Shown one piece after another: positions 1 through 64,000 of a DNA stretch of 64,000 nucleotides. Numbering within the stretch: the stretch's first letter is position 1; each line of letters begins with the position of its first letter. This DNA comes from Cyanophora paradoxa CCMP329 (lineage: Eukaryota > Plantae > Glaucophyta). The stretch spans positions 124,001 through 188,000 of the forward strand of contig QPMI01000470.1 of the NCBI GenBank assembly GCA_004431415.1, written 5' to 3'. The notes under the pieces are model-generated. The model saw only the letters and a program-made list of their open reading frames with translations, was not told where the DNA came from and did not search any database. The translations under genes were made by a program, and so were the position numbers.

Positions 1-733
1 GGGTTGTTGCACCAAGACTGAAAGTTGTGATATTTTGACCAACATGGGCAAGGGTTCCATCTGTAAAGTTTCCAAGACCATCATCAGCAGTTGCATCAAC
101 AGTTCCAACAGCAGTTGTGAGTTCACGACCACCATAGGAAGTTTCGACATAACCCTTGTCAGCATCCTTAAACCAAACAGTAACAACCATTTCACCAGAT
201 AAAGCACCAAGGGGAAGGTAGTGATTGAGCCAAGGCACTGGGATTTCAACGAAAAATGAGCCACCAAGTCGGTTGGTTCCATGAGCAGGGATACCATGAA
301 CCATGCCCATTGATCGTTTCTTTTTAGCTAGTTGATCCTCCGAATAATAGACCAGGGGGAAATGAGCAAGGAAATCAGAGGGAATGTGGTAGGTGTAAGA
401 TCCATAGGTAATTTCAAGTCGCTGAACTAAAGCACCAACTGGGCGAGTGTATCCATTGCGAACAAGGTCCGTATCACCAGCAAAAGTGATGGCTGGAAGG
501 TCGAAAGCAAGTTCGAGTTTTCCACAGAAATTGTAGCGAGGTAGCTTGAAGGAAATGCGATTTCCAACATTATTCTCAAAAGTATTGCTGGGATTCACAA
601 CAACTAGAACTGGCTTAGACTTGGATTCGAGACCAAGCATAAGGGAGTTATCCAGGAAAAAGGCTTTCGCCTCCTCTGGGGTTGTTAGGGCTTCTTTCAG
701 CGAAAGTCTTTGAAGAGTGGAAGTGATATCCAT
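1..733 (-). CDS. Major capsid protein, double jelly-roll, N-terminal ~244 aa (runs off the window)
   Basis: Manual translation from ATG at 733 is open to the window edge: MDITSTLQRL...NRISFKLPRYNFCGKLELAFDLPAI...LVQRLEITYGSYTYHIPSDFL...FFVEIPVPWLNHYLPLGAL. These blocks follow the order and pattern of the NCLDV/PLV MCP N-terminal jelly roll (ISRxGDL..YL.V.LP; LI..VE..IGG; LYIPL.FW..LPL.AL). The gene is adjacent to pentons. Confidence 0.8.
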   Translation of the reverse strand, partial: MDITSTLQRLSLKEALTTPEEAKAFFLDNSLMLGLESKSKPVLVVVNPSNTFENNVGNRISFKLPRYNFCGKLELAFDLPAITFAGDTDLVRNGYTRPVGALVQRLEITYGSYTYHIPSDFLAHFPLVYYSEDQLAKKKRSMGMVHGIPAHGTNRLGGSFFVEIPVPWLNHYLPLGALSGEMVVTVWFKDADKGYVETSYGGRELTTAVGTVDATADDGLGNFTDGTLAHVGQNITTFSLGATT

Positions 734-786
734 TATATTCTCTTTTATTATACTGCAACATAAAAAATCTACCAATGATCCTTAAT

Positions 787-1818
787 TTATGCGAAGCTTG
801 TAATAACTGGATAGGAAGGGTGAAGCTGTGACATTCGCATCTTAAAGTATTCATAAACTGGGTCCCCAGCTGGCTCATCACCATAGCGAATTTCAAAGGT
901 AAGATGAACAGGTTGACCCTCAAAATCAATTGGTTCATTAATAGCATTTACAATATCAACCGAGAAAGTGGATAATCCAACCTTTTTGTTATAGTATTTA
1001 TAAAGTGGATGAGCCTCTGTCGAATTGTAAACTACATGCTCACCATAATCTTTGTCAGGGACCACTATTTTATGGAAGTAACCAGTCAGAAGACCATCCC
1101 CACATTGCACCAGATCACCCAGCTCCTTTACTCTCACAAACAAAACACTGTCCCTGGTCTTCTCAGGCTCAAAAGAAGATAGAATACCGTTTACTCGAGT
1201 CCCAGTAAAGATACCATCAGTGAGAGCATCATAAACTTGTGATTGGATTGAGGAATTGCCATATCTTCCAGGATCAAGACCAAGCAGTCTCCCTGAACTC
1301 AATAGCTTTTGAATTGTTTGCAGGTTTGGATTTACAGCAAGTGAGAAAGCCAGGTAAAAAGGTTTTTCGGAATGGAATACTATTCGTTTCAGTGACTCAT
1401 CCCATTTGCAGCGAAGAGATGGTTTAGGATTTTTTAAATCGAACTTTTCATTAATAACATTCACCAGTTGTTGGTGGCTTTGAATGGGGGCTTTGCGACT
1501 TATAATGATTTGTTTCCACTGTTCAAAGTCCTCAGCTGGGCGAACTGTGGGGATACCATCAATTCCAGCTCCTGCATATTGTTCAGAATAGTAAATACTA
1601 AATGAATTGTCGATTGTTACATCTCCAACTTTGGTTTCACCACTCACCATAGGGATGCTGTTATAAAATTCGGCTGATACCAGTCTCACAGCCCTCACAT
1701 TCTCATAAGAACTTGGGAGTCTAGCCACAAAGCTTGATGTGGGACCATCACCAGAGATTGTATTAAATGAGCTAACCTCAATGTAATCCACAGGCATTCT
1801 TCTTTTATCTATATTCAT
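787..1818 (-). CDS. Minor capsid (penton-like) protein 1
   Basis: N-terminal 'FVARLPSSYENVRAVRLVSAEFYN' and C-terminal 'LSTFSVDIVNAINEPIDFEGQPVHLTFEI' match the penton single jelly-roll pattern (LP..Y.NV...RL.S.E; L..G..IDF.G....FEI). Confidence 0.75.
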   Translation of the reverse strand: MNIDKRRMPVDYIEVSSFNTISGDGPTSSFVARLPSSYENVRAVRLVSAEFYNSIPMVSGETKVGDVTIDNSFSIYYSEQYAGAGIDGIPTVRPAEDFEQWKQIIISRKAPIQSHQQLVNVINEKFDLKNPKPSLRCKWDESLKRIVFHSEKPFYLAFSLAVNPNLQTIQKLLSSGRLLGLDPGRYGNSSIQSQVYDALTDGIFTGTRVNGILSSFEPEKTRDSVLFVRVKELGDLVQCGDGLLTGYFHKIVVPDKDYGEHVVYNSTEAHPLYKYYNKKVGLSTFSVDIVNAINEPIDFEGQPVHLTFEIRYGDEPAGDPVYEYFKMRMSQLHPSYPVITSFA

Positions 1819-1826
1819 ATATTAAA

Positions 1827-2759
1827 ATGAACCGGCTTGTTAATATTGATAGCAGGGATAGAAGCCAAGGACAAAATGAAAACTCTTACAGGGTCACCCT
1901 CACAACTCCAGTAGAGAGACCAAGAGAATGCAGGGTTCTTTATGCAGAGATTCCAAACAGTATCTATAACAGTGTGGGAACTGATCATATAACAGTTGAT
2001 TTTAACTACCAAGATGGTTCATACAATGAAATCATCACACAGAAAGTGTATCCCCTTCCCAGTGGCTACATTAACCAGGGTCATTTTGGGGTCACACATC
2101 CCTATAATTATGGGCTGAACTATTCAAGCTTCAAAACCATTGCAGATAAAACTGTGTTTTTTGAGTTCAAAATATTCTACAATCCAACTACCTATAAAGT
2201 GGAGTTTTACAGTAACCATGAGTTCCGTTTTATTGCAAGCAACAAGCGAATAGGGAAGCTTTTGGGTGTAAGTTCTACTGAATACACCACTGGGTATTAT
2301 AGCACTCCTCCTGTTGGTGGATCTCCATATCGACCTGAGAACCTTTTAAAGTATGATGGCAAACCTATTACACCTGATCACCCAGCATGGGGAATCACCT
2401 TCTCAGGACCCAGACTCTCCTCAAAGCCCTTGCAGTATTATTTCACCAGTAATAAGATGTCTGATATGAATGCTGAGCAGTATCTGTACATGCATATTAA
2501 AGAGCTTGCCCCCTTTGCAAGTAGACACAATATAATTCCGAAATCGCAACCACAAAACCAGGGAGCTATCCTTAGATTACAATTGAGTAAAGATATAGGT
2601 GGCTATGTTTACCATAGTGGTGAACATGCAGAATTTATTCAAATCAATGACAGAAACCTGGTGATAAGGGAACTCACTGTGGAGTTTAAAGATTACTTTG
2701 GTGAACTGATTGATATGAATGGAATCGATAATTCGTTTCAGTTGGAGTTTATCGAATAA
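1827..2759 (+). CDS. Minor capsid (penton-like) protein 2
   Basis: Motifs 'NIDSRDR', 'RVLYAEIPNS', 'YLYMHIKEL' and 'LTVEFKDYFGELIDMNGIDNSFQLEF' are typical of NCLDV-type penton proteins. Confidence 0.8.
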   Translation: MNRLVNIDSRDRSQGQNENSYRVTLTTPVERPRECRVLYAEIPNSIYNSVGTDHITVDFNYQDGSYNEIITQKVYPLPSGYINQGHFGVTHPYNYGLNYSSFKTIADKTVFFEFKIFYNPTTYKVEFYSNHEFRFIASNKRIGKLLGVSSTEYTTGYYSTPPVGGSPYRPENLLKYDGKPITPDHPAWGITFSGPRLSSKPLQYYFTSNKMSDMNAEQYLYMHIKELAPFASRHNIIPKSQPQNQGAILRLQLSKDIGGYVYHSGEHAEFIQINDRNLVIRELTVEFKDYFGELIDMNGIDNSFQLEFIE

Positions 2760-4304
2760 AGGCACCTGTGAAATCAACTCTCATTGTGGGAGCATTCACA
2801 TACACAAGGGGATAAATGCGAATATATTTGATTCTGAGAGAATAACCTATGTAAAAAGCATCCTTGATGCTGAGAGGAAATCCACTCAATAGAGCCACAT
2901 CACCAGAGTTGTGAGCATTGTTAATGTTCTCACAGACATATATTTTGTTTTGCCCATCTGATCGAATAAAAGACCAGTTGATCCCATCAGTGGATGTTGC
3001 CACATTGAAAGTCTTAATAAAAGCATTTGTTTCCCCTGATCCATAGGCAATCACAGATGAGAGTTCAAAAGTATATGGAAAAGCAACTTGAAGGTATTCA
3101 GTGGGAGTTTCCCATATTTGTTCAGGAGCATAGGCTCCAGCTTCCCAGCCAAATGCTGAAGGTCTTGCCATGAAAGGCTCTTTACCTGTCACAGAGGATG
3201 AGGCAGTAAAGGCATCATCTGCAAGCTGATACCAATTAGCATCTAAAGGAGGTGACTCTGTGAGAGTGGATGAGATGTAAGCCTTTGTAGGGTTCTTTAG
3301 TTCATAGTTTGCTACTAGAAGACTGCAAAGCTTATTAATCATATCATTGTTTGCTGCTATGTATGTTTCAGTGAATGCTAGCATATCTGGGATCTTAGAT
3401 GTGTCATCCAGAGAGCTTACAATGTGATTTGGAAGAGGGACTGATAGCCTATAGTATCTTCCATAATCCTGATCATAGTTGTAGGGTAACAACTCCTCCA
3501 TCTTATCAAGGGCAGAAAGCTCACTTGCAGCCATGAGCATGTTAATCAATGGGCTTCCATCTGTTGAGGCAATCCATGAGAGAATTCCCCAGCTGTTCAC
3601 AGTCTCATAAGCATAACCCACATAATCAGACTCTAAATGTGGGTCCACCTCACCACAAGAGATGCTTATTACTATAATATCATCATCATCACTGTAAATC
3701 TTCTTTGCATGGCTGTAACCACACACACTGGGATTATTGTTTCCCGAAATGGCACCATCAATGAGACAGACAAATACCCCCTGATTGAAATCAACAATGC
3801 TTACAGGAGAGAAATATGTAGGAGCAGCAGAAGTAGCCCTAGCAGCAATCTTACAAGGCAGAAAGCTGTAATTGTTATCATTTGTGATAAATATTGGTTT
3901 CATATTCTGAGTATCAAAGGATGTAATCACAATGTCCTTTAAGGAATCCTGTATTAGTGATTCACCAGTAACTGAATTGATTGCAGTTTCCAAGGGTCCC
4001 ACATCATATTTTGTATTAAAAAGGGCATTTTCGATGATATTTCGAGGATTTGCGAAAATCAAGGGCAGTTGAGTTAGGTAAATATTGTGTAAATCGTTTG
4101 CTGTCAGTTTAGGTTCACCTGGTTTATCAGGATGCCTTATATTCAAACCTATTGCAATGATCCCACCAGTGGAAGTTCCACTCACAAGATCCACAAGATC
4201 GATTATTCTCCTGCCAGTTCGATTTTCGATTTCTTTGAGCAGCCTGGTTATGATAATGCCCCTTGCACCTCCCCTGACAAACTGAGAACTACTTTGAGAG
4301 GCAT
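2749..4304 (-). CDS. Patatin-like phospholipase fused to a C-terminal F5/8 type C (discoidin) domain; apparent 1-nt frameshift near 4271-4274
   Basis: Patatin motifs GTSTG (GxSxG), ATSAAPTYF and IDGA are present. The C-terminus 'EYLQVAF...STDGINW...YIRIYP...MRVDFTG' is F5/8C-like. The likely ATG is at 4304 (MPLKVVLSLS); adding one G to the G4 run restores SGGGARGII in frame with the 481-aa ORF. Confidence 0.85.
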
Positions 4305-4345
4305 CTTTTACTTATCAGGAATTTTATAAATCCATATAGTAAAAG
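4305..4345. promoter_or_regulatory. Putative bidirectional viral promoter with two inverted AGTAAAAG boxes
   Basis: AGTAAAAG lies directly before the patatin ATG (minus strand) and 2 nt before the fibre ATG (plus strand, 4338-4345). The same octamer occurs at 9869-9876 before ORF 9882. Confidence 0.45.
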
Positions 4346-4347
4346 CC

Positions 4348-7185
4348 ATGAGCTTCAATTACCCACCCAATCTAGAAACCATTCAAGATGATAATGCAAG
4401 CAGCACCAAGCATGTGAACTTTGATAATATTAAAGTAAAGGGTTCAGTTTCGATTGACCACAGTTCCGATAATTCATCCAAGACTCAATCAAGGGAGCAT
4501 GCTTTATCTGTGAATCAAACCGATCCAGATAAGGAGGAAGTCAGTGTAGCTTTTAGCTTGGGTAATGTGAAAGCAAACCAAGTGGCAGAGATCAAAGCAA
4601 CAAGAAGGAGACCTAGGAAACTAAAAACCAGTGGCACTCATCCAGATATACCTTCCAGGTTTGACAGTGGTCGTTTGGTTTTCAATGTTCAAGATGAGCA
4701 GGGCAAACAGAACACAGGTTTGCGAATTTACAATGAGGGCAGCATTGCAAAAGCTGAGGTCCCCCAAGTATTGCAAGTGGGTCCCATTGCCAATACAAAT
4801 CAGGTCTCCTACACAAATGATGTCTACCCCAAGGATATTACATATGACTTTGCGAGGAATGAGCCTTTTGGGTTCTTTACTCCAAAAGATGTCCATCAAA
4901 AAAAGCCATCAATTACAATCAACAGTAGCCCCAGTCAACCAGTAGCAATCCATTTACATCCTGATCTTGTTGAAATGGATAGGCACCTTTTGCCTTTGTA
5001 TAGCAATGTGAAAGACCTTGGAATTCGAACCAGGCAATGGCGAAATATCCATGGCAGCAATGTGTATGCAAATGGTGAGAAGCTTGTAAGTGAGAAGACC
5101 ATAAGAGAGATCTTTGAGTATTATGGACCTGTCCCAGTTCCCTTCCCTCTTCCATGGGATCCACCGGATTTAACACCGAAAAAGCAGCCTGGAAGAGAAT
5201 ACACAGCAACTGAAGATGTAGCCTTTGGGCAGCATATTGTTAGTTGGGAGCAAGTTCGCAATAAACCTATAATTGAACCAAGAAAGCAAATAGATGAGCA
5301 GTATTTACCTCCTGAAGTCGACATATTAGAGCTTGATGAATATCAATTCGTTCCAGATGAGGAGGAGTATTTACCAGATGGTTTTGACCCACAAGAATAT
5401 GAATATGATCAGTTTGACCCCAATGAGGAGGAGATACTACCAGATGGCTTAGATCCACAAGAGTTTGAGTATGAGCAGAACTATGAACCTGATGAGGAGT
5501 ATTTGCCAGATGGTCATGATCCACCAGCTGTTGACTATGAGCAACCTTATGAACCCCATGAGGAACTATTACCAGATGGATTTCGACCTGAGATCTGGGA
5601 GTTCTTTCCTGATTATGAACAAATTAATAATAAACCTGCAAAGTATCCCCCAGAGGATCACAACCATGATTGGGATGAAATCTTAGGCAAACCAGAGAAA
5701 TTCCCACCAGAGGATCACAGGCATGACTGGGGTGATCTGGATGGGATACCAGATAAGTTTGCAGCAAGCAACCATGAACACACCTGGGATGAGATCAATG
5801 ACCAACCAGAATTCGCAAAAGTAGAGCCTCTTGCTACTCTGGGAGTTTCTCTTTACCAGACTTGCAATGTCCCTGAAAGGATCTTTTTGAATCACCACTA
5901 TGTTCATGTGGAAGGGACACTTGCAAATTCAGCTATGATAGGACCATTGCATATTAGAACATTACCAGGCTCTTATAATCCACCACCAGAACCAGGAGCA
6001 ACCATACCAAATATCTTTGTGTCAAGCTACATGGAGGTTGACATACCCATAGATACTTTTAGAGTTCCAACAGACCCAGCAACCTACCAAAATTACAATG
6101 CAGCTATACAGGTTCATGTTGCAGATGTGAGCAGTCTGGATGGATCAAGACCAATGATAGTTTTCAGTCGAGATAAATACTCCTACATTCCCATAGTGGG
6201 AACTGCAAATGATAATTATGGAAGGGCAGAACTTGCATGGATAAAAACGAATTATGGTGGGGTTCTGGAAGCTAATCAAAGAATGGCTGCAAAAAACATT
6301 CACAACGAAAATATATCGAGAGTGGTAACAGAAGATTATTTAGAAGATCAAGGATATATTGACGAAGGAGAACTAACGAATATTCTTTCTTTATTCGTGA
6401 TTAAAAATGATACAAACCTTACAGTCACAAGTAACATTTACACCAGTAACATTTCAGCAAGTAACATTTGGACAAGTAACCTATGGGCAAGTAATATATG
6501 GACAAGTAATATTTACGGAAGTAATTTAGAGGTTGACTACTTGACTGTGAATATTGAAGCAAACCTACCAAATCATCCTACTTCTAATGTTGTTTTGGAT
6601 TGGATTGATAACCACACACACACAAAAGATGAGATCACAGATTTTGCACATGATCATTTATGGGAGCATATAACAAATCCCCCCTCAACCTTCCCGCCCA
6701 GTTCACACACTCATGACTACTCAGAGATCACAAACTCTAATCACAGACACATTTGGAGTGAAATAGATGAACAGCCAGTATTCGCACAATTGAATGCAAT
6801 CGGAAACGTTTTTAATGGAGTCACACTTTACCAATCGATTAATACACCTGAAAGGCTATTTTTGAATGATCATTATGTTAGTCTCAATGGTTCATTTACA
6901 GGTCAAGAAGGCACACCGATGGTGGGAACTCTTGCAGTAAGATTACCCAGGGATCCAATTGTAAATGGAGTTTATGATGGCGATTTTAATGTAGGAGTAA
7001 ATGACACTTTCCCCAGTATCTATGTTACAAATTATCACCCAGGTGAAACAGGACAAGTAGCCGATTTTTCAGCAGCGATACAAGTAAATGTAACAGATCA
7101 AAGTGCATATGATGGAGCAAGACCTAAAATTGTGTTCACAAGGTGTTTGGTTGGAGTCGCCAGAGAGCAACCGATAATGATGTAG
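4348..7185 (+). CDS. Virion fibre protein, N-terminal part (acidic 22-aa repeats, H-x-H-x-W phage-tail-like repeats, duplicated ~135-aa domain)
   Basis: Five E-E-(Y/I/L)-L-P-D-G-like repeats; seven HxHx(W/K/Y)xxI/L repeats; TSNI repeats; two copies of 'GVxLYQ..N.PER.FLN.HYV...AAIQV.V.D.S..DG.RP.IVF.R'. Confidence 0.7.
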   Translation: MSFNYPPNLETIQDDNASSTKHVNFDNIKVKGSVSIDHSSDNSSKTQSREHALSVNQTDPDKEEVSVAFSLGNVKANQVAEIKATRRRPRKLKTSGTHPDIPSRFDSGRLVFNVQDEQGKQNTGLRIYNEGSIAKAEVPQVLQVGPIANTNQVSYTNDVYPKDITYDFARNEPFGFFTPKDVHQKKPSITINSSPSQPVAIHLHPDLVEMDRHLLPLYSNVKDLGIRTRQWRNIHGSNVYANGEKLVSEKTIREIFEYYGPVPVPFPLPWDPPDLTPKKQPGREYTATEDVAFGQHIVSWEQVRNKPIIEPRKQIDEQYLPPEVDILELDEYQFVPDEEEYLPDGFDPQEYEYDQFDPNEEEILPDGLDPQEFEYEQNYEPDEEYLPDGHDPPAVDYEQPYEPHEELLPDGFRPEIWEFFPDYEQINNKPAKYPPEDHNHDWDEILGKPEKFPPEDHRHDWGDLDGIPDKFAASNHEHTWDEINDQPEFAKVEPLATLGVSLYQTCNVPERIFLNHHYVHVEGTLANSAMIGPLHIRTLPGSYNPPPEPGATIPNIFVSSYMEVDIPIDTFRVPTDPATYQNYNAAIQVHVADVSSLDGSRPMIVFSRDKYSYIPIVGTANDNYGRAELAWIKTNYGGVLEANQRMAAKNIHNENISRVVTEDYLEDQGYIDEGELTNILSLFVIKNDTNLTVTSNIYTSNISASNIWTSNLWASNIWTSNIYGSNLEVDYLTVNIEANLPNHPTSNVVLDWIDNHTHTKDEITDFAHDHLWEHITNPPSTFPPSSHTHDYSEITNSNHRHIWSEIDEQPVFAQLNAIGNVFNGVTLYQSINTPERLFLNDHYVSLNGSFTGQEGTPMVGTLAVRLPRDPIVNGVYDGDFNVGVNDTFPSIYVTNYHPGETGQVADFSAAIQVNVTDQSAYDGARPKIVFTRCLVGVAREQPIMM

Positions 7186-9530
7186 GATTAATTCATTATG
7201 ATAATATCGCTTTTAATCCTGTCGGCAAATATTCCGATTTTGATGTGGTGAGTGGTTGGAATAGCACAGGTGTAGCATTCCCAGCCGGAGGTTGGACAAC
7301 AGGATGGAAACCCACAACAGATAACCCAGTGGAAGGTTTTTATAGCAACCAGACAGATGATGAAAGTGGTAGTGGGTATATGCAATGTCAAGTGCCGGCA
7401 GGAATGAAAACATGTCACATACAATACTTATGTTGGACGAATGGGCGATATTTTGATATTAACGGATACCGAAATGGTCGATGGAATTATATTATGAGAG
7501 TGAATACGTATCAAAATGTTCAAAACACAGCCGACACAGCTTGGCATTCGAGTTTATTATGGACATCCGTATTTTGTGGGAGTTGTTCATATATTGGAAT
7601 TTTCGCAAAAAAAGGACGAATTCATATCGGAATGCTTGGATGGACAAAAGAAGTAGGTAGAACAGCGCCAGCTAATGGTTTGATAAGTTGGGATAACGTA
7701 TATAGCAAACCATCATTTTACTCAGCCGCAGACCTTCCACAAACAGCAACATGGGCTGTCTCCACTTGGTTAAAATCAACGGATAATGTCCCACGATTTT
7801 GGTTTGGAAATGGTGGAACTACATATATTCGAGGTTATGAGCATAGTGATGGTGTATCTGTCGAATTCAGAAACTCAGCAGATGCATGGCTATTAAGATC
7901 GTATTCAAATGGTAACCTTGCAGTTAACAATACTTTGACAGTTCCGACCATAAGTGCAACAACCATAGATGTTGCAACATTAAAAAGAAATGGTTATGAA
8001 ATTCCAAAATTCTACGCTTTTGATGACACAGTAGCAGGTGGTGCTTATCATTCAACAAATGGTAATTGGATAATTGGTAATGGGTGGCAATGGGATCCAG
8101 GATATAATTACGGAAGTTATGCCCTCAACAATGAATACGATGATCAAGTAACAACTACATCTTGGATTCAATACACAATTCCCACAGCATTGGTTAATGG
8201 GACAGCATTTCTCACTCATTTACCATGGAATACTTCCCGTTACTTTGAGATTTGGGGAGTCCGTAGTAATGGAAACATAGTATTTATTACAAGAGTAAAC
8301 AATTATCAACCACATAACAGCTATCCAGATAATTACCACGACGGAGTTAATAATGTCCCAATCTTCCTTGCCGGTCGATTTACTCACCTCCGTATTTATC
8401 CGAGAGTCGGAAGAGTTCATATTATGGGAATAGGTTTTACGCATGATCGAGCTAATAGTAGTTCATATGGTGGTCACACAGGGTTTATTTCTTGGGATAA
8501 CATTTATAGTAAGCCAAATCTACTAACTCCGAGTTTAGTGGGAAACATTACAGGTTTTGATACTTGGAGTGGGACGGGTAGTGGCGGTTTATCGTTTAGC
8601 GGGTCTTGGGGAACAGGTTGGACGGCTTCTGTTTCTAATCCTGTGGATGGATTTTATAGCACTATTGAAGGTGATACAACCAGCTCTGATTGGGCGCAAA
8701 TTGAAGTTCCCGCAAATATGCAAACATGTCACGTTCAATATTTGTGTTGGACGAATTGTAGATATTTCGATATTGGAGGTTATCGATCAGGTAGATGGTT
8801 CCACATTATGCGAGTTAATACTTACCAGGCTATCTCAAATTATGCATCCACAGATTATCACGATGGATTGGCGTGGGCTTCTTTTGCTTGTGATTATTTC
8901 ACACATGTAAGATTTGTTGCAAGGAAAGGGCGATGTTATATTGGAATGGTTGGATGGACGAAAGAAAAAGGGAGAACCTCACCAGCAAATGGTATGATCA
9001 GTTGGGATAATGTTTATAGTAAACCACTCACTACCACATGGACAGAAGACAATTGGATTGCCCCAATAGGAAGTTCACTCAGTCGTTTTTATTTTGGTTC
9101 AGCGGGAACAACTTACATAAGAGGTCATGCAGCAACAGTTGTAGAATTTAGAAATGCATCAGACACAAACATAGCATATATTGAACAGAGTGGATACATG
9201 TATATTGCGGCGTATTTGACACAAGGAAGCGATAGAAGATACAAAACCGATATTAAAAAGATAACCGGCGCTCTTTCAGCAATTGAGAAATTAGAAGGAG
9301 TAAGTTTTAAACGAATTGGAAGCGAAAAAGATGGAACGAAATTAGGTTTAATTGCGCAAGATGTAGAAAAGGTAATACCAGAGGTTGTTAATAAAAAATA
9401 TGATAATGGCTACCTATCTCTCGAATATACGGGTTTGGTTCCAGTTCTCATAGAAGCTGTTAAAGAATTATCTAAGAAATGCAAAGATCTGCAAAGTCAA
9501 ATAGACCAAATTAAAAATGTCACAGTATAA
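7143..9530 (+). CDS. Virion fibre protein, C-terminal part, with three ~150-aa repeat modules and a peptidase S74 intramolecular chaperone domain
   Basis: The C-terminus 'SDRRYKTDI...GLIAQDVEKVIPEVV...LEYTGLVPVLIEAVKEL' plus coiled coil is the S74 chaperone signature. Three modules each end in 'G.ISWDN.YSKP'. There is no ATG at the frame start, so this is probably the same gene as 4348-7185. Confidence 0.85.
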   Translation: MFGWSRQRATDNDVGLIHYDNIAFNPVGKYSDFDVVSGWNSTGVAFPAGGWTTGWKPTTDNPVEGFYSNQTDDESGSGYMQCQVPAGMKTCHIQYLCWTNGRYFDINGYRNGRWNYIMRVNTYQNVQNTADTAWHSSLLWTSVFCGSCSYIGIFAKKGRIHIGMLGWTKEVGRTAPANGLISWDNVYSKPSFYSAADLPQTATWAVSTWLKSTDNVPRFWFGNGGTTYIRGYEHSDGVSVEFRNSADAWLLRSYSNGNLAVNNTLTVPTISATTIDVATLKRNGYEIPKFYAFDDTVAGGAYHSTNGNWIIGNGWQWDPGYNYGSYALNNEYDDQVTTTSWIQYTIPTALVNGTAFLTHLPWNTSRYFEIWGVRSNGNIVFITRVNNYQPHNSYPDNYHDGVNNVPIFLAGRFTHLRIYPRVGRVHIMGIGFTHDRANSSSYGGHTGFISWDNIYSKPNLLTPSLVGNITGFDTWSGTGSGGLSFSGSWGTGWTASVSNPVDGFYSTIEGDTTSSDWAQIEVPANMQTCHVQYLCWTNCRYFDIGGYRSGRWFHIMRVNTYQAISNYASTDYHDGLAWASFACDYFTHVRFVARKGRCYIGMVGWTKEKGRTSPANGMISWDNVYSKPLTTTWTEDNWIAPIGSSLSRFYFGSAGTTYIRGHAATVVEFRNASDTNIAYIEQSGYMYIAAYLTQGSDRRYKTDIKKITGALSAIEKLEGVSFKRIGSEKDGTKLGLIAQDVEKVIPEVVNKKYDNGYLSLEYTGLVPVLIEAVKELSKKCKDLQSQIDQIKNVTV

Positions 9531-9533
9531 TAA

Positions 9534-9842
9534 ATGGCGACCTATCCACTCGGTGGAACTCCTTCTACTTCTTCTGAGCCTGTCGCTCTTGCTTTTGATA
9601 CTATCAAACTTGTAGCCGCACTACAAACTGTCGAAAAAACGATACAACAAACTAACAAACTGTCACCGGTTGTTCATGAATATAAAAACCTCTTGGTTAA
9701 TGTACTTGCGCAATCGGCTTATGGTGACCCAGTAACAAAATATGGTGAATGTGATTCTAACCTCAAAGCGATGACATCCAACATCCAATGTCTAACAACC
9801 GCTTACCAATCTCTTGGATCCAATCTAATTGCTTTGGCTTGA
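9534..9842 (+). CDS. Hypothetical viral protein (102 aa, likely helical)
   Basis: Clean ATG ORF 3 nt after the fibre stop, in TAAATG context; no recognisable motif. Confidence 0.6.
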   Translation: MATYPLGGTPSTSSEPVALAFDTIKLVAALQTVEKTIQQTNKLSPVVHEYKNLLVNVLAQSAYGDPVTKYGECDSNLKAMTSNIQCLTTAYQSLGSNLIALA

Positions 9843-9881
9843 ATGGTGTTTATTTTTCTTTCCTTCTAAGTAAAAGAAGCA

Positions 9882-10736
9882 ATGGGTGAATATAATCGAG
9901 TCCAACTTCCCATATATTCCCTTGGATCCCCAGCAATGCACTTTCGCCAGCATGAAGTGAATGATGAAGTTCGTGGTTTAGAATCCACAGAGAGACCCAA
10001 TTCCAATGGTAACTCCTTTGATAAAAATTCGATTATTCGAGTTAAAGAACTGAGAGCTGATAAGAATTCTGGTGTAGTCAAAACCACTCGACTCCTTGTC
10101 TCAAATGCGAATTTCTTCCAACCTACTAATGGAGGTCCTGATGCTTACAGTGTTGATCTGAAAGCCCTCGATTTCGATAAGAATTCTGCTGCTGTTACTG
10201 TGAGATCAGGAGGAGCATTTATTGGTGGTGGTTGTCGTGTTTCAGGACAACTCTCTTCATCAGTTTCGTATAATGATGTCCCAGATACTCTTGAACAAAA
10301 TGTAGAGAATCCCCAACGAATACGTTTCTATACACCAGTTGCACAGCAACCTTTTCTACATTTCTATGTTGCTTCCTCTGTCACTCTTGAAAATTCGGAA
10401 TTGGTTATTATAACAGGAACTGATCGAGTAAGAAGAAATATTCCGCTTCCCACAGCAATGCTATCTATGTGCAGAGCAAACAACAATCAAACAGGTCATA
10501 ATTACCTATTCTTTGTTCAAGCATCAAACCATTTCGGTCGAGGATATTGTGTTTATAACAATTTGACATTTACCTATGATTTGTTTGTAACTGAGGTTGG
10601 AGTTTACAATACTATGATTATGGGACTGAGGACAGATATAGCAGCTGTTTCGGCACTTCGAGGGGTAAATGTTGCTGATATATTCACAACAGGATTTTAC
10701 ATGGAACCAGATGTGATTGATGACCCAACCCCATAA
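9882..10736 (+). CDS. Putative fibre/spike-like protein, paralog A
   Basis: Clean ORF. Shares 'V.GL.STE...ELR.DKN.G.VKTT.LLV.NANF...SGGA.IG.G.RV.G' with the next ORF. The Gly-rich motif resembles viral fibre shaft repeats. Confidence 0.6.
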   Translation: MGEYNRVQLPIYSLGSPAMHFRQHEVNDEVRGLESTERPNSNGNSFDKNSIIRVKELRADKNSGVVKTTRLLVSNANFFQPTNGGPDAYSVDLKALDFDKNSAAVTVRSGGAFIGGGCRVSGQLSSSVSYNDVPDTLEQNVENPQRIRFYTPVAQQPFLHFYVASSVTLENSELVIITGTDRVRRNIPLPTAMLSMCRANNNQTGHNYLFFVQASNHFGRGYCVYNNLTFTYDLFVTEVGVYNTMIMGLRTDIAAVSALRGVNVADIFTTGFYMEPDVIDDPTP

Positions 10737-10759
10737 AAGATATATCCCTTTAATGTAAA

Positions 10760-11593
10760 ATGGCTGAGCAACCCCCACTTGAACGAATAATTACACCTCA
10801 GCTTTCATTAGCAGCACCTGCAAATCACGTTTTGCAGCATGCTACCTTTGATGATGTAGAAGGTCTCCAATCGACAGAAGTACAACCTACCATGAATACA
10901 TTCGGTTCCACCCATAAACTGAGATTGCAGGAACTCAGGTGTGATAAAAATAATGGTATAGTTAAGACAACGAAACTCCTTGTCACAAATGCAAACTTTT
11001 CTGCTCATTATGGAGACCCAGATAGCTATGGAGATCCTCTGTCTACTTATTCTTTTGAATCTAGGTCGGGAGCTATTAACTGCAAATCGGGGGGAGCTTA
11101 TATTGGTGATGGTCTTAGGGTTGGTGGGGCTGTTGGAGCGCCTCTATTTGTGAATGATCAACCCAATCCCATTGATCCCAACACAAGAATTCGAACCTAT
11201 GTCCCCAGCATGAATGCCCCATACATTATAAAGATATTCCCAATTGTTGTGAATGAACAAACAGCAGTAGTAGACTCTCTTGTTGAAATTGGTGACCACT
11301 ACAAGGTAGTTGTGGATATCCCACCAGATGTTTATGCTGTATGCCAAGTTGAAGGTGGAACTCCCAACTTTGCAGTTGTGATCACCCCATATGACAATTT
11401 CGGAATTGCTTATCATGGAGTCAATTTCGGTTTGGAAGACTATCAGTTTCTTGTGAGAGCCACCAAGTTTGGTATCTACAAGTGTGTGATGTTTGCAGAG
11501 AGAACCGATTTTATTGCAAAGCAGAATACCTATGCTGAATACTATGGGACAAATCGATATTTCCCCATTTTCGGGCAGGATACTGCTCCATAA
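10760..11593 (+). CDS. Putative fibre/spike-like protein, paralog B
   Basis: Tandem paralog of 9882-10736. The C-terminus 'VDIP...VVITP...F.V......VMFAERTD' resembles C-terminal domains of phage tail proteins. Confidence 0.6.
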   Translation: MAEQPPLERIITPQLSLAAPANHVLQHATFDDVEGLQSTEVQPTMNTFGSTHKLRLQELRCDKNNGIVKTTKLLVTNANFSAHYGDPDSYGDPLSTYSFESRSGAINCKSGGAYIGDGLRVGGAVGAPLFVNDQPNPIDPNTRIRTYVPSMNAPYIIKIFPIVVNEQTAVVDSLVEIGDHYKVVVDIPPDVYAVCQVEGGTPNFAVVITPYDNFGIAYHGVNFGLEDYQFLVRATKFGIYKCVMFAERTDFIAKQNTYAEYYGTNRYFPIFGQDTAP

Positions 11594-11615
11594 GAATATT
11601 GGTTATATATAGAGT

Positions 11616-11888
11616 ATGGATAGTAAAACAAAAAAGTTTATTGATGCTGCTATGACAGTCCATGGTAAAGATAAATTCGATTACAGTGAGACACATTACA
11701 TCAAAGCTCAAGAGAAAGTATCTGTTAGATGTTTGCAGTGTAACAAAGTGATCCTTACCTATCCCTTTAATCATGTGAAGGGATCAGGGTGTAGGGAATG
11801 CAACAAAAAGCACTCTCAGGCTTACAGGAAAAGGGCTACTTCATCAATAACAGTGGAATATAGGGATGTTTGCATTAGGTTCGATTAG
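11616..11888 (+). CDS. DUF723-like (homing-endonuclease-associated) Zn-ribbon protein, no nuclease domain
   Basis: 'FIDAAMTVHGKDKFDYSETHYIKAQEKVSVRCLQC...PFNHVKGSGCREC' fits the FI..A..VHG.KYDYS...Y.....KV.I.C...P..H..G.GC..C repeat of phage and giant-virus endonucleases. Confidence 0.7.
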   Translation: MDSKTKKFIDAAMTVHGKDKFDYSETHYIKAQEKVSVRCLQCNKVILTYPFNHVKGSGCRECNKKHSQAYRKRATSSITVEYRDVCIRFD

Positions 11889-11917
11889 GTTTAATTAATT
11901 TTTCTAAGGTATTCTTA

Positions 11918-12316
11918 ATGGAGACTCAATACAGAGGCTTTCATGTTATGCTTGATTACAAGGCTAAATCAGCTATTGCAACAGGAAATGAGCATGTGAG
12001 CTTCCTAGGTAATTGGATTATGGGAACCCTTGAACAAGCAGTATTAAGACAAGGTATTAGGATTGTTCATAAACACTGTGAAATATTTGATGGCAAAGTA
12101 TCACCTCCTGGTTTTGCATTGGTTCTGCTATTAGATGAAAGCCATTGCACAGCTCATTGTTATTCCAATGAAGGCATGTTAGCAATTGATATATTCAGTT
12201 GTGGTAAAGAAGCTCAGCATAAAACACAAGCAGTTGCAGATGAGATCGATAAAACAATGAATTTCCTCACATTTGAGAAGACTGAGAGACATAAACATGA
12301 TAGATTCCCGTTTTGA
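11918..12316 (+). CDS. speD: S-adenosylmethionine decarboxylase proenzyme (short bacterial-type, pyruvoyl-dependent)
   Basis: 'GFHVMLD...PPGFALVLLLDESHCTAHCYSNEGMLAIDIFSCG' contains the ESH autocleavage motif and D.F.CG motif; 132 aa. Confidence 0.88.
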   Translation: METQYRGFHVMLDYKAKSAIATGNEHVSFLGNWIMGTLEQAVLRQGIRIVHKHCEIFDGKVSPPGFALVLLLDESHCTAHCYSNEGMLAIDIFSCGKEAQHKTQAVADEIDKTMNFLTFEKTERHKHDRFPF

Positions 12317-12788
12317 TGAGTTTCTATAATGAGTTTTGAAAGGATTCCTTTGTTTTATAACAATAACATTGATCAGCTATTATTACAACAGGATATAATA
12401 TATCCTTTACCTACAATAGCTTTTTACAATGATTATTTTCCGGATTCCGGTCATTCTTTACGATAGAAATTCTACTGTATGATGTAGCCGAAATATGAAT
12501 GCACCCTACATTAAGCAATGTCAAACTCAGCATCTCCCCTAGATTCCCCCTATTATATAATATTTATATTAAAGTGGACTCAAGGTTGACTCATATTAAT
12601 CGTAAAAGTAGTAATAGTATATGGAATTTGTTACGAATTCAATGCAAGGGTTGACTAAGTGGGTTGAGTTGACTCAAATTTCACAGGAAATAACAATGAA
12701 TCAGAGTTTAAAATGCATTTTTTGAATCAACTACACCAACTAACACTGAGATTTTCACAAAATATGAGGTCCTTACTGAATATGGTAT

Positions 12789-12881
12789 GTGTCACAGGTG
12801 TCACAGGTCTATCCCAAAGTTTTCTATAGCATAAAAATGAACTCTCAAAAGTTTGGGATGGACCTGTGACACCTGTGACAC
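12789..12881. repeat. Palindromic unit 1 with tandem 9-bp iterons
   Basis: GTGTCACAGGTGTCACAGGTC (12789-12809) and its exact reverse complement (12861-12881); the arms extend inward to about 35 bp with 2 mismatches. Confidence 0.9.
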
Positions 12882-12988
12882 TCGATTATTTCATTTGTTT
12901 ATTCAAGTAGAATTACATAGATAAAATTCTTACTTATTGTTACTGAGTTTTTCAATATAAAAGAGGCTCTTACCATAAATGGTGTTGT

Positions 12989-13088
12989 TCACAGGTGTCA
13001 CAGGTCTATCCCAAAGTTTTCATATATATAAAAATCAACTCTCAAAAGTTTGGGATTGACCTGTGACACCTGTGACACCTGTGACACC
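12989..13088. repeat. Palindromic unit 2 (direct copy of unit 1, with three ACCTGTGAC units on the right arm)
   Basis: TCACAGGTGTCACAGGTCTATCCCAAAGTTTT...AAAAGTTTGGGATTGACCTGTGACACCTGTGACACCTGTGACAC. Confidence 0.9.
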
Positions 13089-13328
13089 CAAATTCCTAAG
13101 GGTCCCCCCTTAGACTTATAAAAACATGATAAAAACATATCAATTTCATGTATAATTACGATTGAATTCAATAAGAGATCGATTTGTTTTATTTAACAAA
13201 TGAATCTTTTATGGATCTTAATCGAGTTTAGCGATATGTTTCCGATTAAATGAATTAAATTTAATTACATTTAATCGAGAAAGTACATGAATATAATATC
13301 GATTAAATCAATTAACTTTTAGACCAAT

Positions 13329-13614
13329 CACACATAGTAAAATGCGGAGTTTTAACCAGAGGCAAGATCTAATTGAGATTCAGTTATATTATTCGGAAAT
13401 ATACACAGATTATCGATTAACTCAGTAAGACTAATCGGAAAATAAGAGAAATTTACGATAAAATATCGAAAAGAATACAAAATAATCGAAATAAATGAAT
13501 ATTCGATAAGATATACACAGATTATCGATTGATTGAAATAGAATATACGAGATATATCAACAAAATCAATTAAGATTAAGCCGAGGGTTAAAACTCCGCA
13601 TTTTACTATGTGTG
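13329..13614. repeat. Terminal 29-bp perfect inverted repeat around an AT-rich, imperfectly self-complementary 228-bp spacer
   Basis: CACACATAGTAAAATGCGGAGTTTTAACC (13329-13357) pairs with GGTTAAAACTCCGCATTTTACTATGTGTG (13586-13614). An internal 20-bp direct repeat lies at 13399-13418 and 13511-13530. Confidence 0.93.
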
Positions 13615-16600
13615 CCCGGCGCCCGATCCTCGCGCTCGCGACCAGTCGCGTCAGTCCGGCGCCGACCGTCCTGCTTCGCAGGAAGCCTCGTCATCCTCCG
13701 CCAAGCTCAAGGCGCCGGCGTGCTTCCGGGTGGTCTCGCCCCGCGCTCGTGCTTCCGCATTCGGAACGGATGCCGAGACGGTACCGGCCTCTGGATCTGG
13801 TGGCGGGCGACAGAATCCCACCGGAAAGGATGCGGACGCGGAATCCGCCGATCGCGACGATGCGATCGCGAACGCGAGCGGTGCCCTCTCGCGGGAGGAG
13901 GCGGCGGGCCGGCTGGCGGCTGCCGCCGCGTCGGGCGAGAGCCTCGTGTACGGGCGGCGCGAGGCGAAGGCGCAGCTCGTGGAGCTGCTCGCGGCCGCCC
14001 GCTGCGGCGAGTACCTTCAGGGCGGCGCCGCGAGCGGGCACACGCTCCTGGTCGAGGGCGGACGGGGCTCGGGGAAGAGCACGTTCGGTGAGCGGGCGCC
14101 CGATCGCGAGTTTGAATTTCCTGAATTTCGAGCATCGCCCACCGCAGTGGCGGAGGCGGAGCGGCTGTGCGAGGTCATCGACCTCCCGTTCCTGAGCCTG
14201 CAGCCCGACCCCAAGGAGGTACTCTCGCTGTCAATGTCCCTTGCAGCCGACGCCGGCGCTGACGTCGACGTCATTGTCGGTTTCATTCCGCTTATACGAA
14301 CTTCTATTTGATTTTAATATTTAATTCACAAAGATTCTTATAAGACTTTTTCATTATTGGTATATGACCTAAGGATGGCAGATGCACCCGTACGAGGCCG
14401 TGCGGCTGCTGCTGCGGGGGCTCATGCTGCCCGAGGGCGGAGCCGGCTGCACTCGAGCGCCACCGAGCTCGAGGCGGCTGCGGTGAACGCCGGCGCCGGC
14501 GCGGGCCACTCGCGCACGCAAAGCGTCTCCGAGATCGCTGCGGAAGCCATGGCCAACGCCGACCGACGACGACGGGCGTCGACGTCGGCGGGAATTTCCA
14601 TGGAAGCATGGCTCCAGTCCGCGGGGAGGCGTCGGTCCCGCCCTCGCCGCAGGGTTCGAATTCCGCTGTCGCCGGCCCCGGCGGCGCCGGCGGCGCCGGC
14701 CCCGGCCTTGGCAGCCCGCGGGCTTCGACCGGCTCGGAAACGCGCGCAGTGCGGATCCTCGGACGCAGTCCGAGCTCGGTGGGGAGCCCCAAGAGTCAGG
14801 GCCAGCAGCGCGGCACCGGCAGCCCCCGTACCTCGACGGAAATTCGGCTGTTTCCAGGGCGCAGCGCTAGCCCGGGCCGGGGTAGCCCGCGGCACGGGCT
14901 CGAGGCCCGCGGGGGCTTCTTCTTGAGCTCTTTGTCTCCAGCTGCCATGGCCGGCCGCGGCCTGCCCGGCGGCGATCGCGACCTGCGGCCCGTCGAGTTT
15001 GACACGGAGGACCAGTTGGGCGATTTCGAGCGCGAATGCGGCCCTTCCTCGCAATCCGACGGCAGGGGCATCGAATCGTGGCTGGAGCCGCCCTCGTGCC
15101 GCTCGGCGTCGGCGGAGTCGCCCGCAGGCAGCTCGCCCCGGCCGGCCGCGGGCCAGCCCAGAGCCGCCGCGGGCCCGGGCCCCGCCTCTCGTCCTTCGGC
15201 GACGGCAAGCTATTTATAGACGCCCTCGAGTTTCTGAAGCGCGTGGACATGCCCCTCGCCACCGGACGAAACGCTCAGGCCCGCGAAAGTTTACTTGCGA
15301 AATCCGCAATCGCCTTCGTTTTTGCGCTAATTAATTTCGCAGGTGATCGTTCGGCTCCTGCGCGACGGCATTTTCTTCCCTTCCACAACGTCTGCGGAGG
15401 GCTCGAGCTCGCACTTCCCCCCTGGCCCCGGCTCGAATGCTTCCTCGTCGGCCGCCCGGCGCCGCCGCTCCCTAGCCGCCTACAGCGGCACCGGCGTACC
15501 CTCCCCGGCCGGCAGCGAGAGGCGCGCCTTGGGCGACGCTCGCGCCGCCACCGCTGCGGGCCTCGTCGACTTCCAAATGGCCGACTCCTCGGAGGGGCAC
15601 CGCGTTTTCTCGTTCCTCTGCCGCCTTCTCGAGGTGCTCACCTGAGCCTTGATCTTGAGCCCGCGCCCGCCGGTGCCTTGGAGTGAGCGGGGTGGTGCGC
15701 AGGGGTTGGCGCGGAGCTCCGGAGCGCTCGTCATCGTGGACGGTTAGCCCTGCGCTACGCGCGACGTCGATCGCGACGCCCTGCGCCCGGCACTTTAAAA
15801 TTTGGCTCATCCGGAGCCCTCCCTCGCGGTCGGCCGCAGATTTCTGCGACCTCGACGCCGCCTCGCAGAAGTGCCTCGCCTTCGTCGCCCAGACCGGGTC
15901 CGTTGCCGCGAGCTCGAAGCTTTCATTTCCTTCGAGGCAGCCTTCGCTGAGCGCGGGCAGGCGGGTGTGCGTGCTGGCGACGTCGCGGAAGGTTCCGGCG
16001 AGCACCGTCTCCGTCGAGTTCAACATGCTGCGGCAGAGCCGCCAGACGCGCCGCGTCGAGCTCGCCCCCTGGTCCTCCCTCGGTGAGACTGAGCGGTTTC
16101 GAACCGCCTCCAGCTCCGCGCAGATTCCAACCTTTCCGACCCGGTCCGACCCGGCCCGACCCGCCCGCGCCGCAGACGACGTGGCGGGCTTCGTGAGCTT
16201 CGTGCTGCGGATCGAGAAGGAGAACCTCTCGCCCGTGCTGGCCAGGGCCCTCGCGGAGCGCACGGGCGGGGCGCCGCGCCCGCTCCGCGAGCTCGTCCTT
16301 TTCCTCGTCAAGACGGGCTTCATCGAGCTCGACAACGGCCGGGCACTCGCCTCGGCCGCCCTGCTGAGAACCGCCGCAACGGGCACGGACGCGGAACCGA
16401 ATTCAAGTCGGCCTTCCTCGAGGAGTCACGATCAAACGCGACGCCACTCCGCCATCGTCTTCGAATTTCCATCGATTTCCACGCCGTCATCTCTGTCGTC
16501 GATGTCGGCCGCGGCCGACGGGCCCGGATCCGGATCCGGAAGCGCTATCGCTAGCTACAGCGGCGCCGCCGGCATCGGAGCGCTGATCCTTCCGCTGGCG

Positions 16601-19600
16601 CCGCTGCCACCAGCGCTGAAGCCCGCCTCGGTCTCGTTCGGAGTGGGGTCGATCTTCCCTTCAAATTCAAAGGAGGCCGCGGCCACGGCGCACGCTCAGG
16701 GCGCCGGCGCCGGCGCCAGGCGCCGCTCGAGCCTGCGCGCGCTCTCGATCTCGGACAATGGCGCCGGTGCTGTCGCCAGCGACCTGTCCGGGCTCTCCAT
16801 TGACTTGAGGGCCTTGCCCCTGCCCGACAGGTGCTTCAAGATACCGAAAGCTTAAGTTCTCTAGAACTCCCCACATTAGATTCGACCCTGAAGCTTGAGC
16901 TAAGCTAATCTAAGCTAAACTAAGCTAAACTAAACTAAGCTAAGCTAAGCTAAGCTAAACTGAAGCTAAGCTAAGCTAAGCTAAACTAAGCTAACTTAGT
17001 AGAAGCTAAGCTAAGCTAAACTAAGCTAAACTAAGCTAAGCTAAGCTAAACTAAGCTAATCTAAGCTTAAGCTAAGCTATGCTTAAGCTGAGCGAGCCCC
17101 GCCGGCAGCCTCCTGCCGGCGTCGATCCTCTCCGAGCTGGACCGGATCCCGACCGTCGCCGCCGACGCCCTCAAGCTCGCCTCCGTCCTCGTCCGTCGAC
17201 GTTGACGCGCCCCCTTCCGATCCGTTGACGATGTGGCACTGATCCAAGGCGGCATGCGCATGCGCAGGGGCCGCGCTTCGAGTCCGGCCTCGCGCAGTAC
17301 GCCCTAAACGGCGCCGTCGACTGGGGCACCATCGCCGACTGCCTCAAGGTACTCCCTTCCAGTTTTAGTTATTTGGTATGCTGATTTACATAACAAAACA
17401 GGTGCTGGAACGGCACGGGGTGCTGGCCTGCGTGCAGATGCCCGATGGACTCTTTGAATACGGTGCGAAACTTGAAACATCGGAGCTCGAGCCGCAGAAT
17501 CGGTTAACAAAACTCGATGCTGACCGTTTTCGCACAACAGTGTTCACTGAGCCAGCCCATGGTTCGCGACTTGCCATCATGCTATCGATTATAATTAGCA
17601 GGCCTAGGCTCCAGCACGTGCAATCATCTCTTTGCGATGGCTGACACCGCGCGCCATGACCCCCAGCCCTTATGTCTAATACACACGCATCTATAACACA
17701 CGCATATTATTGTATTACTTGCTCCGGCCCTTATTTCGCTTCGCTTTTCGCAGTGGAGGTGCTGCGGAAGACGGCGGGCCCCTCCGAGGCGGCCCTCGTC
17801 GCGTGGCGAGCGGCCGAGTACCTCTGCCGCACCTCTGAGCACCGCGGCAAGGCCGATGCCGCGCAGGTCCGCGAGATAATATAGATATCGATCTAGTCCG
17901 GGCTGGCCATGGCCTCTATGGAATTAGCTAAGTGCTGAGCAGGTCGCGGGGTACTACGCCGCGGCGGGGGCTGCTTCGTTCGCGGAGCCGTACTGGGAGA
18001 TTGCGGCTGAGGCGGCGATCGAGTCCGGCCGCCCCGCCGAGGCCCTCGCGACGCTCCCCGCGGAGCGTGCTCCGCCCGCGGCCGCCGTGTCATTGCGGTC
18101 CCGTGGCGGAAAGTTCTTGGCGCAAAGCGCGGCGGGCGCGGCGGGCGCGGCGGGCGCGGCGGGCGCGGGGGCGCGGGGGCGGCGAGGCGCTGTGCGGGGC
18201 GCGGCGTCTCGAGCTCCGATCGCGCGCCCTCTTTGCCCTCGGACGCCTGGACGAAGCCCTCGAGGCGTGTACCCACCCACCCACCCACCCGTCCCAGCCC
18301 TTCCATCGCCAGCCTCCTGACGCCCCACGCCAGGCCGTCCAGGCGTGCTTTTTGCAGCTGGGGGTCAAACTGCAGGGCAGGCGGCCCCTTGCACTCCCCG
18401 TCCTCCTTGCCGCCCTCTCCTCCTCCCGGCCTCCGGCGCCCGACCCCAGATTGTGCGTCATTCCTGCGCAGTGTTACGCCAGACCTGATGTTTTGCGGGC
18501 TGGGCAGGGGCGCGCTCAACGCGGGCGCGCGGCGCATTCCCAACTCTCTGCAGGCGGCGCTGCAGCGGGCGACGGAGGCGCCGCCCGAGCAGCGCCGCGC
18601 TGACATCCTCGTCGCCGCTCTGGGTAACTTAGTAATTACAGATTCGAATAAAACAAGCTGCGGCCGATCCTAATCTTCGGTTTGCAGGAACCTACGTGTC
18701 CATCCTCGCCCACTGCGGCGACGCCGCCTCTGCCGCCGAGTCTGGTCTGCCCGCTCTGTTTCCGCCGCTTTCCGTCGAGTGAGTGAGCGGCCGGGCAGCG
18801 CTGGCGATGGTGCGGCTGGCGCGGCGGTGGAGCCCCGACGCGGTCCGCGCGGACGCCCTCGCCACCGCCGCCTCCGCCTTCTCCGTGCGCCCCGCGCGTC
18901 GACTCCTGTCCCTGAGCCTACGCCCTGTTATCTTTGTCGCCGACGGGGCGGGGCGGCAGCGGGCGCGGTTCGGGCGGCGGGCGACGGAGGCGCTCCTCGC
19001 GGGGGCGTCCCGCGCGGCAGCCGCCCTGCCCGCCGGCGAGCTCCCGGGGCCCCTTTCCGTGGCGCAGGTCCCCGCGCTCTCCCGCCCTGTTCTGAACCGT
19101 TCTTAAAGCTCTAGCTTCGCGCTGTAAATTTACTTCGCGCTCAGGTGACGTCGGCGGCGCTGGGCGGCGCGTTCGGCGCGGTCGACGCCTCCGCGCGGTC
19201 CCTCGCATCGCGGGTGCGCCCGATCTAAGCTCGCCGCGCTCGCTCACTTCTGACCGCCTTCTCTTCTTTCTCACGATCGCTTTCGAGCAGCTGCGGGCGG
19301 TGGGCAAGGACTCCGACGCGGGCGAGGTGGCGCTGGCGCACGCGCTGTCGCACCTCCTCCGGGGCCAGACCGGCCCCGCCCGCGCCCTCTACACGTCCCT
19401 CGTGTGCTCGACCCGCCCCCAGGCTTAAACCCCTCCAACCGCACGTTGCGAGCTCACCGGCCCTTCCATGTGCGCAGGAAGCGCACTCCGTCGCATCCCA
19501 ACACCCCCTACACCTGTCCGCACCCTTCGGATTCGATCGCGCGCAATCCCGTGCGGCTGACTGTGCGGCCGGCAGCTTCTGGGCGCGCCTCGGCCGCGCG

Positions 19601-20527
19601 ACGGCGGCCCTTCTCGAGCAGCTGCAGACCTCCGGCTGGCAGCCGGCAGTCTCCGGATCCACGCCGGTGCCATGCATTACATCGTGCGCCTCGGTCGACG
19701 TCGCGCCACACGAAACGATTTTCGCGCGTCCCCGATCCGCGCCGAATCTGATCCACCGTTTTTCGCAGCGACGAGTGGGGCCGTGCGACTGGCCTCGTAG
19801 CGGATCTGATCGCCCAGGCGCGCCCCGCCGCCCCCCACCCGTATCTTCTCTCAGTCTGAGACCCCTTCTTCGCACGTTCGCAGGCGCGGGCGACGCTCGG
19901 CGTCGAGCGCTTCCCGCTGGAGGCGCTCGCGCTGTCGGCCACCGACGCCGCCTGCGCCCTCCGCGAGGGCCGCCCCCAGGTCCGAGCCGGGGCCGCCGGG
20001 CAAGGCCTAGGGAAGCCGATGCGGGGCTGACGGGTTGCTGTTCAGGCGGCGGAGGAAGCAGCGCTGGCGGCGGCGGAGGCGCTGCGGCGGCACCGGCCGG
20101 CCGGCGGCGGCTTCGGCCCCGCGGCGGCGAGCCGGGCGACGGCGCTGCACCTCGCGCTGCTGCCGCTGCTCCTCGCGGGGGAGACCCTCGCCGACCTGCT
20201 CGAGCGGGGGTACACAGAGCAAATCGCGGAGATTTCCTTCCGCCGCTCCTCCAGCCGCCGCCGGCTCCTCCACGGCGGGTCCGTTCTGGATCCAGCAGCG
20301 ACATCGACGCGTTTCTTTTCGTTTTGATTCGATTCGCGCAGTCCGCTGCTGGCGTCGTTCGCGGACCGGAGCCGGCCGCCGGTGCGGGACTACGGGGAGA
20401 CGGAGGCGGGCTGGCGGCGGCACCTGCGGGCCGCCCTCCGCGACCTCGTCGACGCGCTCCGCCCGAGGCCGCCCGCTTCCCCGCCGCCGCCCCGCCTACG
20501 AGCTCCTCGAGGCGCCCGCCCTTGCCG

Positions 20528-20576
<49 letters not shown>

Positions 20577-20778
20577 ACTTGCTGAATCGCGTCGCTGACC
20601 GCGGGCCGGGCCCCGTCCCCCGCAGGGCCGCTGGCAGGCGCTCTCGGGCTCGCGCGGGGCGGCCCTGCGACTCTACCGGCGGGCGGCCGGCCTCGCGCGG
20701 GACGCGGGGGCCAGGCTCCTCGAGGAGATGGCGGGGGCACGCATACTTCAGTCGACGGGGTCGGCAATTCTTATATAA
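13615..20778 (+). CDS. Host multi-exon STAND-class P-loop ATPase (ADCY10/AAA_16-like), 3' part only; 5' part separated by the viral insertion
   Basis: 'LVYGRREAKAQL...LLVEGGRGSGKST' (Walker A, ~14057-14083); later 'VELAPWS...LAERTGGAPRPLREL' and 'ILSELDRIP..AADALKLASV' fit STAND helical motifs. GT-AG introns are present (e.g. 14088-14147). The end position is tentative. Confidence 0.6.
16891..17088. repeat. Intronic (CTAAG/CTAAA)n pentamer microsatellite
   Basis: Visible tandem ctaag/ctaaa units. Confidence 0.9.
20528..20575. repeat. Poly-C tract (~48 nt)
   Basis: Homopolymer run visible in the sequence. Confidence 0.9.
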
Positions 20779-21774
20779 TTGTATAAAGCGCTCGAGCTCT
20801 CTATATAGCTAGATCTATCTTTCGACATTTCACATGCATTGCCATACATCTAGGTTTACCTTAAGTGTGCTTTTGTACTAGCTTTGTGATTTCTGCATCT
20901 ATCTCATTCACCGAATGTGGAGCCAGGTCTTCTTTAAACAGCTATTCTTATATAATGACGTATACATCATTAATCTCAGAGTCTTGCAGTGTTCTCAGTG
21001 CTTCAAACGCTTTATATTATGTGAGTCGTCGCTCTGCAGCACATGCATATGTATTTAATTTGCAGCACACTCTAACTATATGATTACGTATACATCAGTG
21101 CTTCGAACGCTTTATATTATGTGACGCATGGCTCCGCAGCACACTATACTTGTATTACATACGTATTTAATTTGCAGCATGCGCACACTCTAACTCGGAT
21201 ATATAGTGCTATTGTTGTAGTTCCGCAGCCAGCTGTCTCGTTTCATGATCAATTGCAAGGATTGATCGTAAAAGGAACTAGCATACTCTAGATCTGATTC
21301 GGAGTTGCACTGTGCATCATCGCAGCCCCTGGTACTGAGGCAGCGCTAGCCTGGCAGTGGTCGACCTCAGGCTATAGCTAGGTACACAGACTTCATCGCT
21401 GCGTTTCAAATACCAGCTGGCGTGTTTTAAGGAACAGCGTTTCTATAGACTCTGTACATGTAGACGTTTACGTAGTTTAATGTGTAGTTTATCAGCAAGC
21501 AATCCTATTCCGGGCTTATAAATTTATTATTTGCACGTACGCGTTTGCACGGTTCCGGATCCGATGACCGAGATCGAGGGGGGTTGCAAGGGGGAGGAAA
21601 CCCGAGGCCGGCGCCCCATTTGAGAGAAAAAGAGGCAAGGGAATCGGAAGAAAGATGGGGGAATTAATATTCGAAGAAAGAAAGAGCCCCTCCCTTCCCC
21701 CCCCTCCCTTCCTCCCCCTCTGTCAGTTACTTCCAATATACCATAACTTCCTCTAAGCTTCGAATTCGGTCATC

Positions 21775-24700
21775 ATGGCCACCGCAACTGCCATGCATCG
21801 ACCGCCGCTGCAGAAGCTGCTCGCCATCGCAGCTGTAGCGCTTTTTCTGCTCATCGAGGAGGCAAGCGCAACGGCCGCAGCGCCGGCCCCGCCCGCGGCC
21901 GCGAAAGCAGCCGCGAAAACAGTCGTCGCGCAACAACAACGGCCGCGGCACATGTACACCGCGAACTCCAGCGCCGCACATCGAGTCATTGCGGTCCGCT
22001 AATCCTCAGTCCGCGGTCTTAAAACACAAACGCATCGTTGACCGTGCATCTGTTTCAAATTCGCGCTGCGCGTGGCGCGCGTAGGTTTTTCGCAGGGGAA
22101 CGCCTCTGGAGGTGCGCCGCAGAACCTTGCGCTCAAGTGACAGCTTTGGATTCGCTCTTAAGCGGCGGCCGCGACCGACAGATCGCGCGGCGGATCGCGA
22201 AGGAGGCGCGGCAGCTGACGGAGGCGGCGGGCGCGGCGCTCCTGCGGCCGCTCGGGCTCGCCGCGAGGCTGCGGCACTTCCGGCACGCCCTCGCCGGCTT
22301 CTCAGCGCCGTGCGTGGGCCACATTCATGCATATGAGCTGGACCGCATGCGCAACTCGTTTCCAGCTTAAGCTTTAATTTATATCTAGATCTCTTACTTG
22401 AAACGCGTAAGCCCAGGCTCTCGGGAGAGGCGCTCGAGTTCCTCCAGTCGCGCCCCGAGGTCGCGTTTGTGGAGTGGGACCGGCGGCTGTACGCCGGCAT
22501 CTGCCCGCACAGCTGCAGCGCCGGCGCGAATTCGAAACAGGGGGAATGCAGAATTCCGAGGCCGAAAAGGTTCGAATGGCGCGCTAGCGCTTGGCGTGGC
22601 CCTGATGTTTCAGTTAAAAGAAATTGAACACGAATTCGATCAGGTTAAAACCGCATCTGGAGCGGGCCGCCGCGGGCGCCGTCAATCCGGACCCCAAAGC
22701 GGCCGGCCGGTTTCGCGAGTCGGTGCAGCACTCGCCGGCGAGCTGGGGCCTCGACCGCATCGAGTGCGCGACCCATGGCCAGAATCCGGATCAATAAAAA
22801 TGCATCGCGGCCAGCATCGATATCCCTTTACTTTCGACGCAGCCAAAGGGACCTGCCGCTTGACGGCGTCTACCGCCACAACGGCACAGGCGCGCCGCTC
22901 CGAATTCGATTCGATTCGAATTCGAATTCACGTTAAATTCGATTTCGATCCGGCCCCTCGCGATGAAGCCCGCGCCCGCGGCCGGCCCCCGGGCCCTGCC
23001 GCTAACCGGGACCCCCCGCGCGTCTCCGCGCGCAGGCGAGGGCGTCAACGTGTACATCGTGGTGCGAATATGCGCCCCCCGCAGGCGTCGCGAAAAAGCT
23101 CTCGTTCGAATTCGAATTCGAATTTAAGTCTCGACGCTTGCAGTCCTCCAGCGCCCTTCCAGCGTTTTAAGCTCCCTCATTCGAGAATGACTTTGAATTT
23201 AAATTCGAACTTTCAAACAGGACTCGGGGATCGCGTACCACGAGGACTTCGGCGGCGAAGGGCGCCTCTTCGCCGGCTTCGACGGGTACCGCAAATGCGC
23301 GCGCGGGCAACCCGCTGTACCCCCCTGCCCCCCCTTTCCCTCCCCCCGCCTCTTCCTTCTAGTCCCCTCTCAGCCCCTCCTCCCCCTCCCCCGGACCCCT
23401 ACCCGACGCTTGCTCCCTCTACCCCGCCCTCTCCCCCGCCTCCTACCTCCTACCCCCGCCTGCCCCTCCCCCGCCGCCCCTGCCCAATTAATATTGCACG
23501 TCCCCGCCTGCTTGACCGCTCCCCCGGTACCCCCCCTCCCCCCCCCACTCTGACCGTTACGTCCATCCACCCTCTCTGAGGAGGGGCCACATCCTTCGTT
23601 ACATCCACCCTCTTGTCCCCGGGCCCCGACCCGCCGGCCGCGGCCTCAATCGAGTTCCCTCTCCGCACGGGTACCGGTGACTTCGCTCGCAGGGAGCGAC
23701 CCGATGTTCGGGCGGGACGACTGCGCCGGCCACGGCACCCACGTGTGAGCCCGAGCCCTCGCCGCCCTCGCCGCCTTAGGCTCGAGCTTGATCATGAGCT
23801 TCGAATGCCCGCCTGCCTAGATCTAGACATGCATTCGATACGTATACTCCGATACACTACCACCTCATATACTCCGATACACTACCACCTCACCCCTTCC
23901 CCCATCACCCCCCTTTCTGGATCCGCCCCTGCTTTGCGCCCTGGCCTGGTTGAACTGTCCTTGATTGCGACTCGGCGGCTTAGATTCGCGCAGGGCCGGC
24001 GTGGTGGGCGGGCGAACCTATGGCGTGGCCAAGGCCGCACGCCTCGTCTCCGTCCGCGTGCGCCCGGAAAGATAGTCTAAGCTTAAGGCAGCCTTAGGGC
24101 GCCAGCCACCGGGGACGGTTAGAGGTGATAAAGAACACCTTCGAATTCCTTCGAAGAGCGCCGGTTGCCCCGCCCGAAACAAAGGCCCCGCTCCTATATA
24201 TAAGATTTAGTTTAATTTATAGATCAATCAATGAAGGCCGCTGAACTGTCTCCTAAACTAAATATTGTACCGTTGAAGGCCGCCCGCCTCGTCGCCGTCC
24301 GCGTGCGCCGGCCCCATGCGCCCCGGCCCGCCCCCATCCTCTCCAATTTGAATTTCATTCCAATCCCGCGCGCCCCTATCCCTCGCACCTTGACACGAAG
24401 GCCGATTGCCTCTATTCTTCCGATTTGAATTTGCAATTCGCACCAGGTCCTGGAGTGCGACTCGGAGGGCAAGATCTCCGGCTACCTCGTGCGCGAAATC
24501 CACCGCCGAAGAATTTCGCGCGCGTTACTAAAATTGCGGGTTTGAATTTCGCAGTCCTCGATCGTCGCGGGGCTCGACTGGGTGCTGCGGAACCACCGGG
24601 CCCCCGCGATCGTGGTGCGGTCGGCACGCTCTCCGCCCCTGAGCTGCGCGCATTCTTTCTAGCTGCCCGCGTGCGCGCCTTCTGACCCCCTTCCGCGCCA

Positions 24701-27700
24701 TCTGAGCCGCCTGATCCCTCCGCGCCATCTGAGCCGCCTGAGCCGCCGCCTGAGCCGGGCGGGCGGGCAGAACCTGAGCTTCGGGGGCCCCGGGAGCTCG
24801 CCCTCCATGAACGCCATCGCAAAGAGGTTCTTGAAGCTTAACGCACTTCTTGCAATTGAAGCTTATATACATTAAATTCCTTAAAGCTTAAGCAAAGACC
24901 CTTCGCTGAAATCGGCGAAGCTCGTTTTCAAACTGATCAGCTAAGTAAGCCAAGCTAGTTAAGCTAAGCTCAGCTAAGTTAAGCTCAATTAACTTAGCCC
25001 TCATCACTGAAGCTAATTATATAAGCTTCCTGAATTCGAACTTAGCCCTTAATGAACGGAGCCGCGCCAAGAGGTCCCGGCCCCCGCCCGCCTGAAATTC
25101 GTGAAGCTCATTCAATTATATATAAATCGGATAGCTTCACTGAGCGCAGTGAAGCTCATTTAGAATTGATCGAATAGCTAAGATGCCCTTAGCTCAAATT
25201 TCGAACAGTGAAATTAACTGGTGAAGCTCATTTATATAATTAAGATTAGCGAACTCGAAGCTCATGATCAGATGCCCCAAGCCCGAGGGCCGAGGGATGA
25301 CCCCCGGGCCGGGGCGGGGCCGCGCAGCCTGTACGAGGCGGGGGTGCCGGTGGTGGTCGCCGCCATGAACGACGGCGTCGACGCCTGCTCCTACACCCCC
25401 GCCAACAGGCCCGCCCGGCGCCCGCCGCTCAATCGGAACGAATATATATAAAGGAGGAGGATCGATCTAAAGGTTTGAATAATATTACTAAACCCGGACC
25501 TCGCCTCGGCTCTAGCCGGCGCCTCGGTCCCTGGGCCTCGCCGGTCCCGTCGACGTCTGATTCGCATTAAACTTTGTTCGGGGGACATGTACAGCCCCTA
25601 CGCGGTGGCGGTGGGGGCGACGGAGATCCGGGGGGGCAGGTCCGCCCCAGCCCCGCCCCGCCCTGACCCTGCCCTGAAAGCTTCTAGATATCTCACCCGC
25701 CCCGCTTCTATATAAGCTTCTAAATCTCAATCAAAGGGCCTTCTGCCCCGTCCCCGGCCCGCCCCGCCCTCCCTTATATAATTACGCGGCCTCGAAGCGT
25801 AAAATTTAAAGTGGCTTTAAAGCGTATAGGTCCGCGCCAGCGCCATCCCCGCCCTGTACACGGGCTCCTCGCTGCCTTCTATATATGTATAAGATTAAAG
25901 CTTGCTTCTCACCCGAGACCGCGGCCCTCTCACTCACCTGCGGCAGGGACGCGCTGGCGCCCTACTCGAACCGCGGGCCCTGCCTCTCCCTCCTCGCCCC
26001 GGGCACCTCCAGTGCGTCCATGACCACGACCAGCGATCGCGGCTCCTTAATTTATTTGAAACTTCGAGCTATTGTAACTGATAGGAGCGCAGTCACGTCA
26101 GCGTTCCACCGGTCGCCCGGGAGCCGCGAGGTCATGACCGGCACCAGCATGGCGCGCCCCGCCCCGCCCCCTTAAGAAGCGTAATCTTTAAGAAGCTTCA
26201 CATCGAAGCTCATAATCAAGAAATGTTTAAAAGGCTTTTAAGAAGAGTTAGAGTTTTTGAAGCTTATGATCAAGAAGTGCTTAGAAGCTACCACGCGTAC
26301 GCTCGGCCGAGCCCCCGCCCCGCCCCGCCCCGCGAAAGCGCATTCCTGTGTTGCTCTGAGCGGAGCGCGGCGCGCGCAGGCGGCCCCGCACGTCACCGGC
26401 GCGGCGGGTGCGCGAGCCCCAAGCGCCCGTTACCGGCGTTTTTCGCGCCGCGAAATTCGAAGCGTCGAATTTCGCAGCGGTGCTGATGGGGGCGCCCCAC
26501 TTCCGCTCGGGCCCGGGCGCCATCGCCGCGCTCCTCAGCCAGGTCCGCCCTAGGCAGGGGGGCCTTGAATAATTAATTAGGCGCCAGAACCTCATGATCA
26601 TAATCAATTGCAATGCCTTCTAAGACACTCTAATTATAAGACGGGCGCCATCGCCGCGCTCCTCATGATCGGCCATCGGCCAGCTCCGCTCTTGGCAGGG
26701 GTGCATGCCTTGGCCAGCTGCAGGCTGAGGGGTGCCTTGTGCGCCAGCTGCAGAATATTGATATCTATCGCTATTCGCTTATCCAAATCTTCTTTATCCA
26801 CGCCTTCAGCTATTATGAACTGATATTTATTTAGATTTGGCCAGGCTCCTTTAGGTTAGGCCGTGCCTTGCGTTTCGTTTCTGAGCGCGCACAATCGCAG
26901 GCCACGCCGTTGGAGGGGGCGGGGGGCACCCTCCGCGCCGCCGCCTCCGCCTCCGCCGCCTCCGCCTCCGCCGCCTCCGCCGCCTCCGCCGCCGCCTCTG
27001 TCGTCCACGGCTCCGGTTCCGCTTCGAGTTCGAAGGTGGGACCATAGGAGAATATTGATATCTATCCCTTTTCGCTTATCCAAATCTTCTTTATCCACGC
27101 CTTCTTTATCTTAGGTGGGACCAGAGGAGATCCCGTCGGCCCCCGTCCTCTACGCGGGGGCCGTCGACTCCCCTCCCCCCTCTCCGCTCCTCTCCTCGAG
27201 CCCCGGCGCGGCGCCAGCGCCGGCGGCGGGCCCGGGCTCGTATCCGGAAGGGTGCGCGTGCCCCGCTAGCCGGGATGCCCCCGGGGTTATCCGAAGCTTT
27301 GATTTACATGCTATAGCTTTATACGAAGCTTTCAAAAGGAGCTCTAGGACTTTCAAGGAGCTTGAGCTTTCATATGCATGCACTTAAGCTTTTTCAGGCG
27401 CTGCCCCGCTGCTTGCCCGGTTGGCCTCGTCTGCGCGTACGGGCGCTGCCGGCGGGCGGCCCCCGAGGAGCCGGCCGGCCCCCTGCCCCTCGACCTTGAC
27501 AACGGCACCGGTACGCTGCATTAACATTACTGATAAGGACCGAGGCGCTCTAAGAAAATAAAAGCTCTGTAAGAATCTTCCCAGTCACTACAAGAAGCCC
27601 TAGAAGAAGCTTCAAGTTAGGCGCTCCTCACATTCGGCTTTGCAGCGCTCGCGTTCCGGTCCCTCCGCGGGAGGGCGGCCCCGCCTCCGCCTCGGAAGCC

Positions 27701-28119
27701 GGCGGCCCTGCCGGCGCCGGCCCCGGACCCCTCGAGCTCGAGCTCGGTCCCGGAGGGGCCGGCGGCGATCGCGAGCCCGGCGGTGACTGCGGGGCGCCCC
27801 CTGAAGCTCCCGGCCGGGTACGCGCGGCCCTGGTCTCTCCTTAATGTTCCCCCCCGAAGCTAAACTAAACCTCAAGGCTAACAACGTTAAATTTTAGCTT
27901 AGACTTACATCAGGAGGAAATTAAAGTTACGATGAGCGCGAGCGCAAGCTCAGATTAAACGCGGGCGGGGCGCAGAGTGGCGAGGGCCCTGGAGCGGAGG
28001 CGGCGCCTGCACGCCGCCACCGCGGCGGGGGCGGGGGCGGGGGCGGGGGCGGGGCGGGGGCGGGGGCGGCGGGGGAAGGGGGCGCGGCGCCCTTCGAAGG
28101 GTTCGACTTCTACCTTTGA
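21775..28119 (+). CDS. Secreted subtilisin-like serine protease (S8A, proteinase K/aqualysin type), multi-exon
   Basis: Signal peptide LLAIAAVALFLL; I9-like propeptide (RHALAGFSA, VAFVEWD); WGLDRI (~22744); VYIV|DSGI (23221); DCAGHGTHV (23719); YGVAKAA; AAMND..DAC; YSNRGPC; GTSM|AAPHVTG (26140-26398). The 3' end is tentative. Confidence 0.9.
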
Positions 28120-28499
28120 TACCTAGCGTGTAAGATAGCGAATAGCAGACCGGTACCGCCAACGAAACGGCCTACACATTCGTAAACGTGGCAAGTGCTC
28201 GAACTGTATACGTAACGCAGAAGGTATACGTATACGCTACAAATGTAATTACCCCCCTCGAGCTCAGCGGCTCGGGGGTACCGGTATTCTTCGAACAGCT
28301 TTCGACAGGCTTCAAACAGGATCCTGATCCTTACGAACTGCTCGCTCTTTTTTTAGATTCCACCCCGGCCCGGACACCCCTTGCATATCGCTTCTTCGAA
28401 TTCGGCTTCGAGGCGTCCAAAAGTCGACTTCGAGGCTAGATTGATATCGGAACACCGGCTTGCAAATTTGAGTACCTACTAACCTGCAGGTAGCGCTGC

Positions 28500-30007
28500 G
28501 AGATCGAACCTACTTCTGGCTCTTGTCGAGGAATTTCGAGTTCGCACTCGCCGCGGCTCGAGCTCCTAGCGGAGGCTTTTTGATGGGGTAGAGTTTCCTG
28601 CGTGCAAATTTAGTTTTGTCGGTAGCGGTCGGCTCGGGATATATGCCGGATCTAGGCTGCAATATTTATCGAGTGCAACGAACGGCCTCGGGGTTCTCGG
28701 TTTCGGTTGCGCGTGCGCTGTCTTGGATACCGGGAGTAGGAAAAGCGGAGTGCCGTCCGAGCGGTAGTGGCCTGCAGAATGCAGAAATCAGCGACGGCTC
28801 TGAAGCCCGCACAGCTGCAGGCAGTACATCCAAACAAAAGTAAAGGAATTATATATTAATTATAAAAATAGCGGATTGCCGTCCGAAGACGGAGATCATA
28901 AGGAATTCGAACGGCGCCGCAGGCTGCGCACCCAAACGAAAGCACATATTCAAGACGCCCCCTTCGGCGGTTGCGGCGTCGCGATAACGAATCTGCACTG
29001 ATGCGCCGCCGTGGGGGTTTCCTTCATCTCCAATTCAGCACTCTGAATAGAGAACGACGGCAGAATCAATAAATACCCGGCAGGAGGAACTTGACGACAG
29101 ATCCGTGGCAAAGGCGGATTTCTTCGAAATCTCCAAGGAGCCGCTTCGCCCCCTGGATCTGCTCCGCGCCGATCTCAAGGCACTTCTGCGGGCACGTTTC
29201 CGGAGACAAAAGGCTCGAGAAAAGCTCCACATCCATGGTTTTGCACTGGATGCCCGTGCGAGCTGCGAAATCCAGTATTTCCTCCTCGAATTCGCCAGGA
29301 ATCTCCAAAAGCTGCGGAACCCATTTCTTCCTTAAGCTTGTTCTGTCTCGCAGAGATATCGTTTTAGGAGTTATTCTTAAATCGAACCCTGAAGCCAGAA
29401 GGAATCACAGGGCCATCTTCATCCTCAGTCTGGAAAATCTGGCGGATTTCGCCGACAATCCGTTTCGCAAGCTTCACGCCAGGCGGCAGCATCGGCTTCC
29501 TGCGCAGCGTCGCCGAGAAGCGGAGCCACTCGTCGAACTCGCAGTCGTAGAGCTTGCGAACGCGCTGTTCGTCGTGAAGCTGGCCGAAGGCGAAGCATGT
29601 TCGTTTGCAGAAGAAGGCTTTTGCGCCATCCTCTTTCGCGCGAAACTCCTCCTCCGTGACAAGGTTGACCTGTGCGCTCGCTCATCCGAGCTCGCGCTAT
29701 TTTGAATGCTTCTAAACTTGCGGACAGCAAAACGTTCCGGGGAGCCGGGGCGAATGCCTCTAGAGCTAAATTCGCGGTTGACGTTGGCAATTTTAATTTT
29801 GCTCAAAGGCGCAATAGCTTTTCGCACCTCCGAGAGCGCGAAAACGGAAGAGCTCAGAGCCTCGACGCAGTCGCTGTACAGGAGCTCGCCCGGCTCTATT
29901 GCGCCGACCAGGTTCGCGAGGGCTTCGCCAACTTGGGATATTTCGCGCGGCAGCCAGCGAACGAAGGGTAGAATGGCGCTCCCAGCATCCTTGCAGATGC
30001 TCTCCAC
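28500..30007 (-). CDS. Hypothetical multi-exon gene (or degenerate gene)
   Basis: Protein-like reading segments (MESICKDAG...; VNLVTEEEFRAKEDGAKAFFCKRTC...; EIPGEFEEEILDFAARTG...) are separated by intron-like stretches. Boundaries are approximate and no family is recognised. Confidence 0.4.
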
Positions 30008-30387
30008 GCGCCCGATCGGGTGAATAGCACATACACAGCCACATCGCTGCGGAAAGAAAGAATTGCATTCGATCTAGATCTCGCCCAGAGGCGCGCATGC
30101 GCATCGGCGCGCTGATTGATATACGCACCGGTACCTGATCATGATGATGATCATCGAACTCGTAGATCCTTCCAACTACGAGCTCCATCTGTACCAGCTG
30201 GCGCTAGCTGAAAGAAGAAGCTTAAGAGGATGGAAAAGATCTATTAGAGGGATAATATCGAGGGAAATATGGGAGGGATTTAAACGGCGCGCGGCTCGGC
30301 GGCCGGCCCGGCGGGGCGCATGCGCAGGGTGGACAAGATCGAGAGAAAAATGGGATGGAATTAAATGAACGGCGCGCGGGGCGCAGC

Positions 30388-30813
30388 TTATTGCAAGGGG
30401 GGAAAGAAGACCGAAGGTCTTCCCCCCCTGGCTTCCCGTTCCCTCGCTTCAGCCAAAAATTTTCTATGAGCCAAAAATCCTCGCTAAGGTCAGCGTACGC
30501 AGTGGCACAGCGCTGCGCCCCCGCGCTGCTGACTCGCCTCCGACCAGGTTGCAGCTCTGTTTCCCACCTCCCGGGAAACAGGCACATGTTTCCCGGCTGG
30601 CCGGGAAACCCGTGCATGTTTCCCCCGGGAAACAGACTTTCTTAAGCCCCAGTGTTTATCAGCTCTAACCGTCCCGGGCGTACCGGCGAGAAGGTGAAGA
30701 CGCCCAAAGCTTTAAGGCTTCAGATCTTTAAGACTTTGCTACAGATTTATTGCAAGGGGGGAAGGGGCCCCCTTGCTTCCCGTTCCCTCGCTTCAGCCAA
30801 AAGTTTTCTACGA
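30388..30813. repeat. Two ~70-80 bp direct repeats with G/C hairpins flanking three TGTTTCCC-n-GGGAAAC palindromes
   Basis: ttattgcaagggggg...ccccc.tgcttcccgttccctcgcttcagccaaaa.ttttcta.gag at 30388-30470 and 30747-30813; palindromes at 30557-30635. Confidence 0.8.
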
Positions 30814-30975
30814 GGCCGTTTTCGAGGTCCAGTATGCAACGAAAATGTCTTTTATTCGCGTTCCGATTGGCTCGGTCGACCGGTCAGCTCTCGACTTTCG
30901 AGCGTCGAATTCGAGGGGAAAAAGTGGTTTTCGAGGGGAAAACTAACTTCTCTCTAACTCCGGTCTTCGAATTCC

Positions 30976-31138
30976 TTGCGCGGTTCTGCATGGAACCAGT
31001 TCTCCCTAGCTGTCTCCTCTAGATTTCGGCTTCCTCGCAGTGCGTCGCGTACGCCTTGCTCTTCGTTGCGCGGTTCTGCATGGAACCACTTCTCTCTAGC
31101 TGTCAACGTCTCCTCTATAGATTTCCGCTTCCTCGCAG
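30976..31138. repeat. Tandem duplication (~90-bp period)
   Basis: ttgcgcggttctgcatggaacca...cttcctcgcag occurs twice. Confidence 0.8.
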
Positions 31139-32412
31139 CTGCATGCAGCGCGCCGCGTACGTCGCACGGTACCCGTGCCGCCTGGACTACTTTTCACTGC
31201 ATCAAGCTTGCACCGCAGTACTGCGCACCGCGCTGCCCGCAGCCGAGCACGCCAGCCGGGCCGCGCCCTCTTGTTGCGCTCGGCATTCCGCTGCTCGGCT
31301 TCTTGGACTGGCCGCGGTGCTTGCTTCGGCAGATTGCGCCGCAGCCTTATGCCCGCTAGCACCTTCGCCAAATTGCGCGCGTGAGTCTGCTGCTGATTAA
31401 GTCCGCACCAGATGGGACGACGATCTGCAGCCGCTTCTGTACCCGCGGCCGGAGACGTCGTCCCGGGGCGGGCGCCGGGACTTCGTCGCGTGTGGCGCAC
31501 GCTGCATGCACGGTGTCGTCATCATGCAACGGCGGAACTTGCTTACATTGTCCGGACGGAGCCCGTGAACACTTCTGCTGGCGCCAGAGCTTGTTTCGTC
31601 ATGTCCGGCAGCATGGTCGCAGCTCTCGAGTTCGTGCAGTTTCGATTGAGCCGCGCGCTGGCAAAAGCGGAGCTGCTAACACACGTATATATTCATTGCC
31701 ACGCAGGGTACTCTAGATCTTAATTCAGCAGTGCGTGTCCAGTCTTCAGTTGGCGTTTCGCTTTCGAATTCAGAGATTGTATCGTCGCCTCTGCCCCTAG
31801 GCCTGGCGGTACCCTCTCGTTGGTTGACATGCATCTCCCGGCCGCAATGACGTGCACGCTCAGCCTGGAGCGTTTCAACTGCCGCACGCTCAGCCTGGAG
31901 CGTTCAAACTGCCTGAGAGGAACATTGGAGCAGCACTGGCCCGTCAAATCAATCAGGTTTGCAAGAGAATCATCCTGCATAATGTGAATGACTTGTTGCT
32001 CCAGGCTTTGCCACCATCGCCGTCCGCAGTACTAGTGCGTAATGAATCTCAAGAGACTTCCGAAGTTCTTCAAATCGCTGAAATGCTGTGCAGGAACCCT
32101 CCTCGAAACGCGTGCGCTGCAATGGGAGATCAGCTGATCGTGTATCGTCTTCGGACGAAAACGATCTTAATCACGCTGACTCCGCGGGCCGGGATGTTGG
32201 AAACTGAGCCGTTGCACTTCCCGGCTCACTGACGGCACCGACGGCTCAGTTTCGCGGGATGCGCATTCGGTTTCGCGGGGATCGGGACCATGAGTTCGGG
32301 ATTCAGAATTCGGAATGCGGGAGTCGGGGCTTGAGACCGCGGCCGCCAGGCTCTCGAACCAGAGCGCGCTGCACGCGCCGGCGGCTCGATCGATACAGTT
32401 CTCGAAGACGAG

Positions 32413-33380
32413 ATGCATGACGCCCTTCCGTTTCCGACTGGCGCCCGTTGCACGTGCGTGTGCTGCAGCCGCACTCACGCATCCCTCAGCCTGACACCAA
32501 GAGGAGCGAGCGAAGCTGACGCCGGCGCAGCCGCGAGGACCTCGAGCACAAGTGCAACGCGTCGAACCGGGTGCGACCGCCGAGCGGCCTCCGTCTCTGA
32601 AGTCAGCATCATTTGAACCATCCGCAGCTCCCCTTCGCGATGGAGGTGGCCAACAGTGTCTTCCGCTGCTACGTGATGTCGCGGCCGGCTTCGGGACCGC
32701 CTCTGGCGGTTGGGGGGCTCGTCGTTGCCTCCGCCGAAGACGCCTCCTGGCTCGGCCTCGCGCGCGGCCGGCTTTGTGCGGGCGCCGTCGCGTTAGTGCT
32801 CCCGCCGGACGGATACCGGCACGCCGCGTCCGCGGTCTCGTGTCCGTGCTCGGAGCGGCTGAGAAGCCGCTGCTCATCGTCGTCCGCGAGCTCCCCGACC
32901 GGGCTGGCTTCCCCCCCACGCGCGAGCAAGCCGTCGCCTTCGCTTTAGCGACCGTCGAAGCACTCGCGGCTGCGCGGCAGGATCGCTTCGTCGTTCGCAT
33001 TGTCGGGTGCGTGCAGTTTCATTGAAGTTGACCGCCCATACATGCCCTCTGTTCATGATTGCCACGGCAGGCCTGCGATCGAGGACCTCCACATGGGGGT
33101 CCTCGAGCGCCTGCGTGCCGCCGGCCTCGCGGACATCGAAATTCAAGACCTTGTCTACCAGATGCGCGGCGGGAGCGAGCAGCGCGCCAGCCGCGTGGCT
33201 CTGCGGGCCCTCGAGGCGGCGGGCCGCCTCACCATGCTCTTGCAAGACGGCTCTCTTCAGGACCGGCGCCGCTGGCTGCCCCTCACCCCCATGGTCGACT
33301 TCCGCCCCGACCCCCTCCAGAAGGCCTGGATCGCCTATGTTTACGGCGAGCCCTCTGCAGACAGCACCATCATCTTTTAG
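32413..33380 (+). CDS. Hypothetical protein (interrupted frames)
   Basis: Protein-like segments 'PLLIVVRELPD...FVVRIVG' and 'FIEVDRPY...KAWIAYVYGE'; family not recognised. Confidence 0.35.
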
Positions 33381-33729
33381 CCAGCTGTTCAGGGTTAGCG
33401 GTAGGCCGTGCGAACGCAGTTGATGCGCAGCGTTTTTTCGCTCCAGAACAATCTTTCATATACAGTGCGCTGAATCTGGCCTTTCATGGAGGCTTTTCTT
33501 TATTCGGTTTGATCGCAGCATCTGCTTAATGGGCCTTTTCTATGTTTTTCAATCATATATACTCTGTGTCTAACTTTACACTTCAACCTGCCACGCGCGC
33601 TGGGCCGGGGTCGATCTAGATCTGCCCCGTGCATGTGCGTGCCACTACGACTCTTTCATTAGAACCCGGTTCCCCCCTTGCACCCCCGGCGCGAGAATCG
33701 CGGCCGGGCCCCTAGTTCTAATCAATCGG

Positions 33730-33916
33730 CGCGGGCTGGGCGCAGGGTAGCGAGGGCTCTGGAGGCGGCGCCTGCACGCCGCCACCGCGGCGGGGGCGGG
33801 GGCGGCGGAGGGGGATCCGGAGGTGGCCCTGAGTGGGCGGGGCGCCTTTCAAGGGGTTAGATTACTACCTTTGATAACTAGCGTGATAGATATAGGCCGG
33901 GCATCGCCAACGAAAC
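33730..33916 (+). repeat. Diverged copy of the subtilase last exon and 3' flank (27960-28168)
   Basis: Both copies share the acceptor 'gggcgcag', 'gaggcggcgcctgcacgccgccaccgcggcgggggcgggg', 'ctacctttgata.ctagcgtg' and 'cgccaacgaaac'. Confidence 0.85.
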
Positions 33917-34714
33917 AGACTACTCAGCTATTGCTCGCGGTCATATCGAAGCGCAGGACTGGAGTTATATGTACGCTAGCGCTACGAACTGGAATCTGTA
34001 ATTTGAATACTAAGTTATAACTTATTACTTATGACGCATGCGGAGTCATTGCGGACACCCGTTAAAAAACTCAGTCTTCACGGGACGGCCGAGCCAAAAA
34101 TCCTCGGTAGTTTGATTGAGGTCAGAAAACTTACCTTAGGGTTGTGTCAACGCATATGAGAACACAGTGTGGCATAACGTAAATTACATCAGAATCACAA
34201 ATTAAATTTTGACTTCAGATTTACAGTTAGGTACCGCGCTTATTCTCGAAAATCTGCTGCGATAACGCCAGACACATTACCCCAAGTGAAACTAAACTCA
34301 AAATGTCAGTACGTTAATTTAATTAAAAAACCGGTTCCAGTTTGGGTTTTAAAGAAATTTAATGCATGCCACATGGATTCGCAGTCGTAGTGCGCGCCAA
34401 ATGCGTGCGGAGTCAACTAGTACTGCGGACGCGATCGTAGTACTACGGTACGTGCACGTGCTCGCAAATTCAAATGATTGAGCCGATCGCGACGTCGCAA
34501 TCGCGAGCCCGGGCCGCGAGTCCCGCGACGTCGACTTTGACTAGGACTCTTTCAGTGAGCTGTCGCCGCAGCCTGTCGGGCAACTTCTATAAAACAAATT
34601 AAAATCGAATCGATCCGATCGACGATCCGGTACCCCTCGGCCTTCGCCAGTACCAGACTTCTACTACCGGATTTTCCTTCACTCAGCCTGGCAGGTTGAC
34701 GTGTCACAGACTCA

Positions 34715-35062
34715 CAGTGTGTCACGGTGTCACCGCGGGTACCGGTACGGTCCGGTACGCCGCGCGCGCAGCGGCGCGCTGCCGCAGTGCGGCGCGCCGC
34801 GGCGCGCTGGCCGTGGCCGCCGCCAGTGGCCCGCCACGCGGCGCCGTCGACGTCACGGCGTGGCGCGAGCCGCGCGACTGTCGCGTGAGTCGAGTTTTTC
34901 CCAGCAGTTTAAGCTGGCCAGTGGCGTGCATGGAAAGTGGCAGATAACGGAAGTAACGGAAAGTGGCGGACCCGGGATAATTATAACGGACGTTTCCGGA
35001 AAGTAACGGACAGCTTAAGTGGCGGATAGCGAAAAGTAACGGAAAGTAACCGAAACACACTG
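34715..35062. mobile_element. Possible non-autonomous hAT-like element or transposon end
   Basis: Imperfect TIRs CAGTGTGTCACGGT / ACCGAAACACACTG (12 of 14 match); clustered subterminal AAGTAACGGA-like repeats at 34945-35052; no clean 8-bp TSD. Confidence 0.35.
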
Positions 35063-36269
35063 CAGTCGACGTCTAGCTGGCAGTAGTAGCTGCAGGCCCG
35101 CTGATCATGATTCATGAGCAGCAGCAGCAGCTGTCGTTGCTGCAGTTGCGCTTATATTAGCAACCGCGTACATACTAGTGCTGCTGCGCATGTAGCTAGC
35201 GCTGCTGCGCATGCTTGTGCAGACGGAGCACTGCGGCGCATCAGCAGGTGAATTCGAAGTCAACGCAGCGATTGCGATCGCGAAAGCAGTGATCCTGATT
35301 TTGTCGAAGCTCAGAATAGCTTAGATAGGTCCCCCGAGGGTCCCCATGTGCTCAGGCGTGGCGCCGAGTCGGCAGGAACGCGTGGGCGGCGTGCGTGCAG
35401 AAGATGCGACTGGTCCCTCTGGGTACACGACTGAACAACGGGGGGGTACTGACCCAACCCGCTACTAAGTACTAGCTACGCAACGACGTCAGCCCGTCTC
35501 AGCATGAATGATTGGCCAATGGCCCGGCCTAACTACTGAGGCAACAAAGCCGCTGCTTATAAGCACCCGCTCCGAATCGTGAAGTGCCCGGCGGCCGCGA
35601 AGATTATTCGAATTCTTTTGTCCTGAAAACGTCCGTCGTTCTGGCAAACTGCGCAAGATTCGAAATATATAATAGCTAATTGTAACAGTTCCGATCTATC
35701 GCTAGATCTTATAGCTCCGCTTCCGAAGCTCAAGATCTGAGAGTCTAGATCGGCGCTGACGTCAACGCTGCGCGTTTCTCGATTGGATTGAAGTTCAGCT
35801 GCAGATCTAAATCATCGGATCTACGTATACATGCTTCGAATTCCAGATCGCGAAAAAATTCATTTCTGCGTGTAAGTTTCTTTCGAATTCGCGTGCGATC
35901 GCTATATATAGCTATGTCCGACGGTCATGATATCGATCATCAGTTAATGGGGGGGTGCGGGGGGGCTTGCCCCCCTGCTTGTTACCTGTATTAATATTAC
36001 CCCGGCGCCGGCCCGGCGTTGCAATTTACATTGCAATTGCAATTGCAGCAGTTTAAATGTACATTTGCATTTTGCATTTGCAGCCGAGATCTAGACCGAT
36101 TACGTTTTTGGTCTCCCACCCAATTTGCAACCTACTAGGCTAGTGGAAAGAAGTGGAAAGATCTGATCTGATCTGCTCGCCTCCTCTCCGCTTCGCCCCT
36201 CCGAGGCTCCGCCCCGCCCCGCCCCGCCCCGCCCCGCCCCGCCCCGCCCCGCCCCGCCCCGCCCCGCCC

Positions 36270-36525
36270 CGATCCGATCCGATCCGATCCGATCTGATCT
36301 GATCTGATCTATCAGTGCATGGGGCGGGCGTGGTACGGGGCGGTGGTGGAGGCCTTCGGGGGTGACCGCTCCCTCATCCGCGCGGTGCGCTCCCTTATTA
36401 GATTAGATGAGCGGACTGAGACTTATTATTAGACCGAGACTAGTAGACTTGGACTTATATTAGTAGGCTTTGATTGGCATCAGATTATTAGAAATCCTAA
36501 CTTCTTCTTCTAGAGGCCTTCGGAG
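36270..36525 (+). repeat. Dispersed copy of an exon plus intron flanks from 60615-60845
   Basis: Both places contain a (GATCC/GATCT)n tract, then cagtgcatggggcgggcgtggtacggggc...gaggccttcggggg.gaccgctccctcat.cgcgc.gtgcgc, and tagaaatccta.cttcttc...tagaggcctt. Confidence 0.85.
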
Positions 36526-38121
36526 GCCGCCGCTCAGCGGCTTCCTACTAGGCTAATCCGCGCTGTTCGCGCCCCGCCTCCGCCCCCCGCGCCGGCCCCG
36601 GCCCGGGCCCCCATCCGATGGCCCCATGGGCCGCCGCGCATATTAGCAATCCCCCATCTCGACCCCGCGGCCGCGCCTGACGTATAACACCTAGCCCTAG
36701 AGTAAGAACCAGGATTCGAAGACCTCAGCCCTATATTATGAGCTGCAGCTGGACAGGTCTCGGAATAGGTCTTATGCCCGGTATTATTGGCTCTTAGTAC
36801 GGGGGCGGCAGGTGGACCGGTACCTGCCACAGTACGTACACGTGCACTGGTGTACGTCTGCTATAGCTAGCTAGCCATAACGGTAGCCGCTGGCACCGCT
36901 GCTAGCCAGATGCCCCAGGGCCCCGGGGCCCGGGGCCAGTGCTCGGTCAAGCCGGGAATCATGAGTTATGTCCGATCTAGACTTACTTATTCATGCCTCG
37001 AGAACTTTCGTGGAGTCGCCGGAATTTTGAAACTTCGGCTTGCATGAATAGAGCTCGCGATATCGATATCGATCGCGAGCCAATCGTTATTTTAATTTAA
37101 TTGTGCTCTAATTAAAAAATATATACTTCGAGCTTCGAATTCTTAATTATAATTAATATTCTATTCACGATCGAATACGTATACGCGAATTAACGTGCAT
37201 ACGAATTTGATCGACAGAGCCAGATCGGTGGTCATGCAGGCCAGCTGCTAGCTCAGCCTAGCTGCAGCTACCAGTGCCAAGTTGAAAACACTGCCAACCA
37301 TGGCCACTGCAGATTGAATTCGAATCCTTCAAAGGATAATTTTACAAATGGTAATAATAGAGAGAGTAATATATAATAATAGAGAGAGGCAAATGCAAGC
37401 TGCAGCTCCCATATTCATACAATTCATGATCACTTGCGCTTGCACGAAGCTGCACCTGAAGTTGCAACTTGCAAGCCTGGAAGGCACTGCGGCAGTGGCA
37501 GCTGCAGCCTGCCAGTGGCACCAGTGCTGCCAGTGCGCATGCCTGCCACAGGCTGCCAGGCTGTACCGGTAGCCTGTACATGCCGTAGCCTGTAGGTGTT
37601 GTGCCACGATGCATGCCGCAGTGCCGCAGCTAGTGCGCACGCTAACACTAGTACTGTGACAGTGCGGCTCGCAAAAGCGCTTGAAAGCTGCAGCTGAGCT
37701 GCAAAAGGTCCATTACTAGTAGACGCTAAGCATAGAGCTGAGCGCAGCAAGACTCTTGATCGATATCTGAGCCTTGGGGAGTGCCGCAGTGCGCGTGCAA
37801 TCGGACATTTTCGGGTTCGAATTCGGCCGCCGAACCAGCCGCTGAGCGGCCGCGGACATTTTCACTTGCTAGCAGCTGCCGCGTGCGCACCTTAGAAATT
37901 ATAAAACGCTTTCGTGCGCGTACCGTGCGAGTACCGACAGGCCTACGCCAGCGCCTGTGCACGTGCTTTCGTGCGCGTACTACGGTATCAGCATATATAT
38001 GCATATGGTCATGATCAGCAGCTTTCGTGCGCGTCCCAGCAGGCAAATATTAATGCGTCAATCCCATCCGCGCCATGCTGTAGACAGCGCAAGCGCTAGT
38101 GCTAGCGCTATAGCTAGCTGC

Positions 38122-41100
38122 ATGCGCAGTCTGTGGTCTGTTCACGGCAATGGGCTTGTCGACCTCGCAAGCATCATGCTGAGCATCGTGCTGATCATGG
38201 CCAGCTTTCCCCAAGCCGCAGCGATTACCATGTCCCCCGCGTCGTCTTCGGAGTGCACCCTCGGCAAGCAGTGCACAGTGGCTTGGACCGGTTCATCGAC
38301 CGCGGTGGCTTATCTGTACCTATGCCCGAAGTCGTATCTCGATGGATATACAAATGCAGCTGTGGCTTGCAATTCGGTGAGTAACCATCGAATGTTCTTG
38401 CATATGCATATGCATTAAACTCGAGCTCCATCTGTGCATGCCTGCGTTTCCAGCCGGCCTAACGCAGCGGGCATGCATATGCAGATTACTAGTACTCCTA
38501 GTACTCCTCGTACAGATCAACGCCAGCCAAGCCCTTACACGTTTACGTTGCATGAGGCTCATCTGAACGTCCCTTCGTCTCTCAACTGCAATCGTACCGC
38601 CAGCGTGTGCGCATCACATGCATATGTGCATTTGTAAAGACACGTACACCGCACAATGTTTGACGGCCTCGAGCTCCAGATGCAATTTGTACTGGTTGGC
38701 GGCATCATCTTTTCCGAAGATGTACCAAGGACCCAGCTCAGATGTCGGCACGTTCGCCGTGAATGTCCAAATGCCTCCTCCATTTTCTATCCTTCCTTCA
38801 ACCCCCTCTGCATGCGTGATTGGTTTCCCGTGCACAATATACTGGGAAGGCGGCCCCGTAAACGCTTCGGTCGACATCTGGATCCGAACTACAGGCAACT
38901 ATATGTCGATTACCTACGATCCTGTTCGCGACTCCGGGTATTTGAAGGTATGCGTACATGCATCGTACGCGTCGCTATAGCTCAAGCTTACATTACATTC
39001 ATGATCAAGGATTTCATATGCATGATCGTTTCGTATATTGTAGTACTCGAGCATACATTCATGATCTTATAATTATGCACGATTATAACGTATACGTAAT
39101 TATGTGTTGGTCCCCAAATAACGCTTGGTCCCGCGGCCGGGTCTGACGCAGATGGCGAGCTCGGTGCAAGCTCCGGATCCAATGAAGACCGGCCCCTACA
39201 GCTACGCGATCTATCCTCCCTCGAGAATCTGGGATGATGATTTCTTGTGCAAGCCTACAACAACGGAAGACACCGACGGAGGGACGGTTGAGCGGTGCAT
39301 AGTTTTTGAAACGACGTCGACTTTCCGATGTCTATAGATCTAGATCTAGATCTCGATCTGGTTTCCCACCCGACACTTTCACAGCTGCGAGGTCTACCTT
39401 GGGGTCACGTTTCCTGGCGATTACAACTTCGTCCTTTCCCCCGGGGACTCGAAAAAGCTCTGGCTGCATTATCCTCCAGAAATCACTATCAGCGGCTCAG
39501 AGCGCTGCGTGGTCGGCGATGCGTGCAGCATATCTTTCACAGGAGCAAAATCCGCCGATATTTCTCTTTGCTCTACAAAACCAGGCCTAGGCTGTTTGCG
39601 ACTCGCGAATGCCAAGACCGGCGGATCTATCACGCGGACAATAACTAACGATGAATTTGAGACCCTGTGCAACGATAGAACAAGCGAGTCCTTCTCGTGC
39701 GTATAACATGTCAAGATGAATATCGACTGTGCTGGACTCTAATCGATACATGCAGCTGTTATCTAACGTGGGAGGTATACCCCGAAGGCGTCACAGACAA
39801 AGCCGCCCGAGGTTCGAAGTCGATCTCCCTTTATAAACCAGTCGCGATGAATTCCTCCACTTCTTCGGAATGTACCCTGTGGTCGTCCAATACCTGCCAG
39901 GTGGCATGGACATCGGTCCACGCCGTGACCATATACCTGTGCAGCTCGACGACATACGACGACTCTTCCTGCAAGCAAGTGAGCCACGTTTCTTGTTCGA
40001 TTCTTAAATCGATGCGGCGCATGCGCATCGCGTTCGGAGATGACGAGCTCCGTTGCAGCTTGCAAGCCAATCCAAGCAATCCGACGGCCCGCTCACGTTC
40101 GACGTCTCGAAACTACTTGAAGACTTTGAAGAGGTCTGTGATGTAGGAAGTTCAAGCACCTCGAGGTTCGAGCTAGCGTGCTCTGGACCCGAATTCAAAA
40201 TTGAATTGCGCGTGCATTTGAATAATGCGTGCAACAGGTGCACGATGCAGTGGATAATCGTTCCTACAGCGCTCGCATCCGATTTCAGGGCCGGCAAAGG
40301 GTCGGGTGCGGCCATTATGGCCATGAAGGCTTCGGCGACGAGCCCCTTGTCGATCTCAGTTCTTTCTATGCTCGCAACCTCGTCCACAAAGTGCAAAGCA
40401 AACGAGGGTGGTTGCACTGTGGCGTGGACGGGCCATCCCAGCGTCGACATCGCGCTCTGCAACTCAATTGAGATGTACCAACCGACGTGCATTGATGTGA
40501 GTGCTAGTTGATTCGCTGGTGATCGATATCGTGGTTATTTCGATTTCTCGTTAAACTGAAGTCCTTGTACCGCGCCCATAGGTTGCGAAGGATGCTTCAC
40601 CATCTACCAGCCCCAAGGCAGTCAAGTTCACAGTTGGGCAGCTTTCAACCGTTTGTGGTAGATCAAAGCCTTCTGGTTGCTCCGCGTACTGGAGGGTCTC
40701 CCCTTCTTCGGGACATGTAAAAGCTTCGGACATGCAAGATTACTATCTAGACATATCCAAAAGACGCTCTGCAATAGTTGAGGTGCAGATGCCACAAAGG
40801 GGACTCATACAGAGCGACTCCAGCACCAGCACTTCTTGCGATGTCGACTCTCCCTGTTCGATAGCGTGGAGTAACATGCAAGCTGCAGCCGACATTTATA
40901 TCTGCCCGGGGACCACATTCGAGAGCGACTTCTGTGCGCAGGTCTGAGCAGTTCTTGCCCCATCTATAATTATATAAACAATTGCAAATCCAATATATTT
41001 ACGCGTCTACATTTACGTACGCTTACATGCTAGGTCGCTTCGGAGGTGCCCGTCTCAAGCAGCCCATACTCCGTAACGCCCACGACGGCGCATTATTTAA

Positions 41101-43195
41101 AGATCTCCAAGAAGACAGAAGGGTCCGCGCGCGTGAACTCGAACTCGAACTCAAAGAAGAAGTTAGGAATAATCCTCTAATTGTCGTAGTCGCTGATTGC
41201 ACTCACTAGGCCAGCTGCCGGTTCTGTGAAGGGTTACTGGATGGTATTCGAGCATGGCAAGGCCGAGCGTCGAGCTCGAGCACTCGGAAGATCAAGGCAA
41301 TTACAGGCAGAAGTCTGGCAGGAGGTCGTGTTATCTGCCAAGGCGATCACAATCACAGGCTCGGCGGCTATCTGTCGCAGCGGCTCGCCGGGGTGCACGA
41401 TATCCTGGACAGGCCGCTCGGCCGTCGATGTGTTTTTCTGCAAGGACACGACGTTCTCCAAGCAAAAGTGCTTATCGGTGCGCGTACGCAGGCGCTTAAG
41501 CTTGCGCGAGTCTTTAACTTCGCGCATTAATAGAGTTTAATTTCAGATGACAACAAACCTACGTATGCAGTCGGGAAGCGCCACATTCAGCCCAGCTGTG
41601 ACGACATGCACATTCATAAACCCTTCGGATTCACTTTCGTGCGCAAATTGGAACGCCTGAATTGAATTTTAGAGCTGCTACGTTGATTGTCTCAGCGGCC
41701 GGTTAACGTTGACGTTGAGCCCTATAGCTAATTATAATTATATATGTAACGTTCAGAACCTGCTCCGGGTTCTGGGTTCTGCGGCCTGCTCCGAGAGAAC
41801 TCCTTCCTGAGTCAGACGTCTCGGCGGACGCCAGCGCGCCCGGGAAGGTTGCGCCTCCGTGCTATACAAGCCAGTGCACGGAATTGCCGAGCGGGCCGGG
41901 CACTTCGACGTCGACCTCGACTCCAAACGATGATTGTGCGCCAATTGTATACGTATAATATAAATTAAAGGCCCTGTAGCCGATCATGAGACTGTAACAG
42001 CATTTCTGACTAAAGCCTGTTGCGCGCAGCTTCGGATCAGATCGTTTCCGCTGTGGTCATCATTCTGCCAGTTGCCGCTGTCGCTGTCGTGGGCGCCACT
42101 GCGGCAAATAGCGTTCGGCGGAGATCCGGGCCAGCCCGCAGCCAAGTGCTGGTGTCTGCAGCGGCAGGTTTCGCGTCGCTTCAGACGCTCTGCATGATTA
42201 TCGCGCTTGCGATGCCTTACTGGCTGGGGCGCGGCGAGGACACTGGCTACGTTGGACTACAGAAGCTGCGCATCCCCGTCCTTGGAGTCATGAGGACCAT
42301 CGACTGGGGCGAGTTTTGCGAATTGTTTCGCATTCTTGGCATAGATGCTGCCTGCGCATTGAAGGACTCGTACAAGGCCGTCATCGCGTTCGGAGCCATC
42401 GCTGTCGTTCTTTCCAGCCTATGTGTAGCCGCCGCGGCCTTGTACCACTACAACTCGCAGAGAAGTGGAAGCAGCGGCAGCGGCAGCCTCCTCCTCCGGA
42501 TCGCGATGGCGGCTCTGGCGCTGTCCGTCCTGGCCCTGCTCAGCCTGGTCCTGTGCCTCGGCATATTCGTCGGGGCTTCCCTCAAACACTCGCCCGCATT
42601 GAGCGGAGCCGACGCCAACGCCACCGCTGACCTGACGAAGTCGCCCCTGGGTGCCTCCTTTGGTCTCCTGCTCGCTTCCCTCAGCTGTGCGCTCGCATCC
42701 GCTGGCAGCGCGGGAGCTTTGTACACCATGGCCAAGGCTGCCAGCGGAAGCCTCGATGCCGGCGCCAAGCCGCAGTTGCAACCGGCCATTCTGTTCATGC
42801 CCCCTGGCCCGAACCAAGCCCCCATCGCAATTGCAAGCCCCGAACAGCTGCAGCCTCATCATTACATGCACCAGACAGCTCCTCACATGTACCAGCAGCA
42901 GACAGCTCCCCACACGTACGGGGCAGCTCCCTACGCACATATGCATGCATATGGCCAACACGTGCAGCAAGTGCAGGGATCGCAGCAGACACAGAGTCTC
43001 GCCGCCCCCAACGTTGCCACAGGTCCGGAGGCGGTAAGTTTTAACGTTATTCTAACACCTACATTATTCGATTTTGCAGCTCTGGATCTCACCATGCCGT
43101 CGACGCGCAGGTCGCCGTTCAGATCGCAACATATTAGCTGTGCATGCTCCCAGCTGCCGCAAAACCCAGCGGCCGATCCCCACTCCAGACGTTGA
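38122..43195 (+). CDS. Multi-exon membrane protein: signal peptide, at least 7 Cys-rich extracellular repeats, a TM helix and a claudin/PMP22-like four-TM module
   Basis: Repeats C-x4/6-C-(T/S/Q)-(V/I)-x-(W/F)...(L/I/F)C in successive exons. The 391-aa terminal ORF has 5 hydrophobic segments and a 'PYW...YVGL...C...C' loop. Joining all exons into one gene is inferred. Confidence 0.6.
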
Positions 43196-43345
43196 CCGCG
43201 AATTCATAATGTAAATATGTTATTAGTGTATCATTCGCGACGGATTCGAATTCGAAGAACCCGTCCGGCACATTCACTTCAGTCGCGGGGCCGGCGGGTT
43301 CGTTGGGGGAGGGGGGCGGGCGGTACGGGAAGCCCCGACGGGGGC

Positions 43346-46300
43346 CTACAAGAACGGCGCGTTCAGGTCGGGGAACAGGTCCCCGGCCTCCAGTACCCCC
43401 TCCTCGGGGGGCAAGTCGGGGCCGTCGCCCGCCCCGCGGGCCTCGGCGCGGGCGAAGCGCTGGAAGTCGTACCCCGCCAGGCGGCTCCCCAGGCCCACGT
43501 CTCCGTACAGGCGGCTCTTCGGGAGGCTCTGCCGCCGCTGCTGCGCGTGCGGCGCGACGGGCGCCGAGGCGCGGCGAGTGCCGACCGCGCTCCGCGGCCG
43601 CGGCCTCGCGCCCCGCTTGGAGCCGGAGCCCGCTGCCGCCGGCGAGATCCGGTACCCCGGCGGGGGAAGGGGCTCTGGTTGCGCAGGAGCGGGGCCTGGA
43701 GCGGGAGGCTGAGGCTGTAGTACCCCGGGTCGCTGGGGTGCGGCGGGAGCGGCGGGACTGCCGGCGGGCGCCCGCGGGCCGAGCCGGAGCCGGAGGACGG
43801 GAGGGCGAGCGAGAGGGCGCCGTCCGGGGGCGGGGAGCGGGCGCGGAGGCGCGACAGGACGGCGGCGACGTACTGAGCGATCTCGTCGGGCCCGGCCGAG
43901 GCCGGCGGCGGCGGCACCTCCGACGCGACTGCCGCCGCCAGCGCCGCCGCCGCCGCCGCCGCGTCCCCCGCCGAGGGCCGCCGCCCCTGCGCGTGGGGCG
44001 GCGCCGGCGCCGGCCCGGCCCTGCGGCAGCGCGGGTCAGTGGGCGGAAGCGGGGCGGGCGTAAAAGGGTCCGGCCGGCCGGGCGCACGGGGGCCGGGCGG
44101 AGAGGGGGCCGTGGGGGCGGCGGGCCGGCCGTCGTCGGCGGGCCGGGGCGGGGGCGAGGCCCGTGGCGGCACCGGCGGCGGCGGCGGCGGCTCGTCCGAG
44201 AGCCCCTCGAAGCCCCAGTCGGGGTACTGGCGCTCCGCGGGCAGGCCGAGGCCCGGGGCCGCCAGCACGTGTACCCTCCTGTGGTCCTCCAGCTCCGCAA
44301 TGATGTCCTGGTGGGGGATGGGAGGTCAGGAGGTACAGGAAGTTGTCCAGGGGGGTACGGACCTCGTAGGTCGCCTGGCGGCCCTTGCGCGGGGAGGGGG
44401 CGGGGGCGCGGCGGTGGGGGCGGCGCGGGGGCGTGCGGGGCCGAGGTGGGGCGGGCGGGGCGGGCGGCCGGGGGCGGGGCGGGAGCGGGCCGGCGGGGCG
44501 GGCCGGTGGCCGTGGGAGGTGCCGGGCCGAGGCGGGTGCGGGGCCGGGGCGGCGGGGGCCGCCCGCCGGCGGCGGCGCCGCGGGGCGTGCCCCGCGCGCT
44601 GTGGGCGGGGGCGGCCGCGCCGGCCGATCGGGCCGAGTCCGGCCCGGCGGAGGAGCGGGCCGAGTCGGGCTGGCGCGGCTGGGGCGGCTTGCGGGGGCTC
44701 ACGACGTGGGAGGGCACACGGGGGGACACGGCGGCGCTTCGTGCGCGGCGCGCCGTCTCCAGGTCGTCCTTCTCGCGTACCCAGGAGGGCCGCGTGTCGG
44801 GCAGGCGCCCGATCTGCGAGCCGACGCGCAGCTCCTCCCGCAGCAGCTCCTCGATGGCCGTCCGCCGGTGCGCCGTGAGCATGCGGTACGTCCGCCGCGC
44901 CGCGTAGCCGCGCCAGGCCGCCTGCAGCCGCACCGCGGCCCCCACCTCCGCCTGCCCCCCCACTGAGCGAAGGGGGAGAAAGAGGCGCGGGGGTACGACG
45001 CACGTCGCCGGCGGCGTGGGCGATACGGCGGCGGGCGAGGAAGGATCGGGCGGCGCCCTGGATGCGCCGGGCCGCCTCCTCCTCCCGCGGGTTCGCCTGC
45101 CGCGCGCCCCGCGGGCTCGCCGAGCGTGGCCCGTACGCGTACCCCCGCGCCGAGTGCGGGCGGGGCCCGAGGGCCGAGGGCGGCCGGCCGCCGCTGCGGG
45201 CGGTGCCGGGGCGGGCCGACGTGGGGCGGGGCGACGAGGCGGCCGACTGCGGCCTGCGGGTGCTGTACGCGAGGTTCGCCGAAGCCGGCCGCGCCGGCGC
45301 CTGCAGCGGCGTCGCCCCCTCTACGCTTCCCGCCCGCACCTGCCCGCGCCGCGTCAGGATGGGGACGGGGGAGGGGGAGGGGGGTACGGGCTCGCCTGGA
45401 GGTGCCGGGCGCGGAGGCTGTGGACGTACCCGTCCGCGTCGGGCCGGCAGTGCCGCTCGCACTGCAAGCAGACCGACTGGCCCGACTGAGGCGGGCGGGC
45501 GCGCCCGTCAGAGCCACGTGGAGGGGGGGGGGGGAAGAACCCGGGGAAGGGGGTACGCGCGCACGGGGTCCGTAAGGCGGAGGGCGGAGCACCAGAGGAG
45601 CCACAGGCGTCCCTCGCGGTCGATCTTGACGTGCAGGATCATCAGCCGGACCTGCGCATGCGGCGCCGACCTCAGACGTGCAGCCGAACGAGTTTAGTGA
45701 GGGAGGCGCGCCTTGTTCTTTGGCTTCAGCTCCTCGATGAGCTCGACCAGGCCCCGGGCCGCCCTCTCGAAGATGCGGCGCAGCCCGTTGCTCGGGAAGA
45801 TCGCCCCTGGGTACGCAGAACAATGGGCGGGGGCGGGGCGGGGGACGGCAGGTGAGGGGGGTACGGGCGCGCACGGTTCACGGAGAGGTAGTCGGGCCCG
45901 AAGAAGGTGGAGCAGCGGGCGGCGCGGGCCAGCGCGTGGTCCGAGAGGCGCGAGTGGTTCGCCCGCTGCTCAAGCACGAGGTTCTCCGGCAGGTACGTCA
46001 CGCGGTACGTCACTGCCGGGGTACATGTGCAGGATTAGGAAAGAAGCCTTGAAGGCGCAAGGAGGAAGGCGGCGCACCCTCCTTGTCGAGGTGGGGGTAC
46101 TTGACCGCGTCGGCGGGGTACACGAACTGCTGGATCATTCCGTCCTCGTTCTTGGCCGTCCACAGGAATTGCTCTGCGGGGGGCGGAAGAAGAGGCGTGA
46201 GGGGGTATCGGAGCGGGGTGGGGGCGGGGTCGAGGAGGGGGGTACGCACTCAGGGACTCGGTGTCAAAGTAGCGGAAGGAGAGGGGGTCCAGCGATTCGG

Positions 46301-47439
46301 GCTTGCCGTCTGGGGGGGGGGGGAGCGGGGGGTACGGGGTGAGCACGACGGAGAGAGGGCTTCATCTGAGTCGGGTCGTACCGGCGGCGGAGGCGCGGCG
46401 CGGGGAGGGGGGCGACTGCGGCGGGGGGGAGTCCCGCGGAGACCCGGGGGGCGAGTTGCGGGGCGAGTTGCCCTGCCGGCCGCGAGGCGTCGGCAAGAGG
46501 CCGCGAGCGGGTGCAGGAATGGGGGAGGGGTACGAGGCTCACCTTGGGCGGGGAGGCCGGGTCGCGCCGCTTGCGTACCCCCATGTAGTACGCGACGATG
46601 TCCCCCCCCTCCCGCGTGGGCCGGCCGAACGTCTCCATGATCGCCTGCGCCGAAAACCTCTTAGGCGGAGCTCTCGCGGATCCGGCCGGGGGGTACATGT
46701 ACGGCACCTTGATCGTGACCTTGGACTTCTGAACCTGAACCACGTTGCCGCTCTCGGGGTCTGCGCGGCTCAGGCTCAGGTGACGAAGAAGGGGCGGAAA
46801 GGAGAGAGCAGCCGTCTCTGAGGGGGTACGGACCGCTGTAAAACCACCCGACGAGCGCGCCGCCTCTGTACACCAGCGTGTGTGGGATGTAGATGCCAAG
46901 ACTCTGCGCGCCGGGCCGGCCGGCCGGTTTGTCAGGGGGGGCGGGCGGGGCGGGCGGGGAAGCCCGGGGGCGGCCCGGCGCACTGCAGGGTCGAAGTAGC
47001 TTCCGTCCTGCGCGCGCGCGGATCGGCCTGAGGGAGGCGGGCGGCGGAGGCGCAAGCGGCGGGCGGGCGGGGGCGTGCGGACCGCCTTCTTTTTCTGCTG
47101 GCCTGCGGCGCTCATGCGCTGGTGCATGAACTGCAGCAACCGGTCCACTGCAAAGGGCGTAAAGTTAAAGGGAGCGCTCGGATCGCGTCTTGCCACGCTC
47201 AAGGGGGACGCACCGAAGCCGATGGCGTCAGAGTGGGGGCAGTACTGCATGTGGCGCTTCTGGGGCGACTTCTCGTCCTCCACCGAGCTCTCCGTGGCGG
47301 TGTACGAGTACTCGCTGCCTCCGAACGACGACGCGTCGTGGCCGAGGAGCTCGTCAGCTGGGGGCGGCAGGTCGAGGTGCTGCTTGGTCGAAGGCTCGGT
47401 TACCGTCAGAGACGGGCCGTGCAACTGAGTTCCCGCCAT
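43346..47439 (-). CDS. Multi-exon IQ calmodulin-binding motif protein
   Basis: IQ motifs AARRIQGAARSFLARR and AAVRLQAAWRGYAARR; ATG at 47439; spliced reading appears to end ...DLNAPFL* at 43346. Confidence 0.65.
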
Positions 47440-47798
47440 GTCTACTGCGCTCGGCCGGGCGGCCGGCGGGTGCTGCTTTCAGATCGCTGGGACAGTTGGC
47501 TGGTAGCTATGAATAAAAAGCCGTCTGCGGGCGTTTCCCTCGCTGATGGCTCCGGCGGACTCGCTCTTCTTAGCTAAGGACGCTGTTACAGCACGATCTC
47601 CTTGCGAGAGTGGGCTGGCTGAAGGATAAGCGGCGGCGACGGGTACAGTGATCAAGTAGCTGTTGTCCCGCGAAGCACTGGTCGGCCCCGGGCTTCCGGA
47701 AGCCAGAGCACCTCGGCACAGCACCAGCACTTCGATCCTGCGCGGCCTCCGCTAGCTAGCGACTGCGAAGCGGACGCGGGCTGCTGGCCCCCGCAAGC

Positions 47799-50700
47799 AT
47801 GGAGCCGGCGCAGGACGCCCCTCCGAGCGAAGCGCAGCCCGATGGCGGAGAGCAGGCCGCCCCGCCGGCCGAACCGACCGCTCCCGCGCCGCTGGCTGCG
47901 TCGTCCGCGCCAGCCTCGGAGCGGCAGCTGGTGGAGAAGGAGCTGCAGGAGAGCGACGAGCCCGTGGTACGGCCGGGCTCTCCTTCTCCCCCGCGCGGCG
48001 CCCCGCGTGCCGCCCTGAGCCCCGCGCCACACCGCAGGTGCTGGATGTCTTCCACGTCCTGCAGCTGAGCAAGGCGACGGCGCCGCAGGAGGTTCGGAAG
48101 TTCGAGTGCACGAAGAGCAAGGTCAGCGAGATCTGGGGCCTCGCCCACTGCGTCAACCTGCAGCTCCTGTTCCTCGGCAACAGTGCGCCCCGCCGCCCGC
48201 CCGCCCCCGCGCCGCCGCCTGCCATCGCTGACGGGGCGGGCGCCGCGCCGCCGCAGATCTCATCTCGTGGCCCGGCGGCATCGACACGTGCCACGCGCTG
48301 CGGAAGGTCGACCTGCACGGGAACAAGCTGGAGAGCCTGCCGGGCGGGGCCTTCTGGGCGCATCTAAAGCGCCTTGAGGTCCTCTACCTCCACGAGAACT
48401 TCATAAACTCGATGGAGGCCATCGAGGGCCTCGCGGAGTGCCCCGCCCTCGTCGTCCTCACCCTCTACCGCAACCCGATCGCGCTGCACCCCTTCTACCG
48501 CTCCTTCCTCATCAACAACGTCCGGACGCTCCGCGCGCTCGACAACTTCGTCGTTTCGGACGAGGAGTACCTTGCCGACGCGGGGTTCTCCCTCGGCCCC
48601 AAGTACGGCGCGTACAGCGACTCGCTGAAGGTCGCGCAGCCGCCGCAGCGGCGGGGCAGCCTCGTCAGCGACGAGCTGGTGCTGCTGGAGCGCGAGCTGC
48701 TCGCCGTGCGCGAGAAGCGGCGGCTCTTCAGCCCCGTGGCACGCATCCAGTGGGCCGCCCGCATGGTCCTCGCCAAGGCCTTCCGCCGGAAGCTGCGCGC
48801 CGCCCTCCACCGCTCCGCGACGGTCGTGCAAGCGTTCCTCCGCATGCGAACGTTCCGCCGGTCCGTCCGTCCGTCCGCGGACGAACGAACGCTCTCCGGC
48901 CCCCGCTCCGGTACCCCCTGAGCCTCCCCTCCCCGCAGCGCCTTCGTGCGTGACGTCAACGCGCGCTCGATGGCCGTCGCGGAGTCGGCTCTGGCGCGTC
49001 GTACCCCCCCCGCCTTGATTTCCGTACCCCTCCCCTGAACCCGCAACTCGTAGGGCGCGTACGCGCGGGCGGCGCCGCCCCCCGCGGGGGGGAGGCGCCC
49101 TTCCCTCTCCGCCCCAGAGCGGCCCTACGTCTACTCGGGGGTGCGGCCCACACACGGCCCCACGCCGCCCCCGCCGTAATCGACCCCCCCGGATCCGAAC
49201 CGGCGCCCGCAGGCCTTCGTGATCGATGACGCTGTCATGAAGCCGGGCATCCGGTGCGGCTTTCTCTCAACGAGGAAACCCTCCCGCCCGGATTCGAACC
49301 CGCGTCTTGCAGGGAGCCCCAGGACGCGGTGTACTGCCTCCCCGTGATGGGGTACGTCCTCGCGGAGCTCATGAAGCTCGCCCGCTGGGGCGGTACCCCC
49401 GATTCCCCCGCCTTCGGTGCCCCTACCCTCCTGCCCTCCCCAAGCCCAACCCCCCCTGACTCCGCGCAGGCGAGCCGGTTGTTTTCGACCGGACGGACCT
49501 TTTCGTTCTCCGGGGGGTAGTGGAGGACCGCCTGCGGGCGCCGCATCCCCCCCCGGGGGCTACCGCCACTTCCGCCGCCTCGTCCCTGCTGGCCGGGGCC
49601 TTTTTCCGCCGGGAGCACCCTTTGCGCACCCCCGAGCAGCTTCTGTCCCTCCACCGCCTCCGCGCGGCCCCGCCGGCCCCGGGCGCCGGCCCCGCGCTGC
49701 TGCCCAGGCGGCGGGCCCCGCCCCCGAGCCGCCGCCTCCGGGCGCGCTTCCTGGAAGCCCTGGAGAAGTCCGCGGCCGCCCGGGACGCCCCCGACCCCGT
49801 CGCCTTCGCATCCAACGAGTTCGTCACGGGGGGTACGCGCCTCCTCCGGCTTCGCGTACCCTCCCCCGGCGCCCTCGTCCGCCTTGCCCAGGTCCGCCCG
49901 GCCCGGCCCGGCCCGGCCCGGCCCTGCCCGGCTCGTCCTCATGTACCCCCTCCCTTCGTTCGCAGCTGGTGCAGCTCTACAACGCGCGGCGGCTCGACGA
50001 GGGCATCCAGCACCTCCTCCCGGACTCGGCCTACGTACCCCGCCAGGCGCGCGCGCCCTTCCCCTCCCCTCTCTCTCCCTCCCTCTCAGCCTCGCTTCCC
50101 CTTAGGTCTGCGTGATCCCGATGCCGCTGCTGAGGCACTCCCTGGCGGCGCTCTCGATCCAGTCGGCGTGGCGAGCCCACCGCTCCCGCGCCCGGTCCGC
50201 GCTCTTGGTCCTCCTCCTCGCCCGTCCCTGGCTTCTCACAGCTGTACCCACGCAGGCTCCGCCCGACGCTTTACGAGCGGCTGGCGCACGCGCGGGCGGC
50301 CTCCCGCATCCAGCGGGCCTTCCGCGCGCACCTCCTCCGCTCCCGCCTCGCGATGCTGGAGGAGCTGAACGCAGTCCTCCGCTCCGTCCAATCCCGCTAC
50401 GTGCGCCGAACTCTTGAATTCAAAATTTCGACGTTTTGAATTCGAACTTTCGAATTTTTGAAACTTTTCGCCGCAGTTCTTCCTGGAGCAGGGCGACTTC
50501 GAGCGGCTACGGGACGCGCGGGCGTACCCCCGGCGCTCCGGGTTCCCCGAGCACCGCGTCGTCTTCCGCTTCTCGGAGGATGGCGGGCGCCTCACCGTCG
50601 ACCGGCCCAGGGCAAGTCCTTTCCCTCTCTTTCTCGAGTCTTTCTCTGCGAGCTCACTGTGCATTAGAACGCGGAGGAGCGCCTGCTCCCCTCGTGGCTG

Positions 50701-53700
50701 AAGTGCAGCCTGCCCGCCGCCGCGCCCGACGACCGCGGTGCGCGCATGCGGGCCGAGGCGCTCTGAGCTTATCCGACCCGACTCGCGCGCCGCTGACGGG
50801 CCGGCCGCGCCCGCAGCCACGCCGACCGCGCCGCCGGGGGAGTACCCCGGTCTGATTCTGACGGGTACGTACGTGACCGCGGTGACCTACGGCACGGCTA
50901 TGGAGGCGGGGCTCATGCTCGAGAGGCGCGTACCCCGGCGCGAAAGAAAAACGGAAATGGCGTACCCTGACCTTCGTTCGCGTACGCAGGACGGGGAGCG
51001 TGGTGCGGCAGTGGTCGAGGGCGCTGGTGATGGTCCAGTGCGGCAGCGCCCTGGACGGTGAGTTAGTTTATTTCCTCGACGGGGCTCGAACCCGCATCGC
51101 TCTGACGCGAGACGCGCCGCAGCGCGGGCTCGTATCGCTCTGCTCACCGTCCGGACGTGGGACCCTCTTCGAAAGGCCTACCTCCAGGCGAGCGCGCCGT
51201 ACCCCCCGGCCTTCCCCCCCCCCCCGAACCAGGCCGGGGTACGCAGGTGATCACGCTCGAGACGCTACGACGCATCGAGGCCTCCATCGTCGTCCAGAAG
51301 TACTGGAGGGCGCGTACCCTCCTCCCTCCGGAATCTTTGTACCCCCTCGAGCCCCTAGCAGGGGTACTGGACGCGTAAGACGCGGTTCCGCGTGGACACG
51401 CGGGCCCTCTTCGAGCGCCTCGAGCGCGACATCCTGAAGCCCGTCGTACCCCTGGTGCGGGCCGGGCGGACGTACCCCCATGATTCCCCCCCCCCTCTAA
51501 CCGCAGGCAGGTTACCGCGATCGAGCTTGAGAGGCCGGCGGCCCCCGAGGAGAACGCAGAGCCAACGGAGGCCGACATCGCCCGCGCCGCGGTACCCCCC
51601 CCCCCCGCGCCGCGCTCCACCGGGGGGTACACGCGCCCGGGCCGAGCGGCGGAGCCGGCCGGCAGGTGCGGGCGGAGCGGGCGGAGCGGGAGCGGCGGGA
51701 GGCAGAGGAGCGGGCGGCGGCGGAGCGGCGCCGCCTCGCGGACGAAGCGGAGCGCGCCCGGCGGGCCAAGGCGCGCCGGCGTACCCCCCGCGCCTTCGCC
51801 CCCCCCCCCAATCGCTCACTTCGTTCGCAGCTCGGGGACTCCCCGCTGCCGCTGGAGGGCGCCGCGCCGCCGGCGCTGAGGCAGCCGCTGACGGCGGTCG
51901 AGCTGGAAGCCATGAAGCTCGCCGAGGTCGGTACCCCCCTCCTTTCCTTTTTCTTCCTTTTCTTTCCTTATCCTTCCTTCCTTCAGGTCGGGGCGATGCG
52001 CGAGGAGATGAAGGCGGCTCTCGCTCAGCTCCAGATCAACCGCGAGGTCGAGCAGCTCCAGCTGCAGGCGGCCGCGCGCCTCATCGGGCGGGCCACGGGG
52101 AGCCTAGAGCAGCGCCAGGAGCTGCTACGGCTGACCAACGCCGCGAACGAGGACCCGCTGGAGGTGGCGCGGCGGGCCGAGCGGGAGCGGATCGCCCGGG
52201 AGCGGTACCTGCAGGAGGAGGCCGAGCTTGCCGCCGTCCAGGTGCGTGCGGGACCCGGGTTCGAATCCGGCCGGGGGCATTTTCCCTTCCGCCGACCCCG
52301 CTCCGTTCGCAGGCCCGGAGAGAAGCCATGCGGGAAGCCCACGAGGAGGCCCAGCGTCTCCAGATGGTGCGGGATTCGATCCGGGGCGCCGGATCAAATT
52401 GTATCTTTCTTTCTGACGCCCGGCGGCGCAGGAGGAGAAGGCGGCTGCGGCGGCGCGGGGCCGGGCAGAGCGCGAGGCACTGGGGCGCTCGGTTATGATC
52501 CGCGACGCGGAGAACGCGCGCTGGGTACGGCGCTCTTGCTTTCGCCCCTGTCTGTCCTTTCTTCCCTTCTGACTCCTTTCCTTTCCCAAGGCTCGCGAGC
52601 TGAAGCGGATGGCGAAGACGTGGGGCGCCCAGCGGGACGCCCGCAGCAACGAGGCGGCCTTCGAGGCGGCATTCAGGCGGCACCACAACCTCGTCTCCAA
52701 GCACCTCACTAAAAATAGCCACGCGGCGTACCGCGCCGAGCTGGGCTTGGAGGGCCGCCTCACCGTCCAGGAGCAGCGGGCGAGCGTTCCCCCCCCGCCC
52801 CCCCCCGGTTCCTCTCGGTTCCAGCCGCTCAGACGAACGGACAGGCGAACGGGGAGGCGAGGAAGGCGGACCTGACCGCGCTGCACGAGGAGAAGCGGGC
52901 GTGGCTCAAGAGCAGCACGGCGGCCGCCGAGGCCTCCGCCCGCGCCCGCTACCAGCAGGCGCGCCCCTCCTTCCCTTTCCCTTTTTTTCTTTTCCTTTCC
53001 TTTTCTTACGGCGGGCAGGTCATCGCGCGGGTACACCAAGAGCGGGAGACGGTCCTCAGGGACCGCGTCGAGGCCGAACGCTCCCGGGTTCGAATCCCGC
53101 GGGCGCCGCTCCGCTCCTGTCCCTGCGGCTCACGCCCCGCGCAGCGACTGCCCCTCGGGCCGGACACGATGGTCGGCTCCCTCCGCCCCCCCCGGAATCC
53201 GAAGCTCGCGTACCCCCTCAACCCCGTCATCAGCAAGAGCGGTGCGGGTGTACCCCGCCGGAGCTCCACCCCCGCCTCGCTCAGTTTCGCCCTGCAGACC
53301 CCCGCTACTACCTGCCTCGCCCCCCCTCGACCGCGTCGCTGCCCCCTGTACCCCACAACGCCGCCACGACGCTCCCGGACATCTTTGGCGGCCCCACCGG
53401 CTCGCGCCCCGGCTCTACCCCCACCGTCATCCCCTCCGTCACGCCCTCTACCCCCGCCGCGACCACGCCCAACCCCATTCCCGCCGAGCCCAGCGCAGCC
53501 GCCGCCGGCCCCACGCCGCCCCCTTACCCCCAGCAGCCGTACCCCCCTCCGTACCCCCCTCCGTTCCCGCCGCAGTACGCCTACGCCCTCAACGGCGCGC
53601 CCCCGCCTCCCGACCCGTCGTACCCCTACCCGTACCCGTACCCCTACCCCTACCCGCAACCCGGCGCCCACCCAGGGGTGTACGGATTCCCCCAGGCGCA

Positions 53701-54055
53701 CGCCGCGCCGTACCCCGCCATGCCGGGCCAATACCCCCCTCTCCCGCCCCCGCCCTACGGGCCCCCTGGCCATGCCGCCCCCTCCTACTACCCTCCGTAC
53801 CCCTACCCGCAGCAGCGGACGCCGGACCCCAGTGCCTGGGCCGGCCCGGCGGCGGACTCGACCCCTCCCGGCGCCCTGCAGGCCGCCGCCGCCGCCGCCG
53901 GTATCCCCCCGCCGGACGCGGACGACATGGAGCTGGCGGAGGCCCAGCGGATGCTACTGGAGCGCCAGCATCTTTACGCCGCGGAGCAGCCCCCGCCCGC
54001 CGCCGCCGCCGCTGGGGCGGGCGACCCCGGGAGCCCCGTAAGCCCCCCGTCTTAA
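47799..54055 (+). CDS. Leucine-rich repeat and IQ-domain protein (LRRIQ3-like), multi-exon
   Basis: 'LRKVDLHGNKLESLPGGAFWAHLKRLEVLYLHEN...LTLYRNPI...YRSFLINNVRTLRALDNFVVSDEE' closely follows the LRRIQ3 N-terminus. Several IQ-like motifs, a coiled coil and a Pro/Tyr-rich tail follow. Confidence 0.8.
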
Positions 54056-54569
54056 ACGCCGCCTCGCTTCGGCGCCGCTCCTCACGCGAGGGCACGCGCA
54101 GGCTCACTCGGACGGCGCGGCCTCCGGATCGATGTCGGGGGCGGGGCGGCCGCCCTCCCATCGCTCCGACGAGGGCAGCATAAGCTTCCGCACTCGGACG
54201 CCCCCCACTAACCGCGGGCCAACGCCACCCGCCGTGGCCACTTGAGCGGCCCTACTGTCCTGATTCCTGAATTCGAATGTTCGATAGTGGACTTCGATAG
54301 CTAGGGCCCGTGCAGAAAGGAATGAAAAGGAATAGCGAGAGGCGCCTCGCCTTGCAGCCCCGACCACCACTACGTGCACGCATGCGCCCCTGCGCCCCCG
54401 CGCCCCCGCGCCCCCGCGGCGGGCTCTGACCCTCCGGCTTGCAAAACAGTCGGTTCATTGATGCACAAAGCAGGCTGGCTGTTGCTGCACCGACTGCACA
54501 ACGCTGTGCGGTTGTTCCTGTGTGTGAGCTTTCGCGCCCTGGCTGGGCTGATCTGAGGGGCCGGGCGGA

Positions 54570-55782
54570 TCATTCATCCTCCTGCTGCTGCACGTAGAGG
54601 TTGATCTCGTCCTCTATGGCGAACAGGTCGACGCCGGCGAGCGGGTTCTCCGGGTCGTACGGCGTCCCGAGGCTCGCGCGGAATCCGGGCTCAATCTCGC
54701 CTGCGCGCACGCGAGCGCATGCGCATCAGCGAGGTGCGCGATGAGGGCGTGCGCTGCCGAGGGCGAGGCGAACCGAGGCGGTACACGCTGCCCGAGTAGG
54801 TGGTGACCAGACGACCTTGCGCGAAGACGATGGGCGACGTCTGGATCATGCCGTTCTCCGCGGCACCCTCAACTGCGGTGAGGACGAGATGTGAGGCGGC
54901 GGCCGAGGAAGAGAAGGAGCCGGGGAGCGTCGCGCGATCAATTCACGAACCTCGCTCGATGTACTCCTGTGTGATGTTCGCGGTAACGCCGTGGATCTTC
55001 TTACTTGACCACTCGAAGTACCACTCGTTGATGACCGCGCGGGGCGCGGCTGCAGGCACGTCAGGCGCGGCAGTTGACGCGGGAAGCGCGGGAGTGCACC
55101 TGTGGAAGGGCCGGGGGGAATGCGGGACTGGAAGTTGCGAGGAATGCGGACAGCGGGCTGCTCCATGCGCCGCAGCGGGCCGCGCTTCATGAGGGAGACG
55201 GGAGGGGTCATTGTGTGGAAGGACTTTCGGCAGAGCGGGCAGCTCTCGTTCGGGCCGTTCTCAATCGACTGCTTGATGCATTTGAAGTGGTACTGGTGAC
55301 CTGCACAACGGTTTGGCAACGGCACGAGATCACCTTGACCGCAACCGCGCACCACACTCGGTTGTGAACATTGCCTTGCCCGCCAGCGGCTCTAAGCAAA
55401 TGGGGCACGAGTCCTTGTCGAATTCGGCTGCAGAAAAGCATAAAGAAGCGCCTTGCAACGGCTGGGCATGCGGCGAACGCACGCTCGGGCTCCTCGGGCG
55501 CCTTACGCTTCCCGCTCTTTTTGCACTTCGAACTGCCCTCCTGCACCTCTTCGACTGCCGCATCTGCTGCTTTACAGCCGGATAAGTCGAGAGTATGCAT
55601 GTGATCAAACACACGGGCACACCAGAGTCGCCTGCTTCACTCTTCGGGCCAGACTTGCTCTTCTCCTTGCGGCGAGAGCCCTTGGCCGCCGCCCTCGACG
55701 CTGGACGCTCTGCTGAGCTTGCGGGTGTCTCTGCTGGTGCCTCCGCTGCCTCCACCTCGGCCCGCCGCGTGGTTCGTGGCAT
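54570..55782 (-). CDS. RING-H2 (C3H2C3) finger protein, multi-exon
   Basis: Spliced reading gives CPICLEPL...TEC|GHQYHFKCIKQ...SCPLCRK across a GT-AG intron; ATG at 55782, TGA at 54570-54572. Confidence 0.85.
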
Positions 55783-55980
55783 CGCAAAAAGCCGTTCAAA
55801 CTCTTCTCTGACGGGGGGCGGAATGTAAGGGGGATACCGCCACACCAGAACTTGGGCGCGAGGATGGGAAGCTGACCGACAGCTTCTCGCGTGCTCCGGG
55901 CTCCCGTTTGGCATTGGGAGCGAGCGAGCCGCAGCGCAGCCCTGCCGGGCGCCGCGGGCCTCACCACCGGCGAAGCAAGC

Positions 55981-58900
55981 ATGGGCAAGGAGCGCGGCGA
56001 GCGCGCGGCGGCGCGCGAGCTCGAAGAGCCCGTCTACTTCCGCGGATCGCCCGTGATCGACGTCAGCGACGATGAGCAAGGGTCGCGGGTCGGCGGTTCC
56101 GCATCCGAGCGCACAGCCTCGCCCTTCGGCGCTCGCGTGCTGCGCCGTGGGGCTCATACTGGCGTCGGCAATGGCGAGCGCGCGGAAGGAGCGCCGGCGG
56201 GCCCGCCCGCGAAGCGGCGGCGGGCGGAGGACGGGGCGGCGGACGTGCCGGCGTCGGACGCGTCGGAGCGCGCGTGCGCGCTGCTCGGGAGCCTCCTGCC
56301 GTCTCTGGAGGCGCAGCAGGCGCCCGCGCCTTTCCCCGGCGCGCTCGGAGCCTTCCTGGCGGACCTCGCGGCCCGCCGGAGCGCGGCGCCGCCCATGTTC
56401 GGCTGCTACGTCCTCCGCGAGTGGCGGAAGCTCTCCTCCGGTCCCGGGGCCCAGTTCCCGGGGGGGTACCCCGGCTTCTCATCCCTCCTGGCCGCCTCCC
56501 TGCGCCTCTTCCCCGACCGAATCGCGCCCGTCGCCGTCAGCCGCGGCCGCATCCACGTGGCCCTGTACCCCCCGGACGCCCCGCCCGGCCCCGGGGCGCG
56601 GCGCCTCCCGCCACCCTCCTCGGAGGCAGAACTGCGAGGGTACGCGGAGGCGGTGCTCCGCGAGCTCCGCGCCGACCTCGGCGACGACTCGCCCGTACCC
56701 CCCGCGGCCTTCGAGGAGGCGTGGGCCGCCGTCATGGGGGGTACGTCGTTCCTGGACGACTGGGCGCGGGTTAGCGTCCCGCCGCCGCATGTACCCCCGC
56801 GCGGGGCGGCCGACGTGTACCCGGACTTGTTCACTCCCGCCCCGCCGGACCGCGGCGCGCCCTCTTCCCCCGCCCCCCTCGCCTCGGAGCCGTCGTACCC
56901 CCGTGAAAACGGGACGCCTCGGCCGCCGCCAGCCTCCCAGCGGGCCGCGCCGTCCCCGCGCGAGGCCCGCGCCCCCCGCGGCGCCGCAGCGCCTCGCCCC
57001 CGGCCCCGCGCAAGCGCAGCCGCAGCCGCAGCCCTCCCCGACGCTCCCGATCCCGTACCCCCCCTTCCTCGCGCGCCCGCCGGTCCCCAGGGCGCTGGCG
57101 ATCGTCCCCCTCCCCCTCCCCGTCGTCACGCCGCCTCTCGTCCCCCGCCCGCCGGCCGGACGCGCTGCCCTACATCACCCTGCTCTCCAGGGTCCGTTGT
57201 TCCTTGTTCTTCTTCTCTCCTCCGGCCGGCCTGCAAACGCCGCCCGCTCCCGCAGGAAGTACACGCGTGCCTTGCAGCGGCCTCCCTTCGTCTCGAGCGG
57301 GACTGGCTTACCGTCGCCGAGGCGCGCGCGCGCGCCCGACTCCCGCCCCGCCTCAAGCTTAGGCGCCCGGCCGCGCAGCTGGAGGAGGAGTGGCGGAGGC
57401 GAGGGGAGAGCGCGCGTGTACCCCTGCCGCTCGCCCTAACGGTCCTCCGCCCCCGCCCCCTCCCGTCCCATCCCGTCCTGTCTTCTTCTCCCGTCCGGTG
57501 ACGCTCGATACGCAGGTGGGCGGGCTGGTGAGGAAGCGTTCCTCCGAAGGGGAACGCGCCAACGCCGCCAGCCGCCTCGTCGAGGGGGCTTCCTACAGCG
57601 CGGGGGTACGCAAGATCGGCCACGAGCACGCCTCGAAGGATTCGAAAGAGAAGGAGAGGCAGTACCCCTGCTTCGTCCTGGAGCGGGGGGTACGCCCCCA
57701 AGACAAAGAGGCGCTCCGCGGCCTCGCCAAGGAGGTCCGTACCCCCCTCCTCCTCCTCCCCCCCCCGTCGAGCCCCGCGGCAGGCCGAGGAGGGGTACCG
57801 CGCCGGCTCGGCCCTCGCCGCGTGCGCTCTCTGTGGGCCCTCCGCTGCCTTTGTTCGCTCTCTCTCTCTGAGGCCGCGGGGGGGTACAGGGTACAGGAGG
57901 CCGCGTGGCTCCTCTCGAGCGCCGCGCTCCGGCTCCTTCCCCCCGGCGACCGCGGCTGCGCCGAAAGCGCCCCTACCCCGCCCGCCGGCGAGCCCCGGCC
58001 CACCCCGTCCCCCCCCCCAAAGCTTACGGGGCGGGCCGGCAGAGGCGGCGCCGGTGGCGGAGCGCGCCAAGGCAGAGCTGGCCGCCCGCTGCGGGGGGGA
58101 GAAGCCGGAGCCGTGGAGCGCCCTCGCCCGCCGCGCAGCTGACTCCGCCTCCCGCCGGAAGGGGCCCGCCGAGCTCGACGAGCTGGTGCCGTACCCCCAC
58201 CCCCCGCATTCTCCAGCCGCAGTACCCCCTCACTGCATCCCCTCCTGTCCGCAGGCCTCGTCGATGCCTGCGACGGTCCGAGAGGCGCTGGAACAGCTCT
58301 GCCCTGCCTTTGGGCGGGCGTCCGAGCCGGCGGCAGCGGCGGCGCGGCCCGAGCCGGGGCCGGCGCCCGTGCACCCCCTGGCCCGCCTTCAGCGTACCCT
58401 CCTCGTCGCCCTGCAGCACTTCGCGGCCCGCCTCGACCTCACCGCGAAGGGCGTCGACTCGACATCGTGCGGCCCCGTACCCCCGGGCCCATCTCCCCCC
58501 CCCTCCCCCCTTTACGAGCGCCCCGCGCGCAGGCTCGGGGCCCGCTGGGCGGAGGAGGGGAAGCCCGGGGAAAAGAGTTGGCGCACGGCCTTCCGCGCGG
58601 TCCGAATTCGCGTACCCCTCCCCCCGCATCCATCCCTTTGCGAGATCCGACCCCCCCCCCCTCTCCCAGGCTATGTTGCAAGCCCCCGAGGAGGAGGGGG
58701 AGGTCCTCCCGTGCGCGTACCCCCCGGCGACTTCTCCCCCCCGCTGAGCCGTACCCAGGGCGGGGCCGTTCCCGGGGCACTCGGCGAAGATCGGAGAGGC
58801 GGTCCGGTGGCTCCTATCGCCCCTCGGCATAGTCGCAAAGGACTGGTGCATCCCGAAGTCGGTCATGCGTGCGTGTACCCCCCCTCCGCGCGCTCTTGCC

Positions 58901-60453
58901 CCCCCTTCCTTCCACCAAATGGTTCCGTTCGCAGTGCGCTTCGAGGCACCTCGGGGGTACACCATCCAGGAGCACGTTGAGAAGCTCCTGGGGCGACGGG
59001 GGCCCTTACCCCTCCCCTGCAAGTCTTTCGAACCCGGCCCCGTCCGATGCGGCGGCGGGAAATGGGGTACCCGGGATCCGATGCCGATGCCGATACCCCC
59101 GGCGCCCGCCGCCCCCCCGACGCCGGCGGCCGACACCGCTGCCCCGAAACGCGGCGCCGGTCTCCTGGGCGCGGCGCCGGAAGCGGCGCCGGCGGCCCCT
59201 GCTCCCGAGCGGGCGAGCCGAGGGGGGCCTAGGCTGGGGGGGTACGGCCTGCTCGGCAGCTCCCCGTCGCCGCCCACGGCCGGGGCCGCCGGGCCCGAGC
59301 GGGGCCGTACCCCGTCCCTGGGAGGCGGTAACCCCGCCCCGCGCCCCGCGCCCGACCCGCGGGACCGGTGGGATCCCACCAGCCTCCCGGCCCGCCCGCG
59401 CCTCGGCCCGGCCCCCACGCCCGAGCCGACGCCCGCTTCGCCCCCGCCGCCCCCCGTCCCCTTGACCCCTCCGCCCTCCCATCGGCCCCGCCCCCGCCCG
59501 CCGACTCCGCCGCCCCCGCCCTTCGGCCCCCGCCCCGTCCCACAAGCTATCGCTGTCCCCGCCCGAGTCTCGGCAGGCGTCCCCCGCCCCAACTCCCAAG
59601 AGAGGGACCTCCGCGGAGGACGAGCGCGTGCCGGTACCCCCCGCGAAGGTGACGTCACGCCCGGCCCAACCCCGTACCCCCCTCCCTTTCTCAGACGGCG
59701 GCACAGGCCCCGCCGGTCCCGAGGCGGGTCGTCCCTCAGCCCGCGCGTCCTTCTCGCTCTCATTCCCAGCCTTCGCCGCCCCGGCCGCCCCAGCCCGGCG
59801 GCCCCCTCCACCCCCGGCCCCGCCCCCGGCCCCGCACCCGCCGCCTCCCCACCGCCCCCGCCGGCCCCGACGGCCCGCGCCTTCCCTTGCGGCCCGCGCG
59901 CCTCGGGCGAGCGGGCGCTGCTGCAGCCGCCGCGGCGCAGCGTCGAGCTGCGCCGCCTGCGGGCGGCCGCCGTCGCGCCGCCGGCCCCGTCCCTCGCCGC
60001 CCCCCCCTCCCCGCCGCGCCTCTCGGACGCGCCTTTCGGTCCCGGTCCCGCCCGTCCCTTTCTGGAGGAGCAGAGCCCGTCCCTTTCCGGCGCCGCGCGC
60101 CCCCCGAATCCCTCGCCCGCCGTCCCCGCGGCAGCCAGCAGCGAGGTGCGGGCCCGCCGGCGCCGTTTTGAAGCTTCTTAGAAGCTCCCATCCCAAAGCT
60201 TCTTATAAGCTTCCGGGCCTTCCCAAAGCTTCCTACAAACTCTTCTTCGTCTTCCTCGTCTTCCAAAGCTGAAGGCTGCGGAGCACGCGCAGGAGGCGGG
60301 GGCGCTGGCGCTGCGGCGGGAGCTGCGGGCGTACCTGCTGGCGGCGGCGCGGCAGAAGGCGGCGGAGGCGCGGCGGGCGGGGCTCGGGCCCCCGAAGCTC
60401 ACCGACGTCGCCGAGGCCTGGTCGGTGGTCCGCCTATCCATTATTATATCTAT

Positions 60454-60486
<33 letters not shown>

Positions 60487-62967
60487 AGATCATATAGATG
60501 ATCTATCTATAGATGGCTCAGCCTAGATAGGTGGCTCAGGTCGGTGGTCCGCCCCCGCCCGCCCCCCTCTGATCAGATCTGATCTGATCTGATCTGATCT
60601 GATCTCGTCTGGTCCGATCCGATCTGATCTGATCCGCAGTGCATGGGGCGGGCGTGGTACGGGGCCGTTGTGGAGGCCTTCGGGGGCGACCGCTCCCTCA
60701 TACGCGCCGTGCGCGAACTTTAAGCGGTCTTTATTGGACTTAGTAGACTTAGACTTTACTAGTAGACTTTGATTAGTATTAGATTATTAGAATCCTAACT
60801 TCTATCACGTTATTAGAAATCCTAGCTTCTTCTAGAGGCCTTTTGGGGCGACCGCTCCCTCATCCGCGCCGTGCGCGCCACCGCCCCGGGCCCGGGCCCG
60901 CCCCGGGGCCCCGCCCCGGGCCCCCGCCGCCCCGGACCCCCTGCTCCCCCACCCAAACTTCCCCCGGGGCCCCCGCTGGGCTGCCGCGGCGCGCACATTA
61001 GTAGACTGGGAACTCTAGAATTCCTAGCTCTTCGGAAAGCGAGAGCTTCAGACATAAGAACGCGAGAGCGCGCTGAACTTCGGACTATGGTCGGTGGGCC
61101 GTCGCGGCGCGCACAGCAGAATGGGCAGCGACCATAGCAGCTCTGTAATAAGTTATATAAGACCTAAGACAGAGCCCGAAGTGGCCTAGAATAGAACTAG
61201 TCCTAGAATAAGAGCCATAAGACCTAAGTGCGACCTAAGAATAAAAGCCACAACTTGGCAAGACCTGAGGCTGAGTCCGGCACCCCTAGACCTAGATCCG
61301 GTTATATGGCCTGGAAGTATACGTAGACTTAGCCCTAGAATCGGAGCCACAAGACCTAAGGCTGAGCGCGGGGCCCCTACCCCCCTTTAGGTCGAGGAGC
61401 TGGCGGCGGACCTGCTCGCTGTGGAGCGCCCCGCGTGCTACGGCGGACTCCTCGAGGCCTGCCAGCTCCGAGGTGCAAACAAATCAAGCCTTTTGCGCTT
61501 TATAAAGTCCTTTGCTTGCTTCTCAGATTATAGCTTCTTCCCTGATTATAAGCTTATAACTAGTAAGGCTCCTCTAGGCCCTGCACCCTCCGAGGCGCCT
61601 CCTATAACTAGTCCTCCTCGAGGCCTGCACCCTCCGAGGCGCGTCTTGTAATTAGAGTTGCTTAGAGTTAATATACGTCCTATAATTGGAGTTACTTAGA
61701 GGCTCGACGTCCTATAATTAGAGTTACTTAAGGCTTACTTACTTACTGTAATTAGAGCCTGGAATCGCTTAGGGACTTAGAGGGCCTGTAGCTGGCCCGC
61801 CCACCCCCCGCCCCTCTAAGTTCTGAACGCCGCCAGGGTGGATCTAGATCTAGGCCGTCTCTAAGATCACTAAGCTGTAAAAAACCATCCAATTTCCCTT
61901 GCTAAGTTCTCAAGGCTCCTCTATAGATCTAGACGCCCGCGTGCTACGGCGGCCTCCTGGAGGCCTGCCGTAGCTTCCTCCTAGGCGGCCTCCTAGGACG
62001 CTACGGCTCCGAGGTCCTTCCTTCTACTTGCACTGAATTGCCTAAGACCCCTCGTCCTAAGACACAACAGACTCCTCTCATATAATAAGTTCTGAAGGCC
62101 CGCCCGCCCGCGTGCCCCTCTAACTATTATAAGTTCTGAAGGCCTCTCTAGATCTAGGCCGCCTCCGGATCCAAGTTCCCTAAGTTCTCTTATACGCTAC
62201 TTATAATAGACGCTACTTATAATTACTAGTTAGAGGCCGTCCGCTTAATCGGTTATTAGAAGCGGCTCCTAATGCCCCTTTCTAATTGAATTTAATTGAA
62301 TTGACTTCTTACCTGATTATAGTTCTTTCTAATTGAAATGACGCGGCCTGTTTTGCGCGCAGACGCCCCTCCGACGCCGGCGCCGCTCCCGCCCCCGCCG
62401 GTCCTCGCCGCCCTCCCGGAGGCCCCGCCCCGGGCCCCCCCGCCCCCGCCGGCCCCCCGCCCGCTCCCGCCGCTGCCCCGGTGCTCGCCCCCGCCCCCGG
62501 TCCCGGGCCCGCGGCGTGACTCGGCGCCGTCCCCGCCTCTCGCCGGCTCGCCGCCGCCGCCCTCCCGCCCCGCCTGGCTCCCCCGCGACGGCCCGTGGCG
62601 CCCCCCGCGCCCCTCACGCCCCCGCCGGCCGTGTCCGGGTACTGCTTCGAGGGCGGGGCGCAGGGTACGGTGCTGGCGCGGCCGCCCTCCCCGGGTACGG
62701 CTTCGGGGCGGACGGGGGGATGACTTGGAGGATCTCCTGGAGGGGATGGACGATCGCGGATTCGATCGCGAGGCGCACGCCCCATGGGACCCCGCCCCGG
62801 CCCGCCGCCTCCCCACTGGGCCCCCGCCCGCCGCCCCCGCCGCCCCGCCCCCGCGGCGGCACCCGCCGTCACCGCCGCCGCCGCGCCGCCGCCGGCCCTC
62901 CCCGCCGCCGCCGCGCCGGGCCTCCGGCGGCCACCGCTCGCCCCGCCGCTCGCACCACGGCCGCTAG
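55981..62967 (+). CDS. Hypothetical large multi-exon Pro-rich protein (possible LOTUS-like segment)
   Basis: Long coding-like exons with GT/GC-AG introns; 'REWRKL...GYPGFSSLLAASLRLFPD' is weakly LOTUS/OST-HTH-like; divergent from the RING gene. Confidence 0.5.
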
Positions 62968-63540
62968 CCTATAGCCTAGTAGTACTAGGCTAGTAGCCGT
63001 ATACTCCGTAGTAGGCCAGCCGGCGCCAAAATCCGCGAGCTTCGGTTTTTCGAAAAAATGTTTCGTCAACGCGCCCATTGTTATGAGATCTGCACGCGCG
63101 CGGCCCGGCGGCGCGCGCGCCACGAGGATCCGCGCGTCCCTAGGCCTAGGCCTGGCCTGGCATGATGAGCTGCGCATGCAGCCCGCAGCGCCGGCCCCGA
63201 CCACCCCCCGGTTTGCCCTGCAGCTGGCCCATGGGCCCCGACACGCCCCGTGGCCAGCCCCCAGCTGCGCATGCAGCCCGCAACGCTGGCCCGGCCCCAC
63301 GTGCACCCATCCCCCGCCGCCGCCCTGCATGCGCGCACGCCCTGGGCCCCGGCACGTCCCGCGGCCCCCCCGACCCCTGGCCCCCCACACCCTGAGACGA
63401 GCGGGGGCCGGGGCGAGTTGAATACCTAGTTCTAGATCTCTTCCTTGTGTACAATGACTAGTGGCCTGGCCGCGATTTTCAGTGTAAAGATAAACACAGG
63501 TTACAAGCAGGTAGGCAAGCCCCCCCGCACAGGGGAGGGG

Positions 63541-64000
63541 CTACCGGTCCTTCAGGGTGCGCTGGATAACTGCGTGAAAGCGCTTGTATAGGTCGAAGTG
63601 CGGTACCTGGGTACGGGTTGGCCGAGACGGGAGGGGTACGAGGGGAGGGGGTACCGGTCCTTCAGGGTGCGCTGGATAACGGCGTGAAAGCGCTTGTATA
63701 GGTCGAAGTGTGGTACCTGGGTACGGGTTGGCCGAGACGGGAGGGGTACGGGTCGGTTCCGGGGGTACCTCATGCTCGGGGCCATCGAGGAAGACGGCCC
63801 ACATCTGCGGGTCACGTACCCGTCAGAAAAGCCGTACGAGGCCTCGGGGGGGGGGGGGTACGGGGCGCCTTGCGGAGGGAGCCGAGGGTACCCTGGTCAA
63901 GCCGCAGGCCCCCCTCGTGGCAGGGCGTAGTCCCTAAGCGATCGAATCGGAATTCGATCCGATGATCCGGGCCGGATGGAAACGTCGTACCCGTGCAGGT
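63541..64000 (-). CDS. 3' end of an unidentified multi-exon gene with a tandemly duplicated last exon
   Basis: Exon VPHFDLYKRFHAVIQRTLKDR plus its acceptor occurs twice with a 110-bp period (63542-63651, 63652-63750). Confidence 0.5.

Follow-up and report, generated by a model that had tools for sequence, protein, structure and literature searches.

The window analysed here is a stretch of 64,000 nucleotides from Cyanophora paradoxa, and its positions 1-13613 hold the right-hand portion of an endogenous DNA virus of the double-jelly-roll type. GC content is 0.34-0.43 over 1-13000 compared with 0.50-0.82 past 14000, and CpG is depleted in the viral block (0.45) while the host DNA shows no depletion (1.13). 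The step in GC from 0.30 to 0.67 across position 13600 agrees with the initial annotation, which described a compact AT-rich block abutting GC-rich eukaryotic DNA. We counted 11 visible ORFs of the element, only the right-hand part of which is in the window; the ATPase, the integrase, the replicase and the other end would lie to the left. Two frame breaks were found in this copy, one in the patatin gene and one in the fibre gene, and they may reflect decay or assembly error. A search of Rfam gave no match, and five reading frames in the host flank were assigned to no family.

Capsid genes

The gene for the major capsid protein (MCP) is cut by the window start, leaving the N-terminal 244 aa (2..733, minus strand), which are 60% identical to the full-length protein P0001 (456 aa). 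In its structure model, P0001 adopts a double jelly roll, a feature of Polinton-like viruses (PLVs) in the broad sense, and with the sequence identity this bears out the MCP announced by the initial annotation. This model, of moderate quality (pLDDT 57, from an alignment of 6 sequences), was superposed on a PBCV-1 capsid chain with a Z of 21.3 and an rmsd of 4.1 over 310 aligned residues, and the PBCV-1 and faustovirus MCPs together gave Z values of 20-21. Foldseek gave an E of 5e-16. Contrarily, Z fell to 12.3-12.8 (rmsd 5.8, 338-352 aligned) for Sputnik and mavirus, which is not what is expected of a virophage-type MCP, and to 7 for adenovirus. NCLDV chains top the structural ranking, within a set of compared structures that includes no named Aquintovirus MCP. 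Among the Atlas neighbours of the MCP, 23 of 30 matches carry Capsid_N or Capsid_NCLDV, on a minority of their members. Matches of this type are not diagnostic, because red-algal and trichomonad polinton MCPs likewise find their best matches in iridovirus or PBCV-1 MCPs. The modelled capsid fold is nearest to NCLDV MCPs, but by itself it does not place the virus.

Sequence searches with the MCPs were less informative. No match was obtained with Pfam and PHROG models, no capsid was found by sequence search of the PDB, and folding of the single sequence gave no usable model (pLDDT 34). An exhaustive MCP search returned 6 matches, to which a profile search added no further relatives; a 3989-aa protein matching in 28 short stretches (P0003) was excluded from the MCP alignments as a likely repeat match. 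No MCP-related locus was found in viral contigs (IMG/VR) or in metagenome contigs.

Two pentons had been claimed. The ORF at 1827..2759 (plus strand, 310 aa) encodes a putative minor capsid protein of the IDSRDR type, and its assignment as a penton is favoured by the agreement of three individually weak signals: the motif itself, a DUF5901 match below the cut-off (E 0.009) and a profile match to PBCV-1 P1 (E 0.055), the sole one in the PDB. Two Logan relatives share 56% and 31% identity with it. The penton profile also retained one locus out of 22 candidates (L001), which was set aside as a 42-residue motif match on a 157-kb contig. The second claimed penton, at 787..1818 (minus strand, 343 aa), is only probable. 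Its Atlas score is 0.97 with DUF5901 and viral clusters, at a recognition value of 2212 that is below the 2300 mark of the tool; against the first penton, hhalign gave a probability of 4.7% and the profile match was weak (P 0.009), and there was no match in Pfam or the PDB.

Fibre, lipase-lectin, decarboxylase and other genes

A 945-aa ORF at 4348..7185 (plus strand) contains acidic repeats, HxHxW phage-tail repeats and a duplicated module; an internal repeat was found in it, and it matches PHROG tail and fibre families with E down to 2e-12. The following 800-aa frame (7128..9530, plus strand) has repeated modules and a C-terminal S74 chaperone domain (E 2.6e-16). In this frame, a copy of a later module fills the 84 codons that precede the first ATG (score 297), indicating that the frame likely continues the 945-aa ORF. 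A single fibre gene, interrupted by a frame break around 7140-7185, therefore likely accounts for both ORFs. The S74 and fibre character noted in the initial annotation is confirmed.

The predicted patatin-discoidin fusion was recovered at 2749..4304 (minus strand), a single frame holding both a patatin phospholipase (E 2.6e-16, with a GTSTG nucleophile motif) and an F5/8 discoidin domain (E 6e-6, just below the cut-off). No ATG opens the patatin frame itself; the start, at 4304, lies in another frame, which indicates a frame break near 4272-4285 in the window copy. A one-letter length difference was seen at 4272 in contigs from three of four runs. The polyamine enzyme likewise stood as a candidate: the ORF at 11918..12316 (plus strand, 132 aa) belongs by its sequence to the SpeD family of pyruvoyl decarboxylases, with a DESH self-cleavage site and an AdoMet_dc match at E 3e-11. 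TIGR03330 stayed below the cut-off. The locus search found no locus related to this gene.

Four other ORFs are present, all on the plus strand. The first (9534..9842, 102 aa) is without family and has weak matches only in Pfam, PHROG and NCBIfam. Proteins of 284 aa (9882..10736) and 277 aa (10760..11593) are paralogs of each other (33% over 254 aa, E 4e-41); neither matched Pfam, PHROG or NCBIfam, and the locus search found no locus related to the pair. Finally, 11616..11888 encodes a 90-aa zinc-finger piece of the kind attached to homing endonucleases, without a nuclease domain. Its residues 4-72 match PHROG endonuclease/HNH families (E 6e-9 to 2e-8) and, weakly, DUF4379.

Terminal palindrome and hairpin repeats

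The element ends in an imperfect palindrome of 286 bp (13329..13614) with perfect arms of 29 bp and an AT-rich, incompletely paired interior. Its folding z is -12.5; the interior pairs moderately (z -2.6) and is more self-complementary than 200 of 200 shuffles. This gives substance to the structured, hairpin-like terminus of the initial annotation. Inside it lie an AT-rich subterminal region with short hairpins (13150..13328, z -4.2) and two direct copies of a 137-bp hairpin unit (12745..13087, 82% identical), each with a stem of 32-35 bp and a loop of 23 nt; the pair folds with a z of -13. In the window, the terminal motif occurs in the two arms only, and viral contigs gave 0 exact matches to it. 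Single contigs carrying both arms at the same spacing were present in runs X15 and X20, which we guess to be RNA runs, and both contigs have the window's orientation, none being inverted.

The hairpin termini of poxviruses, asfiviruses and parvoviruses are AT-rich, incompletely paired fold-back ends, as this one would be. In contrast with them, the palindrome here is seen only unfolded, in host DNA.

Virus end and host junction

Copies in public sequencing runs match the window through 13613 and diverge from 13614, which sets the virus end at 13613, give or take one position. The junction with host DNA lies at 13612..13641, where an empty form of the host site also joins, sharing 13612-13614 with the viral end. 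In four of four runs, the host contig begins at exactly 13612; the empty form appears as loose ends of 213 and 219 letters before 13612 in X2 and X6, and its flank was not found elsewhere in the window. Other GC-rich flanks depart at 13615-13623. We discounted a tyrosine recombinase as the source of the two or three letters shared at the junction, since this enzyme is found in 0 of 156 elements of the family table and two letters may be chance.

The related copies that the initial annotation proposed to count proved to be many and diverged. Half or more of the sampled words were found in 14 of the 24 runs listed, all from one organism, and in four runs 3,208-6,556 contigs per run were placed on 1-16000, with about 700-870 varying positions each. 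In X6, single terminal contigs reach about 90-105 times the depth of the host flank (4308 and 4993 versus 47.5). Such many-copy integration in a protist genome with a sharp GC boundary is a feature of broad-sense PLVs. Just to the right of the junction, depth exceeds that of the flank contig (208 in X2 and 47.5 in X6) by 324 and 83, respectively, an excess larger than the depth of the flank contig itself, indicating that, apart from the empty form, there is another neighbour on the virus side.

The junction therefore appears genuine, and a chimeric join of contaminant or free viral DNA to host DNA is very improbable: the empty form in X2 and X6 and the lack of a contig crossing with 31 letters on each side, among those listed, could be read in its favour, but many diverged copies exist, other flanks meet the same end, the host contig stops at 13612 in every one of the four runs, the excess depth calls for a virus-side neighbour, and the join coincides exactly with the conserved viral end.

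A published family with undescribed ends

The claim that this virus is uncharacterised, and the best candidate in the window for a new system, did not hold. Bellas et al. 2023 (PMC10120064, Tables S2 and S4) report 366 MCP matches in C. paradoxa, in unnamed clusters, and estimate the family at about 7% of the genome; their Table S2 lists P0001 letter for letter as an HHpred-confirmed MCP. Over the first 80 residues, the window MCP agrees by eye at about 67 positions with gene_64235, from the published C. paradoxa elements. In Bulzu et al. 2025 (PMC12220804), Table S6 describes 156 glaucophyte elements as PLV-type, and the text names the discoidin-patatin fusion. Accessory genes in this table include lipase (89/156), AdoMet_dc (66/156), HNH_3 (40/156) and S74 (37/156). 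The A32 packaging ATPase is found in 139 elements, rve in 85 and tyrosine recombinase in none; pPolB in 49 and a D5-type primase-helicase in 40, 107 elements having no PF03175 match. Broad-sense PLVs are expected to have such an ATPase, a length of 15-45 kb, terminal inverted repeats, an rve or tyrosine-recombinase integrase and a target-site duplication; of the window element, one end is present. No protease is matched (0/156), Polintoviricetes being characterised by a cysteine maturation protease with pPolB and rve. Polinton/PLV MCP models recognise 2 of 156 and MCP-VIR 0, while NCLDV penton models give 15 matches against 0 for PLV models. Because the table merges two MCP clusters, the subfamily of the window element may differ from these counts. 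The presence of pPolB in 49 of 156 elements makes protein priming an alternative to hairpin priming.

The C. paradoxa elements of these two studies thus have the same MCP family and the same accessory set as ours. A known gene set was to have spoken against novelty, and it is indeed in print, but in the available parts of both studies the group is neither named nor placed in a clade, and its ends, two pentons and polymorphic site are undescribed. What stands of the initial proposal is a small virus of the jelly-roll kind that is integrated, shows NCLDV-like features in its capsid and ends in a hairpin-like structure. The gene list being known, the novelty lies in the long palindrome at the terminus, the precise position of the end, and the filled and empty site. 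As far as the consulted portions of the literature go, neither a long fold-back end of the kind proposed here to prime copying nor a capsid with a possible link to giant viruses was found in print; PMC11071308 and 10.1101/809541 hold nothing on this family.

The contrasts drawn in the initial annotation also lost weight. One penton and simple terminal inverted repeats (TIRs) were given as typical of PLVs and virophages, but Trimcap B PLVs have two pentons (bioRxiv 10.64898/2026.06.19.733378) and the TIRs of PLVs and virophages can hold terminal palindromes (bioRxiv 10.64898/2026.07.28.741278). S74 fibres, offered as pointing to NCLDVs, are called ubiquitous in PLVs by Bulzu et al. 2025 (PMC12220804). 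The nearest described likenesses are found in the same two preprints. In the first, the Nucleocytoviricota-like PLVs (Zoravirus VC102, VC134, VC218, Zephyrvirus and Alpenseevirus) are likewise PLV-sized with an NCLDV-like capsid module, rve being common in Zora and VC218 and large lipase ORFs occurring in Zephyr, as in our family; Cyanophora and glaucophytes are absent from its main text, and we found no IMG/VR relative of the window MCP. In the second, Halocafeteria seosinensis virophages and PLV subtype 4 likewise have end palindromes, rve and a hairpin-priming model, for which poxviruses and parvoviruses are cited. They differ in host and capsid type, and their example palindrome is 52 nt long, compared with 286 bp here, incompletely paired and accompanied by further internal hairpin repeats.

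Proposed replication and rival explanations

Altogether, with a probability of roughly 0.7, we read the 13.6-kb block as the right end of an endogenous Polinton-like virus that exists in many copies, belongs to an already catalogued family and likely integrates by rve, and whose fold-back ends would prime replication. The element would excise from host DNA, and its palindrome would fold into an incompletely paired hairpin priming strand synthesis, with the subterminal hairpin repeats as putative origin or protein-binding sites. The A32 ATPase would fill a capsid with one or two pentons and a long trimeric fibre at its vertices. During entry, the lectin-lipase may bind a surface glycan and breach the membrane, and the decarboxylase may serve DNA synthesis or packing by raising polyamine levels. 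New copies would integrate at new sites, likely via rve. The ATPase, rve and pPolB or D5 primase-helicase of this scheme are taken from the published family counts (PMC12220804), not from the window copy. Hairpin priming has already been proposed for palindromic PLV and virophage ends (bioRxiv 10.64898/2026.07.28.741278).

The same virus could also carry its palindrome without any role in replication, as a by-product of fold-back repair copied with the TIR, and be protein-primed by pPolB as in Polintons. We regard this as a credible alternative, if a somewhat doubtful one. It draws on the 49 of 156 elements with pPolB (PMC12220804), on the accidental annealing offered as an alternative in the Halocafeteria preprint (bioRxiv 10.64898/2026.07.28.741278), on the moderate interior pairing (z -2.6) and on the fact that neither of the two arm-spanning contigs is inverted. 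Against it, drift has affected the interior but none of the outer 29 bp, a pattern consistent with selection for pairing at the end; the end is also conserved in copies of high depth, and 107 of 156 elements are without a PF03175 match (PMC12220804).

A bolder reading, which we think unlikely, sees in these elements a separate glaucophyte-infecting lineage of small relatives of giant viruses, with an NCLDV-type capsid (MCP and two pentons), a linear genome whose long hairpin ends pair incompletely, as in pox- and asfiviruses, and rve insertion, still mobile in laboratory cultures. If true, they would stand, as living viruses, between the protein-primed Polintons and giant viruses with hairpin ends, with hundreds of copies in a culturable host. 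The questions touched are the replication mode of most PLVs and the identity of the small viruses nearest the giant-virus root. As the family offers a culturable alga, an NCLDV-leaning capsid, a long terminal palindrome and a filled and empty site, tests of hairpin priming, mobility and placement are within reach of existing assemblies and simple assays.

The dwarf or Mriyavirus-like identity suggested initially is unsupported, and an integrated Mriyavirus replicating by HUH rolling circle is improbable. Mriyaviricetes (Yutin et al. 2024, PMC11253617) likewise have small genomes, an NCLDV-like MCP and sometimes more than one minor capsid gene. The higher Z to NCLDV MCPs (20-21) than to virophages (12-13) or adenovirus (7), the Capsid_N or Capsid_NCLDV annotation of 23 of 30 Atlas matches, on a minority of members, the rare recognition of the family by Polinton/PLV MCP models (2 of 156) and its matches to NCLDV rather than PLV penton models (15 versus 0; PMC12220804) would agree with this. 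However, polinton MCPs also best-match iridovirus or PBCV-1 MCPs, and the definition of Mriyaviricetes rests on HUH, VLTF2/3 and a core of 12 proteins, with no integrase (PMC11253617). Pfam and PHROG found no HUH, VLTF2, VLTF3 or other core gene among the 11 visible ORFs, which represent the right part of the element, and the family mostly has rve (85 of 156; PMC12220804), while mriyaviruses lack integration genes.

Finally, a fragment of a giant endogenous virus of hundreds of kb with a poxvirus- or asfivirus-type hairpin telomere would account for the NCLDV-like MCP and penton, for SpeD, which algal giant viruses also carry, and for the AT-rich, incompletely paired end, but it is hardly tenable, as a single precise end recurs at many sites, the family is tabulated as PLV-type with rve and A32 (PMC12220804), and the structural genes all lie within 12 kb.

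An endogenous virus that is largely catalogued

The block from window position 1 to about 13613 was densely coding and without introns, with a GC content of 34-43% against 50-82% in the host part and a sharp step at 13600; CpG depletion was confined to the viral block (0.45, against 1.13 in the host). None of the 11 viral ORFs tested had a second copy in the remainder of the window. The endogenous virus that the initial annotation had placed at 1-13614 is real and was correctly recognised. Its presentation as an uncharacterised virus or new system did not hold, since the MCP family is in Bellas 2023 (PMC10120064) and the gene set with its patatin-discoidin fusion in Bulzu 2025 (PMC12220804). 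Still new are the long end with its incomplete pairing, the precise position of the terminus, the site in its filled and empty forms and a tentative NCLDV-leaning position. In the host part, three short segments with 41-43% GC (20700-21450, 33950-34450 and 36950-37450) gave no matches to viral proteins.

In the parts covered here, Bellas 2023 counts 366 C. paradoxa MCP matches (272 + 94; about 7.3% of the genome), and both clusters fall, by column count, within its unnamed 'Iterative HMM searches' block. The covered part of Bulzu 2025 (Table S6), in which both MCP clusters are pooled, gives for 156 glaucophyte elements A32 in 139, rve in 85, YR and protease in 0, lipase in 89, AdoMet_dc in 66, S74 in 37 and HNH_3 in 40. 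It also gives polinton-type MCP matches in 2, an NCLDV penton in 15 and a PLV penton in 0, names a discoidin-patatin fusion in glaucophyte PLVs and terms S74 fibres ubiquitous in PLVs. PLV groups with NCLDV-like capsid modules, some with rve, are described in a 2026 preprint (10.64898/2026.06.19.733378) whose covered parts do not mention Cyanophora; Mriyavirus markers were taken from it and from the covered part of PMC11253617.

Capsid genes

The MCP ORF (2-733, minus strand) is truncated by the window start. Its sole longer relative in the 90% protein collection was P0001, a EukProt protein of 456 aa labelled Cyanophora paradoxa, with 60% identity. In Bellas 2023, as far as covered, P0001 appears as an MCP confirmed by HHpred (98.5% to iridovirus MCP), together with a 465-aa gene closer to the window MCP. 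An exhaustive search gave six matches: P0001, a Logan protein (38%), three ENA proteins (27-30%) and one long repeat-like match, which was left out of further use. The fold predicted from six sequences (pLDDT 57, pTM 0.62) is a double jelly roll. Against PBCV-1 and faustovirus chains the model scored Z 21.3, 20.7 and 20.3 (rmsd 4.1-4.8, 310-325 residues aligned), and against PRD1 14.8, mavirus 12.8, Sputnik 12.3 and adenovirus hexon 7.0. NCLDV MCPs came top in both Foldseek libraries, and in the Atlas 23 of 30 matches lay in sets where a minority of the members carry Capsid_N (recognition 1773, weak on the tool's scale). This affinity to NCLDVs is real without being diagnostic: red-algal, chlorophyte and trichomonad MCPs also best match iridovirus, ASFV or PBCV-1 (Bellas 2023 Tables S2-S3, covered in part), and the comparison lists contained no named Aquintovirus MCP.

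The 310-aa ORF (1827-2759) is best read as a penton, on three concordant signals that are each weak. The 343-aa ORF (787-1818), which had no match in Pfam or PDB, is probably a second one; two pentons are reported for Trimcap B PLVs in the covered parts of 10.64898/2026.06.19.733378. ENA contigs 1-12 kb long carried distant MCP relatives (P0004, P0005, P0006 and P0008; 24-30%); the lineage may thus not be confined to the Cyanophora host.

Fibre and accessory genes

The patatin and discoidin domains (2749-4304) share one frame, and the natural start of the gene lies at 4304 in another; therefore the window copy carries a frame break near 4272-4285, where contigs of three of four runs differed in length by one letter. 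The 945-aa ORF (4348-7185) and the S74 frame (7128-9530) overlap, and the 84 codons that precede the earliest ATG in the S74 frame clearly duplicate a module found further along. The two ORFs are therefore likely halves of one fibre gene, about 1,700 aa long, in which the second frame break of the block lies. Loose contig ends clustered at 7143 in all four runs. Such frame breaks are often assembly errors, according to the part of Bellas 2023 covered. In other copies, fibre modules were skipped or reshuffled, with joints at 5760-6740 in all four runs and at 7213-8718, 7709-9120, 9022-9213 and others. Depth across the S74 half was 3-15 times below that across the capsid genes. The reshuffling (5760-6740, 7183-9497) and this lower depth mark the fibre as the family's variable part.

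The 284-aa (9882-10736) and 277-aa (10760-11593) ORFs are paralogs that matched no known family; both contain a glycine-rich stretch, which we take to resemble fibre repeats. The 90-aa ORF (11616-11888) corresponds to the zinc-finger portion of a homing endonuclease, and the 132-aa ORF (11918-12316) is SpeD-family. The earlier label 'polyamine enzyme' is safe for the latter and 'SAM decarboxylase' is not, since viral homologs may be SAM, ornithine or arginine decarboxylases (PMC9992855).

Viral terminus and proposed replication

Between 12317 and 13330 no frame exceeded 64 codons. Two direct 137-bp copies, each with a 32-35-bp hairpin, lie near the end, and an imperfect palindrome, whose 29-bp arms are perfect, takes up the last 286 bp (13329-13614; z -12.5). 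With the arms removed, the interior gave a fold z of -2.6; its two halves aligned to each other better than those of 200 of 200 shuffles. Both arms were found in single contigs of the public runs X15 and X20, with spacing and orientation as in the window. One 406-bp contig of X20, which bears a second organism label, was near-identical to the palindrome (13500-13614) at depth 3.5; it may come from a related species or be due to mislabelling or carry-over. One letter at 13576 was absent from most copies, and a variant end with an altered outer arm occurred in runs X2, X3 and X6.

The element is most likely a PLV-type provirus, integrated by the rve inferred from the family table of Bulzu 2025. 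Once excised, it would prime synthesis by folding back its terminal palindrome, with help from a primase-helicase and from a polymerase of the host or a helper. Terminal palindromes have been described for virophages and for a single PLV subtype, together with a proposal of hairpin priming (10.64898/2026.07.28.741278, covered in part). The main rival is protein priming by pPolB; in the covered part of the same pooled Table S6 (PMC12220804), pPolB is present in 49 and D5-like in 40 of the 156 elements. Particles of the provirus would carry the long fibre and the lectin-lipase as means of entry, and the decarboxylase would serve to increase polyamine levels. No description of the ends or placement of the Cyanophora family was found in the text and tables covered by the literature search.

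Copies, junction and empty site

At least half of the sampled words were present in 14 of the 24 runs listed, all under one organism label. Four runs compared by contigs across 1-16000 (3,208-6,556 contigs each) showed many variants in the viral block and long near-identical contigs in the host. At 13500-13760 in X6, single terminal contigs reached depths of 4993 and 4308, whereas the host flank had 47.5; this amounts to roughly a hundred viral ends. The deeper-reaching one ended at 13613, alternative GC-rich flanks departed at 13615-13623, and the host contig started at exactly 13612 in all four runs. In X2 and X6, a contig joined at 13612 carried more than 200 other GC-rich letters and is an empty form of the insertion site. 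Among the records listed (164 more lay outside the listing), no contig bridged the junction with 31 letters on each side. Depth at 13626-13634 exceeded that of the flank contig by 324 (X2) and 83 (X6), more than its own depth, which points indirectly to a second, virus-side neighbour of the host flank. Filled and empty forms may alike reflect a mixed culture, heterozygosity or a duplicated host segment.

The insertion seems to lie within a host gene (13612-14080), a flank without Pfam match. By eye, the empty form reads as the end of an exon and then, where the insertion lies, an intron donor; a Walker-A-like GGRGSGKST, likewise seen by eye, lies near 14060-14085 in the flank. Further into the host part, a frame of 393 codons (42014-43195) without Pfam match looked by eye like a claudin-type four-pass membrane protein.

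Follow-up and report, generated by a model that had tools for sequence, protein, structure and literature searches.

An AT-rich fold-back of 286 bases with perfect 29-bp arms at the host junction of a multi-copy endogenous virus in Cyanophora paradoxa

Mriyavirus-like viruses have been reported inside algal genomes despite being described as devoid of integration genes, and Mriyaviricetes-related regions were reported in a glaucophyte assembly (10.1101/2025.04.19.649669). According to their description, all mriyaviruses encode an HUH endonuclease with its best match in ORF119 of the rudivirus SIRV1, and several mriyavirus contigs possess direct terminal repeats, which the authors read as a sign of circular or terminally redundant genomes (PMC11253617). 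In rudiviruses, the hairpin ends are reported to be nicked near the tip by an HUH Rep protein that stays bound to the 5′-end (PMC5062984). Related small nucleocytovirus-like groups often possess rve integrases or tyrosine recombinases. The virus family described here is already known from its capsid gene, as Bellas et al. (2023) listed 366 hits to the major capsid protein (MCP) for Cyanophora paradoxa, the protein P0001 among them (PMC10120064, tables S1, S2 and S4). Besides P0001, table S2 of that study contains an MCP of 465 aa whose start closely matches by eye that of the MCP analysed here; the words “Cyanophora” and “hairpin” do not occur in the main text, and neither the ends nor the integration route are described in the supplementary rows examined (PMC10120064). 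The word “hairpin” is also absent from the main texts checked on mriyaviruses, related groups and rve integration, and no account of the ends of these C. paradoxa viruses was found in a literature search that was not worded around palindromes.

The window, i.e. the whole stretch of C. paradoxa DNA that was analysed, comprises 64,000 nucleotides. Its positions 1–13614 are densely coding with a GC content of 34–43%, which climbs to 68% past 13614, and they are an endogenous virus with a nucleocytovirus-type capsid. In a first-pass annotation of the window it was proposed that this element ends in an opened, incompletely base-paired hairpin telomere. The 286 bases concerned (13329–13614) form a real fold-back, and this is the conserved terminus of an endogenous virus with many copies. 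The annotated features are the following.

1–733, minus strand: 5′ part of the MCP gene, double jelly-roll of nucleocytovirus type (identity to P0001; ESM Atlas and Foldseek applied to P0001).
787–2759 (787–1818 minus strand, 1827–2759 plus strand): two ORFs, likely minor capsid proteins (weak DUF5901 match in the ORF at 1827–2759).
2749–4311, minus strand: patatin-like phospholipase fused to an F5/8 type C domain (profile searches; no in-frame ATG at the 5′ end).
4348–11593, plus strand: fibre-like proteins, of which one has an S74 chaperone at its C-terminus, plus a paralogous pair of ORFs of unknown family (profile searches).
11616–12316, plus strand: small ORF with an endonuclease-associated zinc finger and the gene for S-adenosylmethionine decarboxylase; beyond these two genes the end is non-coding.
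12789–12881, no strand: subterminal hairpin, a 35-bp inverted repeat with 94% complementarity (repeat search and folding).
12986–13087, no strand: second copy of the 12789–12881 hairpin, within a 197-bp tandem duplication (repeat search; depth dip).
13208–13315, no strand: a second AT-rich, imperfect hairpin in subterminal position, with CG cores like those of the spacer (mirror-centre and folding analysis).
13329–13357, plus strand: left arm of the 29-bp perfect inverted repeat (inverted-repeat search and folding).
13358–13585, plus strand: AT-rich, purine-skewed 228-bp spacer with patchy pairing in the outer ~34 nt, CG-centred cores and a degenerate 112-bp direct repeat.
13586–13614, minus strand: right arm, terminating at the virus/host junction (inverted repeat and short-read contigs).
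13612–13614, plus strand: GTG found both at the end of the element and in the empty host site, either as an overlap or as one of the copies of a duplicated triplet, and predicted 5′ splice donor of the host gene (contigs in 4 of 4 runs; reading frame).
13615–14200, plus strand: GC-rich host DNA with a predicted intron to 13681, followed by an open frame with a P-loop motif (composition and reading frame).

The first 244 residues of the MCP are encoded in the window. They are 60% identical to P0001, which is labelled Cyanophora paradoxa at its source, and the nearest named relative of the window MCP is a Cyanophora paradoxa protein. P0001 was placed in ESM Atlas clusters at 0.97–0.98, in which 12–18% of the members bear Capsid_N/Capsid_NCLDV, and a Foldseek search with its model (pLDDT 54.5) yielded a best E value of 6e-18 and named matches that were mostly nucleocytovirus MCPs. 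Judged by language-model features and modelled fold, P0001 resembles the double jelly-roll capsids of nucleocytoviruses; an MCP of this type is a feature of the Mriyaviricetes, which is present here via P0001 and does not single out mriyaviruses. No PHROG was obtained for the capsid, and sequence comparison gave no match to a solved structure. VLTF2, VLTF3 and Mriya_48 were not found in the visible 13.6 kb of the element, no HUH endonuclease, integrase, recombinase or resolvase was recognised among the ORFs of this part, and protein-seeded locus searches in three collections returned no confirmed relative.

The ORFs at 787–1818 and 1827–2759 are those that we take to encode minor capsid proteins; in a profile search with the latter, DUF5901 was matched with an E value of 0.009, below the cut-off. 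The patatin-discoidin ORF at 2749–4311 on the minus strand has no ATG, possibly owing to a frameshift in the assembly. An ORF of 284 aa gave no ESM Atlas lead, its best value being 0.80. The presence of a viral S-adenosylmethionine decarboxylase gene (11918–12316, Pfam E value of 3e-11) in a small virus was also recorded. Furthermore, CG dinucleotides are depleted throughout the viral part, with 1 found and about 41 expected in 3001–4000, while the terminal region retains regularly spaced CGs.

The 29-bp inverted repeat had been described as perfect in the first-pass annotation, and this was borne out: the arms at 13329–13357 and 13586–13614 match without exception and flank a 228-bp spacer of 26% GC, and the first 16 nt of the left arm have just two matches within the 64-kb window. 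Folding of 13329–13614, which had been suggested there as a check, resulted in −53.6 kcal/mol with a z score of −11, a value equalled by 0 of 200 shuffles, and this folding excess stems mostly from the arms. The spacer alone, when aligned with its own reverse complement, scored better than 999 of 1000 dinucleotide shuffles. Its plus strand folded better than 298 of 300 shuffles and folding of the minus strand was weaker, with 33 of 300 shuffles as good. The patchy complementarity that had been noted inside the arms stands for the outer 34 nt on each side, which pair as short blocks beyond chance (8 of 3000 shuffles as good), and does not stand for the deeper 78 nt. There, 52 of 3000 plain shuffles were as good, and as this number rose to 1639 of 3000 when the CG-centred cores were held fixed, these cores fully account for the deep complementarity; the deep interior of the spacer is not a selected rod. 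The palindromic cores are arranged in steps of 17–22 nt (about 21) across most of the spacer and extend, less regularly, upstream of the left arm.

Of 117 alignment columns, 64 are paired, and the mismatches, which had been called purine-rich, are mainly purine-purine (29 of 43). Rival mirror centres are almost equal to the arm axis, with 41% for the latter and 40% and 39% elsewhere. The motif CGATA-AAA-TATCG, which had been placed near the centre, is indeed present at 13456–13468; its own centre is located 9.5 nt to the left of the arm axis (13471.5), and it folds as a side hairpin. An AT-rich, incompletely paired fold-back is accordingly present in silico at the end of the element, and its significance is confined to the arms and the next 34 nt. 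No target-site duplication surrounds the 286-mer, the flanks of which are unrelated. The exact 29-mer arm was absent from the viral, prokaryote-genome and metagenome collections searched, and Rfam returned sub-threshold miRNA-like matches only, none of them inside 13329–13614.

Three further hairpins and the same CG cores precede the left arm, so that this region can fold at many places. At 12745–13087 a 197-bp tandem duplication was observed, each copy of which contains a 32–35-bp inverted repeat of GTGTCACAG units. Its second unit is carried by few of the read-supported copies, as seen from a depth dip at 12918–13065.

Public short-read data were used for the analysis of the junction. In 4 of 4 runs a host contig has its first base precisely at 13612, where a second, host-like contig meets it from the left, again in 4 of 4 runs; therefore an uninterrupted locus exists, either as an allele or as a near-identical paralogue. 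The claim that the last base of the repeat is the virus/host junction is supported both by the jump in GC content and by the short-read contigs, with the qualification that the GTG common to the element and the empty site leaves the exact viral end ambiguous by 3 nt. In the empty site, known from one locus, GAG precedes the shared GTG, so that a mismatch to the element occurs at the fourth base. The chance of sharing these three bases is ~0.02, as calculated from the host composition, and the GTG may be the core of an overlap, one of two copies of a duplicated triplet, or a preferred target. The junction is known from contig breaks and depth, no displayed piece spanning it, and the depth over 13623–13648 is greater than that of the host contig alone.

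Together with the empty-site contig, 13612–13681 can be read as an exon end, a GT..AG intron of 70 nt and a next exon in phase. As predicted from sequence, the insertion of the virus appears to have hit the splice donor of a host gene that has a P-loop motif. In 4 of 4 runs, the agreement of two other junction contigs with the host flank continues for nine bases beyond the GTG (to 13623), in a view that is biased to such matches; a longer target preference may be indicated by this nine-base agreement. Elsewhere in the window, a satellite of AAGCT/AAACT 5-mers was found in host DNA at 16888–17096 and 24947–25001. A long stretch of lower GC content (50–65%) covers 28000–42000, and two near-identical 54-bp copies at 27996 and 33761 could be the long terminal repeats of a retroelement.

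Of 24 listed public runs, 14 contained half or more of the sequence words from 10000–15000, and six of these were analysed, all as short-read contigs; contig depth does not give a copy number, and depth ratios are rough. Immediately before the left arm, the viral DNA reached 24, 24, 31 and 40 times the depth of the host contig past the junction in four runs, and the cultured alga contains roughly tens of copies of the virus family. In run X5, the least fragmented one, a zero-mismatch contig extends from the upstream viral DNA through the left arm at a depth of 3361, and the spacer contig has a depth of 3411; hence, the hairpin travels with the virus. In each run, 52 to 58 contigs are compatible with both arms, which would be expected for an arm with many different flanks behind it. 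Beyond the right arm, other GC-rich flanks depart as loose ends at 13616, 13617 and 13623 among the rows listed (24 of 39). As these other junctions were selected for their resemblance to this site, a GTG at the end of every copy cannot be deduced from them.

No joint changing strand was seen among the contigs, which are built from 31-letter words that cannot resolve a 29-bp arm, so that flip and flop forms would not show. The main spacer contig of run X5 begins at 13329 and a variant contig one base earlier, at 13328; this implies another neighbour on the upstream side and gives a weak hint, from this one run, of a flipped or solo copy or, equally, of an error tip. In the same run, a minor variant accounts for ~15% of the hairpin depth (571 of 3982) and has no separate upstream contig. 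The minor subfamily (about 15% to one sixth of the depth) is distinguished by five substitutions in the right arm (13590, 13595, 13600, 13604 and 13605), and its likely left contig shows 14 differences, 10 of them within 30 bases of the contig ends, where positions go unlisted. The pairing partners of seven listed spacer variants gave a mixed picture. A higher conservation of the hairpin than of the upstream DNA was considered and dropped, as 7 listed sites in 286 bp and at least 27 in 651 bp had been obtained with differing cut-offs. Additionally, a low-depth contig (31–63) of 978–989 nt covering 13514–13576 matches the element from 13514 only and has GC-rich DNA to its left in run X8; it is apparently a remnant with only the right ~100 bases of the viral end.

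Our tentative explanation is that the 286 bases represent an opened hairpin genome tip that was nicked at the base of its stem and joined at a host GTG, a reading to which we assign slightly less than an even chance. For this we infer a linear, hairpin-ended free form, a nick, an enzyme and a choice of target by GTG. On a free linear genome, the 228-nt spacer would serve as a terminal loop with incomplete pairing, and the arms would each correspond to one strand of the final 29 bp of the duplex, which would explain their perfect match as well as their abrupt stop. A nick placed 29 bp inside the duplex would open the tip. The stem base would be cut for replication by a viral nicking enzyme, most plausibly an HUH endonuclease as in mriyaviruses and rudiviruses, and this enzyme would sometimes join the cut end to host DNA via three matching bases. 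In favour of an opened tip are the perfect and abruptly ending arms with pairing in the next 34 nt, the equal depth of hairpin and upstream viral DNA, the GC-rich flanks found elsewhere, the GTG common to the empty site, the nucleocytovirus-type capsid, the mriyavirus-related regions reported in a glaucophyte assembly and the HUH endonuclease of mriyaviruses with its rudivirus match. Against it stand the lack of an HUH, recombinase or resolvase gene in the visible 13.6 kb, the fact that membership in the mriyaviruses is an assumption, the mriyavirus contigs read as circular or terminally redundant, the frequent rve integrases and tyrosine recombinases of related groups, and the deep spacer, which shows no pairing beyond the palindromic cores and whose 64 paired columns of 117 are few for a telomere rod. 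From the poxvirus-like opened hairpin telomere of the first-pass annotation, the end of an endogenous virus with an abrupt, perfect stem was thus retained, and the imperfect rod was upheld for the first ~34 nt only. A wider version, in which an integrase-free small relative of giant viruses has a linear hairpin-ended genome whose tip is joined at a host GTG by the replication nickase, possibly with a preference for splice donors, we consider doubtful; if it were true, one HUH enzyme would be both origin nickase and integrase.

A target overlap of 3 nt fits a folded attachment site, the second option offered in the first-pass annotation, equally well as an opened tip. Such a single-strand site would be carried by a circular intermediate, and a tyrosine recombinase or HUH enzyme would exchange one strand at the stem base via the GTG, which would leave the hairpin at one end of the element. 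Several observations would suit this account, namely the identity of three bases between end and empty site exactly at the foot of the stem, the better folding of the plus strand in comparison to the minus strand, and the contig in which only the right ~100 nt are joined to host DNA, as in an end-anchored single-strand transfer. For attC, CTX and IS200/605 it is established that the substrate is a folded single strand (PMC3458562), mriyavirus contigs can be circular (PMC11253617), and tyrosine recombinases occur in VC134 viruses. We nevertheless regard it as rather improbable, for 286 nt is twice the length of the longest natural attC (57–141 bp), a flawless 29-bp stem is unnecessary for sites of this kind, and no recombinase was seen in the window. 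The three additional hairpins with the same CG cores upstream, which offer many folding places, as well as the ~21-nt spacing and the 112-bp direct repeat, which suit a binding array in duplex DNA, would agree with conventional insertion through a DDE integrase of the rve type, the most frequent one in two related groups. The hairpins and CG cores would then be a replication origin or protein-binding array in a terminal inverted repeat, and the GTG would be a short duplication or a coincidence. This is in our view unlikely, as it would leave unexplained why the junction base is the last of the stem. Retroviral integrase substrates typically end in a 3′ CA, from which the 3′ end of the 286-mer differs. 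Moreover, rve integrases are reported to leave duplications of 5–6 bp (PMC12220804), whereas the left-side overlap amounts to 3 nt here.

The opened tip was also weighed against two readings in which the 286-mer would not be a viral end. Owing to its CAC..GTG ends it could be taken for an independent miniature transposon (MITE) located at the end of the virus, and the variant with ~15% of the X5 hairpin depth, having no separate upstream contig, would be in line with this. The first-pass annotation had set a free-standing unit with its own target-site duplications against its own proposal; in the main family, no duplication flanks the 286-mer, the depth is equal inside and upstream (3411 and 3361 in X5), and a zero-mismatch contig leads from viral DNA through the left arm. 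As the hairpin depth equals that of the upstream viral DNA, the unit is not a free MITE, and the empty site is devoid of the entire viral side, not merely of the 286-mer; we judge this reading very unlikely. The assembly does have errors, as evident from sites at which the window differs from every contig (e.g. 13404, 12708 and 12761) and from a gene without an in-frame start. That the junction itself is an artefact, i.e. a fold-back or chimeric join, is scarcely credible to us, because both arms and the spacer are covered by independent short-read contigs, the host contig breaks at 13612 in 4 of 4 runs, for which a further upstream neighbour in addition to the empty allele is needed, and the depth over 13623–13648 is above that of the host contig alone.

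The virus family is present in tens of copies in an alga kept in culture, its end is defined, and filled and empty forms exist for one locus or more. The Mriyaviricetes and the groups Zora/VC102, VC134 and VC218 are like the window element in that a nucleocytovirus-type double jelly-roll capsid is found in a small endogenous virus. Mriyaviricetes possess HUH, VLTF2/3 and Mriya_48, measure 35–45 kb and have no PolB, whereas the window element is known from 13.6 kb that do not contain those hallmark genes. The flip/flop telomeres described for poxviruses are AT-rich, incompletely paired terminal hairpins, as is the fold-back studied here (PMC8956199). However, the hairpins of poxviruses and rudiviruses are ends of free genomes, whereas the opened tip that we favour lies at a chromosome junction and its interior is far less paired. 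The recombination sites attC and CTX phage attP and the ends of IS200/IS605 have a short overlap with their target, and a crossover of the attC/CTX type at the stem base with such an overlap has its counterpart in the GTG at one site here. In these systems, an imperfect stem adjoins the crossover, as in the present locus (PMC3458562); they are bacterial and attC comprises 57–141 bp (PMC3458562), whereas the structure of the virus has a length of 286 bp and no matching enzyme in the visible ORFs.
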